A stretch of 64,000 bases of DNA, from contig NC_081354.1 of assembly GCF_030684315.1 (NCBI RefSeq), positions 36,967,789 to 37,031,788 of the forward strand, read 5' to 3'. A model generated the notes under the pieces. The model worked only from the letters and a program-made list of their open reading frames with translations, had not been told where the DNA came from and did no database searches. The DNA comes from Stegostoma tigrinum. Its lineage: Eukaryota. Position numbers and translations under genes: made by a program. This document shows positions 1-64,000 of this stretch, one piece after another (within the stretch, counting starts at the first letter, position 1; the number at the start of each line of letters is the position of its first letter).

Positions 1-700
1 GAACAGAGAGATTTGGGTGTTCAGGTCCATTGTTCCCTGAAGGTCAATAGGGTGGTCAAGAAGGCATATGGCATGCTTTCCTTCATTGGATGGGGTATTG
101 AGTACAAGAGTTGGCGAGTCATGTTGCAGTTGTATAGGACTTTGGTTTGGCCACATTTGGAGTACTGTGTGCAGTTCTGGTCACCACATTACCAAAAAGA
201 TGTGGATGCTTTGGAGAGGTTGCAGAGGAGGTTCACCAGGATGTTGCCTGGTATGGAGGGTGCTAGCTATGAAGAGAGGTTGAATAGATTAGGATTGTTT
301 TCATTAGAAAGACGGAGATTGAGGGGGGACCTGATTGAGGTCTACAAAATCATGAAGGGTATAGACAGGGTGAATAGCAAAAAGCTTTTCCCAGAGTGAG
401 GGACTCAATTACGAGGGGTCATGAGTTCAAAGTGAGAGGAGGAAAGTTTAAGGGAGATATGCGTGGAAAGTTCTTTACATAGAGGATGGTGGGTGCCTGG
501 AACGTGTTGCCAGCGGAGGTGGTAGACGCAGACATGGTAGTGTCTTTTAAGATATATTTGGACAGGTATGTGGATGGGCAGCAAGCAAATGGACACAGAC
601 CGTTAGAAAATAGATGACAGGTTAGACAGAGGATCTTGATTGGCGCAGGCTTGGAGGGCCGAAGAGCCTGTTCCTGTGCTGTAATTTTCTTTGTTCTTTG
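1..700 (+). mobile_element. CR1-clade LINE (HER1-like) 3' end
   Basis: ORF 13..399 has LYRTLVWPHLEYCVQFWSPH...LERLQRRFTRMLPGM...RRRLRGDLIEVYKIM. The typical 3' UTR ends in ttctttg repeats. Confidence 0.93.
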
Positions 701-1263
701 AACAAGGCTGTTGGGACCAACTGTGTCTTGTGTGCTGGTTGGGGGAAGGGTGTTTACAGGAACCGCAAAACTCTTGTTTATAGAGTGGGAAAATATCCAA
801 ATACTCTGCTCAGGAATGAAATCAAACAACAATGACAACAGAACGTGTTGAATGAATGACAGAGATGGTTGGAGGGATGATTTAAACTTTGGCCAGAGTT
901 TAGTTTTTAGAAAACACTTTAAAAGGGAGAGAGGCTGAAGAAAGAAACATGGTTTTGAGGAAATTCCAGACTTTTAGGGTTTTGCAGGACTGCCAATGGG
1001 ATAAAGAAAGTCAGAGAAGCATGGGGTCAAAGTTCAAATTGCCCCCTAACCTTCCAGATTTCAGGGAGAATTATCCTGATTTGTCTAACCTCACCACTTA
1101 CCTTAACTCTTGAAGGAAGGGTCAAAAGAATGTTTTTACTCGGATTCTTGAAATTTTCCAGAACTACTATTTCATTTTGAGTAACTCATTCATTAAATGA
1201 TGTGGTTTTCTATTTGTCTATGTTTTTGTTATTCTAATCTCACAATTTAACTCAAAACATTTT

Positions 1264-1420
1264 ACTTACAGATGCTAATTAAATTATTATAATTAATTCT
1301 CTCATTCTCTAAATCCAAATTGAAAATTCTAACTGCTGAGCATAAAGCAAATTTACCAGGATTGAGTCTCACATTTTCAGCCCCTTTTTTATATAAAAAA
1401 AACTGTGAGCAAATAACACT
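1264..1420 (-). promoter_or_regulatory. Possible TATA promoter + short non-coding first exon of an unidentified downstream gene
   Basis: Minus strand: TATTTGC (FOX-type) about 1410-1416, TATATAAAAAA 1395-1385, then a GTAAGT donor at 1269-1264. No coding exon was found, and chance in AT-rich DNA is not excluded. Confidence 0.25.
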
Positions 1421-1839
1421 CCTGCAGTCTTTTGGTGTTGCTCTGCCTATTTCACGTTTTTTTTCCTTTTGAATATTTCTGTTTAAAATGAATGTTGACA
1501 AACACACCAGGATACTGACTTGCAAAGCTCTAACTGTGCAACAAGCCCTAGGGAATCTAAATCTAAAGGGAATACACAAATTCACTTTGCAGCATCAAAC
1601 TAAGAATCCAAGAAGAATTGGTTTAAGTCAAATATGTCATTTTTCAGAGACTTTATTTTCAAGCTAATGCATCTCGACTCTAATGAGATGTAGATTGGAG
1701 TTCATTAGCACAGAAGCATTCTCATTACGTTAAAGGCACACTCCACTTCGTAGAGGTGGTGATTCACTCTTGCTGCTGATGTGGGCAAGGGCACAGGCTT
1801 CTGGGAGGATGAGTGAACTGACCACAGCACTGGTCTAAT

Positions 1840-3030
1840 GAGCTATTGAAGTGAAGGGAGGAAAGAGGAAATATATTTGGGGGATAGCATAGGAGAATAG
1901 ATATTGTTCTTATCAAAAGTTGCCCTTTAACCTTCCAAATTCCATGGAATTGAGAGATCTAGTGAAGAGATGAATAATCAAGATGTGATAGGGAAAAGTA
2001 GAAAAAATATGCAGAAGAATTCGGCAGAAATTAGAACCAGAAGAAGTGATAAAGTTAAAATGTCAAAGCTTAGCGCTCTTTATGTGAATGCATGTAAGAT
2101 TTGTAATAAGATGTTTGAGTTGACAGCAGAAATGGAAGTAAATGATTATAACTTGATAGCTATGACAGAGATGTGGTTGCAGGGTGACCAAGACTGAGCA
2201 CTTGATATTCAGATCTATTCAACTTTCTGGAAAAATAGACAAAAAGGAAAGGGGGGAGCTTTGTTAATAAAAGTATCAGTGCCGTGATGATTAGTGAAGC
2301 TTCACTAGATTATGATGTAGAATCAGTTTGGGTGGAAATAAGAAATGGATTGGGAAGGAAATCACCACTGCAAGTTACCCATGGCTCTGAAAAGTTGCCT
2401 CACTGTAGTGTGAAGTATAAACCAGGAAATGATAGAGTTGTGTGTGTGAAGGGCACTATAGTTGTCATGGGTAATTTTAATCTTCTGATTAGTCAGACGG
2501 AAGACCAGTTTGTAGAGTGCATCAAGGATTGTGTTTTAGAGCAGTAAGGTGCAGAACTACCCAAGAATAAAATAAAAACAAAAATTGCTGGAAAAGGTCA
2601 ACAAATCTAGCAGCAAGTCTGAACAGAATTGAGTTGACTGATTTATTGTCTCTGATATTTAATAAATACTGTGAAAAATGTAACATAGCACCACACTGTG
2701 GCACCAATTCAAAGTACAGAATATATGGAGGTATAGCTAAAACATCATTAAAAACAGAGTTCTTCCTCATTCAGGAATGAGGTAGGATTAATAAATAGTT
2801 TCATAGTTAAGGATCCTGTAGGGTATAACAATTACAACATAACAGAATTTCACATTCCCTCTGAGGGATAGCTACTAGAATCTGAAACCAGTGTCCAAAG
2901 CTTAAGTAAGGGCAATTATAGAGATATGAAGAAAGAGTTGTCAAAATGTGCTGGAAAAATACTCGATAAAATCGGTGTATGAGTAATGGCAGACATTAAA
3001 TCAGATATTTCATAACGTTCAGCAAAAAGT
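1840..3030 (+). mobile_element. Degenerate CR1 LINE, ORF1 end + APE endonuclease region
   Basis: LYVNACKICNK...DYNLIAMTEMWLQGDQD; ESVWVEIRN; VVMGNFN. Confidence 0.8.
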
Positions 3031-3189
3031 TTTTATGGTCAAAAAAGGACGTAGTGAGTACCATACCTTCTGTAAAGGGCATTGCAAGTCTGTGCACAGA
3101 TACAGAAACAGATAGCCAAATGAAGCCATCCACCTCTAACTGCACTTTGATTTAACAGAAAGTAACTGAGTACAATAACAAATGTTATG

Positions 3190-3790
3190 TTCAGGTCATG
3201 GGTACAAAATGTATTCACTTTGGGTGGGTAAGCAGTGAGCATGATGCAGAAATGCTTCAGTGTGATTTGGACAAACTTAGTGAGTGGGCAAATGCATGGC
3301 AGATGAAGTATGATGTGAATAACATAAGAATGTAGAAAATAGGAACAAGAGTAGGCGAAATGACCGAGTGAGCCTGCGTTACCATTCAAAACTATCATGG
3401 CCGATCTTTTTGTGGACTCTGCTCCACTTACCCACCCATTCACCATAAACATTAATACCTTTACTGCTCAAAAATCTATCTTTGCCTTAAAAACATTCAA
3501 CAAGATAGCCTCAACTGTTTTACTGGGAAGGAAATTCCACAGGATCACAACCCTTGGGTGAAGAAGTTCCTCGTCAATTCAATCCTAAATCTGCTCTGCC
3601 TTATTTTGAGGCTATGCCCACTTGTCCTGGTGTCATCCGTCATTGGAAACTGTGAGGTTATCCACTTTGGTAGCATAGACAAGTACACATTATTATCTGA
3701 ATGGCGATAAATTTGGGAAATGGGGAGGTACATCGAATGACAGAGCAGACTGGTTGGCCTGAAAGGACCATTACTGCTTCCACAACTTAT
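3190..3790. mobile_element. Nested CR1 3' fragments in both orientations
   Basis: gagtgggcaaatgcatggcagatg...gaggttatccactttgg (plus) interrupted by a minus-strand CR1 3' tail (TRTSGHSLKIR...RNFFTQ). Confidence 0.7.
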
Positions 3791-4792
3791 GGCTTTACTC
3801 CCTAGGTTTCACACTGCAGAGAAGGTCTCAGGTGTGCTGAAAGTTTGGGCCAACGAATCTGTTGTTTTTGTGTTTGAATGCTTTTTTAAAAAGTTGAATT
3901 TTGAATTTAGCTCAGATAGTGTTGACAACAACATTGTTTTACATACATTAAACATGTTGCTTCTTCTGCAATTATAGGATATTACCTGCAGATTAATTTA
4001 GCAGACAACCATTATATGAAGTTAACATTTAATTACTTGCCTACTGTAAATGAGCAGAAAATACTTTATGTAATTGTTAACCATCGCATTTGATGAAGGA
4101 GTGCTGTTTGTTATGCTGACTGTATGTTAGACATATTTTAGCACTGGATTTCCAAGGAGACAATCAAAATATGTGACTCTGATTATGTCTTTGCGGAGAA
4201 TCCAATCAGAGGTGTGCACATGACTTCCATATCGAGGGCCACTAACCCCACTTCGCCAGAATAATGTGAACAGTGATTCACTGTTAGACAATATTGTTAG
4301 GCCAGATTTTGGTGTCTAATTATTGGTGATGCGAACAAAATTCACTATTATTTGTGTGAAAATTGATCAATGACTTTCTTGCATGCAAAAATCATAGATC
4401 AGCCACCTCCTCCTTCAAGGTCTGTGTGATAATGGTCACTCAATGAATAATCCTGTATTTCTAGAATTCTTAGAGCAGCATCCAGTTATTTGACATATTT
4501 GTACAAAACTTACTGAAAAATGGTAAGGCTTGTCTGTTACAGTGTTTGGTGCAGAATGCATCATAAAGAGGCTGCAAACGATGTCAGAGAGAAAAGGAGG
4601 TTATAGAGACATACAGTCATCAAGCATGGAAATGGACCCTTCCGTCCACCAGTTCATGCTGACCATAATCCCAAACTAAACTAGTCCCACCTGCCTGCGC
4701 TTTGCCCATATCTTCCCGAACCTTTTTTATTCGTGTACTTGTCCAAATATCTTTAAATGTTACCCGCATCTAGCACTTCGACTAGAATAATA

Positions 4793-5515
4793 AGATAATA
4801 AAATGTGAGGCTGGATGAACACAGCAGGCCAAGCAGCATCTCAGGAGCACAAAAGCTGACGTTTCGGGCCTAGACCCTTCATCAGAGATGGGGATGGGGA
4901 GAGGGAACTGGAATAAATAGGGAGAGAGGGGGAGGCGGACCGAAGATGGAGAGTAAAGAAGATAGGTGGAGAGAGTGTAGGTGGGGAGGTAGGGAGGGGA
5001 TAGGTCAGTCCAGGGAAGACGGACAGGTCAAGGAGGTGGGATGAGGTTAGTAGGTAGCTGGGGGTGCGGCTTGGGGTGGGAGGAAGGGATGGGTGAGAGG
5101 AAGAACCGGTTAGGGAGGCAGAGACAGGTTGGACTGGTTTTGGGATGCAGTGGGTGGAGGGGAAGAGCTGGGCTGGTTGTGTGGTGCAGTGGGGGAAGGG
5201 GACGAACTGGGCTGGTTTAGGGATGCAGTAGGGGAAGGGGAGATTTTGAAACTGGTGAAGTCCACATTGATACCATATGGCTGCAGGGTTCCCAGGCGGA
5301 ATATGAGTTGCTGTTTCTGCAACCTTCGGGTGGCATCATTGTGGCAGTGCAGGAGGCCCATGATGGACATGTCATCTAGAGAATGGGAGGGGGAGTGGAA
5401 ATGGTTTGCGACTGGGAGGTGCAGTTGTTTGTTGCGAACTGAGCGGAGGTGTTCTGCAAAGCTTTCCCCAAGCCTCCTCTTGGTTTCCCCAATGTAGAGG
5501 AAGCCGCACCGGGTA
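4793..5515 (-). mobile_element. Penelope-like element (Neptune-type) 3' part: GIY-YIG endonuclease + pLTR with hammerhead-like motif
   Basis: RCGFLYIGETKRRLGESFAEHLRSV...ANHF...QQLIFRLGTLQPYGINVDF. CTGATGA...GAAACGTC at 4885-4858. Confidence 0.92.
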
Positions 5516-5939
5516 GAAGTTCGTTTCACACATAAACCATACTCTGTGTAAAAAAAAGTTGCCCCCCCAAATGCTTTTTAAATCTTTCTCCGCTCACCTT
5601 AAAAATATGCCCCCAGTCTTGAACTCACCCACCCCAGAGAAAAGACACCTGTCATTCACCTTATCTATACCCTCATGATTTTAAAACCTCTATGAGGTCA
5701 CCCCTTAATCTCCTACACTCCAGTGGAAAAAGTCCCAGCCTATCCAGCCTCTCCTTATAATTCATATCTTGCATTCCCAGCAACATCATAATAAATCTTT
5801 TCTGAACCCTCTCCAGCTTGATAATAACCTTCCTATAACAGAGCGACCAGAACTGCACACTATACTGCAGAAGATGATTCACCAACACCCCATGCAACCT
5901 CAGCATGACTTCCCAACTCTTATACGCAAAGGTTTGAAC

Positions 5940-6200
5940 AAAGGGACCCAGGTTCGATTCCAGCTTCGGGTGACTGTTTGTGTGGCGTTTGCACATTCTC
6001 CCCGTGTCGGCGTAGGTTTCCTCGGTGCTCCGGTTTCCTTCCGCCGTCCAGAGATGTGCAGGTTTTGTGGATTGGCCATTCTAAATTGCCCGTAGTATTC
6101 AGGGAGGTGTTGATTAGATGGTTTGTAGGGGAATGGGCCTGGGTGGGATGCTGTGAGGTTTGGTGTGGACTTATTGGGCTGAAGGGCCTCTTCTATGAAA
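5940..6200 (+). mobile_element. HE1-type tRNA-derived SINE (5'-truncated)
   Basis: B-box ggttcgattcc, V-domain tgtgtggcgtttgcacattctccccgtgt...ggtgctccggtttcct. Confidence 0.85.
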
Positions 6201-6329
6201 AAAAATTCTATGAAGGCGAGCATGCTATATGCCTTTTTAACCACCCTATTTACATGTAATGTAAACTTCAAAGAACCATGTACCTGAATCCCTAGGTCTC
6301 TTTGTTCTACAGTGCTTTGTATTTTCCTC

Positions 6330-6780
6330 TAACACCTGCAGGAAGACCTCATCAACATTCACTTTTGGGCAGTGATATTCATGTCACCCAGGTGCCAGGC
6401 AGTGACCATCTTTGACAAGAGAGAATCTAAACATCTTTCTTTGACTTCCTTTGGTGTTACCATTACTCAGTCCCAAAACATCACCAATTCTGAGCTTACT
6501 GTCAAGTAAATTCTCACCTGGGCCAGCTATGCCAATACTTGGTGAATCTGGCAATCCTGCAGACAGTATCTCTCTTGCTGGTTTCCCAAAGCCTGTTTTG
6601 TCCACTTTCAATAATGTACCTATCAGGAGTGTGCTGAAATTCTCTCCACTTGCCAGGATGGATGTGACTCAAACAACACTCAAGAAATTTGCAACGTCTG
6701 ACGCATTGCTGAATGCTTCAATTGTAACTAATCCATCACTAATACACTGCGACAAAAATGTGTACTATCTATCACCGGAA
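6330..6780 (+). mobile_element. 3' RT fragment of the LINE family seen at 60085-63240
   Basis: gccaggcagtgaccatc...agagaatctaaacatc...ggtgttaccattact matches 62530-62610. Confidence 0.65.
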
Positions 6781-6799
6781 GTATTAGAAGTAGAATATT

Positions 6800-8215
6800 G
6801 TCAATGGCTGTGGCAAAATGGCAGACATGTTGAATAATTATTTTTGCTCTCAACATAGAGTAGAAAAGAAGGATAGCTTACAAGAAGTCCCGAGGAGATT
6901 AATAGTGAATAAGGAACAGGAACTGAATAAAAGTAAAACATCAGTAATATAGAAATGAATGGAAACAAAGAGTGAGAGATCTCTGGGAGATGATGGTTTC
7001 CATCTGAGGGTGTTTAGAGAAGCGCAAAAGTTTCCTATACAGGAACCATCTCTCTGCATTGGAAAATTGCACGTCTCTCCACTTTTTAGGAAGGGCAAAA
7101 GAGAAAAGCTAAGGGATTGCAGACCAGTTAGCCTAACATCTGTAGCTAGGAAATTGTTGTAGTCTATAAAAAAGGATGGGGTAACTGAATGCCTTGAAAA
7201 TTTTCAGTTAATCAGGGGAGCCAACATGGATTCATGATTGGTAGGTCATGCCTGACAAACCTCTTTGAATTATTTGAAGAGGTTACTAAGGTAGTTGACA
7301 GGGGAATGTTGATAGCTGTTTATATGGACTTCCAGAAGGCATTTGATGAAGGTCAACATAAGACATCTTAACTAAGATAGAAGCCGATGGAATGGAGGGC
7401 AAATGATTGATCCATTTTGGAAATTGATTGAGTGGCAGGCAGCTGAAAATAGGATAATGGGAGATACTCAAATTGACAGGATGAGACTAGTGGTGTCTCA
7501 CAAGGATATGTGCTAGGCCCTCAATCATTCACATTATTTATTAATCACTATTAATGACATGACATAAAACATCATAAACCCACATTTTCCGATGACACAA
7601 AGTTAGGCAGCATTGTAGACAGTGTTGATGGTAGCATAAAATTACAAAACGAGATTAATATATTAGATGAATGGGCAAAACTAGTAGATGAAATTCAACA
7701 TAAGCAAGTGTGAGGTTATCCATTTTGTTGCATAGAACTTTAAAATGTCATTGACAGGTACAGAAATAATCAATAAAGCTAATAGAATGCTAGCCTTTAT
7801 ATCTTGAGGACTGAAGTGCAAGGATACAGAAGTTATAATACAATTATACAAAACCTTGGTTGGACTCCACTTGGAGTACCATGAGTAGATCTGGACACCA
7901 GATGTAAATTTATCCACTTTGGCAGGAAGAAAAGAAAAACGACATGTTACTTAAATGGAGAGAAATTGCAGAACTCAATTATACAGAGGGATCTGAAATA
8001 CTGGGAAGTGAATCATAAAAAGTTAGTTTGCAGATACAACAAGCGATTAAGAAGGCAAACAGAATGTTAGCACTTATTGCAAGGAAAACAGAATATAAAA
8101 GTAGGGCTGCTATGGTACAATTGTAGAAGGCCTTGATGAGATCACATGAGGAGTACCATGGGCAAGTTTACTTTCTTTACGTGAGAAAAGAATAAATTAC
8201 ATTATTAACAGTTCA
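6800..8215 (+). mobile_element. Degenerate CR1 RT region
   Basis: PLFRKGKREKLRDCRPVSLTSVARKLL; tatatggacttccagaaggcatttgat; gatgacacaaag (DDTK). Confidence 0.85.
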
Positions 8216-8217
8216 TG

Positions 8218-8430
8218 AGATAGTAGGAACTGCAGATGCTGGAAATTTTAAATAACAAGGCGTTGAGCTGGATGAACACAGCAGGCCAAGCAGCACCAGA
8301 GGAGCAGGAAGGCTGACGTTTCAGGCATAGACCCTTCAGAAGAAAGGTCTAAGCCCGAAACGTCAGCCTCCCTGCTCCTCTGATGCTGCTTAGCCTGTTG
8401 TGTTCATCCAGCTCTACATCTTGTTATCAC
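8218..8430. mobile_element. Fold-back (palindromic) Penelope pLTR insertion
   Basis: Inverted arms ataacaag...ctgacgtttc / gaaacgtcag...cttgttat around about 8340. Confidence 0.85.
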
Positions 8431-8829
8431 TGAATTTACATGGTCAGCAAAATAAATAAACTGCTTGTATCCAGAATTGCCAATTGATTTTGTTTCAGAT
8501 TACTGACAATTTGGACATTAAAAATTATCATTAAATGCCAATGTTTGACTAAAATGTACAATAAATTTTATGCCAAATTGTGATTGCAATAAAGATATTG
8601 TTGTTGATAACATCAAATGATCTATTAATGATCCATACTGAACAGGCATTGGAATAAGTTTTGTTAGACGCTTGTATCTGAAATGTTTACTTAGATTGAT
8701 CACATTGCAGTACTTTTTAAAATAATATAATGGATAATTTAACATTGTCTTCATTACTGTGGAACTGGATCAAAATGCCCTTACTGCTTACCTATAATTT
8801 AACAACTGAAGCAGGAATGTTTATATACA

Positions 8830-10800
8830 ACAACAGCAAAATCAAACTCAACATTTATAAAACACATTTAAGGTAATGGATTTCACAGAATATCTTAAAA
8901 GAAGAAGCAAAGTGGAAAGGTGTAATGAGATGTTCCAGAGCTTAGGGCCTAGGCAACTGTAAATTTACAATGGGGAAGTGATTAAAATTGGGGCTGCTCA
9001 TGGGACCAGATTTAATTAGCAGAGATATTTGTGTGAAGAGGGTTGTGGGGCTGGTGGAGATTACACAGACAGGGAGTGATTAGTTTAAAAGAAGGCATTG
9101 TTTGCTCAATGTAGGTGAATAAACACAGAGATAGGTGAAAGAAACTCTGTGTGTTAGGACATGAATAACAGAGTCTTAGATGACCTCATATTTACTTCAA
9201 GAATGTGGGAGTTCAGCCTACAATATGTTGGGTAGTTAATCCTAGAGGTGCAGAAAATTAGAAAAAGGAATTTAACAGCAGGTGAGATGAAGCTTGGTGA
9301 ATTCAGGCACTATTAAGGGAGCAGATATAAACAGTCTTAGCAATAATGTGAGTGTGCAGTCAGCAAAATTATGAACAGTATGGTTTAGTCTCAAAGCGTT
9401 GCCTGGAGAAAGGATGGTTTCAGTAGCTTGGGATTCAGTGCCTGAAACAAATGTTTTTATTTTCAGAAATTTAATTGGAACAAATTTCTGTTCATTCAGG
9501 AATGCTCGTTTGAGAAGCAATCTGATAATTCAGCAGAAATGGAAGGGTGGATTGATGTGGTAAGTTAGAACTGATGGCTAGCAACATGCATATGTAAACT
9601 AAAACTATTTTTCAGATGTTGCTGATGGTCAGAATGTGGATGGGAAACAGGAGAGTGACAAGGATAAATCCTTATAGAATGCCTGAGCTAGTAAAAGGTA
9701 GCAGTAAGAGAGATCATTGGAAGTGATATTGTCATGTATGATTAGGTTAAAAAGGTTATTCCTGTTGGTCTAATCTTCCTCTCAGCTGGGGTTTTCATAA
9801 TCATGACAAGATAGAAACAAGCAATTGGTAAACATAAAACAAAACTTTCTACAAAACTTGATAAACTTGTTTCTATTTAAATTCCATCTTAAGTATTAGT
9901 GAATAATAGATTTAAATATCTGGGTAATTAATCTATATTGGTTAAATCTTAGAGGAAAACATAATAATGCACAACTTCCCCTCCATCATGTTAGCAAATA
10001 TTGTTTATGTTTCTCTTATTTTCAGGTTTTATTGCTCTGTGCTTTAAATCTATCACTTTCACTCTCTTCTAATAAAAGCAACTCTTGACACCATTATTAT
10101 TATTGCAAAGTACTGCCCATCTCCATAATCCTATTCCTCACCAAAGTCCGTCAGTTCAATGGCGCCATGGTGTCACTCTGTCATTAGTAATAACTGGTGG
10201 TGGTTTAATCCACGGGTCACCATACTTCAGACAAGCATGAGAGATTAAATTTCAAGGTACCCATAGCCAGTGCAAGAACTGAGCCCACACAGTTAGCATC
10301 ATTTTGCATGACAAACCAGCTGTCCAGCCAACTGAGTTAACTGACACATAATTAGATCCATAAGAATGGAATCGTGCGATTGTAATCCAACCCAGTTGGA
10401 CAACAGTGAAGAGGCATTGGTGGAGGATGATGTGGTCAAAAATGTCAAAGTTTCAGACAGGCTAGGAAGGTAGTTGGATAGTTTACTTTTACCCCAATTA
10501 CATCGGATATTGTCTTGAGTTTGATGACAATTGTTGCTATCAAGGATTGAAATCTGATTAGAGAAATTCAAATTTGGAGTTCTGGAAAAAAGGAACTGAT
10601 TTGGAAGATACCAATAAATTGAAAGACTTTGGAGCGGAGTGGAACTATGGAGATGGTACTAATTTGCAATGATAATGATGGTGGTCAAGAGTTATGTTTT
10701 TAATACAAAGGTAAAAATGGCAGATTTAAAAGCGAAAGCAACAAAGCTGAAAAAAAGAGGAACATTAACAATATTTGCTAAAATGATGGAGGGGAAGTTG
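8830..10800 (-). mobile_element. Old L2 LINE fragment, interrupted at about 9790-10365
   Basis: L2-type segments: gagatgttccagagcttagggcctaggcaactg; gtggtcaaaaatgtcaaagtttcagacagg (antisense of the LDLSAAFDTVDH motif). Confidence 0.7.
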
Positions 10801-11015
10801 TGCATTACTATACTTTACTGCAAGTCTTAACCAGTATAAAGTAATTACTTAGATATTTAAATACATTATTCGCTAATGTTTAAACTGGAATTAAAATAGG
10901 GACAAGTTTACTTTTTGTAGGAAGTTTTGTTTTTATGTTTGCCAATTGCTTGTTTCCATCTAGTGGTGATTATAAATATCCCAGCTGAGAGAAAAATTAG
11001 ATAACAGAGATGATC
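9755..11015. repeat. Inverted duplication of about 400 bp (9755-10160 vs 10615-11015)
   Basis: Collinear reverse-complement match, e.g. taatgcacaacttcccctccatcat / atgatggaggggaagttgtgcatta and gaaacaagcaattggtaaacataaaa / ttttatgtttgccaattgcttgtttc. Confidence 0.9.
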
Positions 11016-11796
11016 CCAAAAATATGCCTGGTTAAATTGGTAAAAAATTGAGAATTAATTAAACTAGAGTAAAGCAAATGGCTTTTTCTTGTCCTGTGAT
11101 ACTTTGAATGTTCAGACTTTTCATTTTTGAATGCCTAATTACTGCATAAGTGTTAAGGATTATTAGATGTCTTGACACATACACTCTCATAATTTAAATG
11201 ACATTTTGATGAAAGATACTTAGATGAAAGATTCTTATTTATCCTGAATTTAGAAGATAAGAACTTCCAAAGAGTGCAACTAAATTTTTTGCAAAATTTT
11301 TGGATAATTTATTGAACACCAGACCAGCAGAAACAAAATTTGGCTGAAAATGTTGTTCACTTTCAACCATTTATTGTAAATATTAATCTATGATGCTGTT
11401 AAAATACTCAGGCAGCCAGTCTAGACATGATAGGCTGAATGGCTGCCTTCTACACCATAATAATTCTGTGGTTCTGATACACCAGATGCTATTGTTTACC
11501 TATTTACTCATTCCCATGACTCTTTATTCCTGTGTTACCACTCTATGCCATTTAACCATTCCTGCAGTTGAGCACCACAAATCTTCTAATGGTTTCATGT
11601 GAACAGGCACGCAGGCACCCGGCATCATTTTGTTACTCCAAACATTTCCTTTTTTGGACATTTTCCTGACAGCTTTGCCAGCCTCAATTGGTTTGTGCAC
11701 TTTTACACACAAGCATGCATTCTCACAATTCTAAAAATAATTATCTTTCCTCAAAGGTGCCACCTTTAGTGCTTAACCAAGGAGCTACTTTCCCTC

Positions 11797-12020
11797 CTGG
11801 GGTTGGTTTAGCTCAGTTGCTTGTATGGTTGGTTTGTGAAGCAGTGAGATACCAATTGTGTAGGTTCAAATCTCATCACCAGTTGTGGTTACCTTAAAGA
11901 CTCCCTTTCTCAACCTTTCCCCTTGCATGAGGGATGGTGGCCCTAAGTTTAAATCACCTCTAGACTTCTCTGTCTGAGAAGAGAGCAGCCTCGTGGTCTG
12001 GTAAGACTATGGCAACACAA
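11797..12020 (+). mobile_element. tRNA-derived SINE (second family; antisense copy at about 10165-10345)
   Basis: A-box tagctcagttg, B-box ggttcaaatc. The 3' part taagtttaaatcacc...ctatggc matches the reverse complement near 10165-10230. Confidence 0.65.
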
Positions 12021-12129
12021 CATCGTTCCCTCTTCAAAAAGGGAGATGTATAAAACATTTCTCCAGCTCTCACTCCTCACAATGGAAGGGGACAGAATTC
12101 ACTACTTTTAAGATGAATTCAATGAAAAG

Positions 12130-13535
12130 AACAATTGTGCAAATGTGTTAAATGGACTGCAACAGTCATGAGAGATTTTAATCCACGCATAAATTGGAAA
12201 AATGAGAAAGTAGATAGCCTGAAAGAGGAATTCATGTGTTTTGAAGTTAACTTTCTAGAGTAATATGTTCTGGAAATAGCCAAAGAAGAGATACTATCAT
12301 GGTAGTGTGTAATGTAATGTGGTTAATTAACGACTTTGTAGTAAAAACACCCCTAAGTATTATATGATTGAGTTTCACTTTCAATTATAGGTGGACTATT
12401 TAAAAAATTCAGGGAAATTGAAAGACTCAGCATGGTTTTGTGAAAGGCAAATCATGTTTAACCAATTTCCTGTAGTTCTTTGTAGGTATAAAATGCATGA
12501 TAGTTAAATGGGAACTTGTAGATGTTCTGTACTTGGACTTCCAGAAGGCACTCAACAGAATGCTATATACAAGGTTATTGTGCAAAGTAGGAACACGTAG
12601 TTAGTGATAACATATAAACAGGGATTAAAAATTGACTGGCTGGCAGAAAAGAGACAATAGCATAATGTAGTCAGCATTCTGCAAGGACTGTTCATGGCCC
12701 ACCTATCTATCTATCTAATACTTTTGCATTCCTCCATGGCACCCTACCATGGAATTACAGAAGGTGGAACACTTACCCATTCACCTCCTTGTTCACTTTG
12801 ACAGGAAGAATGAAAAACCAGATTAATGCTCAAATGGATGATGACTAGAGAACGCCAAAGTGCATGAGTCACAAAATGTTAATATCAAGTACAGCAAGTG
12901 ATTCAGAAGGCTAATGGAATACTTTTCTGTATTAGAAGAGGAATTCAACATAAATGTAAGGTTGTTATGCTTCAGTTAACCAGGGCATCGGTGAGAACAC
13001 ATCTCAGGTATTGTGTACATTTGGTCTCATTATTTTGGGAAGGATGTAAATCTGTTGGAGACAGTTCAGAGATTTACAAGATTGATACTTGGAATGAACA
13101 AGCTTTCTTATGAAGGAAGACTGGGCTGGCCGGACTTGTTTTCACTGGAGGTTAGAAGGGGAGGGGATGACTTTATTGATGTGTTTAATATCCTAAATGG
13201 TTTGTCATGGTGGATATGGAAACAACGTTTTCTCTTCTGGGTGAGTCCTGAACTATGGGAGGACTCTTTCAGAATTAGAAGTACAGCGATAAGGATTTTA
13301 TATTTTTTCTCTTAGAGGATTGCATGCATTTGGAAATCCCTGCGTCAATAAATGCTAGAGGCTGGGGTTGGGGGAAGATGTGGTCGTTGAATATTTTTAA
13401 GATGGAGCTTGATATATTCTTGTGAGGAAATGGAATCAAAGTTTGTGGGAATGCAAAATTCAAAATACAAACACACCAGCTGTGATGGCAGAGCAGGATC
13501 GAGGGACCGAATGACCAGCTCCTATGTTCAGAGTA
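12130..13535 (+). mobile_element. Degenerate CR1 LINE (RT and 3' end)
   Basis: catggttttgtgaaaggcaaatcatgttta; VRTHLRYCV; LETVQRFTRLILGM; CR1 3' tail. Confidence 0.8.
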
Positions 13536-14065
13536 ATTCATTGGAATAGATGAAGGTTAAGCAGAGACCTAATTCAAAGTGATGAGAGGTTTTGATAAAC
13601 AAGAAAGAAGTGTTTTCTCTGATAATTGGGCTGGTTGAATAGGCTTAAAAATTGGTGTCATGCTCAATTAAGAACCAAACTGGGTAACAATGGTTTTAGG
13701 TTTCACAGCATTTAGCTGGAGATAATGTCTGTTTATTTATTATTGGATGCTAAGCAAAGCAGTCTGACCAATCAAAGTCAGTGGAGGAGTTGCGGGAGGG
13801 GAAGGTGACACAGAGCTGACTATGGAATTTGCAGCTTGAACTATGATCCACATAATTCCCTGACGGTTTTTTTCTGCGGGAGACAGAGCATTATGAAATA
13901 TTGAGTTTACGAAGATTATTTGATAAAAGTCAATAGGCTTCCTTGTGTACCAGAATCGTTATCAAACTTAATTACAAAGAATTACATAGCTGTATCTTGT
14001 GATGCTTTAGAACTGGCGTATAGATTAAATGAAAGCTGGTAAATCTAACAATACAAGCAGCACAA

Positions 14066-14702
14066 CAATGTATGTCAGCTGAAAGGGGTATTCCCTCTCC
14101 AATCTTACTGGAAAGGAGTCCAATCTTTACAGGTGCTCCTCAAGAATATTTTTTCCACATTTCCTGCATTTTTTTCAACTGAGACTTAATGACAGAAAAT
14201 AATTGCACTTTAACAAAGTGACCTGATTGAAAGAGCCATGCTGCTTAATATGGTTTAAATGTTGCCTTTGTAAATGGTGGGAAGTTATTTGTGCCATTTA
14301 TCCATTATCCATTACCTTTCTTTGTGAGGTAAGCAGAACAATAAAAATGGTGGATGTTATAAAGCCTTATTCAAACACTTATGAAGCATGGGCTCTACTA
14401 AGTGAAGGATTTTTATAAACCACAGCACTAGATGGAGCTATTGTTAGAAAATTGTTCTCAGACTTGTATTCTGAGAATACTGTAAAGCTGAAAGGTCCAC
14501 TGGGTTGAAAAGGCAGACCACTTTGTTCATTGTGTTTACGTTCCTGCTAGCTTTGTTTCTCTATCCCAATGGATAAATCTATTTCTCAGCTGAAAGAGAT
14601 ACAGGAAATGGGGAAAATATATTCTTGAGGTGCACCTATAAAGACTGGACTCCTTTCCAGTAAGATTGGAGAGGGAATGCCCCTTTCAGCTGACATACAT
14701 TG
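14066..14702. repeat. Element of about 640 bp with inverted terminal arms of about 120 bp (MITE-like or fold-back duplication)
   Basis: caatgtatgtcagctgaaaggggtattccctctccaatcttactggaaaggagtcca... (14066-) is mirrored at 14583-14702 with few mismatches. No TSD seen. Confidence 0.85.
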
Positions 14703-16280
14703 ATTTCTAGTTACGCCATGTCTAGACCTCAGTGACTTGCATCATTATTCTCAACTCCCTTATTGACTTTGCTCCTCCGTATAGTCATAATTTCCTCTAG
14801 CCCAACATCTTCTCCAATTCCAACCTTTTGCGTATTTCCAATTTCAATGACTTTACATGAACATCCTTGCCTTCAACTGCAAAAGCCCTAATCTCTGGAA
14901 ATGTTCATTCTAAATCTCTTCCACTCTTTCCTGCTCAAAAGATCTCACAAAACCCTCTTTTTATGATTAAGCTTCTGCCGATCTGCTCTAATATGTTACC
15001 ATATGACTATAGCCAATTCCATTTTTTAATTTTCCCATGAGGCTACTTGGGATGTTTTACTACATTTAAGACAAGAACATAACTGGTTGTTATTGTTTTT
15101 GCTGAGTGAATTTGTTCTTTCAGCATTTTAAGAAGATCAGGAGTAGGTCATTTAACTCTTTGAGTGTATGTTACTCTTAATTATAATATTGCTATGTGAA
15201 CTAGCTCCACATTTCCAACTTTGATGCATGCCCCTCAACATCTTTAGTTAACAAAATAATTGTATGGACCAGCCCAAAATGCTTCAAAATATGCTGAGAA
15301 GATAGTCTAGACTCTAACTTTTTCTTAGTTTAGAGGTAAAAAGTCAAGTGCTGTACTCCAGATGCAATTCGATTGGTCAAACTACTCGACGATAAGCAAA
15401 ACACAACTTATTCAAATGCTGTAGTTAAGCTACAACAAAAGAAAAAGGAACTTAGAATAACTTAACTCTATTGGATAACAACAGAATAATTCATTATTTT
15501 AGTGCTAAACAGTAACTGTTCCAATATAGTAACAGACATCTTTGTATCTTCTTTGGCCATAGATAAGGTCCCAGATGACAGGAGAATAGCCAATGCTGTC
15601 CATTATTTCAGAAGGGTGACAGGGTTAATCCTGGAAATTACAGGCCTCATGTCAGTGGTAGGGAAATTATTGGAAAAAATTCTCAGCGACAAGATCTATT
15701 TGCATTTAGAAGCAAATGAACTTATTAGTGCTAGACAGCATGGTTTGGTACGGGGGAGGTCCTGCCTCACTAACTTGATTGAGTTTGTTGAGAGGTGGCA
15801 AAGATGATTGATGAGGGAAGAGCAGTTGCTGTTGTTTACATGGACTTCAGTAAAGCCTTTGACAAGGTCCCTACTGCAGACTGGTGCAAAAAGTGAAGTC
15901 ACATGGTATTGGGTTGAGCTGGCAAGATGGAAACAGAAATGGCTTAGTCATAGGAGATAGATGGTAGTAGTGGAAGTATGCTTTTCAGAATGGAGGATTT
16001 TAACTAGTGGTGTTCCACAAGTATCAGTGCTGGAACCTCTGCTGTTCATGGTCTACATAAATTATTTGGAGAAGAATGTACCTGGTCTAATTAGTAAGTT
16101 TGCAGACGATACAATGGTTGGTGGTGTTGTGGATAGTGAGGAGTTTGTCAGAGGATACAGCAGGATATAGATCAGCTGGAGGCATGGGCAGAAAAATGAT
16201 TGATGAAGTTTAATCCAGACAAATGTGAGCTGATGCATTTTGGAGGGTCAAGTACATTTGAAAATTATACAGTGAATGAG

Positions 16281-16499
16281 GTTAAGATAACAAAGTGTGA
16301 AGCCGGATGAATACAGCAGGCCAAGCAGCATCTCAGGAGCACAAAAGCTGACGTTTCGGGCCTAGACCCTTCATCAGATGAAGGGTCTAGGCCCGAAACA
16401 TCAGCTTTTGTGCTCCTGAGATGCTGCTTGGCCTGCTGTGTTCATCCAGCCTCACACTTTGTTATCTTGGCTTCCCCAGCATCTGCAGTTCCCATTATC
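16281..16499. mobile_element. Fold-back Penelope pLTR insertion, 12-bp TSD acagtgaatgag
   Basis: Palindrome centred at 16376 (ccttcatc-a-gatgaagg). TSD at 16269-16280 and 16500-16511. Confidence 0.92.
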
Positions 16500-16510
16500 A
16501 CAGTGAATGA

Positions 16511-16870
16511 GATTGTTGGCTTACTCGCCGAACTGTTTGGTTATTGTACAGATGTCTTGTCACCATACAAGGTAACATCATCAATATGGCCTCTGATGAA
16601 GTGATGTTGTCTACTCCACTTGGAATTTATATGATCTGATCTGTTAACTTGGGTTGTGTCATTTCTGATTATTTTTTGCATGGGTTTGTATATGGCGTCT
16701 GAGACTGGAACATATAAATTCCAAGTCGGGTGGACATTGCTTCCTCAGAGGCTGCACTGATGATGGTCCCTAGTATGGTTGCAAAACGCCCGTACGATAA
16801 CCAGCCAGCTCAGCGAGAAAGCCAACAACCTCATCCACAATCCGAGCTACAAATCTTCACAAGAACCTTA
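16511..16870. mobile_element. Second, older fold-back element (probably another Penelope family pLTR)
   Basis: Inverted arms (ttgttggcttactcgccga...cttggaatttatatg / catataaattccaag...tcagcgagaaagccaacaa) with a degenerate CTGATGA...AAAACG core. Confidence 0.6.
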
Positions 16871-17639
16871 AATGATAGAGTGAGTGGCAGAACCTTTAGG
16901 GGTGTTGATATGCAGAGGGATGTGGGCGTGCAGGTCCACAGATCAGTGAAGGTGGCAACGCAGGTAGATAAGGTAGTAAAAAAGGTTCATGGCATGCTTG
17001 CTTTCATTGGAAGGGGCTTTGAATATAAGAATAGAAAAGTTATGCTGCAGCTTTATAGAACTTTGGTTAGGTCACAGTTAGAATATTGTGTACAGTTCTG
17101 GTCATCACACTACCAGAAGAGTGTCAATGCTTTGTGGACCATACAGAAAAGGTTTACCACGATGTTACCTGGTATGGGGGATTCTAGCTATGAAGAGAGA
17201 TTGGATAGATTGGGTTTGTTTTCTGGAATTCAGAAGGTTTCGGGTGACTTGATAGATGTTTATAAGATTGTGCATGGCATGGATAGAGTGGAAAGTATGA
17301 TGGTTTTTCCCAGTGGAGTCAATTACCAGGAAACAAAGATTCAAGGTGTGGGGAGGGGAAGAGTTTAAAAGAGATCTGTGAGGCAAGTCTTTCACACAAA
17401 GTGTAGTGAATTCCTAGAACACACTGCCAGAGGATGTGGTGGAAGCAGATGCAATCGCAGAAATCAAGAAGCACTTGGACAAATACAGGAACACGAATGG
17501 AAAAGAGGGATAGGTGAGTGATACTGTAAGTGAAGGCAGTTTTAGTATGGAAGGATAAAATGTGTTGGTGCAGGCTCAGAGGGCCAAGCGGCCTGTACCT
17601 GTGCTGTATTGTTCTTTGTTCTTTGTACCCCACAGCCTC

Positions 17640-18150
17640 TAAGATCATCGTCACCAACCCTGAAGTGAGTCCCAGTCAATACAGGGGAAGTTAAAATCAC
17701 TCACCACAACAACCCTGCAGTTTTTACATCTTTCCAAATCCTGTCTACAGATTCACTCCTCTATCTCCCGCTGGCTGTTGTGAGGCTTGTAGTATAACCC
17801 CAGCATTGTGATTTCACCTTTCTTATTCCTGACCTCTACCCATACTGCCTTGCTGCACAAGTCCTCTGATGTATCCTCCCCCAGTACAACTGTGAAAAAC
17901 TCGTTTACCAGTATTGCAACTGCCCAACCTCTTTTACATCCCCTTCTGTCACACCGGAAGCATCTAAATTACAGGACATTCAGCTGCCAGTCCTGCCTGT
18001 CTTTCAGCCTAGTCTCCGTAATAGCAATAATGTCACACTTTCAAGTACTAACCAAAGCTCCAAGTTCATCTACCATGCCTATTATGCTTCTCGCATTGAA
18101 ACACGTGCATTTCAGACCATCTACCCTGTTCTTTTCAATAGCGTTTCCCT
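17640..18150 (-). mobile_element. CR1 APE endonuclease fragment
   Basis: The antisense encodes FNARSI...IIAITET...WVEVRNKKGEITMLGLYYKP...GDFNFPCIDW-like motifs. Confidence 0.75.
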
Positions 18151-18184
18151 GCCTATTCTTGTTTGGCAGATCCCCAAATGAGAT

Positions 18185-19260
18185 CAGTGACTGTCATGAA
18201 TCCAGTGCCTTATATTTGATGATGGGTCATGTTCCAGGAAGTGATAGGAGCTCAGCCTCCTCAATGTGAAGGTCAGTAGAGCAGACAACATCAGCATCAT
18301 AGTTGGCAGGCTTGATTACAAATTCAGGGTTAGACAGGAGAGCAAAGAGTTCAGTAGTTCAGAGGGAGATAGGTTTGAATGAGTAGGGGTGGGAGGCAGA
18401 GAAATTATGGCAACCAATCTCAGTTCTCAATGAACAGGTCAAGTGCAAGGCTGGAGGGAGAAGTCCAAGTGGAGGGAGAGTGTTGGAGGTGGGTGAAGGG
18501 ATCTGTGAGCCAGGGAGAGGCCTTTCGTCCAAAGAAATGGGCACTGAGGCGAAGGTGGCAAAAGAAAAGTTCAATGTCAAATCATGCCCAAAACTCATTT
18601 TTCTGAGCACAGAACTTCAAGCATCAGAGAGTGGAAGGTCAGAAGGGATAGTAGACAGCCGAGAAAAGGTAGCATTAGGAGAAGGGATGGAGAAGTAGGG
18701 AAGGGGAGGGATGTTCTAGAGAGGTGTGTGTATCTTTGAGCTGTTGCGACTTGCATTCCTTAATGCTTATAGGAAGAGAAAAAGCTTCTCGTTAGAACAT
18801 TGAACAAGCTGGAGGATGTATTTGAACTTGGGGTCAGGGCAGCTCTGAGCCAGCATGAGGCAGTGCTGGTGGGGAGAGAGATCAAGAGTATGCATATGGC
18901 GGTGTGGATCTCAGGATGTGGTGAGGCCAGCTGTTTGAGGAACATTGTACATCATGGAGATACCTGTGATCCTGGGTAGATTCGAAACACAAAAGATGAA
19001 ACTTCAACTGGAATCCATGTGGAGTGAGTCTGAGCTGGAAGTACTCACTGAGGAATGAGATGTGGCTTTGGAAGTGAGTTTCAGTAAATTCACATGTGGG
19101 GTGTGTGACGGATTGTGCTCAGGGTCATTGGGTCTTCTTCATTGGCGGGTCCATGCGCGAGACTGGCCCTTCGGGTATGGCGTATGCAGGAGGGCTTTTC
19201 TGGCATCTCTGGATGTCTTGGGACACACAGGATGTGCACAAGGTGCTGTTCAGTTGTAAC
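18185..19260 (-). mobile_element. Penelope-like element N-terminal/RT-proximal fragment
   Basis: The antisense reads LSNPEFVIKPA...VV, the typical segment before the PLE RT. The C/T-rich composition is PLE-like. Confidence 0.6.
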
Positions 19261-19929
19261 TTTGTTGTAACAGATGCAACTTGGTTGTCACAAAATTTAA
19301 TGAACCTGTGGAGCCCTTCCCACAAACTAACAGCCTTCACCTTCAGGAATGAATTAGAAATACCTCACAGTCAGTGAATGATTGAAGCTCCCACCACATG
19401 GAGTCCATTTGTACTTCTTCTCAGCCTCACCCTGACATCACCCACTGCTGAACCTTCAGCAAGGTTGGTTCTGATGGAAGGCTTCACACCACTGACCAGT
19501 TTCAGATCTGATGTTATGTCAATGTTCCCCGATCTGACCAATTTCCCGATGATGGTTTCACTGCCCAACCTCCTCTGTGTTAAACAATTGAAGGGAATAA
19601 ATGTCTTCCCATAATTGTGCAATTGTTCCTTGGATGATGGTAAGGTTTTATTGTGTCTGCATTCTCTGATGAAGTGCTGCTCAATACTTTTGTAAAACAG
19701 AAAAAGAAAACTTAATTTCCTCTGCTGAATTGTCTTGTATCCTGCTTCAGTTTACCCGATCAACATATCCTTCTGATGCTATCCCCCTCATGTACTTATC
19801 CACTTTCCTCTCAATGTCATCTCTGCTCTTTACCTCACCACTCCATGTTGTGAAGGTGAATTTAGGAAACTTTGGAATTTGCTGAATCCATTCAATTTAA
19901 AAATATGAGAACTTTCAGCTTATCCTAAA

Positions 19930-20420
19930 TATTGTCCTTCAACGAAGGAAACCTGCAACAACTGCGTGGCCTGATAAACATGTGAGTCCAATCCCACAAA
20001 TAATGGGTGATACTAAACTGCCCTCTGAAAGTGGCTGAGTGAACAATGATAAGTAATCACTAAAAACCCCAATAACAAGAGAAAATCAGAGGAAGGTGTG
20101 AATAATTCTGGCACTCTGTCAGCATAAGATGAAGCTGATCTCAGCCCAGTGAAATCTGTATTTCCTTTCAAAATCTGAGGACAAGTCTTTAAGTAAAGGA
20201 GGACTGCCCACACACTGGAAATGTAGCAGTGCTACTCATTGAATCCTGCCAATTTGGAAACATCCCAGACTCCTCCATCACCATACCTGGGAATATTCCA
20301 TCCCGCTGGCAAATGGGGAAGTCCTCAATATTGAGTCCATGGAGTCTCATGGCTTCAGGTTAAACAAGTTCAAGGAAAACTATCACTTCCATCCCAACTG
20401 ATGAAGGTGTATTTTGGCAC
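19930..20420 (+). mobile_element. Old copy of the tRNA-headed LINE (head + APE start)
   Basis: aaggaaacctgc...catgtgagtcca...aactgccctctgaa followed by catcaccatacctgg and gtctcatggcttcaggttaa, as at 60260-60750. Confidence 0.6.
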
Positions 20421-23170
20421 GATGAAGCAAAAAAGAAGCATATTATCTCAATGGCGAAAGATTGCAAAGCTCTGAGTTAGTGAAATCCATGTTTTCTCAT
20501 TGCAAATGGTTCCTCTGCAGGCATATTGAGTAATTCAGAAAGGTGATAGACCATTTTCATTCATTGTGATGGGAACTGAACACAAAAGTGGGGAGATTAT
20601 GCTTCAGTAATATAGCACACTGGTAAGATCCCATCCGTTGTCCTGTGTACAGAATTGATCACATTCTTTAAGGATGGATGTAAAAGCATTGGAAGTGGTT
20701 CAGACCAAGTATTATCAGACATACTGGAATGATGGGTTTTCTCAGGAGAAAAGATTGAACAAGCTGGGCTTGTATCTTGTAGAGTTCAAAAGAAGTGGTG
20801 AAGTTTGGTGTGGACACTTTGGGCCAAATAACCTGTTTCCACACTGTAGGGATTCTATGAAACTATGAAACACTAGGAGTGACAATTAAAGTAATGATGA
20901 CGAGCAAAAAGAAAGAAATGGCTCAGACCATGGGCTGAGCACCCCTTGACTGACTGCCCACTCTCACGTCACTAAAGAGATGTCCCCTCTGGTTTTCATA
21001 CTTTGTAATTCTATTCAAGCACAAGCAGTATATTGGCCCCATGAGCTGCAGGCACATGCTTAGCTCTGATGTTGACACAGTACCGTGCCACACAGTGACC
21101 CTCTCAGCATGTACTTGTCACTATTTTTTGGAGCATCAAGCTTCTTGTCTGTTCCTCTGTGCTAAAACACTGTCCACAGGCCACAAGATGACAGACTCTC
21201 TCTCTGCTAAAGCTGGAAGATGCATAGCTCCCCAGGTCTGTTCATGCTGCCTGTACACCAAGAAATTATGCTTCAGTGTGCCTGGCAAGATAGTGGAGGG
21301 AAGAGGTGCTCTCTAAGCCTGGCTGAGGACATGTTCTGTAGTTAATGAGTTGCCCAGTTGCTTGGATGAAGGGTCCAGGCCAGTGACAATGGAAGCACCT
21401 ATTGCAATTGAAGCAGTTCCAAACAAATTGACACAAAAGAAAATAGCCAGCAAAGCCATGAACTTGTCCAATTCAATTCGGAGGATTGATCTTGATAGAT
21501 ACCCCACTTAGCTTTTGCTGTTGATGTTTCGAGCTTTCATGTTTCTTAGTCTGGGATACGATAATCAAGAAAAGTGAGTTAATATGGGAGTTGTGTACTG
21601 ATTGAGATACAAATGCACACAGATAGGCTTCTCATGACCTGCCTGATCTCACTTAAGGACGGGAAATTTAATTGTAAGTGTTTATCATGGTGGCAAGAAT
21701 CTGGTTTTTGGTTGCTCTCCTAATTAAATCATCACACCAGCCAATATTCTCAACACCTCATGGAGAGAAACTCACACCTATTTTGATCTTCATCTGTTCC
21801 CTTAATAACTTGAAGATTTTCATCAAATTGTCTAAACCTTAATCTTTGAGGTGTCAGATAATACAATCTTGGTTCTATTATCTCTCCTTACAACTTAACT
21901 ATTGGAGTCCATGTTTCTTCTCATGAATCTATATTATATTCCCACCAAAGTGAGCTGTTATACCTCCAAAGTTCACATAAGTTCACATGCTAAGATGTGG
22001 TGCTCTGAACTGCCCACATTAATCCCAAGAGTGGTGCGTGGCATTGATTAACTGTGGCATAACTCCTACGCATTCCCCAGAAATAAGGCTGCCATTTGCC
22101 AGCTTTCAGCAAACCACTCACAGAGCCACAGTTCAGAGAGGACAAGGGTTGCCCTGAGGAAGAACTCATCACTCTCCATCCTGCTGAGTGGCCTTCAGAA
22201 CCGTTTGTTCTGACAATGCCTCTCTATTTTAAACAGTTTATGCTTGTTTTCAAAACTCTCAAAACCATACCTCTTCCTATTCATGTTGACAAGATCTGAT
22301 ATTATCTCTGTCATGACCCTGGATTGTTTGCTTTGTTTGGATCTTGCTTGACATCAAATCATAAATGAGCCTAGTTGTCACCAATCCAACATCGAAAAGG
22401 CACTTTGTTTTTCTGAATCATCAGGCTGGAGTAAAATGGGCAGGGTCACGTTTGGTGTAAACTGACCTGCTATTGTTATAGCTTCTCAGTTACCAGGATC
22501 ACCCAGCTCTGATCTTTAATATCTTACTAGCATAGCACACTTCCACCAGGACTGTAATTCTCAATCACACCTGTTGCCTCAGCACTCTTGTCATTGATCT
22601 TCTGTGATTCACCCAAACTTGTCAAAACTTTGGACACTCACTTTCTTTTGACACCTACTCATTTATCACTGTTATTTGTGCTGATCACTGGTAGCTCTCT
22701 GTCCTCAATGCTTTAATGTCAAAACCCTTTACTTCCTTCACTCATTCCACCATGATCCTTGCCCTAGCCTTCTACATTTTCAAACATGTTTCACCCCATG
22801 CCTTAGAAACTTTGTTTCCTTGACTCTGGTTTACACTGTACCCTCCCTTTCATTTTCAGTCATTGTGACTTTATCTTTCTGAACTCTTTTCTTTAAACTC
22901 TCCCATGCCATCGCATCTGTCTGCACCTTCAGCTGACCTATAAATAAGGTTGAGAGCTTCATGTGTGAGTGCAATTGGAGTAAACCTAATTCCGTGAGGA
23001 AAATAGTGCTTCTGACAATTATATTTGAGGAAAGAAAGGAGACGATTTGCAGCTTCAATTATCGTGTCAGAAAGGATTGCATAGTGTCATGGAGGAAACA
23101 TGAATGTTTGATGAACCAAATTGTTCACTTCTTTTCTGGAAACACTCTTGACTAAGTTTGTAAATCACTT

Positions 23171-24095
23171 AGACATAGTAACAACTGCAGATATTGGAAT
23201 CAGAGACTATACAGTTTGGAGCTGAAAGAATACAGCAGGCCTGGCAGCATCAGAGGAGCAGGAAAGTTCATATTTTGGGTCAGGACCCTTCTTCAGAAAT
23301 GGGGAGGGGGAAGGGAGCTGGGAAATAAGTAGAGAGAAGAGGGGTGCAGCAGGGGAAAGTAGGTGAGATGGTGACAGGTGAGTGCAGGTAGGGCATGTTG
23401 GGGATTGTCAGTGGGATGCATGGGGCGAATAGGTGGGAAAGAAGATGGACAGGTTGTGTCAGGGCATGGTGGTGGGGCTGAGAGGGAGGGTTGGATTTGG
23501 GATGAGGCCGGGGGTGGGGAGATTTTAAAACTGGCGAATTCCATGTTTAGACCATCAGGGTGTAGGCGCATGAGGCAGAATATGAGGTGTTACTCCTCCA
23601 GTTTGTGTGAGGTATCATTGTGGTTCTGGAGGAGCCCAAAAATGGACATGTCACCCAGGGAGTGGGAGGTGTAGTTAAAATTGTTGGTGACTGGGAGGGG
23701 TCATTGGGAGCAGTGGATACAGTGGACCAAGTTGGGGGATGTACAGGTGAACCCCTGTCTGCCTCGGGAACCTACAACCTGATGGCCTAAACATGGAATT
23801 CACCAGTTTTAAAATCTCCCTACCCCAGCCTCATCCACACCCAAAGCTCCCTCTCATCCCTGTCCTTTTTCTGTCACACTTATCCACTCCTCCCACCTCA
23901 TTGGCTAATCCCTACCACTCCCCAACTGCACTCACCTATCACCATCCCACCTAACTTCCCCAGCCCCACCTATCTTCTGTTTATTTTGAGCTCCCTTTCC
24001 CCTCCCTAATTCTGAAGAATGGTCCTGACCCAAAATGTCAGCTTTCCTGCTCCTCTGATGCTGCCTGGCTTGTTGTGTTCCTCTAGCTAAACTAT
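23171..24095. mobile_element. Penelope-like element with inverted pLTR/3' copies
   Basis: RLHPDGLNMEFASFKISPPP (minus) and its mirror at 23770-24095 (plus). ctgaagaatggtcctgacccaaaatgtc core. Confidence 0.85.
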
Positions 24096-24240
24096 GGTTT
24101 TATATATTTAACTGTTGTAGCATGCTTTTGTAGAAAGCAGTATATAGTGCTAACATTTTCACATTATCTCAATTTCTTTTGTTTCTGTGAAACAAACCAT
24201 GATATGTTTATACAAGTGATACATGATACAGAAAGCAGTG

Positions 24241-24246
24241 TTTATT
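24241..24246 (-). terminator. Polyadenylation signal AATAAA of JCHAIN
   Basis: AATAAA on the minus strand about 125 nt after the stop codon, in non-repetitive sequence. Confidence 0.7.
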
Positions 24247-24370
24247 ATGAAACCAGAGTTCAAACTGTTATTTTCTATTTCATGAAGGCAGAATGCCAGT
24301 ATGGCTAAATAACAAAGGTAGAGAGCCATAAAGAAACAGGAGTAGTTATTTATAAAATCTTTAGAACATT

Positions 24371-24599
24371 TTATGGAGCATCCGAAAAAGAATTTGGATC
24401 TGCTGTTGTTTCAATAGGTATCTCTGTAGGTTTTTGAGCCAAGGGTTCCACTTGGTGCTTGGAGTATTTAGCAGCTCCTAAGTAGCGTTGATAATCTCTG
24501 CATGATTGGTCATCATGACCATAGCATTCATCAGCGGGTGGAGGTTTGGGCTTGCACTGAGGTTCTTGTGGAGATTCTGGTCGACCACAATTCTTGCAG
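24371..24599 (-). CDS. JCHAIN: JCHAIN coding exon 4 (CKNCGRP...DECYGHDDQSC...SDAP*)
   Basis: Acceptor tcttctcatag with phase-2 entry. CKNC and CYGHDDQSC match human CKKC and CYTYDRNKC. Stop TAA at 24373-24371. Confidence 0.95.
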
Positions 24600-27500
24600 C
24601 TATGAGAAGATATTTTATTTTAGATACAACTGTTATTGAATGCATAATACTGCTTTGTGCAATATCATTAAATGTTCAGAAAAGACCAAATATGCAGTCT
24701 TATTTTTGTCATTAATATTCCAATTCATTTAGCATGTGCCAAAACTCTTGCCTTCAGGAGGGGAAATATATATGGCTAGGCAAAGAATTTAAAGATAATA
24801 TAAAGTAAAAAACCAAAGCATATCATATTACAAAGGTAAGTGAAAGGCTGGAAGAATGGGAAACATTAAAAGATCAACAAAGGGTTGCTAAAATGTAATG
24901 AGAAGAGCAAAGGTAAATTATGAAAAAAATGTTCAAAATCTAAAGACGGACAGCAAACACTTCTGTGTGTGTATAAAAGGAAAGAGAGTAGCTAGAGTGT
25001 ATGTTGTTTCCTTGGAGGATAAGACTGGAGAGTTAATAGTGGTTCCAGTCTTGCTCCAGGAACATGAGTGGGGGAACACAAATGTCAAAGTAACTAAATC
25101 AATATTTTTCTGCAGTTTTCATGGTGAGGCCATTAACACCAACCCAATGGTGACAGGGAAAACAGAAGTTCCACAAATTGATAACTTGGAAGAGTCATCA
25201 TTACTAAGGAAAATGTACTAAGCAAACTATTGGGATTGAAGACAGACAACTTTCCAAGGCTTGATGGCCTACATCTTAGAGTCTTAAAGGAAGTGGCAGC
25301 AAAGGTAGTGGGTCCATTGGTTATAATATCCCAAAATTTCTGGATGCAGGAAAGGTTCCAGTTGATTGAAAAAATGCTAATGTAATGCCCTTATTCAAAA
25401 AGACAGGGAGGCAGAATGTGGGAAACTACACACCAGTTAATTACCGACCAGTCATTGGCAAATTGTCTGAATCCATAATTCACAAAGTAATAACAGTGCA
25501 TTTGGGAAGCCAAAATGCAACCCATCAGTGTCAGTGTGGCATTATGAAGGGTAAATCATGTTTGATTAATTTGCTGGAGTTCTTCAAACTGCATCAAGCA
25601 AGTTGGATAATGGGGATCCTGCAGATGTAGTATATGTGGATTTCCAGAAACCATTGTCAAAGTACTGTGCAAAAGATTAATACACAAGGTAATATCAAAT
25701 GGGGTTAGGGGTAAATTATTAGCTTGGAAAGAGGATTGACTAACCAATTAAAACAGATAGTTAGGATAAATGGGCTATTTCTAGTCAGCAAGATGTGCAA
25801 GATTGGGGTGGACAGGTTGTGGTTCTTGGGCCCAACTGTTGATAATCGAGATTAGTGACTTGGATGTGGGGATAGAGAATACTATAGCCAAATTTGCATA
25901 TGATGCTAAAGTAGGAGGGAAAATAAGTTGTGATGAAGAAATAAGAAATTTACAAATGGATGTGGAGAGGTTAGGTGAATGGGCCAAAATGTTGGGGAAG
26001 TTTAACATGAATAGGCTTGAGGTTATCTATTTTGGTCACAGGAATGGAAAGGCAATTTATTAGTTAAATGAAGTGAAACTTCAGAGTGCTTTGGGTGCCC
26101 ATGTGCATGAACTACAGAAAACTAGTATGTTGGTATAGACATTTTTGCTAAAGGAAGAGAGCATTAAAGAAGTGTTGCTACAACTGTACAGGGGAATAGT
26201 GAGACTGCATCTGAAATGTTGTGTCCTCTTACTTGAGGGAGGATGCAGTTGTATTGCAGGCAATTCAGAGGAGATTTGCTAGGTTGATTCCAAAGATGAG
26301 AGGGTTTGTCTTAAGAGAGAGTAAGCAGTTAATACCAGCACTCTCTGGAGATTAGAAGAATGAGAGGAAATGTAACAGGTATGTGAGATACTAAAGGGAA
26401 TTAACAAAATAGACATAGAAAGGATGTTTTCTCATGTGGGCAATCTACATAAGAATGTAAGAAATAGGAGCAGGAGTAAGCCATCTAGCCCCTAGGGCCT
26501 GCGCTGCCATTTGATAAGATCATAGCTGATCTTTTCATGGACTCAGCTCCAGTTACCTTCTGGAACAAGAACAAGATCACTTAGAATAGGAGTTAATAGT
26601 TTTATGATAAGGGGTGGCAGATTTAAAATGGGGATCAAGAAATGTTATTTCTCTCAAAGGGATATAAATCTGGAATTCTCTACCCCAGGATGCAGTGATT
26701 TCTGGACCATTGAGTAAATTTTAAGGAGGACATAGAGACTTGCAGGAAGTCAAGAACAACAGAGAGAATTTTGAAATAGTGATTGCATATCCAGAGCCAA
26801 TGCAGGCCAATGAGCACAGTACTGATTAGTGAACAGGTTTTAATATAAGGTCACAAGCAATATAGATTTGAATGATGTTGGATGGTTTGAAGTATAAGAT
26901 CAAGCAGAAGAGTATTGGAATAGTTAAGCCTTAAAATAATGAAGGAATGGATAATGATTTTACCAACCGATGAGCTGCAGCAAAGCTGATGTTGAGAAGC
27001 AGGGGATAGTATTAGTTTTGGGCAGATGAGACATCAGAAGCTCGTCACAGGTTCAAAGTTATGAACACTCTTATATAGCCTCATAGAGGGCTATGTTTGG
27101 AGTTAAAAGAATGAAGCTTGTATTCAGGACTGAAGAGACAAGCTTAGATTGTCCAAATATTTAATTCGGACAAATATTTTCTCATTCAGCTCTGGATGTT
27201 GGACCAGCAGTTTAATAACTTAACAGCAGTGAAGAAGTAGAGCTGTATGTTATAAGTGTACAAATGAAAACTAACACTGGATTTTGACCAATATCATAGG
27301 AGGGCATTGTGCAAAAAAAGGACAGGGCCAAGGATTGATCTTTGGGCAACACCAGATGTATCTCTGTGGGAACAGTAAGAGAAACAATTTCAAGTGATGC
27401 TCTGGCTATGAGAAAATAGGCAAGACTGGAATCAGGCAGTAATAATTCCATCCAGCTGCACTACAGGAGAGACATTGGAGGAGAATTGTGTGGTCAACTT

Positions 27501-30500
27501 TGTCAAAGCTGCTGAGAAGTTGCATGAGACCACAAAATATAAGAGCAGATTTAGGCCATTAGTCCTATTGGGCCTGCACATGGCTGATATGTTTCTCAAC
27601 CCTATTGTCCTGCCTTCCTCCACTAACTCTTGATCCCCTCACCAATCAAGAACCTATCTATCTCTGCCTTAAATACACTCAATCACTTGACCTTCATAGC
27701 CTTCTGTGGCAATGCATTCTACAGCTTTAAGATTCTCAGGCTGAAGAAATTCCTCCTCATCTCAGTTCTAAGAGATTATCCCTTCAATATGAGGCTGTGC
27801 CCACAGGCCCTTATCTCTCATATTCTTGGAAACATCTCTGCCACATCTATTCTATTCAGGCGTCCCAGTATTCTTTTAAGTTTCAGTGACGTTTCCCCCT
27901 TCAAACTTGTAAACTCTATCAAGTACAGACACAGAGTTGTCAATCGCTCCTCATATCCAAGCCCTTCATCCCTAGAATCATTCTTGTAAAACTCTTCTGG
28001 GCCCTCTACAATGTCAACACATCCTTTCTTAGATACAGGGTCCAAAGCTACTCACAATATTCCAAATGTAGTTTGTCCAGAGCCACATACAGCCTCAAAA
28101 GTGCATCTTTGCTCTTGCATTTCAGCCCTCTTGAAATGAATGCTAACAGTGCATTTGCTTTCCATCTGCTAACTGAATTTGCATGTTAATCTTAAGAGAA
28201 TTGTGAAGTAGGACTAGCCTCTTTGTATTTCAGATTTCTGAAACTTTTTCCCATGTAGAAAATAATATATGCCTCTATTCTTCCTACCAAAGTCCACCAA
28301 ATTGTATTCCATTTGCTACTTCTTTGCCCACTCTCCTAGCCTGCCCAAGTCCTTCTGCAGCTTCCCTGCTTCCTTAACACTACCTGCCCCCTCTTATCTT
28401 TGTGCCATCTGCAAACTTAGCAGTAATGCCCTCAGTTCCTTCAACCATATCGTTAATAGATAATATGAATAGTTGTCGTCCCAACATAGGCCACTGCGGA
28501 ACTCCACTAGTCACTGACAGCCTTCCTGAAAAATCCCTTTATCCCTATTTTCTGCCTTCTTTCAGTCAGCCAATCCCCTATTCATGCCCTTGCCCCAAAA
28601 TTATGGGCTTTTATCTTATTTAGCACTCTCTTTTGCAGCACCTTGTCAAAGGCCTTCTGGAAATCTAAATGGAACACATCTACTGACTCTCCTTTGCCTA
28701 ACTTATGCAATACCAAGACAAGAAGGGAAAGTTTACACTTGTCACGGTTTCATAATATACCATTTACGATTTTTTAAAGAACTATCTTGATAATGTGGCT
28801 CAGGCAGAAACCTGATTGGACTGGTTCAGCAGGATGTTCTAGAAAAAGGTGATGATGGATTTGGAGGTGATAGCTTCCAGTTTCAGAGATGGTACCCTTG
28901 GAGGTAAGAAGAACAATTAATTAGGTGGATGGTCTCTTGATATGCACTAAACTGTGCAACACTGAGGGAATGGACCTGTGGTAGAGTGATTGCTGCTGAA
29001 AACTACTCCCCTGCCCTTGTTTCTAACACCGCTTGCATTCTTTTCACTATGATTCCACCCTCAGAAACCACTCCCAAACCTTTCCCACTGGAATCTTCAT
29101 CCTGGGAGTCCAGGGGGTATTTTGCTGGTATCAGCTAAGCTGTCAATGAGTTTAGGAGTTATCATAAGACCAGACAATATCCGAGGACCAGGAAAGTTCA
29201 GAACTGAGAAAGGGTCACTGGACCCAAAATGTTAATTTTGATTTTTTTCTTCACAAATGCAGCCAGACCTGCTGAGCTTTTCCAGAAACTTCTGTTTTTG
29301 TTCCTGAAACATCAGCTTTCCTGGTCCTCTGATGCTGCCTGACCTATTGTGTTCCTCCAGCTCCACACTGACTCCAGCATCTGCAGTTCTTACTATCTCT
29401 GGAATTGTCATGTTCTGATTCGTTGGCAGCTCCAGTCAGGCAGGGCTTCCTGCTCTGGGGTCCTAATTCTGGCAGAAAACCTGCTGCAGCCAATCAGCTG
29501 TCTGCTTTCTGGAAAACCCAACAGCCTTTGTTACCTTAGTAAGCCTTGCATTTCCCTCTTGGAAGCTGTCCCACTTTTTAATCTAATTCAACAGCACAAA
29601 CATTTCATCAAGCCTTCAGTGATACTTTAGGAAGCAAGGAGATCAGGCAATACTTTGGAATGATAAAGGCACAGAAAGGTTGATTTTTTTTGGTGAACGT
29701 GATGATGCTGATAGGTATATAGGAGGGAGGCATAATACTTGAAGAGAAAGAGCAGTTAATAATATCAGTTAATACAGAGTCACTGGTTTATGAGAATACA
29801 AGTGTGGAGCTGGAGGAGCACAGCAGGCCAAGCAGCATCTTAGGAGCACAAAAGCTGACATTTCGGGCCTAGACCCTTCATCAGAAAGCTTGCCTGCTGT
29901 GTTCATCCGGATCCACACTTAGTTATCTTGGATTCTCCAGCATCAGCAGTTCCCATTATCTCTGGTTTATGAGAATAGGTTTGAGGGAACTGGAAATGGC
30001 CCTCTTGGCCAGTAAAAGTAAAACCTACCAGAAAATAAACATTACAAAGCAAATTAGCAATCAAAATCTTGCCATATGGTGTACAAAATCAACTAATCAC
30101 TCATGAGCAATCCCGTAATGTCTGTTTTCCATGTGCCATTCAATGTTCCCGTGCAGTATTAGCCCAAGTTCAAGTAGAAGTTGACAGCCCAAGCTTGCAA
30201 GCTGACCTTGCACAGCAGGTTGTCACAGGGAGATGCTGCAAGTCACCAAACGTGTGAATAGAATGGGTTATCATTTCGGAAAGGTTGGTCTTAAAGGTCT
30301 GTGCATGACACTGCATTTTGCTGGTGTCTGACTTCGTGCTTCTTGATAATGGCTGTACACCTTCAAGTGGGCTTGTTAAATCACCAAGTGTTTTGTGGAT
30401 CATTTCCAAAGCAACATTCTCCAACCAAAGGCTCATTTGAGTTCTTTTCAGCAGAGCACCTGAGTGACCTAGCCCGCTGCCATCTGTGTTATCTTTGCCC

Positions 30501-33500
30501 CCTAACCCAGAATACAGACCACTTATCCCTGATGTCTCAAACAATGAATTTCCTGCTTCTGTTCTGCTTTCCTTTTAATAATGCACACTGTCACTGTCTG
30601 AGCTGCAAGTGTGAAATTCTGATGAAATGCCTTCATCATCATTTTCTTCTTGCTCTTTGTCCAATTCTGCCTTGGTCACATTTTCAGAGTACCAGAAAGA
30701 AGAAAAACAGAAGAATGAAGCCATAGACATAGTAGGAACGCTGGAGAATCTAAGATAACAAGGTTGTAGAGCTGGATGAAAACAGCAGGCCAAGCAGGAA
30801 AGCTGACGTTTTGGGTCTAGACCCTTCTTTAGAAGAGGGTGTAGAACCGAAACATTAGCTTTCCTGCTCCTCTAGTGCTGCTTGGCCTGCTGTTTTCATC
30901 CAGCTGTACACCTTGTTATCTCAGAATGAAGTCATTTAGATTAGATTTTTTTTTAGATTAGATTCCGTACAGTGTGGAAACAGGCCCTTTGACCCAACAA
31001 GTCCACAACGCCCCTTGAAGCATCCCACCCAGACCCATCCCCCTATAACCCACACACCACTGAACACTATGGGCAATGGCCAATCCACCTAACCTGCACA
31101 TCTTTGGACTGTGGGAGGAAACCGGAGCACCCAGAGGAAACCCACGTAGACACGGGGAGAATGTGCAAACTCCACACAGACAGTCACCCGAGGCAGGAAT
31201 TGAACCCGGGTCCCTGGTGCTGTGAGGCTGCAGTGCTAACCACTGAGCCACCATGCCGCCCCATGGTGTGCTATAAAGTAGGACTTACATGCTTTCACTA
31301 TCTGGTAGGTTGTAAGACAGAAAAATTGTAGGTTGAGGGGTTAGTGACAAGTATCAGGTGAGGAAACTTTCATCTTCAGTGGCTTCAACTCATCCTCTAA
31401 CCATGGCCTCAGCAATGAAGCAGTCAGCTATCAACTCCATGGGAATTAAGACTTGCAGATTTCCATGCTCCTATCCATTAAGCTCCTGGTACTTTCAGTT
31501 TTTTGCCACCTTGTCCTGCTAGAGAGAGGAAGAGCATTGGTGAGTGTGGTGCAATTTATTTGGTTGATGTGGTTGTCATGGTTGAACATTTGGCAGCTTG
31601 TGCAAGTTGTGAGATGTATACCTGAGGCTTGCTGCAGTGCTATATGAATGAGGGGGTGGTAGAGCAAATGACTGTCTGGAGTGAGTCCTCAGTTACAAAG
31701 GCTGTTAGTAGGTTAGTGCTGGTGGTGTGATATATCGAACAATATCTGAGGAAGTGGTGCAGTTGACAGGGTAAGTCATTAAATTGCATTCTTTGACCTT
31801 GATCTCTTGGGTGAGATCATTGAACCTTTTGTGGTATTGCACCCACGTCCCTGATGTGACTGCTGGCATCAATCCATGTCTATCTGTTCCCACTTCATTC
31901 TGAGCATGTGTCTGGAGGGCATTCTTTGGTTACAGGACATCTTTCTTCTTACTCGCCAAATCCACCAAGGTCTAAAGCGTTGTTTTGAAGCGAACTTGGA
32001 TCCCACAACTCTCCCACATTGTGTCCATTCTTCAATGATTTTCAGATCAGAGACACTTCCTGCTTGACTGACAGGACCTGCTTCAGCCATCATGCACTTT
32101 TCCTTTGAAAGGCTCATTTGGCTTTAGGAATTGCAGGCTAGCTTTAAGTACTGCAGTTTAGCTTTAAGTACTGTAGGCTAGCTTTAAGCAGTGCAGGCTA
32201 ACTTCTTGTGTCAGCTTCTTGTGATATTTCCCTTTTTAATGCATCCAATCAATCAACAACATGATGAGCTGGCATAATAATAATGAAACTATTGAGTTGG
32301 ACAGGCAGTGCAATGTTGGTATGCTACGTTGCAATTGACAGGTATTGGTTCTTCATGCATCCTGATTCCCCCTGTGGTTTATGGTTGCTCCAGTTTTTAG
32401 TATCCCTAATGTACTACACCACCTATAATTGGTGTAGTTTTAGTTACTTACGGAACAACTTTGAGAAGCTGAGAAATTCACGATACCATTATACAGTTCA
32501 GGCAGTCTATATTCAATCAATACCTCTGTGGACACTCTCATGAATATGTTAAATCCCACTTTCTTCACTGAGAATTCTTTCTGAAATTGCAGTGTCTGGC
32601 TTCTGGCTTTCCTGGGTTCTCAGGTGTCTTTCCTTCTCATTTTCTCTAACCCTTAGGTTTTTCAGGCTTTTAAAACTGAATTTCCTCTGAAATTCTTGCA
32701 CTTGGTAAAATAGCTGAAAAAGTACCAATTTCTGCAGGTGAACAGAGTTTCTGCCACACTGCAGCTAAGTTGTTTCAGTGGCTTTAGAGGAAGAACAAGT
32801 TTGAGGAGAATTCTGACATTTTTGTCAGTGATTACTTCTTCATTCTTCAGCTCCATTTCTACTATTTTCAATATTGTCAGCTTAGCCCTCCATAAAACCA
32901 ACTGCCGAAGCTAGTAAATCAATGGCCAAATGGTTTGTGGTTTATGAATCTATCACACATATGTCAGTTCTTTCGAAGTGTTCTCAAATTTCTTCCTGTG
33001 GCTCAGTACTTTTTTCCATAACTTGGAAAGTTAAGCTTCTGCAAGGAGACATCCAGTGTTTTATTTTGATCTTGTGGAATCTGATTCCAGTGCCTTTGCA
33101 GATAGCGTTGTTCATATCTCAAGATCTTTGTGGAAAGAAATTTCTTCCAATTCTAGTTCTTTTGCAAATGGTTATCAATCTGTGATATTTGGCTGTACTC
33201 TCCAAATGAGGCAGATTCTCTTTACTGGTTCTGTCAAAAAAAACCTTCTCATTTTGTTTGCATTTCATCTCCCCCTAACCTTCCACTATAAAAAAAATCC
33301 TTTAGAGCCACCATACAGTTATTTCTGATTGGTCTGGTCCATTTGAAACTGGTAAAATTACTCATTATGAGTGTTAGTGGATTTTGTACACAAAGTGCAT
33401 AACATGCAGCAAAGTCTGAATTGTAACAATGGCCCCAAATCCGTACAGTTGCACATTACAAAAGTCACAAAAAAAAGCAATCATACAAATCTGAAATCTT

Positions 33501-36500
33501 GTAGACAAACTTGGTCCGAATGGGGGAGGTTGGATCTGAAATGTTCTCTCTGCTTCTCAAAGGAACTCTGAAATGAAAGAACAATTAACAGTAACTGAAG
33601 ATTACCAGAAACTTTCAATATATACTCCAAGAACATTTAATGTGTGAACTTTTTTATTTGCTGTTGAGATTTCATTCTGGCATTTACTAAAATCAATCAT
33701 TTAACATTTGATACAATGTAACTGAACAGGAAAATGCTAAACTGAGAGGGGGATGGATACTTAATAATATGAAAGGACAATTAAAATTACATTACATTTA
33801 AGTAATTTCACATTTCTCAATGAGGCAATGTGTGTAGTATAACTCAAACTGAACAGAAGTCAGTTTGGGCTTTTTCTTTCTGGCAGAAACTAAGAAGGTA
33901 GTTTCGAACCAACTGAATGACACATCATGCAATTGAGAGAGAGATAATGGGAACTGCAGAGGCTGAAGAATCCAAGATAACAAAGTGTGAAGCTGGATGA
34001 ACACAGCAGGCCAAGCAGCATCTCAGGAGCTCAAAAGCTGACGTTTCGGGCCTAGACCCTTCATCTGATGAAGGGTCTAGGCCCGAAACGTCAGCTTTTG
34101 TGCTCCTGAGATGCTGCTTGGCCTGCTGTGTACATCCAGCTTCACACTTTATCATCATGCAATTGAAACTGATTGTGTAATTCTATGACTCAAAACAAAC
34201 ATTATAATATTAAAAAAAATGAATATACTTTGTATAATGTATTGAGGGAAAGAACTCTGAGATATCATGGGATGGATCAAACTGATGATGATGAATTGCC
34301 ATCAACTGCTATCAGCAGGTTTTAGATGGTCTGGTACTTCATATAGTCACAGCATCTTCAATGCGGTGGTCATATAGCACCATGGTCATATAGGACAGCC
34401 ATTAAACCAGTAAAGGCAACTGCGCACCTGCTTTCTTTATATAAAAAATTGAATCCTTACAGTGTGGAAATAGTCCTTTAAGTCCATCAAGTCCATGCTA
34501 ACCCTCTGAAGAGCATCTCACCAAAACCCAGCCCCCTACCCTATCCCCAATTTTTACCTATCTAGCCTGTGTACTGATGACAATTTATATTCACCAATCC
34601 ACCCAAGCCTGGAAATCTTTGGACTGTGGGAGGAATCTGGAGCAAACCCACATAGAAACAGGGAGAACATGTAAACTCCACACAGATAGTCCCCTGAGGG
34701 TGGCATCAAACCCAGGTCCCTGGTGCTTTGAGGCAGTAGTGCTGCCCACTGAACAATCGGCCACTCTGTCCCCCAGTTCCTCCAACCGGAACTTTTTAAT
34801 CAGGTAGTAAGATTGCCCAAGATTTTTAATTTTATTTTTGTGTGAATAAAAGTAGAAATATAGAAGTAAATTTGACAGATTTTGTTTTGACCTGCGGCCT
34901 CATTGTGCACATGGAATTTTTATGTAGAACAGGGAAGTGGGATCATTTGTGTCCAATTTCCTATGTTTCTTACAAGAGAAGTGTGCTTTTCCTGGCATCC
35001 AATCTGACTGATGAATATTATCTACAATAAGTTTCTGGTAGTATGCTTTTCATTTATTTGACTGTATGGTGAATATAATCAGAAGTCAACAGTAACACTT
35101 ACATAATTTTTATATCTCTCGCCAGTTGTTCCACTTTTTCACCATTAGGCAGTTCAGTGACAATCATCTTAGATGACACCTCCAAAAGCTTACATCTTGA
35201 TGAAACTAAAAGGTGCCTTTCAGATTTAGCTGTAATGACAGAGATGGTTACAACTCTCTAAATCTGAAGTACTATCATTAAAAATGAGGAACTAGTGTTT
35301 CCTGTATTAGCAGCCCAGATGGAAGTTCTGTCAGATATTAATTGCCAAATATTGCAACTATTAATTTGTGAAAATAAGTTAGCTCTGGTTAGCAAATGTA
35401 CATCACAAAGCTCTTGTTAACCAAGTGAATCATGAAGGAATATAGCTATTTAATAGCTGCTGGACTGTGGATAACATCGTCAGGGTACCAACAAAAAGGT
35501 TTGAGAGGAAAAACAGCTGACCAGTATTCCACAAATATCACCAACCCCACCCCCACCCCAGGTTGATCAGCATCTGTTAATAGGGAATTTGCTTTCGCAG
35601 ACATTGATGCGATTCCAGAATTACCTAACATTATTATCATATAACAGGAAGAAAAACATACAAGCCAAATGATATTAAAATTATAAGCTTGTAAATAACT
35701 GATTTATCATTAAACTATTGTACTTTTTAAACCTATTAAATTATTGTAACAGAGAAAACTGCAGTGTTGATAAGATGGAGGTTGAAACCTTTAGAACCTG
35801 GGAAGAAATGAAATACTGGGTCCTCCATTAGCAACAGCATAATGAAAGAATACAATGTAAATTCACTAGGATGTTGTTTGATTTAAGAAATACAAATTGC
35901 GTAAAAGAAACATTGTGATTTAGCCACCTCAATCTAATGTGGATGACATTGCTGTTGCCCTCTTTGAACTCATAAGCTTTGTCCACTCATCAATGTACCC
36001 TTCTAACTTCCTATTGCCACCTATGTAACATGAGTGTCTAACTTTCTGTAAATGTTTTTAAACTTCTTATTTCTCCATCTAAGTCACTTCTTTATTTGGT
36101 ATGAATAATTTGTTGGTTTCAGGGAAAGCCCCAGGTGAGATCCCTGGGCCACACCATTTGTTACATCCTTGCCACTTAGACAATATTTCTTTTATCACTA
36201 CTCACTGTGAAAACAAGTACTAATCTATGCTATATTTTATTTCAGTACTAAGAATGTGCAATTTTTCTCATAATTTCTTCCAGCTAGACTAATCAAATGT
36301 TTTCTGGAAATTTATGTGAACAATCTCCATGGGTATTATTCCAGACAGCATGCAGGCTAGCAATGTTCTCAAACAAAAATCAACTCCATTAGTTAGATAT
36401 ACCATGGAATTTATTGCTGGCCCCAAGTGGCAGATCCGGTTGTGAGGTTATTTAATCAGGCAGGAGGGTGGCAAATGGAGATAGTGTCACCCTACCACTT

Positions 36501-39500
36501 TGACCATAATTAAGTCTGTGTCAGGACAGCTATGTAAAGTCTTTCCACCCTGTCACCAATTAGGGGCAGCACAGTGGCTCAGTGGCTAGCACTGCTGCCT
36601 CATAGCATTTGGGACCTGGGTTCGATTTCACCCTCGGGTGACCGTCTGTGTGGAGTTTGTACATTCTCCCCATGTCTGCATGGGTTCCCACCAGGTGCTC
36701 CAGTTTCCTCCCACAGTCCAAAGGTGTGCCTGTTAGGTGGATTGGCCATGCTAAATTGCCCGTAGTGTTCAGGGATGTGTAGATTAGGTGGGTTACAGGG
36801 GGACAGGCCTGGGTGGGATTCTCTGAATGTCAGCGTAGGCTTGTTGGGCCAAAGAGCCTGTTTTCACAGTGTAGGGATTTGATGAATTAGGGCCTTAAGA
36901 AGGCAATTAATACACCATTTAACAGCCTCATTACACTGCCCCTGCTATTAATCCAGCACTGTGGTGATCATCACATCAAGCAAGTTGCCTGTGAGCTCCA
37001 TTGGGGGGAAATGGTGTGGGGATCCTTTGAGCAAAGGAACTCAGTGCTATCGAGGGATTTGGCAGCTGGAAGCTTCTCCCTAGATAGCAGACAATTTTTT
37101 AAACAATTCTCTTCAAAAAAACAACATAAATTGAATTTATTTTCATGAAACAATACTTATTTATTCTATAATAAAAGAAAATAAAATAAAAGTAGATTTT
37201 CTAGATATGAACTAAAAACAGAAAGTGCTGGAAATACTCAAGTAGGTTTAGCAACATCTGTTAGAGGGAAACAAAATTAATGTTTCGAGTCGAATACTAC
37301 TGTTCTTCAGAACTTTCTTATACTTTCTTATGCTTCGGACTTTCATGCTTTGGACTTACTGAATTGTATTTGTTTCCTTAACCTTAGATAGACATTTTTT
37401 TTGTTTTCTTTTTAATAGTTGTTTTATATGTGGCTTTACAACACTGCATTTTAGTTTTGTGTATTTCACTATAAACTTGTTTTTTAAATATAATTCTATG
37501 CATTTAAACCGTTGTTCTTATGTTATTGCCATTTCCTGACTTTTCCATAAACCTTGATGGGGTTTTTGTTGAAAGCCTATGTTTCTTTAAAAATTGATTT
37601 CATTTTGATAAATTTATACTATATCTTTCACTTCATCATACTTATTTTAATTGCGGCTTGCTATATATATTAATTTGAATAGTCTAATCACAAAAATTTT
37701 GTTTTTGTATCCGGAAGTGCTCTTACACGCAACTGAGCAGTTTTTCTTTCATCACCAAATCACCCATAGTATTTTTTCACCTATTAACTGCCACCAGTAA
37801 GTCACGTATGTATAAAACTAGTTTTATATTTTACCCTTAAAATATCCCACCTGTGTAAAATGAATTAATTCCAGAGTGTGTACCTGGCTCACAACTGGCA
37901 CTGTTCGCTTAGTTTTAAGGGTAATTGACTTGTCTGAATTGTAATGAACTATGTATTGGCCATGTTTCTGCTGTCTTATCCTCTCAGGTTAATAAAAAAA
38001 ACAAAAAAAACGCTCTGAACAAACCACATAACCTCCTTAGATTGCTGGCACTCAACATTAGGGTGTTGATCTTTTCTAGAATAGAAAAGAAATTTATTGT
38101 CACGTGTAGTTTTATATGGAAAATGCAGTGAACAGTTTTATAAGTCACCACACCACACCGCACCTACATCAATGACAGAAGTAAAATTAAGACAATGTTC
38201 ATTACAGTTTACTTGGGGCTAGGATGGGGGAAAGCCAATCAGGGAACAATGGAATAAATGCCCTGAAAATGGATCCAGGATGAGACTGCCAGGCCACTGG
38301 AATTCTGGGCCATAAGCCTCGCTGAAGCAGACTGCCATGCCAGGCAGAGACTGCCACTCTTGGACGTGACCGCCAGCCGGGCTGCTGGAGTATCTGGTAG
38401 CCAAAGGCAAAGAAAACCTTTACCCTGGCCAAGACTGCCTCTCTGCTCTTCTGCGTTGGCTCCATTTTTTCCAAAATTTCCCTACATCTTTTCAATCCTG
38501 AAGAGATTAAAAATATATCCCTGCCCTGAATGTACCCAATTGTTCTAAACATTCACAACTCTCTGCTTGAAGAGATTCCTCCTTATCCAAGTCCTAAATG
38601 ATTGATCCTTTTATCTTGAAACTGTGTCCTGTGTGCTGGATTACCCAAACGAGGGACATAAAGCCCTACTATGTATTCAGTCGAGACCCTCGAAATGCTT
38701 CTTCAAAGTCTTGTATGCTTCAATGAGATCTCCTTTCCTTCTTCCAAAGGTAGGCCTGAATTTACACAGCCTCTTATTACAAGAAATCCTCTCATCCTGA
38801 GACTTTGTTGTATTGCTTCCAAGGCAAGTATATTCTTCCTGTGATTTCGAGACCCAAACAACAAATTGTGGTCCAGGTGTGTTCTTACCAAAGTCCTATA
38901 AAATTATAGCATGATTTTGTTATTCCTGTATTCCAATTCCATTTTGATAGATGCCAGAATGCCATTTGCCTTCCCAATGTTACTTGCTGTCCCTGCATGC
39001 TAACTTTGTGTTTCATGCGCAAGTGTACCCAGGACTCTGAGCCTCAATGTTTAAAAGTTTTTCCCTTAGTAAACAAAAATCTGCTTTTCCACCTTCAAGG
39101 CGCATGCCATCTGCCATCTTGTGTACTCATTAAACGTATCTAAATCTCTTTGCAGCCGCTGATATCTGTTTTGAGCTCTCCCAGGGTACTACATTTCTCA
39201 CCTGCCTTGCGTGCTCAAAGATAGAGAATGACAAGGTTATTTGATAACGTTAAAGTAAGAAGAAACCCATATTTTGATGAACTTGCCCGATTTGCCTTAG
39301 CATACAAACACAAATGAGATGGATGAAGATAATAAACTACAATAGTTCAACAGTAGCTGCATCTTTTCCAGTTTTAAACTTTATCCAAGGCTTGGATGCA
39401 GAACTTAAATGGACTATTCAGGACCTGGTCTGATAATCTTTCTGAATTTTTGTGAATATGTCTGCCCAAAATCATCATGGTCTGTGCAATAACCAAATGG

Positions 39501-40851
39501 AGGTGACCTGCCGGGTCTAGGCCCGAAACGTCAGCTTTTGTGCTCCTGGGATGCTGCTTGGCCTGCTGTGTTCATCCAGCCTCACATTTTATTATCTTGG
39601 AATCTCCAGCATCTGCAGTTCCCATTATCTCAGCAAATGTATTGACTTGTTAATATCCTGATGGAGACATTAGATGCATGTTGAACAATTAAATATTCTT
39701 ATATGAGCTGATTTGTCCAAAAAAAATGAACCTAGCAGAGCTAGGTCACTTCTTCTCAAATGAAATAGAAAGTTAGAGAGTATGTGATCTACTAAGCATT
39801 AGCTCAGAAAGATCCTGACTAATGAAGTATGCAAATTAATAAATAAGGTTACTAGTTTGTTCAATTTGTTGATGAAAGCAGAATCCTCACATTGTAGTAA
39901 TTAATGTCAGAAACTCGTGTTAGGAGACATTCAGCAGAGGCTAAGTACTAACCCAAAAGAAAGAGAAAATCATGGAAAAAACTGTATGAGCTAAGGACTA
40001 TCTCTATTGTAACCCTTGTGAGCTTTAATATAACATACACAGAAATATGTGAAATCATTTCAGAGCATGCTTTTTGGTGTGACCTACAATGTTGTATGAG
40101 TACTACTGTCATTTTCTTTAGAACTCAAATGTTGAACCAAAGTGTTCTGCACTTGTCAATGCTCACAACAGGAAAAAAAACATTCTTATGGATTTATTCA
40201 AAGATGAGCTGGGACGTTTTCCCAGTGAAAAGATTAACATTTGCCCCTTAACCAACATCTTTGAAATAGCTCAGTTTTTCAAAAGAATGATCTCTACTGA
40301 AGCGATTATATTCTTTTCTATTTTGAAATGCGCAGTAATCTATAGTCACATTAGTTTATGCTTAGTCTTCAGTTGTGTTGCGATGAAAAACTAAATTACT
40401 TTAACAACAGGACTGACAGATACATTTAAAATGCATGTTCAGACATGGTGGAAAGAACTATCGGATAAATTAACAATCTTTGCATGATGTTGCCTGTGTC
40501 AAAATTATGTATAAAGAGACCATTTTAGTTTTGTTTTCAAGAAGAAGCTTACATAACATGATACACAACATCAGTGTTCATAAATAGTCATTCAAAATTC
40601 AACTTATACTGATTATATTGATGAGCTTTGACAAACTCTCATACAAGTATCCTCACAACCCAAGTCCAAAGATGCTGTGTCTAATTATCATAGAGAAGGC
40701 TGTCTCCCTGATTCTGTGGGCTAACAAAGCAGGAAGTATTTGCTCATCATAATGCCATAATTATAATGATAGTTAAAACCTTACCTGCTGAAAGAGCTGT
40801 GTAAAATAGAACTGCTGCAAGTACTCCCAACATATCTTTACTCTTCATCAT
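24371..40851 (-). CDS. JCHAIN: Immunoglobulin J chain gene, 4 coding exons: join(complement 40851-40785, 35229-35103, 33567-33487, 24599-24371), 504 nt, 167 aa
   Basis: Manual splicing gives an open frame with GT-AG introns in phases 1, 2, 2. It contains the J-chain hallmark I-V-P-L-x-x-R-E-N-I-S-D-P-T-S-P-x-R-T-x-F-V-Y (N-glycan site NIS), followed by CxxC and CY-x6-C, and has an N-terminal signal peptide. Confidence 0.97.
24735..26750 (+). mobile_element. Degenerate CR1 LINE ORF2 (JCHAIN intron 3)
   Basis: PLFKKTGRQNVGNYTPV...GKSCLINLLEFF; IAKFAYDAKVGG...LQMDVERLGEWAK. Confidence 0.88.
26750..27525 (-). mobile_element. L2 LINE fragment
   Basis: gtggtcaactttgtcaaagctgctgagaag (antisense LSAAFDKVDH); antisense GVAQRSILGPVLF. 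Confidence 0.7.
27525..28700 (-). mobile_element. CR1 LINE RT + 3' end
   Basis: GLGYEERLTTLCLYLIEF; antisense gtggagttccgcagtgg (SGVPQ) and tttccagaaggcctttgacaaggtg. Confidence 0.85.
29799..29961. mobile_element. Fold-back Penelope pLTR insertion, 16-bp TSD ctggtttatgagaata
   Basis: TSD at 29783-29798 and 29962-29977; inverted arms. Confidence 0.88.
30725..30922. mobile_element. Fold-back Penelope pLTR insertion, TSD agaatgaag(c/t)cat
   Basis: TSD at 30712-30724 and 30923-30935; arms meet at about 30830. Confidence 0.85.
30940..31262 (-). mobile_element. HE1 SINE, full length
   Basis: Antisense ggggcggcatggtggctcagtggttagcactgcagcctcacagcaccagggacccgggttcaattcc..., with A/B boxes and a (tctaa)n tail. 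Confidence 0.93.
31700..32200 (-). mobile_element. Degenerate Myb/SANT-like (trihelix) ORF, probable PIF/Harbinger transposon remnant
   Basis: Frameshifted SKFAS...LRMKWEQI...GTWVQYHKRFNDL, resembling the PRFS..W..I..RT..QC.KRFNDL pattern of Harbinger DNA-binding proteins. Adjacent 20-bp tandem repeat at 32131-32200. Confidence 0.6.
32560..33250 (-). mobile_element. Possible highly decayed Ty3/Gypsy gag remnant
   Basis: Scattered frameshifted motifs (KLTILKIVEM, QCGR..H, KCKN) in the order of a fish Gypsy gag and zinc knuckle. Many stops. Confidence 0.3.
33487..33567 (-). CDS. JCHAIN: JCHAIN coding exon 3 (VPLRSRENISDPTSPIRTKFVYKISDF)
   Basis: 81 nt, acceptor ttctttcatttcag, donor gtatga, phases 2 to 2. 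Very close to human VPLNNRENISDPTSPLRTRFVYHLSDL. Confidence 0.98.
33937..34152. mobile_element. Fold-back Penelope pLTR insertion, 14-bp TSD catcatgcaattga (JCHAIN intron 2)
   Basis: Palindrome centred at 34066. TSD at 33923-33936 and 34153-34166. Intact CTGATGA...GAAACGTC at 34065-34092. Confidence 0.93.
34455..34775 (-). mobile_element. HE1 SINE (diverged)
   Basis: tttggactgtgggaggaatctggagca...aaactccacacagatagt. Confidence 0.85.
35103..35229 (-). CDS. JCHAIN: JCHAIN coding exon 2 (AKSERHLLVSSRCKLLEVSSKMIVTELPNGEKVEQLARDIKII)
   Basis: 127 nt, acceptor ctctgtcattacag, donor gtaagt, phases 1 to 2. Aligns to human ERIVLVDNKCKCARITSRII...VERNIRII. Confidence 0.93.
36563..36885 (+). mobile_element. 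HE1 SINE, full length
   Basis: ggggcagcacagtggctcagtggctagcactgctgcctca...ctgggttcgattt...ctgtgtggagtttgtacattctcccc. Confidence 0.92.
38480..39160 (-). mobile_element. CR1 3' fragment
   Basis: VRTHLDHNLLFGS...ILALEAIQQ. Confidence 0.7.
39513..39630 (+). mobile_element. Penelope pLTR 3' fragment (single arm)
   Basis: gggtctaggcccgaaacgtcagcttttgtgctcc...gcatctgcagttcccattatc. Confidence 0.85.
40785..40851 (-). CDS. JCHAIN: JCHAIN coding exon 1 (signal peptide MMKSKDMLGVLAAVLFYTALSA + 1 nt)
   Basis: ATG at 40851, plus a second in-frame ATG at 40848 with better -3 context. Hydrophobic leader with GVLA as in the mammalian J-chain leader. Phase-1 donor G|GTAAGG at 40784-40779. Confidence 0.92.
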
Positions 40852-41000
40852 GGGACTATCTACTGCAATGATCTTCCTTTACTGTGGCAGCTGGTTAATT
40901 GGCCTCAACAGTAGCTCAAGCAAAATGAAACAGCATACTGTTTTGCCTGTCGTATGAGTTTGTTTCTTTTAATAACTCCAAGCTAGTTTCTGTTCCATTT
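40852..41000 (-). promoter_or_regulatory. JCHAIN 5'UTR/proximal promoter with EICE (GGAACAGAAA, 40996-40987), MEF2-like A/T box (GGAGTTATTAAAAGAAA, 40979-40963) and E-box CAGCTG (40888-40893)
   Basis: Motifs read directly 40-145 bp upstream of the ATG. GGAANNGAAA is the exact PU.1/Spi-B-IRF4/8 composite consensus. Function is inferred. Confidence 0.6.
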
Positions 41001-41439
41001 TAAGAAGTACCTTCATTATAGAAACAAGATGCCAGCTATCCTGTTTTTGAATGTGGACATTATAAAAACAAAATCTACCATCGTCCTGCAAGTCTATTTT
41101 GTACCTTCACTCCCCATTTCTACTTTATAATACGGAGACTAGAAATGTGTACAGTATTCATTTAGGTGAGACCTAAACCAACTTAATATAACTACCCTGC
41201 TTCTCAATTCTAACCATCAAAGTATGAACTAATCAGAAAGATAAACTTGGTTTTGAAGAGGTTACTAACGTGGTTGATAAAGAAACTCCATTGACTCCTA
41301 CAAGGTATTCATTGAGAATCTACATAAAGGACTACAGGCAAACATGAAAGTATGTGAAACTGGAGGCAACCTGTTAATAGGGGATTAGTTTGAAACTGTG
41401 AGGTAGAGACTGGAGAATGGGAAAACTGCCAATAGGCTA

Positions 41440-41760
41440 TCAGCAGTGGAGCAATGGAGAACACTCTTGCCTCTGTGATGAGAAGTTCCTTGGTTCAAGA
41501 GTCATTTTAAAGACTTGAGCAGGTAATCCAATTACTGTTTCAGTGCAGAGCCAGTGAGGTGTTCTGCTGTGCTGTCGGAGCTTCAATCCTTCAGAAAGAT
41601 GTTAAACTGAGCTCCTATCTGCCTTTCTTGTGCATATAAAATCACTCTGTGTTTCCTACGTTGTTCCAGTGACTACAGTTCCAAAAGTGCTTAACTGGCT
41701 ACAACATGCTTTGGACTGTTCAGGAGTCATTAAAGGTGTTGTATTAATGAAAGCCTTTTC
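41440..41760 (+). mobile_element. Old tRNA-derived SINE (Deu-domain/SacSINE-like; related copy at about 43835-44150)
   Basis: acactcttgcctctg...ggttcaag...agacttgagc...cagtgcag...gatgttaaactgag...tatctgcc. Family assignment is from recall. Confidence 0.5.
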
Positions 41761-42911
41761 CTTCTTGCTTTCTTCAGAATGTGATCAGTGCAGCCTCAAG
41801 CAATTTGTACTGAGTCTTAATTTTTCAATTACTGCAGTGAAAGTGGTCCTTGCTAAACAAATTGAGGATGAATGAGGGCCTCTGTACAGCAACTCCCACC
41901 ATGGGGCAATATATAGAAGCCCGTTATGTACTTGTGAAGAGACTCAAACAGTGCTGCACTTTACCAACAAGTGTCCCTATCCCCGATTTAAATGGGGACT
42001 AATCACCTAAGCTCTGCAAATGAGGTGTTGATTATTTCCCTCTGGGGATTTGTAATTTACTAAATAAATAAGTAATAAATGGTGATACATGCTGTCAATT
42101 GCTGTGCTCCTGCATTCTTTCCACAAAGGTTTGCCACGTTTCTCTTCTATGTACCTGTTATCTGTTGTTAGCTATTCTCTTCTATTTGCCAATGATTTCA
42201 CCTTATGGTATATAACTTCAATTATGTATTATCTTTCCAGCTCCACCATTTTATCAGGCATCTCGTTGTACTATTTCGCTTTAGAATGCCTATTTATGTT
42301 CTTTATTTCCTTTTCAATTTCATCATACTCAGTGAATTGTACATTGATCCAAATTGAGGGAGTCCTCCAGATAATTTTTGAGAATTAAGGACCAAATATT
42401 ATGTTATTAAAGGTAAATAATGCTTTGAAACTGATGAGCACAGGTAAAAAAAAAACTCCAGGCTGAATGGATGAAATAAGAACAGAAGGTCTAAAAGCAC
42501 TTTGAGAACAAAGAATTAGAAATGAGAACAGAAATTTATGATTAAATATATACCAAAAGATTTATTTCAGGTGACCTCGACCATTTGTTAATTATTTAAG
42601 AAGCCTAAATCATTGGAGTTTAGAACCTAAAACTTCATCAGCCATCTCATTGAAGTGAGCTTGAAAAAGATAATAGAGAGAAATATGAATAATAATAAGG
42701 CATTTGCTGCAGAAAATAGTAAAACACAGCTTGGAATTAGACCTAGAGTAAAAGTAAAGAGAGTATTTATTCTCAGAACGATCTTCAACAACTATCCAGA
42801 AGTATGCAAGAGCATTTACATATGCTCCATTGGTCATGAAAAAGCATTTTATCTTGTTTATCATTAAAAGTTATAAGACATGTTGCTGAAATGTGACATT
42901 GACAGGGAAGA

Positions 42912-43078
42912 GATAACAAAGTGTGAAGCTGGATGAATACAGCTGGCCCATCAGATGAAGGGTCTAGGCCCGAAATGTCAGCTTTTGTGCTCCTGAGATG
43001 CTGCTGGGCCTGCTGTGTTCATCCAGCTTCACACTTTGTTATATCGAATTCTCCAGCATCTGCAGTTCCCATTATCAC
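42912..43078. mobile_element. Fold-back Penelope pLTR insertion, 13-bp TSD ttgacagggaaga
   Basis: TSD at 42899-42911 and 43079-43091. The left arm is internally deleted; junction catcagatgaaggg. Confidence 0.9.
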
Positions 43079-43349
43079 TTGACAGGGAAGATATGTGTTT
43101 TATCCAGAGCCTATGTTGAGACAAAAAGCAGCATCAGACTAGAAGAGGAAATACCAGATATGTCTTAAGTGAAAAATTTATAGTTCTTGTGGTACAATTC
43201 ATGAAAAGCAGAGAGTTTTCCAGCCTAACATTATCTCTTCAGCAATTCAGTTGTTAGCTGCACTCACCTCTTACCTTCAGGGTCCTAGGTTGGAATATAT
43301 AAAATGTTGGATAGGCCACAACTACAGTATTGAATGAAGTTCTGAAATC

Positions 43350-43835
43350 CACATTATAACAGGAATGTGATTGTACTGGAGAAGGTGCAGAGGAGATTTA
43401 CCTGGGCTGGAGACCTTTGTTTATGAAAGTTGGACATACTGAGGATGTTTTCCTTGGAGCAGAGGAAACTGAGGGAGAAATGATTGAGATGTATAAAATT
43501 ATGAAGGGCATAGACAGGAAGAATCTTTTACCCCTGGTGGAGAGTCAATGATCAAGGACTGTAGATTTAATGTAAGAGGCTGAAGGTTTAAAAGGGGTTT
43601 AAAGGAAAAAGAATTCACAGAGGGTGATAGAAATCTGGAACTTACAACCTCACTGAAGCAGAAACTCTCATAACTTTTAGGAAGTGTCTAGATATAAACT
43701 TGTGATGCCAACACATACAAGGCCAAGGGCCAAATGCTGGAAAATGGGAGAAGAATAATTAGGTGGTTGTTTTTGATCACTGCAGACTTGATGGGCCAAG
43801 TGGCCTTTTTCTGCCTGTGGACCTCTTTGACTCTA
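43350..43835 (+). mobile_element. CR1 3' end fragment
   Basis: ctggagaaggtgcagaggagattta...gagatgtataaaattatgaagggcatagacagg. Confidence 0.75.
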
Positions 43836-44229
43836 GGCTCAAGTCCTGCTTTGGGCCTCAACATGAAAATTCAGGGTGATTGCCCAGTACAACACTGAAA
43901 GTCCATTAAAATGCTGACTTTTGAATGAAACTTTAAATTGAGATCCCACCTGGAGCTTGCCTGAATGTCAAGTGTTGTACTTTTGTACACTGATACTTTT
44001 CAGAGTTTGCTGCATTCAATTTAGCCGGTTAATTTCCTGCATTACAAAAATGACTGCAAAAGACTTCAAAACATATTTCATTCTCTGTAAAGTGTTTGAA
44101 AATGTCCAGTGGTCATGAAAAGTGCTGTATAAGTGCAATTCCTTCCTTTTTAATAGTCTGCTATTATCTGCCTGGGCATGATGACTTATGGGTAAACATA
44201 TGTATGAAGAGCTTAGTGATTTCCAAACA

Positions 44230-44792
44230 TTTTTCCTTCTCTCTTCTTTCTTCTCGGCCTCAGACTCTTGACCTCAGTGTGGACCCGGCCAGGAATCCTC
44301 CTGGCCTGGCATGGCTGTTTCCCAGCCTGATGTGGCAGTCTCCTGGCTTGGCATGGCATTGCTTTGGCTTGGTGTGGTGGTATTTCAGTGGCACATGGCA
44401 GTCTTTCAGCCCAGTGTGGCCTCAGTGTGGGCTTCTGGCCTCAAGGTAATTCCACAGTGGCCTCTCAGTCTCAGGAGTCTCAAGGTGAAGCCTGGTGCAG
44501 TCTGAAATCAAGGCTGGGGGAAGGGTTACTAGAGACTAGGTGCCAGCATGGGCTGGGTTGGATGAATTGTTATTCCAAAATTTTTATTTCTTTATTTTCT
44601 AATTTGTTCCTATGATCTGCAATGCTGGACTTTTTACTTCTTTATTTTTCTAATTTGTCTCCTAAGAAGCTGTACTAAAGATTCTGTATGTAGGTGCCTT
44701 GTACCTAAGATGGCACCATAAGTGGCGACTTGTAAATTTTTCATTGTACTGATTTGAATACATGTGACAATAAAGCTAATTCAATTCAATTA
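44230..44792 (+). repeat. Interspersed repeat with (aattc)n tail; antisense relative at about 38075-38410
   Basis: GC-rich ggcctggcatggc repeats; ends tgtgacaataaagctaattcaattcaatt. The antisense copy has tttattgtcac and taagtcaccac. Confidence 0.55.
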
Positions 44793-45169
44793 TTGTATTT
44801 GTGGTATTTTTGCTATTGAATTCATGCCAGCAAGTCAATGAATAAGGAAGAAGACAGGAGGAAATTAATATGGCATTAAATTTGTATTTATAGGAGCTCA
44901 TTTCACTTCTGTTTCAATCTCTGCCTCCTACTTCCCTAATGCTCTAGAGATAAATTGTTCAGGCAGCAACTTGAAAGGAATAAAATAAGCGTCATCTGTG
45001 CCCTCCTTCAGTTCTGGTTATTTATGACCAATCTTACATGAGAAGCAGGAAAATGATCAATGTGAAGTTAGATGGCAGTTACCTTCTAACAAATCCATTT
45101 TATTTGGCAGTGAACGTAAGCATAGCCAAGAGATATTATCAATAGACTATCAACCCACAGGCCAAACTC

Positions 45170-47110
45170 ACGTTCTGGACACTTGGTGGAATCCCACTAT
45201 GTCGGATCATGGACTTTGAATTCAGTATAATATTAAATTAATGGTTTCATTAGACTTTATCAATAGTTATAAAAAACTATCTCGTTCACCAATGCCCCTC
45301 AAGGGAAGGAAATCTGGTCTCTATGTGACTCCAGACTCACAGCAATGTGTTTGACTCTTAATTGCCCTTTGAAGTGGCCTAACAAGCCACTCAGTTTGGC
45401 TCACACACAACTAATGTGCCAGAAACAACAACAGTAAACACAACCCAGTCAACCCTGAAAAATGCTCATTGCTACCATCTGGGGTCTAGTGCCAAAACTG
45501 GGAGAACTGTCTCACAGACTAGTCAAGCAACAGCCTGATGTATTTATACTTATGGAATCGGATCTTACAGGCAATAGCTTAGACATCACCATCACCATCC
45601 CTGAATATATCCTGTCCCATTGGCAGACCAGACCCAGCAAAAGTGGTGGCACAGTGGTATAGACTTGGGAGGGAGAGTCCTTACCCTGAGAGTCCTTAGA
45701 ATTGACTCCAGATCCCATGAAGTCTCATGGCATCAGATCAGTTGCTAATTTTCAAGCAGAGATTGATAAATTTTTGTTAAGCAAAGGTATAGATATGGGC
45801 TAAAAGCAGGTATTTGGAGATAGGCTGCAGATCAGCCATGATCTCTTTGAATGGCAGCGTAGGATCAAGGGGCTGAATAGCTTACTCATGTTCCTACTCT
45901 TCTATCAAGTCAGATAGGGCAAGGAAACTTCCTGCCGGCTAGTAGATAAGTCCCTCCTCACAGCTAATGAATCAGGGCTCCTCTGTATTCCTGAAGTTCT
46001 TGGAGTAAGCATGGAGGATAGCAAAGATGCAAAATCCGCTCTGGATGGGAGATTTCAATATCCATCACCAGGAGTGGCTCGGCAGCAGCACTACTAACAA
46101 AGCTAGTTGAGTCTTAAGAGACATAGCTGCTGGACTGGGTGGTGGCAGGTAGTGAGGGAACCAACAAGAGAGAGAAACATATTTGACCTCATCCTCACCA
46201 ATCTACCTGATGCATCTTTTCAAGGCTGTATTGGTAAGAGTGACATAGGCCTTGACACCCAGTTTGAGTTCCACAACGGCCACTCATCCCTTGACCTCAT
46301 TACAGCCTGAGTTCAAATGAAAAGAAAAGAACTGAATTCCAGATGTGATATAAAAGTGACAGCCCTTGACATCAAGGCCACATTTAACTGCCTGTGACAT
46401 CAAGGAGCCCTAGCAAAACTAGAATCAATTGGAATCAGTGGAAAACTCACTGCTGGTTGGAGTCATACCTGGCACATGGAAAGATAGTTGTGGAGATCAG
46501 TCATCTCACCTCTAGGACATCTCTGCAGGACTTCCGCAAGGTAGTGTCCTATGCCCAATCAACCATCTTCAGCTGCTTCATCAATGACCTTACCCCCCAC
46601 ACCCTACCATTACAAAGTCAGAAGCAAGGCTGTTTGCTGATAAATACACAATCTTCAGGATGTTCACAACTTCAGATACTGAAGCAATTCATATGTAAAT
46701 TCAACAAAAATCTGAACAATATCCAAGCTTGGGTTGAAGATTAATAATCAAGCAAATGCCAGGCAATGACCATCTCTAATAAGAAACAATCTAATCATTG
46801 TTTCTTGACATTCAGTGTCATTACCATGACTGGATCCCCTACATCTTGTCAAAGAACTCAAGACTGGTTCAACCGTGGTTTGAATCTCACCGTAGCAGAT
46901 GGTTAAATTCGAATTCAATAAAAATTTGGAATAAAGAGTCTAATAATGATCATGAAACAATTGTCGACTTTTGTAGAAAATTTCTGTCAACAGATTTGCA
47001 ATTTTTACCCCTATCTCCCTCAGCAATCTAGGAAGTACCCCATCCGGGCTGACAATTTCTCTACCTAGAGTGCTGCCAGCCATTTGAGCGCCTCATCTTT
47101 ATCAATCGCT
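45170..47110 (+). mobile_element. Decayed copy of the tRNA-headed LINE
   Basis: SINE-like head followed by ATIWGLVPKLGELSHRLVKQQPDVFILMES (APE) and RT pieces. Confidence 0.8.
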
Positions 47111-47129
47111 ATACTGCCTAGGTGCTCAA

Positions 47130-50050
47130 ACATAGAAACACAGAAGATAGGAGCAGGAGGAGGTCACTTGGCCCTTCAAGTCTGCTCTGCCATTCTTCAC
47201 GATCATGGTTGATTGTCCAACTCAGTAGCCTAATCATGCTTTCTCTCCATATCCTTCGATCCCATTTTCCCCCAAGTGTTATATCTAGTTGCTTCTTGAA
47301 TACATTCAATGTTTGGCCATCAACTACTTTCTGTGGTAATGAATTCCACAGGCACACCACTCTCTGGGTGAAGAAATGTCTCCTCATCTCCGTCCTAAAT
47401 CGTCTACCCTGAATTCTTATACTGTGACACCTGGTTCTGGATACCATTGGGAACATCTTCCCTGCATCTGCACTGTCCAGTCTAGTTAGAATTTTATAAG
47501 TCTCTATGAGAACACCCTCTCATTTGTCTGAGCTCCAGCAAAGACAATCCCAACCTAGTCAATCTCTCCTCAAACATCTGACCTGCCATCCCCGGAATCA
47601 GCCTAGTAAGCCTTTGCTGCACTCCGTTGAGAGCAAGAGCATCCTTCCTCAGAAAAGAAGTCCAAAATTGCACACAGTATTCCAGGTGTGGTCTCACCAA
47701 GGCCCTTTAAAAATACAACAACACATTCCTGCTTCTGTACTCAAAACCTCTCGCAGGGAAGGCCATTTGCCTTCTTTATCACCTGCTGTACCTGCATGCT
47801 TACCTTCAGTGACTGGTGCACAAGGATGCCTAGGTCCCGCTGCACACTCCCCTCTCACAAGTCATAGCCATTCAGTTGGTAATCTATCTCCTTGTTTTTG
47901 CTTCCAAAGTGAATAACCTCCCATTTATCCAAATTATATGACATCTGCCATTGATTTGCCCACTTGCCCAACCTGTCGCGTTCATGCTGAATGATCTCTG
48001 CATCCTCATCACAGTTCACCCTCCCACCCTACTTGGTATCATTTGCAAACTTGGAGATGTTACATTTTGTTCCCTCATCCAAATCATTAATATATACTGT
48101 GAATAGCTAGGGTGCCAGTGTCGATCCTTGTGGCACCCCACTAGTCACTGCCTGTCAATTTGTAAAGGACCCGTTAATTCCTACTCTGCCAACCAGTTTC
48201 CTATCCATCTTAATACACTTTCCCCATTCCATGCGCTTTAATCTTTCACATTAATCTCTTATGTGGGACTTTGTCAAACACTTTCTGAAAGTCTAAATAC
48301 ACTACATCAACCATTTCTCCCTTGTCAACTCAACTAGTTATATCTTCATAGAATTCCAACAGATTTGTCAAGCATGATTTCCCCTTCGTAAATCCATGCT
48401 GACTCTATCTGATCCTGCCACTGCTTTCTAAATGTTCTGCTGTAAAATCCTTGACAATGGATTTGAGAATTATCCCCCCAACTGATATTGGACTCATTGG
48501 TCTATAACTCTCTGTTTTCTCTCTACCTCCCTCTTTCACTATTGGAGTGACATTAACCATCCTCCAACCTGCAGGGACTGTTGCAGAGTCTATAGAATCA
48601 TGGAAGATAACCATCAATGTATCCACTTTGGCCATTACCATTTCCTAATTTGGTAATGACAGAAGAAAAGTACTCATTTAGTACCTCTGCCATACCCTTT
48701 GCTTAGTGAGCAGCTTACCCTGCTTATTCCTTATGGGCCCACTCTAACCTTCACTGGTCTTTTACTATTAATATGTTTGAAGAGCATTTTATTGTTTGTT
48801 TTATTTAGCCTGCCATCCTTTCCTTATTCCTGCCTTAACTTCTCTGCTGCATAGAATTATAGGATCCCTACAGTGCAGAAAGAGGCCATTCAGCCCACAG
48901 ATTCTGCACTAAATCTCTGAAGACCATCCCACCCGGTCTATTTTTCCCGGTCTACCCTAGGGTAATTGAAAGCACCAACTATCACAGTCCTACTGACCTG
49001 CAGCTTTCTAAAATCTGCCTACAAATGCTCTCTTCTGCTTCCTCCCCAGGATTTGGAAGTTTATAATAAACACCTGACAAGGTCACTGCTCCCTTCCTGT
49101 TTCTCACCTCCAGCCATATAGATTTCAATTCAGGAACTGTATCTCGTTCAAGGGTAACGATGCTATCTTTATCCAAACTGCTACAGCTCCTCCCCTTTTA
49201 CCCTCACTCTTTCTACTACAAACTGTATAACCCAGGTTGTTTAGCATCCAATCCTGTTCTGGCTTGAGCCACATTTCTGTCGATGCTACAATGTCATGTA
49301 TCTCTGCAGCAATTTCTGCTTCCAGATCCCCAGTTCTTTTCATTATACTCTATACATTTACCTTAAATTTATCCCTATACTTTTCTCTTTATTGCACATT
49401 GTAAGGTGATCATTTCTTTGTGCACTATCAACACTTAAACTTTTCATTCCTTGACTTTCCCTGTTTATCATCTTCTCTCTTTGGTACTTCTGAAACCAGG
49501 CCCATTAGTCAACACACAACCCCTACCTCTCTCAATCAATAGATTAGTTCTATTTCTGCTCATATAAAGCTGTTTCTCTGGCCAGCTTCCTCTTTTCCCA
49601 AAGTAAGCCCAATGCCCCAAAATCCAAACCTTTCCCTTCTATATCATTCTCCAAGCCACACATTCAATTCCCTGATCTACATTTGCTTATGTGGTGAAGC
49701 ATGTGGCCTAGGTAGTATTTCTGAGATTGTTACCCTGGTGGTCCTGCATTTTAACCTACTCCCAAGCTCCTGAAAATGATCCAACAAGTCCTCCAAGCTG
49801 TCCCTCACAGTATTATTTCCTACATGAACCACAAGCACTGGCTGTTCACCCTCCATTTCTAGAAGTTTATCCAGTTGTTCCATTATGTCCTCAACCCTTG
49901 CAGTAGAGAGGCAAAACCATATGGGACTTACAATCGCGGCTGCAAACCAGCCTGTCTGTCCCTCGAATTATTGAGTCACCTGCAATTACTACCTTATCTA
50001 CCTTATTTGCCGCCAGCCTCTTTCTTTTCCCAGAGCAGCCTCAGGCATTA
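47130..50050 (-). mobile_element. CR1 LINE with ORF1 SGNH esterase, APE and RT (internally deleted)
   Basis: GEQPVLVVHVGNN...FQELGSRLKCRTTRVTISEILPRP (esterase); HDIVASTEMWLK, SIWLEVRNRKGAVTLSGVYYKLP (APE); VRPHLEYCVQFW. Confidence 0.9.
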
Positions 50051-50339
50051 TAGTACCATCATTTTTCCGCAAGTCATCCACCATCGACAAAGTTGTGTTG
50101 CTCACTAAATAGGCAACTAAGATTTCATGGTAGGAATCGCAAAACTGAATTTACAATCAGGTCAGCCATGATCATATTAAATGGCAGAGTAAGTTTGAGT
50201 GGCCAAATGATCTACAGCTGCTCCTAAATTGCATTTTCGTATGGTCACAGACCAAGACAGATAAGGGTAGCACATCTGAGGGAGAATGCTTACCTCGAAC
50301 TACTCTTTCTCAAGTGCACAAATAAATTTGCCTTGACGG

Positions 50340-50475
50340 ATGTAAAAAGGAAATGGTATTCCCCGACTGGTACTGAAAGCATCGCAGCACAGCTGTCTGG
50401 ACAGCTGTAAGATTCATTAACATGGGCTTAGAAAGGTGTTGCAAATCACTCACTGTGGTCAACCACATTTCCAGT
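50340..50475. promoter_or_regulatory. Candidate B-cell enhancer motif cluster (ETS, 2x E-box, 2x RUNX)
   Basis: AAAAAGGAAATG 50344-50355, CAGCTG 50390-50395 and 50402-50407, TGTGGT 50454-50459, AACCACA 50461-50467, all in apparently unique DNA. Confidence 0.3.
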
Positions 50476-50797
50476 TGGTTTGACTTGTCAAACTATTGGG
50501 AACAGATGTGCAAGACTGAGACAGTTGGGTTTGCCAAATTCAATCCATCCATGCAATCATCTCACTATTAAGGTATTTCTTGTGTGCACACCTTACAAGG
50601 TCTTTCACACGCATTTCCTTTCTCCCCCGAGATATACTCCTTTAGCATTTACCCACTCACCAAAGAATATTGTGGATATGACGAAACATGATGAGGGAAC
50701 GCCATGTGACATCTTGGAGTATGCAAAATGTTTTGGTAAAGAACTCCTGAGCTCAGCATTGAAGTACTGTGACTAACAGGAGATATTGCAACACACT

Positions 50798-51470
50798 GAT
50801 AATGGGAACTGCAGATGCTGGAGAATCCAAGATAACAAAGTGTGGAGCTGGATGAACACAGCCGGCCAAGCAGCATCTCGGGAGGACAAAAGCTGACGTT
50901 TCAGGCCTAGACCCTTCATCAGAGAGGGGGATGGGAAGAGGGTTCTGGAATAAATAGGGAGAGAGGGGGAGGAGGACCGAAGATGGAGAGAAAACAAGAT
51001 AGGTAGAGAAGAGAGTATAGGTGAGGAGGTAGGGAGGGGATAGGTTAGTCCAGGGAAGATGGACAGGTCAAGGAGGCGGGATGAGGTGGTAGGTAGGAAA
51101 TGGAGGTGCGGCTTGAAGCGGGAGGAAGGGATGGGTGAGAGGAAGAACAGGTTAGGGACGCAGAGACAGGCTGGGCTGGTTTTGGAATGCAGTGGGGGGA
51201 GGGGAAGAACTGGGCTGGTTTTGGGGTGCAGTGGGGGAAGGGGAGATTTTGAAGCTTGTGAAGTCCACATTGATACCATTGGGCTGCAGGGTTCCCAAGC
51301 AGAATATGAGTTGCTGTTCCTGCAACCTTCGGGTGGCATCATTGTGGCACTGCAGGAGGCCCATGATGGGCATGTCGTCTGAGGAATGGGAGGGGGAGTT
51401 GAAATGGTTAGCTTTTGTGCTCCTGAGATGCTGTTTGGCCTGCTGTGTTCATCCAGCTCCACACTTTGTT
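50798..51470 (-). mobile_element. 5'-truncated Penelope element with inverted terminal pLTR piece, 15-bp TSD atattgcaacacact
   Basis: EQQLIFCLGTLQPNGINVDF. TSD at 50783-50797 and 51471-51485. Confidence 0.93.
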
Positions 51471-52885
51471 ATATTGCAACACACTATTGACGTTGCTGCT
51501 TCATGTGAAACCTGAAACCTAACAGAGGAGGGATCACTAACCAAATTGTCAGTGGCTGCACATTCTCTGGACTGGCAAGTCAAAGGACTGAGAAACTAGC
51601 ATTGGCTTTGCTATCAAGTTAAAACTACAAAAAATTGGGGTATTCCTCTACTTCTATGAACAAGTATGCAACAACAGTTAGTGAAAATGTTCCAACACAA
51701 ACTAGAACTAGCGTTATCAAATACCAACTCTATGAAGACCTGGACAGAGCTATCGCAACTACTTCTTGGAGGACAAACACTTGTGACGGGACACTCTAAT
51801 GCTGACACTCAGGCCTGGGACCGTGCTCTGGGATATCAAGGTGTGGGGAAGTGCAATAAATGTAATGCTTGTCCTCAGTTTTTGCACCCGCTGGAATAAT
51901 GTCAATCGCAAACACAGTTTTCAAACTGAAAGCAAAGTATAAAAATATTTCAATGCTCCCAAGGTCTAAGCAGAGACATTAAATTGGTTTCATTTTTACC
52001 CAGCAGAGCATGTAAATGATGTTATGATCATCATCATTAGGAAAAGAGTGCAGGGCTCTGCAAGCCACACATGATCCCTATGGATCTCTACTCCACAATG
52101 AACATTTACTATTGCACTAAAATGAAGAACAGTGAGCTCTTAATCCTGAAAATTTAAATGTGCAGAAACTGGTATCTACACAGTGCTGGGATTGATTCAG
52201 GTTCGGACATAAGGGACTGCTGGGGCGGAAGAAAGCCCAAGTATTGATGTTGAAGTGGCATAGTCAGCTGTCTGGATCCACAATGCCGGAAGCTGGTAAT
52301 GAAGTCCTGAGAGCACAGAATATAAATGACTGAGATTTGTTTGATAAAAATGAGTTTGAATTAAAGAACCGCTACAGGAAAAGAATGAGCATGGCTGGGA
52401 GCAGAGATGCTGCTCAGAAATCACTCCCTAGAGAGCAAAAGGAATCTGCAACAGAAGCTGCACATGAAACAAGACACATGTAGGCCAAGGGAGACAGGCA
52501 GCTGTGCTGATCATCACAACCTACTCATAAGGCACTGCAGACTGTCTCTCTCTCTCTCTCTTCTTTTTTCCCTCTCTCTCTCTTGCAGTGGCTCACCTGT
52601 TCACAACATGGGAATTATGGGAATGTATTGGACAGGGCAGTTACCAAAGAGCACTGGGCTGAGTAGTTCAGGGTCAGACGTGCCTAACTGCCCATCCACC
52701 ATAAATAAGAATGCTATATAAGTTTCTGGTACAAATCCAAATGTCAAAATCTGGACAGCGAGTTCTGTTACTGAGCTTGATGAAAGCATCATATACCAAT
52801 CCTCAAGAAAAGTTCTGTATATCAATGGGACCCCAGTACTAATGAACAAATTTTAGCCAAATAATGTACAATAATGTACAATATA

Positions 52886-53235
52886 AGGGCAACCTCATGG
52901 CTCAGTGGTTAGCATTGCTGCCTCATAACAACAGGTTCAATTCCACCTTGAATGACTGTCTGTGTGGAGTTTGCATATTTTCACTGTGTTTGCATGGGTT
53001 TCGTCTGGGTGCTCTGTTTTCCTCCCACAGTCCAAAGATATACAGAGTAGGCAGATTGACCAAGCTAAATTGCCCTTTCACATCTAGGGATGTGCAGGTT
53101 AGATGGATTAGCCATGGTAAATGTGGGGTTACAAGGATAGGTTTGAGGGGCTGGGTCTGAGTGGGGTGCTCTTCAGAGGGTTGATGCAGGGCTCAATGGG
53201 TCAGTGGCCTCTTTCCGCACTGCAGGAATTCTATG
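52886..53235 (+). mobile_element. HE1 SINE
   Basis: tggctcagtggttagcattgctgcctca...ggttcaattcc...ctgtgtggagtttgc. Confidence 0.9.
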
Positions 53236-53716
53236 AAATTTGGAAAAATCCATGGAAACCATGAAAGGCAAGGAAACACAAAAGTTCTTTAGCAGACTTT
53301 TGAGAAGAAAGGACTCGGGAGCCAGTTACAGGCATAGGTAACAATCATAAACTGACATAAAAGGGGAAATGGCTTAGAAGCGGTTCTCATACATCAGCAT
53401 TAAGTTGCAATCCAGTGAGTACAGCTCCCTGATCAGTTGGATTTCATACACTTGGGCAATTGGAGGCTTTGGATTAAATGAGAAATCGTCTTATAGAGAT
53501 CACGGGGGCATAAAACGGAGATCCAGGAATTCTAGACAGTCTAAGCTCATGGCAAGCAAGACCAGAGCTCTACACAGGAATAAGCTATCAGCACCACCTG
53601 CTTTCCCCGTGACTACACTTCCACATGATGGCACTGAAACAGGTAGATACAGATGAGAAATAGGAGGTGACTGAGATTAAATACTTGGAAAACATCACAG
53701 GAGCAGGAAAAGAAGT

Positions 53717-54811
53717 GGAATAACAAAGTGTGGAGCTGGATGAACACAGCAGGCCAAGCAGCATCTTAGGAGCACAAAAGCTGATATTTCGGGCCTAGAC
53801 CCTTCATCAGAAAAGAGGGAGGGGAAGAAGGTTCTGAAATCAATAGGGAGGCGGGGTGCGTATCGAAGATGGATTGAGGAGAAGATAGGTGGAGAGGAGA
53901 CAGACAAGTTAAAGAGGCAGGGATGGAGCCAGTAGAGGTGAGTGTAGGTGGGGAGGTAGGGAGGGGATAGGTCAGTCCGGGGAGGATGGAGAGGTCAAGG
54001 GGGTGGGACGAGGTTAAAAGGTAGGAAATGGAGGTGCGGCTTGAGGTGGGAGGAGGGATAGGTGAGAGGAAGAACAGGTTAGTGAGCCGGGGTTGAGCTG
54101 GGCTGGTTTTGGGACGCAGTAAGGTGAGGGGAGATTTTGAAGCTTGTGAAATCCACATTGATACTGTTGGGCTGCAGGGCTCCCAAGCGGAATATGAGTT
54201 GCTGTTCCTGCAACCTTCGGGTGACATCATTGTGACATTGCAGGAGGCCCAGAACAGACATGTCATCTAAGGATTGGGAGGGGAAGTTGAAATGGTTTGT
54301 GACTGGGAGGTGCAGTTGTTTATTGTGAACCGAGCGTAGGTGTTCTGCAAAGCGGTCCCCAAGCCTCCGCTTGGTTTCCCCAATGTAGAGGAGGCCACAA
54401 CGGGTGCAGCAGATGCAGTATACCACATTGGCAGATGTGCAGGTGAGCATCTGCTTGATGTCGAAAGTCTACTTGGGGCCTGGGTTTGGCGTGAGGGATG
54501 AGGTATGGGGGCAGGTGTAGTACTTCCTGTGGTTCCGGGGAAAGTGCCGGGTGTGGTGGGATTGGAGGGGAGTGTGGAGTAGACAAGGGAGTCACGGAGA
54601 AAGTGGTCCCTCCAGAAGGCAAAAAAGGGTGGGGATGGAAAATTGTCTTTGGTGGTGAGGTCCGATTGTAGATGGTGGAAGTGTCAGTGGATGATGCATT
54701 GGATCCAGAGGTTAGTGGGGTGTCATGTAAGGACGAGGGGGATTCTCTTTTGACGGTTATTGCAGGGATGGGGTGTGAGGGATGAATTTTAGGAAATATG
54801 GGAAACACGGT
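53717..54811 (-). mobile_element. Penelope-like element, GIY-YIG region + pLTR
   Basis: TCTSANVVYCICCTRCGLLYIGETKRRLGDRFAEHLRSV...EQQLIFRLGALQPNSINVDF (ORF 54079..54450). Confidence 0.94.
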
Positions 54812-54844
54812 TTGGACTGGAATACCTTGCTGGTGGTTGCCCTG

Positions 54845-55370
54845 GTTGCCCTGTTACAGGAAGGGTATTATTAAACTGGAGAGGGTTCAGAATAGATTTA
54901 CCATGATGTTACCAGGAATGCCAGGAGGACTTGAGATATAAGAATAGACTGAAAAGACTGGGACAGTTTTCACTGGAGCAGAGCAGGTTGAAGAGTGACC
55001 TTATTGATGTTTATAAAATAATAAGCGGCATGGGTAAGGTGAATAACAAGGGTTCTTGCTTGGTAGGAGAATTCAAAATTAAGGGGCATATTTTTAAGAT
55101 GAAAGGAGAATGATTTAAAAAGAACTTGAGGGGCAACCTTTTAACACAGAGAGTGGCTCATGTGTGGAATGAACTGTCAAAGGAAGTGGTGGATGCGGAT
55201 ACAGTTACAACATTTGAAAGACATTTGTGTATTTTAAAGAATAGGAAAAGTTTGCAGGGATATGGGCCGAGTGCACGCAGGTGGGACTAGTTTAGTTTGG
55301 GAGCATGGTCAGCGTGGACTGGTTGGATCAAAGGGTCTGTTTCTATGCTATTTGATTCTATGACTCAAAC
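54845..55370 (+). mobile_element. HER1/CR1 3' end
   Basis: RLKRLGQFSLEQSRLKSDLIDVYKII. Confidence 0.85.
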
Positions 55371-55589
55371 TCTCTATGGGACATCTTTCCTAATTTTGGC
55401 ACGGGTTTCCTTCCCTGTTATTAGTGATGTTGACAGGGCTGAGACTGCTGTTACATTTTCTGGTACCCATATCAGTGCCACATGGACTGCCCAGGTTCAT
55501 TCTTTTCACTGGGCTTTCTACTGTTTTAATGCAACTGAGTGGCTTGCTAGGGCTATTTCACGGGGAAAATAAGACACAGCCACATATTT

Positions 55590-57900
55590 GAGATAGAAAC
55601 AACTGCAGATTCTGGAGTCAGAGATAATTCAAAGTGGAGTTGGAAGAACACAGCAGGCCAGGCAGCATCAGAAGAGCAGGAAAGTTGACATTTCGGGTCA
55701 GGACACTTCTTCAGAAATGGGGACGGGGAAGGGAGCTCAGAAATAAATAGAGAGGAGGGGTGGGGCTGGTGAAGGTAGGTGGGATGGTGATAAGTGAGTG
55801 CAGGTGATGATTGGTGGGGATTGGTCAGTGAGTTGGGAGGAGCAGGTAGGTGGGAGAGACAATGGGCAGGTTGTGTCAGGTCAAGGAGGTAAAGATGAGA
55901 GGGAGGATTGGTCATGGAATGAGGTCAGGGGTGGGGAGATTTTGAAACTGGTAAAATCCACATTTTAAGCCATAGGCTCTCGTGGCGGAATATGAGGTGC
56001 TGCTCCTCCTGATTGCGAATGGCATCTCTGTGACATTGGAGGAGGCCCAGGATGGATATGTCACCCAGGGAGTGGGGTGGGGAGTAAAAATGGTTGACGA
56101 CTGGAAGGTGTTGTTTGTCACAAACAGAACACAGATGCTCTGCAAAATGGTTTCTGAGCTTCTGCTTGGTCTTACTGATGTAGACGAGGCCACATCAGGA
56201 GCAGCGGATGCAGTAGACTGTTCAAGCTCCTCGTGGAAGCATGATGCAGTGGTGATACAGTTGTCAATGTAGTGGAGGAAGAGGTGGAGGATAGTGCCAA
56301 TGAAGCAGCTGAAGAAGGACTGTTCAACGTATCCTACAAAGACGCATAGCTTGAGCCATGCAGATGTCCATGGCCACCCCCTTAGTCTGTAGGAGGTGGG
56401 AGGAATTAAAGGGGAAGTTTTTAAATGTAAGGATGAGTTGGGTTAAGCAGATGAGGGTGTTTGTGGAGGGAGACTTTGTTGGGCCTGTGGGAGAGGAAGA
56501 AGCAGAAGTCTTTTAGGCCATCCCGGTAGGGGATACAAGTGTACAGGGAAAGTGTGCTCCCATAAGGAGCTTGCACAGTTTATTAACTTTACTAACACCT
56601 TTCACCTCAACCTTAAGTTAACCTGGAACATCTCCGATACCTCCCTCTCCTTCCTGGGCCTCGCTGCCTCCATCTTTGGTGACCATCTCAAAACCAACAT
56701 CTTTTCCAAGCCCATCAGTTCCCACAGCTACCTAGACTACACCTCCTCTCACCCACCTTCCTGCAATAGCCCCCACTCCCAATTCCTCTGCCTCCACCGC
56801 ATTTGCTCCCAAGATGGGACTTTCCACCTCTGCACATCCCAAATGTCCTCCTATTTCAAGGACTGCAACTTCTTCCCTCTGGTGATCAAAAATGCCCTCA
56901 ACCGCATCTCTTGCAATTCCCACACATTTGCCCTCACATCCCCTCACCCCAACAAAAATAAAACAGAACGCCCCTTGTCCTCACATATCACCCCACCAAA
57001 CTCTGCATCCAACGTATCATTCTCAGTCACTTCTGCCACCTACACTCCAACGCCAGAATCAAAGCGATATTTGCTTCTCCACCCCTTTCTACCTTTCATA
57101 GGGAGCGCTATCTCCGTGACTCCCTCATCCGCTCCATACTCCCCACTAACCCCGCTACCCCCGGCACCTTTCCGTGTAATCATAGGAAGTGCTACACCTG
57201 CCCCTACACTGCCTCCTTCACATCTCTCCTCACCTCCATCCAAGGCACCAAACACACCTTCCACATTAGGCAGGGTTTATTACCTGCGTATCCAACAACT
57301 TGACCTACTGCATCTGCTGCTTCCAACATGGCCTCCTCTACATTAGTGAAACCCAGCGGAAGCTGAAAAACTGCTTTGTAGAACATCTCACTCTGTTTGT
57401 GACAAATGACAACGTCTTCTGATTACCAACCATTTTAAGCCCCCCTCCTACTCCATGGGATGACATGCCCATCCTGGGCCTTCTCCAGTGTCACAATGAT
57501 GCCACCTGCAAACTGGAGGAGCAGCACCTCATATTCCGCCCTGAGAGTCTACAGCCCGATGGCCTATCTATGGATTTTACCAGTTTCAAAATCTCCCTAC
57601 CCTCAGCCTCATCCTATGTCCAGCCCTCCCTCTTAGCCCTGCCTCATTGACTTATCTGTCTTGTCTTCCACCTATCTGCTGCTCCCAACTCACTGGCTAA
57701 TCCCCACACTCCCTATCTGCACTCACCTATCACCATCCCACCTACCTTCCTCAGCTCCACCCCTCCTCTCTCTATTTATTTCTGAGCTCCCTTCCCCCTC
57801 CCCATTTCTGAAGAAGGGTCCCAACCCAAAATGTCAACTTTCCTGCTCCTCTGATGCTGCCTGGCCTGTTGTGTTCTTCCAGCTCCACACTGTGTTATCA
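55590..57900. mobile_element. Penelope-like element with inverted halves (minus 55590-56550, plus 56550-57900): RT thumb, GIY-YIG, pLTRs
   Basis: FINFTNTFHLNLKLTW...KPISSHSYLDYTSSHP...SQFLCLHRICS; EEQHLIFRPESLQPDGLSMDF. pLTRs at both ends in opposite orientation. Confidence 0.9.
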
Positions 57901-58687
57901 ACTACATACTGTTGTGAGTCTGGGGACATATGTAGGCCAGAGTAGGTCATGATGTTGGATTTCCTAGTTTAAATGGAATTAATGAACCAGTCAGAATTTC
58001 ACTAAATGGTTTACATGGTCACCATTAGACTAGTGTTTAATTCCAGGTTTTACTGAGTTCAAATTTCACCATTTGCCATGACAGCATTCAAACTCATGCT
58101 CCCCAGAACTTTATCCTGCGGCTCCAATCTTTACCCTTGCACATTGCTGCTTTAAAATTTCAAAAAGCTTGAGGAACAGCCCTTTGTCTTAAAAGCCATC
58201 CAGGCTTAGCACTGAGTTCAACAATTTTAGATCTTTACACTTGCCCCCATTTTGTTTCCTTTTACTTCGCAGCTTTCACTTTTACTCTCATTTTTCTCTG
58301 GTTTTTGCTTTCAGACAACAGCTGTTCATTATTTGGCCATTCACACAGCTCCTAGATATACATTTTCTTTCTTTGTATGTCCCCATTACACCACAGTTTG
58401 GCCTTTCACTATGAGCTCTTTGGTTGCTAACTCTTTTGTCTTCTGCTCTATCACAGAATTATTGTTTTGCTCTTTTTCCAGCTTCACCCCACCACCCTTA
58501 CGTTTTCACTTGCTTAAAACCTACGACATTTTGAACCTTTTCTAGTTCTGATGGAAAGGCTTTGACATGAAATGTTGAGAACAGGTGGATAGATCAAGTC
58601 ACGAAAATTTCCTATGTCACCAACTTGCCTCGGTAGAAAGATCCTCAAATGTGGCAGTCTCCACTCCATTATGTTCCATTCTACATG

Positions 58688-59045
58688 GGGGCAGCATGGT
58701 GGCTCAGTGGTTAGCATTGCTGCCTCACAGTGCCAGGGACTTGGATTTGTTTCCAACCTCGGGCAACTGTCTACGTGGAGTTTGCATGTTCTCTCTGTGT
58801 CTGTGTGGGCTTCCTGTATGTGCTCTAGTTTCCTCGCACAGTCCAAAGCTTTGCAGGTCAGGTGGATTGGTCATACTAAATTTCCCACATTGTCCAGGGG
58901 TGTGCGAGTGAGGTGAATTAGCCATGAGAAATTCAGGGTTACATGGTTAGGGTAGAGGGGTGTGCCTGAGAGGGATGTTCTTTGGGTGTATAGGTGTGGA
59001 CTTGATGCGTTGAATGGCCTGCTTCCGCACTGTAGGGATTTTACG
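58688..59045 (+). mobile_element. HE1 SINE
   Basis: gggggcagcatggtggctcagtggttagcattgctgcctcacagtgccagggac. Confidence 0.9.
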
Positions 59046-59514
59046 ATTATGTAAGAGTGGGAAGCAGTGGCCCAAACCAGGAGCAGAGCATAAATGACCA
59101 GAGTGGGAGTGTCAGAGTCCTGACACGTGCTGGTTGGAAGGCTTAACCCTGTTCTCTGGGTTTAGTAAAGCCTGTTAAGTCTTCTATCCCTCATCCTTCC
59201 TGGGTAATCCCATGGTGACACCAGCTTACATAGTATCATAAAACTGAACTCAATTATGTGGTCAGATATGTTAATAAGTTCAATGAATACTGATTGACAC
59301 AATGGTGGCTGATCAAGATTACTATGACATAAGTGCTACAAATGTTAATAGTTATCCTGAGTGGTCAGTTGGTGAGTAGGCTAGCAATGTCAAATGAACA
59401 ATATTCCAAAGGGCCTGTCTGATTTGAAAACACAACACAATTTCCTGGGCAGTATCGTGAGGCCCCAAGACCAACTCACAAGACTGTAAACACACCAAAG
59501 GGAGTGGATTAGTC

Positions 59515-59572
59515 ATCTTTAACAAATATAACTATGTCAGCAAAATCTTTAACAAATATAACTATGTCAGCA
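59515..59572 (+). repeat. 30-bp tandem duplication
   Basis: atctttaacaaatataactatgtcagca at 59515-59542 and 59545-59572. Confidence 0.9.
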
Positions 59573-60084
59573 TTCTTAATGATTATCCAAATTCCTAACC
59601 ATTGGCCCTATTGTCCTACATTACCAGACAACCATCCTCAAAAAGAAGCTGAAAACACAAAGCAAGCTGCAGGAAAATATATATGATAGGGTTCATCTCA
59701 CAGTGTCTATGCTTGTATGGGTTGGTCAAGACACACAAAGTGGATATCTTTTTACATTAACTTACTTGTGCTTGGATCTGGACGATATGAATTGGGCAAA
59801 TAGTTGTGTGATTTGTTACAACTTGTTTTATGCAAATTTTCCATCGCCATAATGAAGGGCTTTTTTCACATTTACAAAGACAGTACTTAACTTGTACATC
59901 AAAAGAAATGCTGCTCTCATTTAACATTGCTACCCATTCAGCGATGTACCACATAAGGCCATTACAGGAGTCTGCTTGATAGCACTATGTCATGTCGATC
60001 CAGACCCACCAGCACAACGTGAAGCAGTATTCATGAACTATGAACTTAGCAACGCACACAATTGAGTTTGGCTTTAATGATATG

Positions 60085-63000
60085 GGGATGGTGATGGTAT
60101 TATCGCTAGACTATTGACATGGAAACTCAGGACCCAGGTTTGAATCCTGCATGCCAGACTTTGAATTCAATGAAATAAAATGTGGAAGTAAGAATCTACT
60201 AATGACCATGAAACCATTGTTGATTGTTGGAAAAACTCAGCTGGTTCACTAATGTCCTTCAGGGAAGTAAATCTGCAATCCTCACCTGGTGTGAACTACA
60301 TGTGATTCCAGATGCACAGCAATGTCGTCGTTTCTCAATTACCCTCTGAAGTAATTAAGCAACCTATTCAATTGTATCACTCACTACAAAGTCTCGAATA
60401 AATGAAACCATCCAGATTATGTGGCGTCAACCCAGGCACTGGAAAAACCAATGGCAGAAAAAGCCCTGTTGACGTTGCAAGATCTCCCGACTAACATCGG
60501 GCAGATACTAAAAAAATTTGGAGAGCTGTCTCATGGAGTAGTCAAGCATAGTGGTACTCACAGAATCATAACTTACAGGCATTGTCCCAGACACCACGAT
60601 CATCATCCCGTAATGTATTCTGTCCAATTGGCACTACAGACCCAGAAGATGTGGCGGCACAGTGGTATACAGTTGGAAAGGAGTTGCCCTGGTAGTCCTC
60701 AAGATTGACTCCAGATCCCATGAAGTCTCATGGCTTCAGGTTAAGCATGGGCAAGGAAACTTCCTGTGGATTACTATGTACCATTCTCCCTTGGTTGGTG
60801 AATCCAGTACTCCTCCATGTTGAACAACACTTGGAGGAAGCACTGAGGGTGGAAAGGGCACGAAATGTACTCTGGGTGGGGGATATCAATATCCACCACC
60901 AAGACTGGCTTGGCAGCAATACTGTTGATTGAGTTGGTGTGGCCCTAAAGAACACATCTGTTAGACTGAGTCTGCAGCTGGTGATATTGGAAACATAAAG
61001 AGGGAATATCATACTTGACCTCATCCTTTACTAATTTGCCAGTTGCAGATGCATCTGTCCATGACAGCATTGTTAAGAGTGACCATCACACAGTCCTTGT
61101 GGAGACAAAGTCCAGCCTTCTCATTGAGAATACCCTCCATCGTGTTGTGTGGCACTACTACCATGCTGGATGAGACAGACTTTGAACAGATCTAGCAACC
61201 TAAGGCTGGGCATCCATAAGGCATTGTGGACCGTCAACATCAGGAGAATTGTATTCCAGCACAATCTGCAACCTCCTGGCCTAGCGTATTTCCCATTTCC
61301 CATGCAACCACTACTTTCAAGCCGGGGATCAAACCTGCTTCAATGGACAGTACATTGAGGCATGCCAGGAGCAGCACCAAACATATTTGAAGATGAGTTG
61401 TCAGCATGGTGAAGCTACCAAACTGGACTACTTGTATGCCAAACAGCTTAAGCAGCAGGTGATAGACAGAGCTAATTGATTCCATAAACAATGGATCAGA
61501 TTTAAGCTCTACAGTCCTGCCACATTCAGTCATGAATTGTGATGGACAATTAAACAGCTCACTGGAGGAGAACACTGCACATGATGGAAGAGCCCAATAT
61601 ATCAGTGAAAAAGATAAGGATGAAGCATTCACAACAATCTTCGGACAGAAGTGTCCAGTGGATGATCCATCTCAGCCTCCTCCAGTGGTCTCCAACAGTA
61701 CAGATAACCCAGTCTTCAGCCAATTTGATTCACTCCACGTGATATTAAGAAACAGTTGGAGTCACTAAATACTGCAAAGGCTAAAGGACCTGACAACATT
61801 CCAGCATTAGTACTGAAAATTTTGCTCCAGAACTTGCTGCTCCCTTAGCCAAGCTGTTCCAGTACAGTTATAACACCGGCATCTACACGACAATGCAAAA
61901 AATTGCTCAAATACGTACTTACATAAAAAGCAGGACAAATGCAACCTGACCAATTTCAGACTCTCAATCATCAAAAAAGTGATGGAAGGTGTCATCAACA
62001 ATGCTATCAAACAGCACCTGCTCAGCTATAACCTGCTCAGTGATGCCCAGATAGGGATCTGCTAAGGCCAGTCTACTCCTGACCTCATTAGAGCCTCCAT
62101 TCAAACATGGACAAAACAACTGAATTCCAGAGGTGAGGTGACAATGACAGTTCTTAACGTCAAGACTGCATTTGACTGAATGTGTCATCAAGGAGCTCTA
62201 GCAAAACTGGAATCAGGGGGCAAACTCATAACTGGTTGAAATCATACCTGGTACATAGGAGGATGGTCGTTGCTCTTGGAGGTCAGTTGTCTCAGCTCCA
62301 GGACATCTCTGCAAAAGTTCCTGAAGGTAGTGTCCTAGACCGAACTATCTTCAGCTGCTTCTTCAATGACCTCCTCCTCCTTCATAAGGCCAGAAGTGGG
62401 ATGGTTGCCAATGATTGCACAATGTTCAGCACCATTCGCAACTCCTCAGATACTGAAGCAGTCCATACAAGGCCTGGACAATATCCAGGCTTGGACTGAC
62501 AAGTGGCAAGTAACATTTGGGCCACACAAATTCCAGGTCGTGACAATCAGAAATGAGAGACAATCTAACCATTGCTCCTTGACATTCAATGGTGTTACCA
62601 TCACTGAATCCTCCACAGTCAACATCCTCGACATCACCATTGACTATAAACTCAAATGGACTTGTCACGTAATCACAAGAGTAGATCAGAGGCCAAGAAT
62701 ATTGAGGTGAATAACTCACCCTCTGACTCATCTACGAGTCACAAGTCAAGAGTGGGGTGGAGTACTTCCCATTTGCTGGATAGGTGCAGCTCCAACAATA
62801 GTCACGAAGTTTGACATACAGGACAAAGCAGCCCACATGATTGGTACTACATCCACAAGCATCCACTTTCTTCACCACTGACAGTTAGTAGCAGCAGTGT
62901 GTCCTAACTACAAGAGGCACTGCAGAAATTCAACAAACATCCTCAGACAACACCTTCCAAACCCATGACCACTTCCATCTATAGGGCCAAGGGCAGCAGA

Positions 63001-63240
63001 TATATGGGAATGCCACCACATTGAAGTTTCCCTCCAAACCACTCTCTATCTTGTCTTAGAAATATATTGCCATCAAAATCCTAGAATTCCCTCCTTAAGG
63101 ACATTGTGTGTCAACCCATAGCAGGTAGACTGCAGTGGTTTGAGAAGGCAGCTCACTACCACCTTCTCAAAGGCAACTGGGATGGGCAATAAATGTGGGC
63201 TAGCTGGCAATATTCAATCCCACAAATAAATATAAAAATA
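60085..63240 (+). mobile_element. Near full-length degenerate CR1/L2-group LINE with tRNA-like head and no visible ORF1
   Basis: Head with ggtttgaatcc B-box. APE motifs (NVLWVGDINIHHQDWLG; agagtgaccat = SDH), RT motifs (VPEGSVLDRTIFSCFFNDL...ANDCTMF). Tail ggcagctcactaccaccttctc...aataaa. Confidence 0.88.
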
Positions 63241-63249
63241 CCATTTCTG

Positions 63250-63860
63250 CCCAAATAGATGGTATTGACATAGGTTCCCTCTAGTCTCAATCCATAAGCC
63301 ACACTTTTGAGTTCCTTGAGAAACATGTCTTCAAGGAATGACACCTAATCTCCTAGCCTTTGCATATTTCCAATAAGATGACATTTTTGCTTTCTTTGAA
63401 TCCACAGCTGCATGTATAAACTTCTTTATATGCTTTAATAATTTCTCACCTATGCTTAAATTCAAATTTGAAATGGAGCAGTCATTTAAGATCCATTTCC
63501 CAGATGTGCTAGTAAGTAGTCTACCGTGGGTTTTTGCTGCTGTAAACCTGCTTCAACTGCTATACCATCTGCTTTCCTGATTTAGAGCTATTTCTGGGAA
63601 ATTGTTTGTATCTTCTACAATGAAGGCTGAAAAAATGTTGGGATTCCTGTAGATCTACACTCCATAAGGTTGGCCCTATTGACAAATTTGTAAATAGGCT
63701 AGAGCCATCTGCTCACTGTGCAAGCTTGATGTCAAAATGGGGTGCATCAAAGCCATCCTGTGTGCTAATGTTTATCCTGATTAAGTAATTCCTCACTCTT
63801 CATTGTGTAAACTCATGAATTGGCCTTCGGCTGCTACTTTCTGCCTTACTGGGTGCTGAC
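63250..63860 (+). mobile_element. Decayed Penelope (Poseidon-type) RT fragment
   Basis: cttaaattcaaatttgaaatggagcagtca...ttcccagatgtgctagta...aaacctgcttca, resembling LKFTFEMEQ..PFLDVLV..KPTF. Confidence 0.55.
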
Positions 63861-64000
63861 ATTACCCATTTAGCCTATACTTGCAAAATTCAAAGCACAG
63901 TGTCCAACATTAGATGTGTTTCTGTGATTAAACAGCATTCACTAATTAATTATAGGCTTTTTTAAACTATTCATCATGCGATATGGGCATCGATGGCTAG

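Follow-up and report, generated by a model that had tools for sequence, protein, structure and literature searches.

Can a cysteine that has lost its usual partner take over as a link between the J chain and IgM? The question is raised by a J-chain gene of Stegostoma tigrinum lying within the window (the whole stretch of 64,000 nucleotides analysed here), whose product retains a C-terminal cysteine equivalent to mammalian C108 but has neither C133, with which C108 pairs in mammals, nor C14, one of the two cysteines that bond the mammalian chain to immunoglobulin tailpieces. The chain is a real, conserved and lineage-specific variant of a known protein, and we consider below how its six cysteines may be wired.

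The JCHAIN gene of the window

The gene has four minus-strand exons, separated by three introns that are all bounded by GT..AG and have phases 1-2-2, and encodes a JCHAIN precursor of 167 amino acids. Its features are as follows.

40785..40851, minus strand: coding part of exon 1, 67 nt; hydrophobic leader, likely a signal peptide; phase-1 intron after it
35103..35229, minus strand: exon 2, 127 nt; C12 is TGT at 35192-35194, and C14 is changed to Leu, CTT at 35186-35188 (CKL versus CKC)
33487..33567, minus strand: exon 3, 81 nt; conserved J-chain core with N-glycosylation sequon; match to PF15097
24371..24599, minus strand: coding part of exon 4 with stop codon, 229 nt; C68, C71, C91, C100 (24524-24526), C108 and the tail
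24500..24502, minus strand: codon TGC of the unpaired C108 (precursor C125)
24437..24499, minus strand: precursor residues 126-146, remnant of eroded beta-hairpin 3 and start of the extension; C133 lost; 0/21 positions invariant in 11 galeomorph species
24374..24436, minus strand: precursor residues 147-167, Pro/Thr/Ser-rich extension with SDAP end; 10/21 positions invariant in 11 galeomorph species
24222..24370, minus strand: 3' UTR, with an AATAAA-type signal at 24246 and a poly(A) site near 24222

The translation matches the human J chain with an E value of 4.5e-21; exon 3 matches the Pfam profile PF15097 at 41.2 bits (cut-off 27) and aligns without gaps over 26/26 positions to human J residues 41-66, a conserved block with the N-glycosylation sequon. 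A predicted structure of the monomer, of mean pLDDT only 57.8, has J chains as its top 15 Foldseek hits (best E value 4.9e-4). The translation is identical to a database protein labelled Stegostoma tigrinum (P0014), and shares 155 of its 167 residues with the whale shark chain and 152 with that of the nurse shark (AAO14897.1, equal to P0015). Four coding exons with intron phases 1-2-2, as found here, are the JCHAIN structure given in PMC10801876, which also lists the same exon sizes in the carpet-shark jchain rows of its Dataset S1 and reports linkage of JCHAIN to CXCL clusters in sharks.

Among the best candidates scored, the genome yields one PF15097 match and one exon 4 match; the gene is single copy, and the presence of a second one was rejected on these grounds. 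Fifteen contigs of run X5 span the junction of exons 3 and 4, and a poly(A) tail is placed at 24222; splicing is deduced from the X5 contigs themselves, as no listed run is recorded as RNA, and the junction evidence concerns exons 3 and 4. No alternative letter is listed at the C108 codon across four runs, of which X1 is possibly the source of the assembly, in contigs that lose rare variants. Sequencing error, polymorphism and decay to a pseudogene were rejected as explanations of the cysteine pattern, since the gene is spliced and single copy, no C108 variant is listed, and the pattern is repeated in galeomorph relatives. Elsewhere in the window, the longest open frames outside JCHAIN (1-400, 4844-6330, 47121-49200 and 50776-57343) look, by eye, like degenerate retrotransposon fragments.

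Cysteines and tail across J chains

The precursor has cysteines at positions 35, 93, 96, 107, 117 and 125, equivalent to mammalian C12, C68, C71, C91, C100 and C108. Leu replaces C14 and no cysteine follows C108, such that both the mammalian CxC motif and the closed C108-C133 hairpin 3 are missing. The tail after C108 comprises 42 residues and is free of cysteine, compared with 28 residues in three tetrapods. The four-exon translation and its alignment are thus in agreement with the preliminary description as to the six cysteines, their mammalian equivalents, the retention of C108 with loss of C133, and the length of the tail against the mammalian 28. A different mapping is given in PMC3743840, in which Cys 3 and Cys 6 of the shark chain are missing and there is an extra Cys; we prefer the equivalences above because rays and squalomorph sharks bridge the alignment.

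The nurse shark chain (AAO14897.1) has the same six cysteines, spacing and 42-residue tail, with no cysteine difference from the window chain. Human and mouse J chains (6KXS, 6LX3, 6UE7, 7JG1) have the core sequence, fold, exon structure and six cysteines in common with it, whereas the window chain lacks C14 and C133, has a C71-C91 spacing of 11 rather than 20, and combines an eroded hairpin 3 with an extra C-terminal extension. The short hairpin 2 (24554-24589, minus strand) is a wider elasmobranch trait, the C71-C91 spacing being 11-12 in elasmobranchs, approximately 20 in tetrapods and 18 in the chimaera.

We retrieved 29 chondrichthyan J-chain sequences, 13 of them from 11 galeomorph species of three orders, a sample from which Heterodontiformes are absent. 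All 13 galeomorph sequences, including those of whale shark and nurse shark, read CKL, keep C108 and lack C133. All eight cysteines are kept in seven species (sevengill shark, sawfish, electric ray, two devil rays and two stingrays), and the sawshark chain has seven, without C68. Skates (seven sequences, four species) keep C14, but their chains end five residues after C100 and so have no C108; the chimaera keeps C14 and is missing C68, C108 and C133. C14 is present in 16/16 non-galeomorph chondrichthyan sequences and in 105/105 non-chondrichthyan cluster representatives (among the best 120 of 147 matches); in the latter set C68 is missing in three and C133 in three. C12 and C100 are invariant in 50/50 aligned J chains, including those of skates and chimaera without C108. 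A wide profile search gave 29 proteins, 24 of them new, and none of the 17 of these that were inspected resembled a further elasmobranch J chain.

Several side observations arise from this survey. Three non-chondrichthyan chains lack C133 (P0064, P0066, P0131), but their last exons seem to be partially or aberrantly modelled, and we did not treat them as natural cases of an orphan cysteine. C68 is missing in P0008 (Pristiophorus), P0029 (Callorhinchus) and P0053, P0067 and P0103 (Xenopus laevis, Anomaloglossus and tammar wallaby); these losses are apparently repeated and independent, each being a single database record except for the chimaera, which represents a 22-member cluster. The skate chains (P0013, P0023-P0028) have neither hairpin 3 nor extension, and the thorny skate has several copies.

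The eight-cysteine chains of Heptranchias (P0010), Pristis, Narcine, Mobula, Hypanus and Hemitrygon have the core, the short hairpin 2, C108 and the SDAP extension in common with the window chain; unlike it, they retain the CxC motif and a C108-C133 hairpin aligning to human hairpin 3. The global alignment misplaces C133 in eight elasmobranch sequences, and its position was taken from further alignments. For the sevengill shark, alignment to the human chain extends across hairpin 3 as far as C133, and the modelled structure places two strands between C108 and C133, a predicted beta-hairpin. Beyond C133 the eight-cysteine species and the sawshark have approximately 30 residues ending in SDAP (16 in the Narcine model, which lacks its end), and the chimaera chain also ends in SDAP. 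The comparison shows, as far as the sampled chains can represent it, an ancestral-type elasmobranch J chain in which all eight cysteines are present, C108 and C133 close a hairpin, and an extension ends in SDAP. In a core tree of 22 sequences, built with the C14 column and the tail excluded, the galeomorphs group with support of 0.905, and the losses of C14 and C133 therefore fall on one branch. The six-cysteine type is, on this tree, a derived state of one lineage, the galeomorphs among the species sampled.

The preliminary description had the tail replacing the mammalian one, and this part does not stand. Against a profile of the post-C108 region of seven rays and squalomorph sharks, residues 20-42 of the tail score 30.1 bits (the best of 500 shuffles reaching 5.0, with 455 reported), and the tails of white shark and basking shark match it from inside hairpin 3 onward. 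Because of these matches, the tail is best read as hairpin 3 without C133 and with a net loss of approximately nine residues relative to the ancestral-type elasmobranch hairpin, followed by an older extension common to rays and other sharks. The end of the tail does not correspond to the mammalian C133 segment carrying Phe for Cys, a proposal rejected because rays and squalomorphs have their C133 equivalent farther upstream, within an NPEC motif. A low-confidence helix is predicted at precursor residues 126-133; the monomer prediction has pLDDT below 50 for residues 121-167 and gives no distances, and is therefore uninformative on cysteine pairing. An alternative frame in the eroded hairpin (24455-24485, minus strand) reads LLN, to be compared with LLNPEC of the sevengill shark, and may hint at a compensated frameshift inside hairpin 3, although chance could account for it. 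The Pro/Thr/Ser-rich extension ending in SDAP (24374-24436) is conserved across chimaera, rays and sharks but has no counterpart in tetrapods; it may serve as an O-glycosylated stalk or a binding motif.

C108 itself could have proved polymorphic, or absent in close relatives, in which case its proposed role would have lapsed; it is present in 11/11 galeomorph species, with no variant listed in the four runs. Around it, one of the seven preceding and none of the 21 following positions are invariant in these species. An unchanged C108 has a probability of 0.02-0.09 if the mean local rate applies and of 0.15-0.29 if that rate is halved; its retention is moderate, not decisive, evidence of selection. 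The C100-C108 spacing is eight in 13/13 galeomorph sequences, with tails of 33-46 residues.

pIgR and earlier accounts of the shark chain

It had also been proposed that divergence of the tail agrees with an apparent absence of a true pIgR in cartilaginous fish. Because the C108-C133 hairpin persists in rays and in the sevengill shark, lack of pIgR cannot have removed the galeomorph C133, nor does it explain the six-cysteine type, which is the derived state of one lineage. The pIgR contact residues Arg105, Tyr134 and Asp136 are absent from the aligned window chain; none of the aligned elasmobranch sequences has Tyr134 or Asp136, which fits a general lack of pIgR binding in elasmobranchs.

The nurse shark is the reference for early antibody biology, and the unusual C-terminus of its J chain is cited to explain why shark IgM is not carried as it is in mammals. 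The chain was reportedly described by Hohman et al. in 2003, and its six-cysteine sequence has been public since that year. The alignment places this form of the C-terminus as derived and limited to galeomorphs, with rays and the sevengill shark carrying a mammal-like eight-cysteine chain. Reviews tie the poorly conserved C-terminus of shark J chains to missing mammalian-type transport (PMC4279169, PMC5192425). In PMC10801876 the elasmobranch C-terminus is called unique and its function polymerisation only, and Dataset S1 of that paper already notes CKL for five shark species. A literature search, which apart from the papers cited here covered listed records, found no publication on the coupled galeomorph loss or on C108 as an anchor, either of which may be treated in Hohman 2003 or in Castro & Flajnik 2014.

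Possible wirings of the six-cysteine J chain

The mammalian complexes provide the geometry. In human sIgA, as described in 10.1101/2020.02.11.943233, the Cys471 bonded by C14 is that of Fc2B and the one bonded by C68 is that of Fc1A; the C108-C133 hairpin packs on Fc1A, the other monomer than C14's, and Tyr472 of Fc2B, adjacent to the Cys that C14 bonds, is enclosed together with J Arg105. In 10.1101/2020.09.10.291138, Y576 of Fc2 in human sIgM is sandwiched against J R106, in that paper's numbering, and PMC7707832 has C14 and C68 bonding tailpieces of different monomers in a mouse structure. Arg105, which touches the C14-side tailpiece end, is three residues before C108, and C108 should for this reason lie at the C14 end of the core, as judged from the described contacts. 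Among the mouse J mutants of PMC11729874, C15S is more impaired than C69S, and some covalent, secreted pentamer remains with either and even with the C15-69S double mutant; C13-15S is poorly inserted, one CxC cysteine sufficing for incorporation; deletion of hairpin 3 leaves assembly mostly intact; and the authors suggest that other J residues are able to reach C575.

We tentatively propose, at somewhat short of an even chance, that C108 of the galeomorph J chain forms a second disulfide to the IgM tailpiece in place of C14. By analogy with the mammalian structures, C12-C100 and C71-C91 would be paired, C68 would be bonded to a tailpiece from one flanking monomer, and hairpin 3 would have its base at the end of the J core where C12, C14 and C100 lie. 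Loss of C133 and of the rigid hairpin would free the 101-108 loop and could bring the penultimate Cys of the second flanking tailpiece within range of C108; none of the six J cysteines, and neither free tailpiece thiol, would then be left unpaired. Such a substitution is plausible because the C14-bonded tailpiece ends against Arg105, close to C108, and the contacts of Arg105 and R106 with Tyr in sIgA and sIgM and the stronger effect of C15S count in its favor, as do the invariance of C108 amid eroding positions, its fixed distance from C100, and Ser at the C414 position of IgM described below. The only C14 loss seen among the 105 non-chondrichthyan and 16 other chondrichthyan sequences and the galeomorphs is in the lineage with the orphan C108, and in the four skate species and the chimaera, which kept C14 but lost hairpin 3, C108 is gone too. 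Against this, the coupled loss of C14 and C133 is a single event, since it maps to one branch and is not a repeated co-variation, and therefore has no statistical weight by itself; mammalian hairpin 3 packs on the other monomer; and the Arg105-Tyr contact is made by long side chains, neither of which is kept in Stegostoma (Asp in the J chain, Gln at the tailpiece end).

Compensation for C14 is not required in any case, because mouse C15S and C15-69S still give secreted pentamers, and it is conceivable, if somewhat doubtful, that C68 alone bonds IgM while the other side is held by non-covalent beta-sheet packing, with C108 free, capped by a small thiol, or otherwise used (ER thiol retention, a J-J dimer or a further partner). 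One-anchor chains without a spare cysteine exist in five lineages (Xenopus laevis, Anomaloglossus, tammar wallaby, Pristiophorus and Callorhinchus), one event cannot demonstrate compensation, and slow drift at half the local rate could have kept C108 with the chance given above. The window chain is nevertheless the opposite of these five, which lost C68, kept C14 and have no orphan cysteine; in 5/5 natural cases the lost anchor is C68 and never C14. The invariance of C108 within an otherwise eroding region also counts against this reading, and an exposed odd cysteine in a secreted protein is usually selected against. Somewhat less likely again, yet a close rival to anchoring by C108, is a shifted arrangement in which C12, two residues from the lost C14, anchors the immunoglobulin together with C68, and a C100-C108 bond closes a seven-residue loop, again with six cysteines paired. 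Such a wiring accounts for the joint loss of C14 and C133 as well as anchoring by C108 does, and is consistent with the mouse CxC mutants and with the fixed C100-C108 spacing of galeomorphs; that spacing of eight is ancestral, though, and not diagnostic, and the invariance of C12 and C100 even in chains without C108 is as expected of a core structural pair. A C68-C108 bond, leaving the J chain without a covalent link to IgM, would likewise pair all six cysteines, and mammalian hairpin 3 and C68 both face Fc1A, but the described connectivity should place C68 and the hairpin 3 base at opposite ends of the core, and the nurse shark J chain is reported as associated with multimeric IgM. It is also said to be released from multimeric IgM by reduction. 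We regard a C68-C108 bond as very improbable.

On balance we think it probable, though not strongly so, that in galeomorphs one of the two covalent anchors of the IgM pentamer passed from C14 to C108 (or else to C12, C100 then bonding C108), rewiring a disulfide network 450 million years old, that pIgR arose later than the full eight-cysteine J chain with its hairpin 3, and that the nurse shark form, long read as primitive, is derived. If C108 is the relocated anchor, the lineage provides a natural experiment on how the J chain locks five IgM units, with galeomorph and ray chains as a ready comparison; if not, it presents a lineage-specific erosion of a known protein.

The partner side was inspected in the best-scoring part of a larger family of IgM loci in the Stegostoma genome. 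The penultimate tailpiece Cys is kept in seven of the nine IgM-like tails seen, the other two reading through, and Ser occupies the position of human C414 in 8/8 Cmu3-like exons (L021, L022, L024-L029); inter-monomer links would therefore rest on the tailpiece Cys. These tailpieces end in Cys-Gln or Cys-Leu, as against Cys-Tyr. The two tails that read through (L029 and L030) may belong to pseudogenes. A second heavy-chain type, likely IgW or IgNAR (L013:1435-1857, plus strand), has a secretory tail with a penultimate Cys, and is a possible further partner of the J chain.

Follow-up and report, generated by a model that had tools for sequence, protein, structure and literature searches.

The 64-kb window analyzed here, meaning the whole 64,000-nucleotide stretch of DNA from the zebra shark, a carpet shark, carries on its minus strand an intact, single-copy gene for J chain, the small antibody joining chain. 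Judging by analogy with human and mouse J chains, its product likely caps the IgM pentamers of plasma cells through one disulfide bond and without mucosal transport, a reading that we hold with a probability of roughly 85%. The gene itself adds nothing new. A sequence-only reading had described it as hidden, yet RefSeq already contains an annotated protein of identical sequence and, in the part of Dataset S1 consulted, its exon sizes and phases are tabulated in print (Kawasaki et al. 2024; PMC10801876), and thus the locus was already known. A comparison of its cysteines with those of other species is of modest value. As far as our searches show, and within the literature covered, the only lead beyond print is the loss of two cysteines in galeomorph sharks together with the retention of a third that is left without a partner.

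The four coding exons span positions 24371-40851. The coding part of exon 1 (40785..40851, minus strand, 67 nt) begins with the ATG, encodes a predicted signal peptide, and ends at the phase-1 donor GTAAGG. Exon 2 (35103..35229, minus strand, 127 nt) carries Cys35 within the motif C-K-L and has the phase-2 donor GTAAGT, whereas exon 3 (33487..33567, minus strand, 81 nt, phase-2 donor GTATGA) encodes the RENISDPTSP (NISDP) block with its N-glycan sequon, Asn73-Ile-Ser, along with Phe85 and Tyr87. The coding part of exon 4 (24371..24599, minus strand, 229 nt including TAA) adds Cys93, Cys96, Cys107, Cys117, and Cys125 and an elasmobranch-type tail. On the same strand, intron 1 (35230..40784, 5555 nt, phase 1), intron 2 (33568..35102, 1535 nt, phase 2), and intron 3 (24600..33486, 8887 nt, phase 2) all have GT-AG boundaries. 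Splicing yields a coding sequence of 504 nt for 167 amino acids with no internal stop. The model proposed from the letters of the DNA, which named no strand, is thereby reproduced in full, with four exons of 67/127/81/229 nt, GT-AG junctions in phases 1-2-2, an uninterrupted protein of 167 residues, introns of 5.6, 1.5, and 8.9 kb, and the RENISDPTSP block, now placed in exon 3. In the consulted part of Dataset S1, jchain of both whale shark and zebra shark is listed with exons of 67/127/81/226 nt, without the stop codon, in phases 1-2-2 (PMC10801876).

The exon 1 peptide has a peak at residues 5-23, as judged by hydropathy only, and in the matching zebra shark entry the signal peptide ends at the exon 1/2 boundary (PMC10801876, part of Dataset S1). 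A candidate polyadenylation signal, AATAAA, lies about 125 nt 3' of the stop codon (24241..24246, minus strand) and would presumably be used. A candidate promoter element, GGAAnnGAAA (40987..40996, minus strand), which we take to be an Ets-IRF-type site, precedes the ATG by about 140 nt. It was one of six motifs in the promoter scan and occurs 4 times in the window versus 3.7 expected by chance, so only its position is suggestive. The same scan found no octamer, MEF2, or PRDM1 site within 1 kb.

The identity of the product as a J chain is virtually certain. It agrees at 167/167 residues with the zebra shark J chain-like protein in RefSeq (XP_048395789.1) and at 155/167 and 152/167 residues with the J chains of whale shark and nurse shark (AAO14897.1), respectively. 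Exact agreement with the annotated zebra shark protein and close agreement with AAO14897.1 make the splice junctions credible. A search with exon 4 matched whale shark and epaulette shark J chains, with 89% identity to the whale shark exon-4 peptide, and the protein cluster of the whale shark also contains the zebra shark RefSeq protein and AAO14897.1. When the whale shark J chain was searched by tblastn, exons 1-4 were matched in order with E values of 2e-9, 1e-21, 7e-12, and 1e-42. Exons 2-4 were matched by all of 13 shark and ray J chains and exon 1 by nine of them. The best match elsewhere in the window had an E value of only 0.044, which indicates a single J chain copy within these 64 kb.

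Profile and structure comparisons lead to the same identification. The exon 3 peptide alone scores 42.8 bits against Pfam PF15097 (cut-off 27); the exon 2 peptide matches weakly (13.2 bits, profile positions 2-38), and the exon 1 and exon 4 peptides, searched singly, gave no Pfam match. In a sequence search of the PDB with the whale shark protein, eight of nine rows were J chains, all with E < 1e-14, and the ninth had an E value of 0.42. A structure model based on 96 sequences, with a mean pLDDT of 62 that rises to about 85 in the three-strand core and falls below 50 at residues 122-167, retrieved J chains as all of its top 15 Foldseek matches, with low TM-scores of 0.27-0.36. In a tree, the window product nests with whale shark and nurse shark J chains with support 100/99. 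With an open spliced frame, best matches that are all J chains, and PF15097 above its cut-off, the earlier view that a complete shark-type J chain gene is present is upheld, and the protein and profile comparison proposed for checking it gave J chains as its best matches. A second, divergent paralogue was considered and rejected, given that the consulted part of Dataset S1 has one jchain row per galeomorph species, all with CKL (PMC10801876), and that the tree tracks species groups.

The cysteine pattern of the protein was compared in an alignment of the window product with 125 proteins, in which the profile search contributed the best 120 of 147 matches. Columns were scored for the eight cysteines of a primate J chain, with the last one accepted within two columns. 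In this alignment, Cys35, 93, 96, 107, 117, and 125 occupy cysteine positions 1, 3, 4, 5, 6, and 7. Leu37 stands at position 2, that of human Cys15, and position 8, the last cysteine, is absent. Among the matches listed, all 12 galeomorph rows lack positions 2 and 8 and keep position 7 (Cys125). These rows represent 10 species, presumably from three orders. Counted among them are the window product and the RefSeq protein identical to it, and one species contributes two rows. Within a 28-row tree, in which a midpoint root was used for drawing only, 10 galeomorph rows fall on one branch (100/99).

None of the nine other cartilaginous-fish rows among the matches listed has this pattern. Five retain all eight cysteines, two skates lack positions 7 and 8, a sawshark lacks position 3, and the elephant shark lacks positions 3, 7, and 8. 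The remaining 105 rows among the matches listed all have positions 2 and 7, and position 8 is missing in three that resemble partial or alternative-tail models. No row named as lungfish or coelacanth is among the aligned proteins. The five complete sets belong to a sevengill shark and four rays, and an elasmobranch-type tail follows in four of the five. The equivalent of human Cys69 is missing and Cys15 kept in the sawshark, the elephant shark, two frogs, and a wallaby; among the matches listed, no aligned row lacks both tailpiece cysteines (the Cys15 and Cys69 equivalents).

These assignments differ in part from earlier ones. Hohman and colleagues in 2003 reportedly counted three cysteines as missing. 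The consulted part of a later study describes shark J chain as being without Cys3 and Cys6 (Tacchi 2013; PMC3743840), an assignment that conflicts with the present alignment, which is bridged by the rays and the sevengill shark. We found no discussion of a partnerless cysteine in the literature searched, including the available portions of PMC10663602 and PMC3125105, and older J chain papers may have one.

Structural and mutational work on mammalian J chains suggests how the zebra shark protein might operate. As described in the available sections of these reports, J chain in mouse secretory IgA bonds two tailpieces by Cys14 and Cys68 and grips Fc domains with two disulfide-closed wings (PMC7707832), and docking on human IgM begins via Ile40, Phe61, and Tyr63 (PMC11729874). 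The equivalents in the window product, found by ungapped alignment, are Ile64, Phe85, and Tyr87; among 96 aligned J chains, Phe85 and Tyr87 are invariant and Ile64 is nearly so. If the shark protein acts as its human and mouse counterparts do, the signal peptide would take the chain into the endoplasmic reticulum, Asn73 would be glycosylated, and Ile64, Phe85, and Tyr87 would dock the chain on the tailpieces of a nascent pentamer. On alignment only, internal bonds are predicted between Cys35 and Cys117 and between Cys96 and Cys107, and Cys93 (human Cys69) may bond one mu tailpiece. The C-terminal hairpin needed by pIgR would stay open and Cys125 would have no internal partner. Closure of this hairpin by a bond of the Cys109-Cys134 type is not predicted, the last cysteine being absent in 12/12 galeomorph rows, and the tetrapod-type set of eight cysteines with two tailpiece links (Cys15 and Cys69) is represented by six of the eight.

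Human mutants without these parts still form pentamers, which makes capping through one link and without mucosal transport the most likely reading. In the sections of one study that were available (PMC11729874), human C15S J chain still gives rise to pentamers that are secretion-competent, though in smaller amounts, a single cysteine in each of the CxC and CxxC motifs suffices, and deletion of hairpin 3 retains most pentamer formation, although this loop is required for pIgR. With its docking residues, one CxC and two CxxC cysteines, a hairpin 2 that can be closed, and an open hairpin 3, the zebra shark protein would be the natural equivalent of two human mutants that are tolerated. One-link capping without receptor transport is also in line with reviews, consulted in part, according to which nurse shark J chain is incorporated into polymeric immunoglobulin (PMC4279169, PMC5192425). 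From these comparisons, capping of IgM pentamers by the zebra shark protein appears highly probable, and somewhat better than even odds can be given to Cys93 as its only tailpiece link.

Some observations count against the one-link reading. Hairpin 2 has 10 residues between its cysteines versus 19 in a primate, and deletion of human hairpin 2 is harmful and leads to aberrant assemblies (PMC11729874, in part). Cys15, whose equivalent is lost here, is termed pivotal in the same partial source, with a shift to hexamers in vitro when it is missing. This missing cysteine might also suggest a pseudogene or an assembly artefact in which CKL is a sequence error. However, the frame is open, the splice sites are canonical, and each of the 10 galeomorph species examined has CKL, the nurse shark (AAO14897.1) among them. 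Its conservation across three shark orders effectively refutes that explanation.

The one-link model also leaves the retention of Cys125 in 12/12 galeomorph rows unexplained. A tentative and rather unlikely alternative is that the galeomorph J chain has been rewired to keep two links, such that Cys125 now forms the heavy-chain bond that Cys15 used to make, or is joined to another partner such as the tail of IgW or IgNAR, and covalent closure of the ring would persist at both sides. The combination of absent positions 2 and 8 with a kept position 7 is consistent with such a change, as is the placement of the group on one branch, and position 7 is gone as well in the three other cartilaginous-fish rows that lack position 8 (two skates and the elephant shark). 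The sequence diverges directly after Cys125. Furthermore, human C15S-C69S J chain remains covalently attached to IgM, from which its authors infer that other J chain residues reach the tailpiece cysteine (PMC11729874, in part). Against this, the Cys125 region is of low confidence in the structure model (pLDDT <50), and neighbors such as His120 and Asp126 are conserved too, such that Cys125 may serve local structure. In mouse secretory IgA, moreover, Cys14 bonds tailpiece C, whereas wing 2, the one opened by Cys7, touches another chain (CH3A) (PMC7707832, in part). Finally, the sawshark, the elephant shark, and three of the 105 other rows cope without Cys3 or a spare cysteine, indicating that one link can suffice.

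A further rearrangement can be imagined in which all six cysteines pair up internally in three bonds, one of them perhaps Cys93-Cys125, and the chain is held in the pentamer mostly by non-covalent contacts. The even number of cysteines would permit this arrangement, and human J chain makes many non-native disulfides before assembly, with C15S-C69S giving many pentamers in vitro (PMC11729874, in part). We regard it as improbable, because the Cys93 block is spaced identically to the human tailpiece-binding site and Cys93 is kept in 12/12 galeomorph rows. One-link capping by way of Cys93 continues to be the preferred reading.

The relationship of the gene to chemokines deserves separate attention. 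JCHAIN has been proposed to derive from a CXCL gene (Kawasaki et al. 2024; PMC10801876), and the four-exon 1-2-2 layout common to J chain and CXCL genes, which the sequence-only reading had pointed out, is likewise published there. That part of its chemokine argument stands, but it overlooked that exon 2 encodes C-K-L where most J chains have CXC, the motif that normally underpins the link. The consulted table carries the remark 'CKL (not CXC)' on five sharks, including the zebra shark entry (pI 7.75) (PMC10801876, Dataset S1 in part). CXCL genes also agree with the J chain gene in where exon 2 places the first cysteine (position 36, PMC10801876, Dataset S1 in part). The zebra shark J chain differs from CXCL chemokines in having no CXC motif and no match to a chemokine profile or fold. 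No chemokine Pfam profile matched the four exon peptides, no chemokine was among the 43 Foldseek matches listed for the moderate model, and three chemokine motif patterns run over the window gave nothing chemokine-like. The last result is expected, since the window flanks reach out about 23 and 24 kb, whereas in whale shark and zebra shark the distance to the nearest cxcl gene upstream is about 46-47 kb and that to anxa5 downstream about 26-27 kb (PMC10801876, Dataset S1 in part). That the protein acts chiefly as a chemokine-like secreted factor, apart from antibodies, might be entertained from the published ancestry, the reported expression in shark muscle (PMC10801876), and a near-neutral pI of 7.8. 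The missing motif, profile, and fold matches make such a role very improbable.

The introns hold repeats that had been anticipated in part. The families assumed here for CR1-type and Penelope-type (GIY-YIG) elements are assigned by motif. In intron 1, a SINE-sized repeat lies at 36563-36877, a CR1-type remnant at about 38540-39040, and a Penelope-type end at 39513-39640. Intron 2 has a short repeat (34581-34752) and an inverted pair of Penelope-type ends (33973-34159) that forms a near-perfect palindrome with 93-nt arms, 95% complementary and 1 nt apart. Intron 3 holds two CR1-type reverse-transcriptase remnants, both degraded (about 25340-26070 on the plus strand and about 27610-28700 on the minus strand), along with several Penelope-type ends. 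The earlier listing of CR1, Penelope, and SINE insertions is matched by these elements, the last by a repeat of SINE size, whereas its L2 elements were not recovered in the introns by motif search or by tblastx against the flanks. Similarity within the window covers at least 8% of intron 1, 26% of intron 2, and 16% of intron 3, versus 24% of the window, these values being lower bounds. Pfam searches of 135 intron open reading frames of at least 45 amino acids, covering all but one short stretch of intron 3, gave six weak matches, all below cut-off, and no hidden gene or intact reverse transcriptase; ARAGORN found no tRNA genes. Elsewhere in the window, Penelope-type remnants with a GIY-YIG-like peptide occur at about 4790-5515, 50800-51480, 53710-54850, and 55590-57900, short ends of these elements recur at up to about 20 sites, and short tandem arrays lie at 32121-32204 (period 20), 5130-5241 (period 39), and 59515-59572 (period 30).

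The value of these comparisons lies mainly in what they say about shark J chains as a group. In this comparison, the unusual nurse-shark-type J chain is specific to galeomorphs, and the presence of all eight mammalian cysteines in the sevengill shark and four rays bears on the view of the elasmobranch C-terminus as primitive and unfit for transport, and fits poorly with the idea that it is uniformly divergent. The comparison also offers a natural test of which cysteines the assembly of IgM pentamers requires. It is conceivable, though we consider it doubtful, that a single galeomorph step removed Cys15 and the last cysteine together and freed Cys125 as a new anchor to the tails of IgM (or of IgW or IgNAR). 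If this is true, the nurse shark J chain, the model of the field, would be derived, and the J chain ancestral to elasmobranchs would have had eight cysteines and a closed hairpin of the pIgR type, like those of the sevengill shark and rays today.

Compared with known J chains, the window product shows no protein-level difference from zebra shark XP_048395789.1 (LOC125456578 in the consulted part of Dataset S1). The nurse shark protein is equal in length and has the same six cysteines, with 15 substitutions, most of which (11) fall in exon 4, and a pI of 8.2 versus 7.8 here. Its entry, AAO14897.1, we take to be the J chain of Hohman et al. 2003. The squalomorph shark and ray J chains, those of Heptranchias, Pristis, Mobula, Hypanus, and Narcine, are 55-58% identical and share the core and the short hairpin 2, but unlike the zebra shark protein they have the full set of eight cysteines, with both the CXC motif and the last cysteine present. 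Relative to human and mouse J chains (PDB 6kxs, 7jg1, and others), the zebra shark protein lacks Cys15 and the last cysteine, its hairpin 2 is about half as long, its C-terminal third is unrelated, and it is not acidic. Nevertheless, residues 8-125 can be aligned with them (E 6e-21 with the whale shark query), and common to all are the N-glycan block, the equivalents of Ile40, Phe61, and Tyr63, six cysteines, and a four-exon gene with phases 1-2-2.
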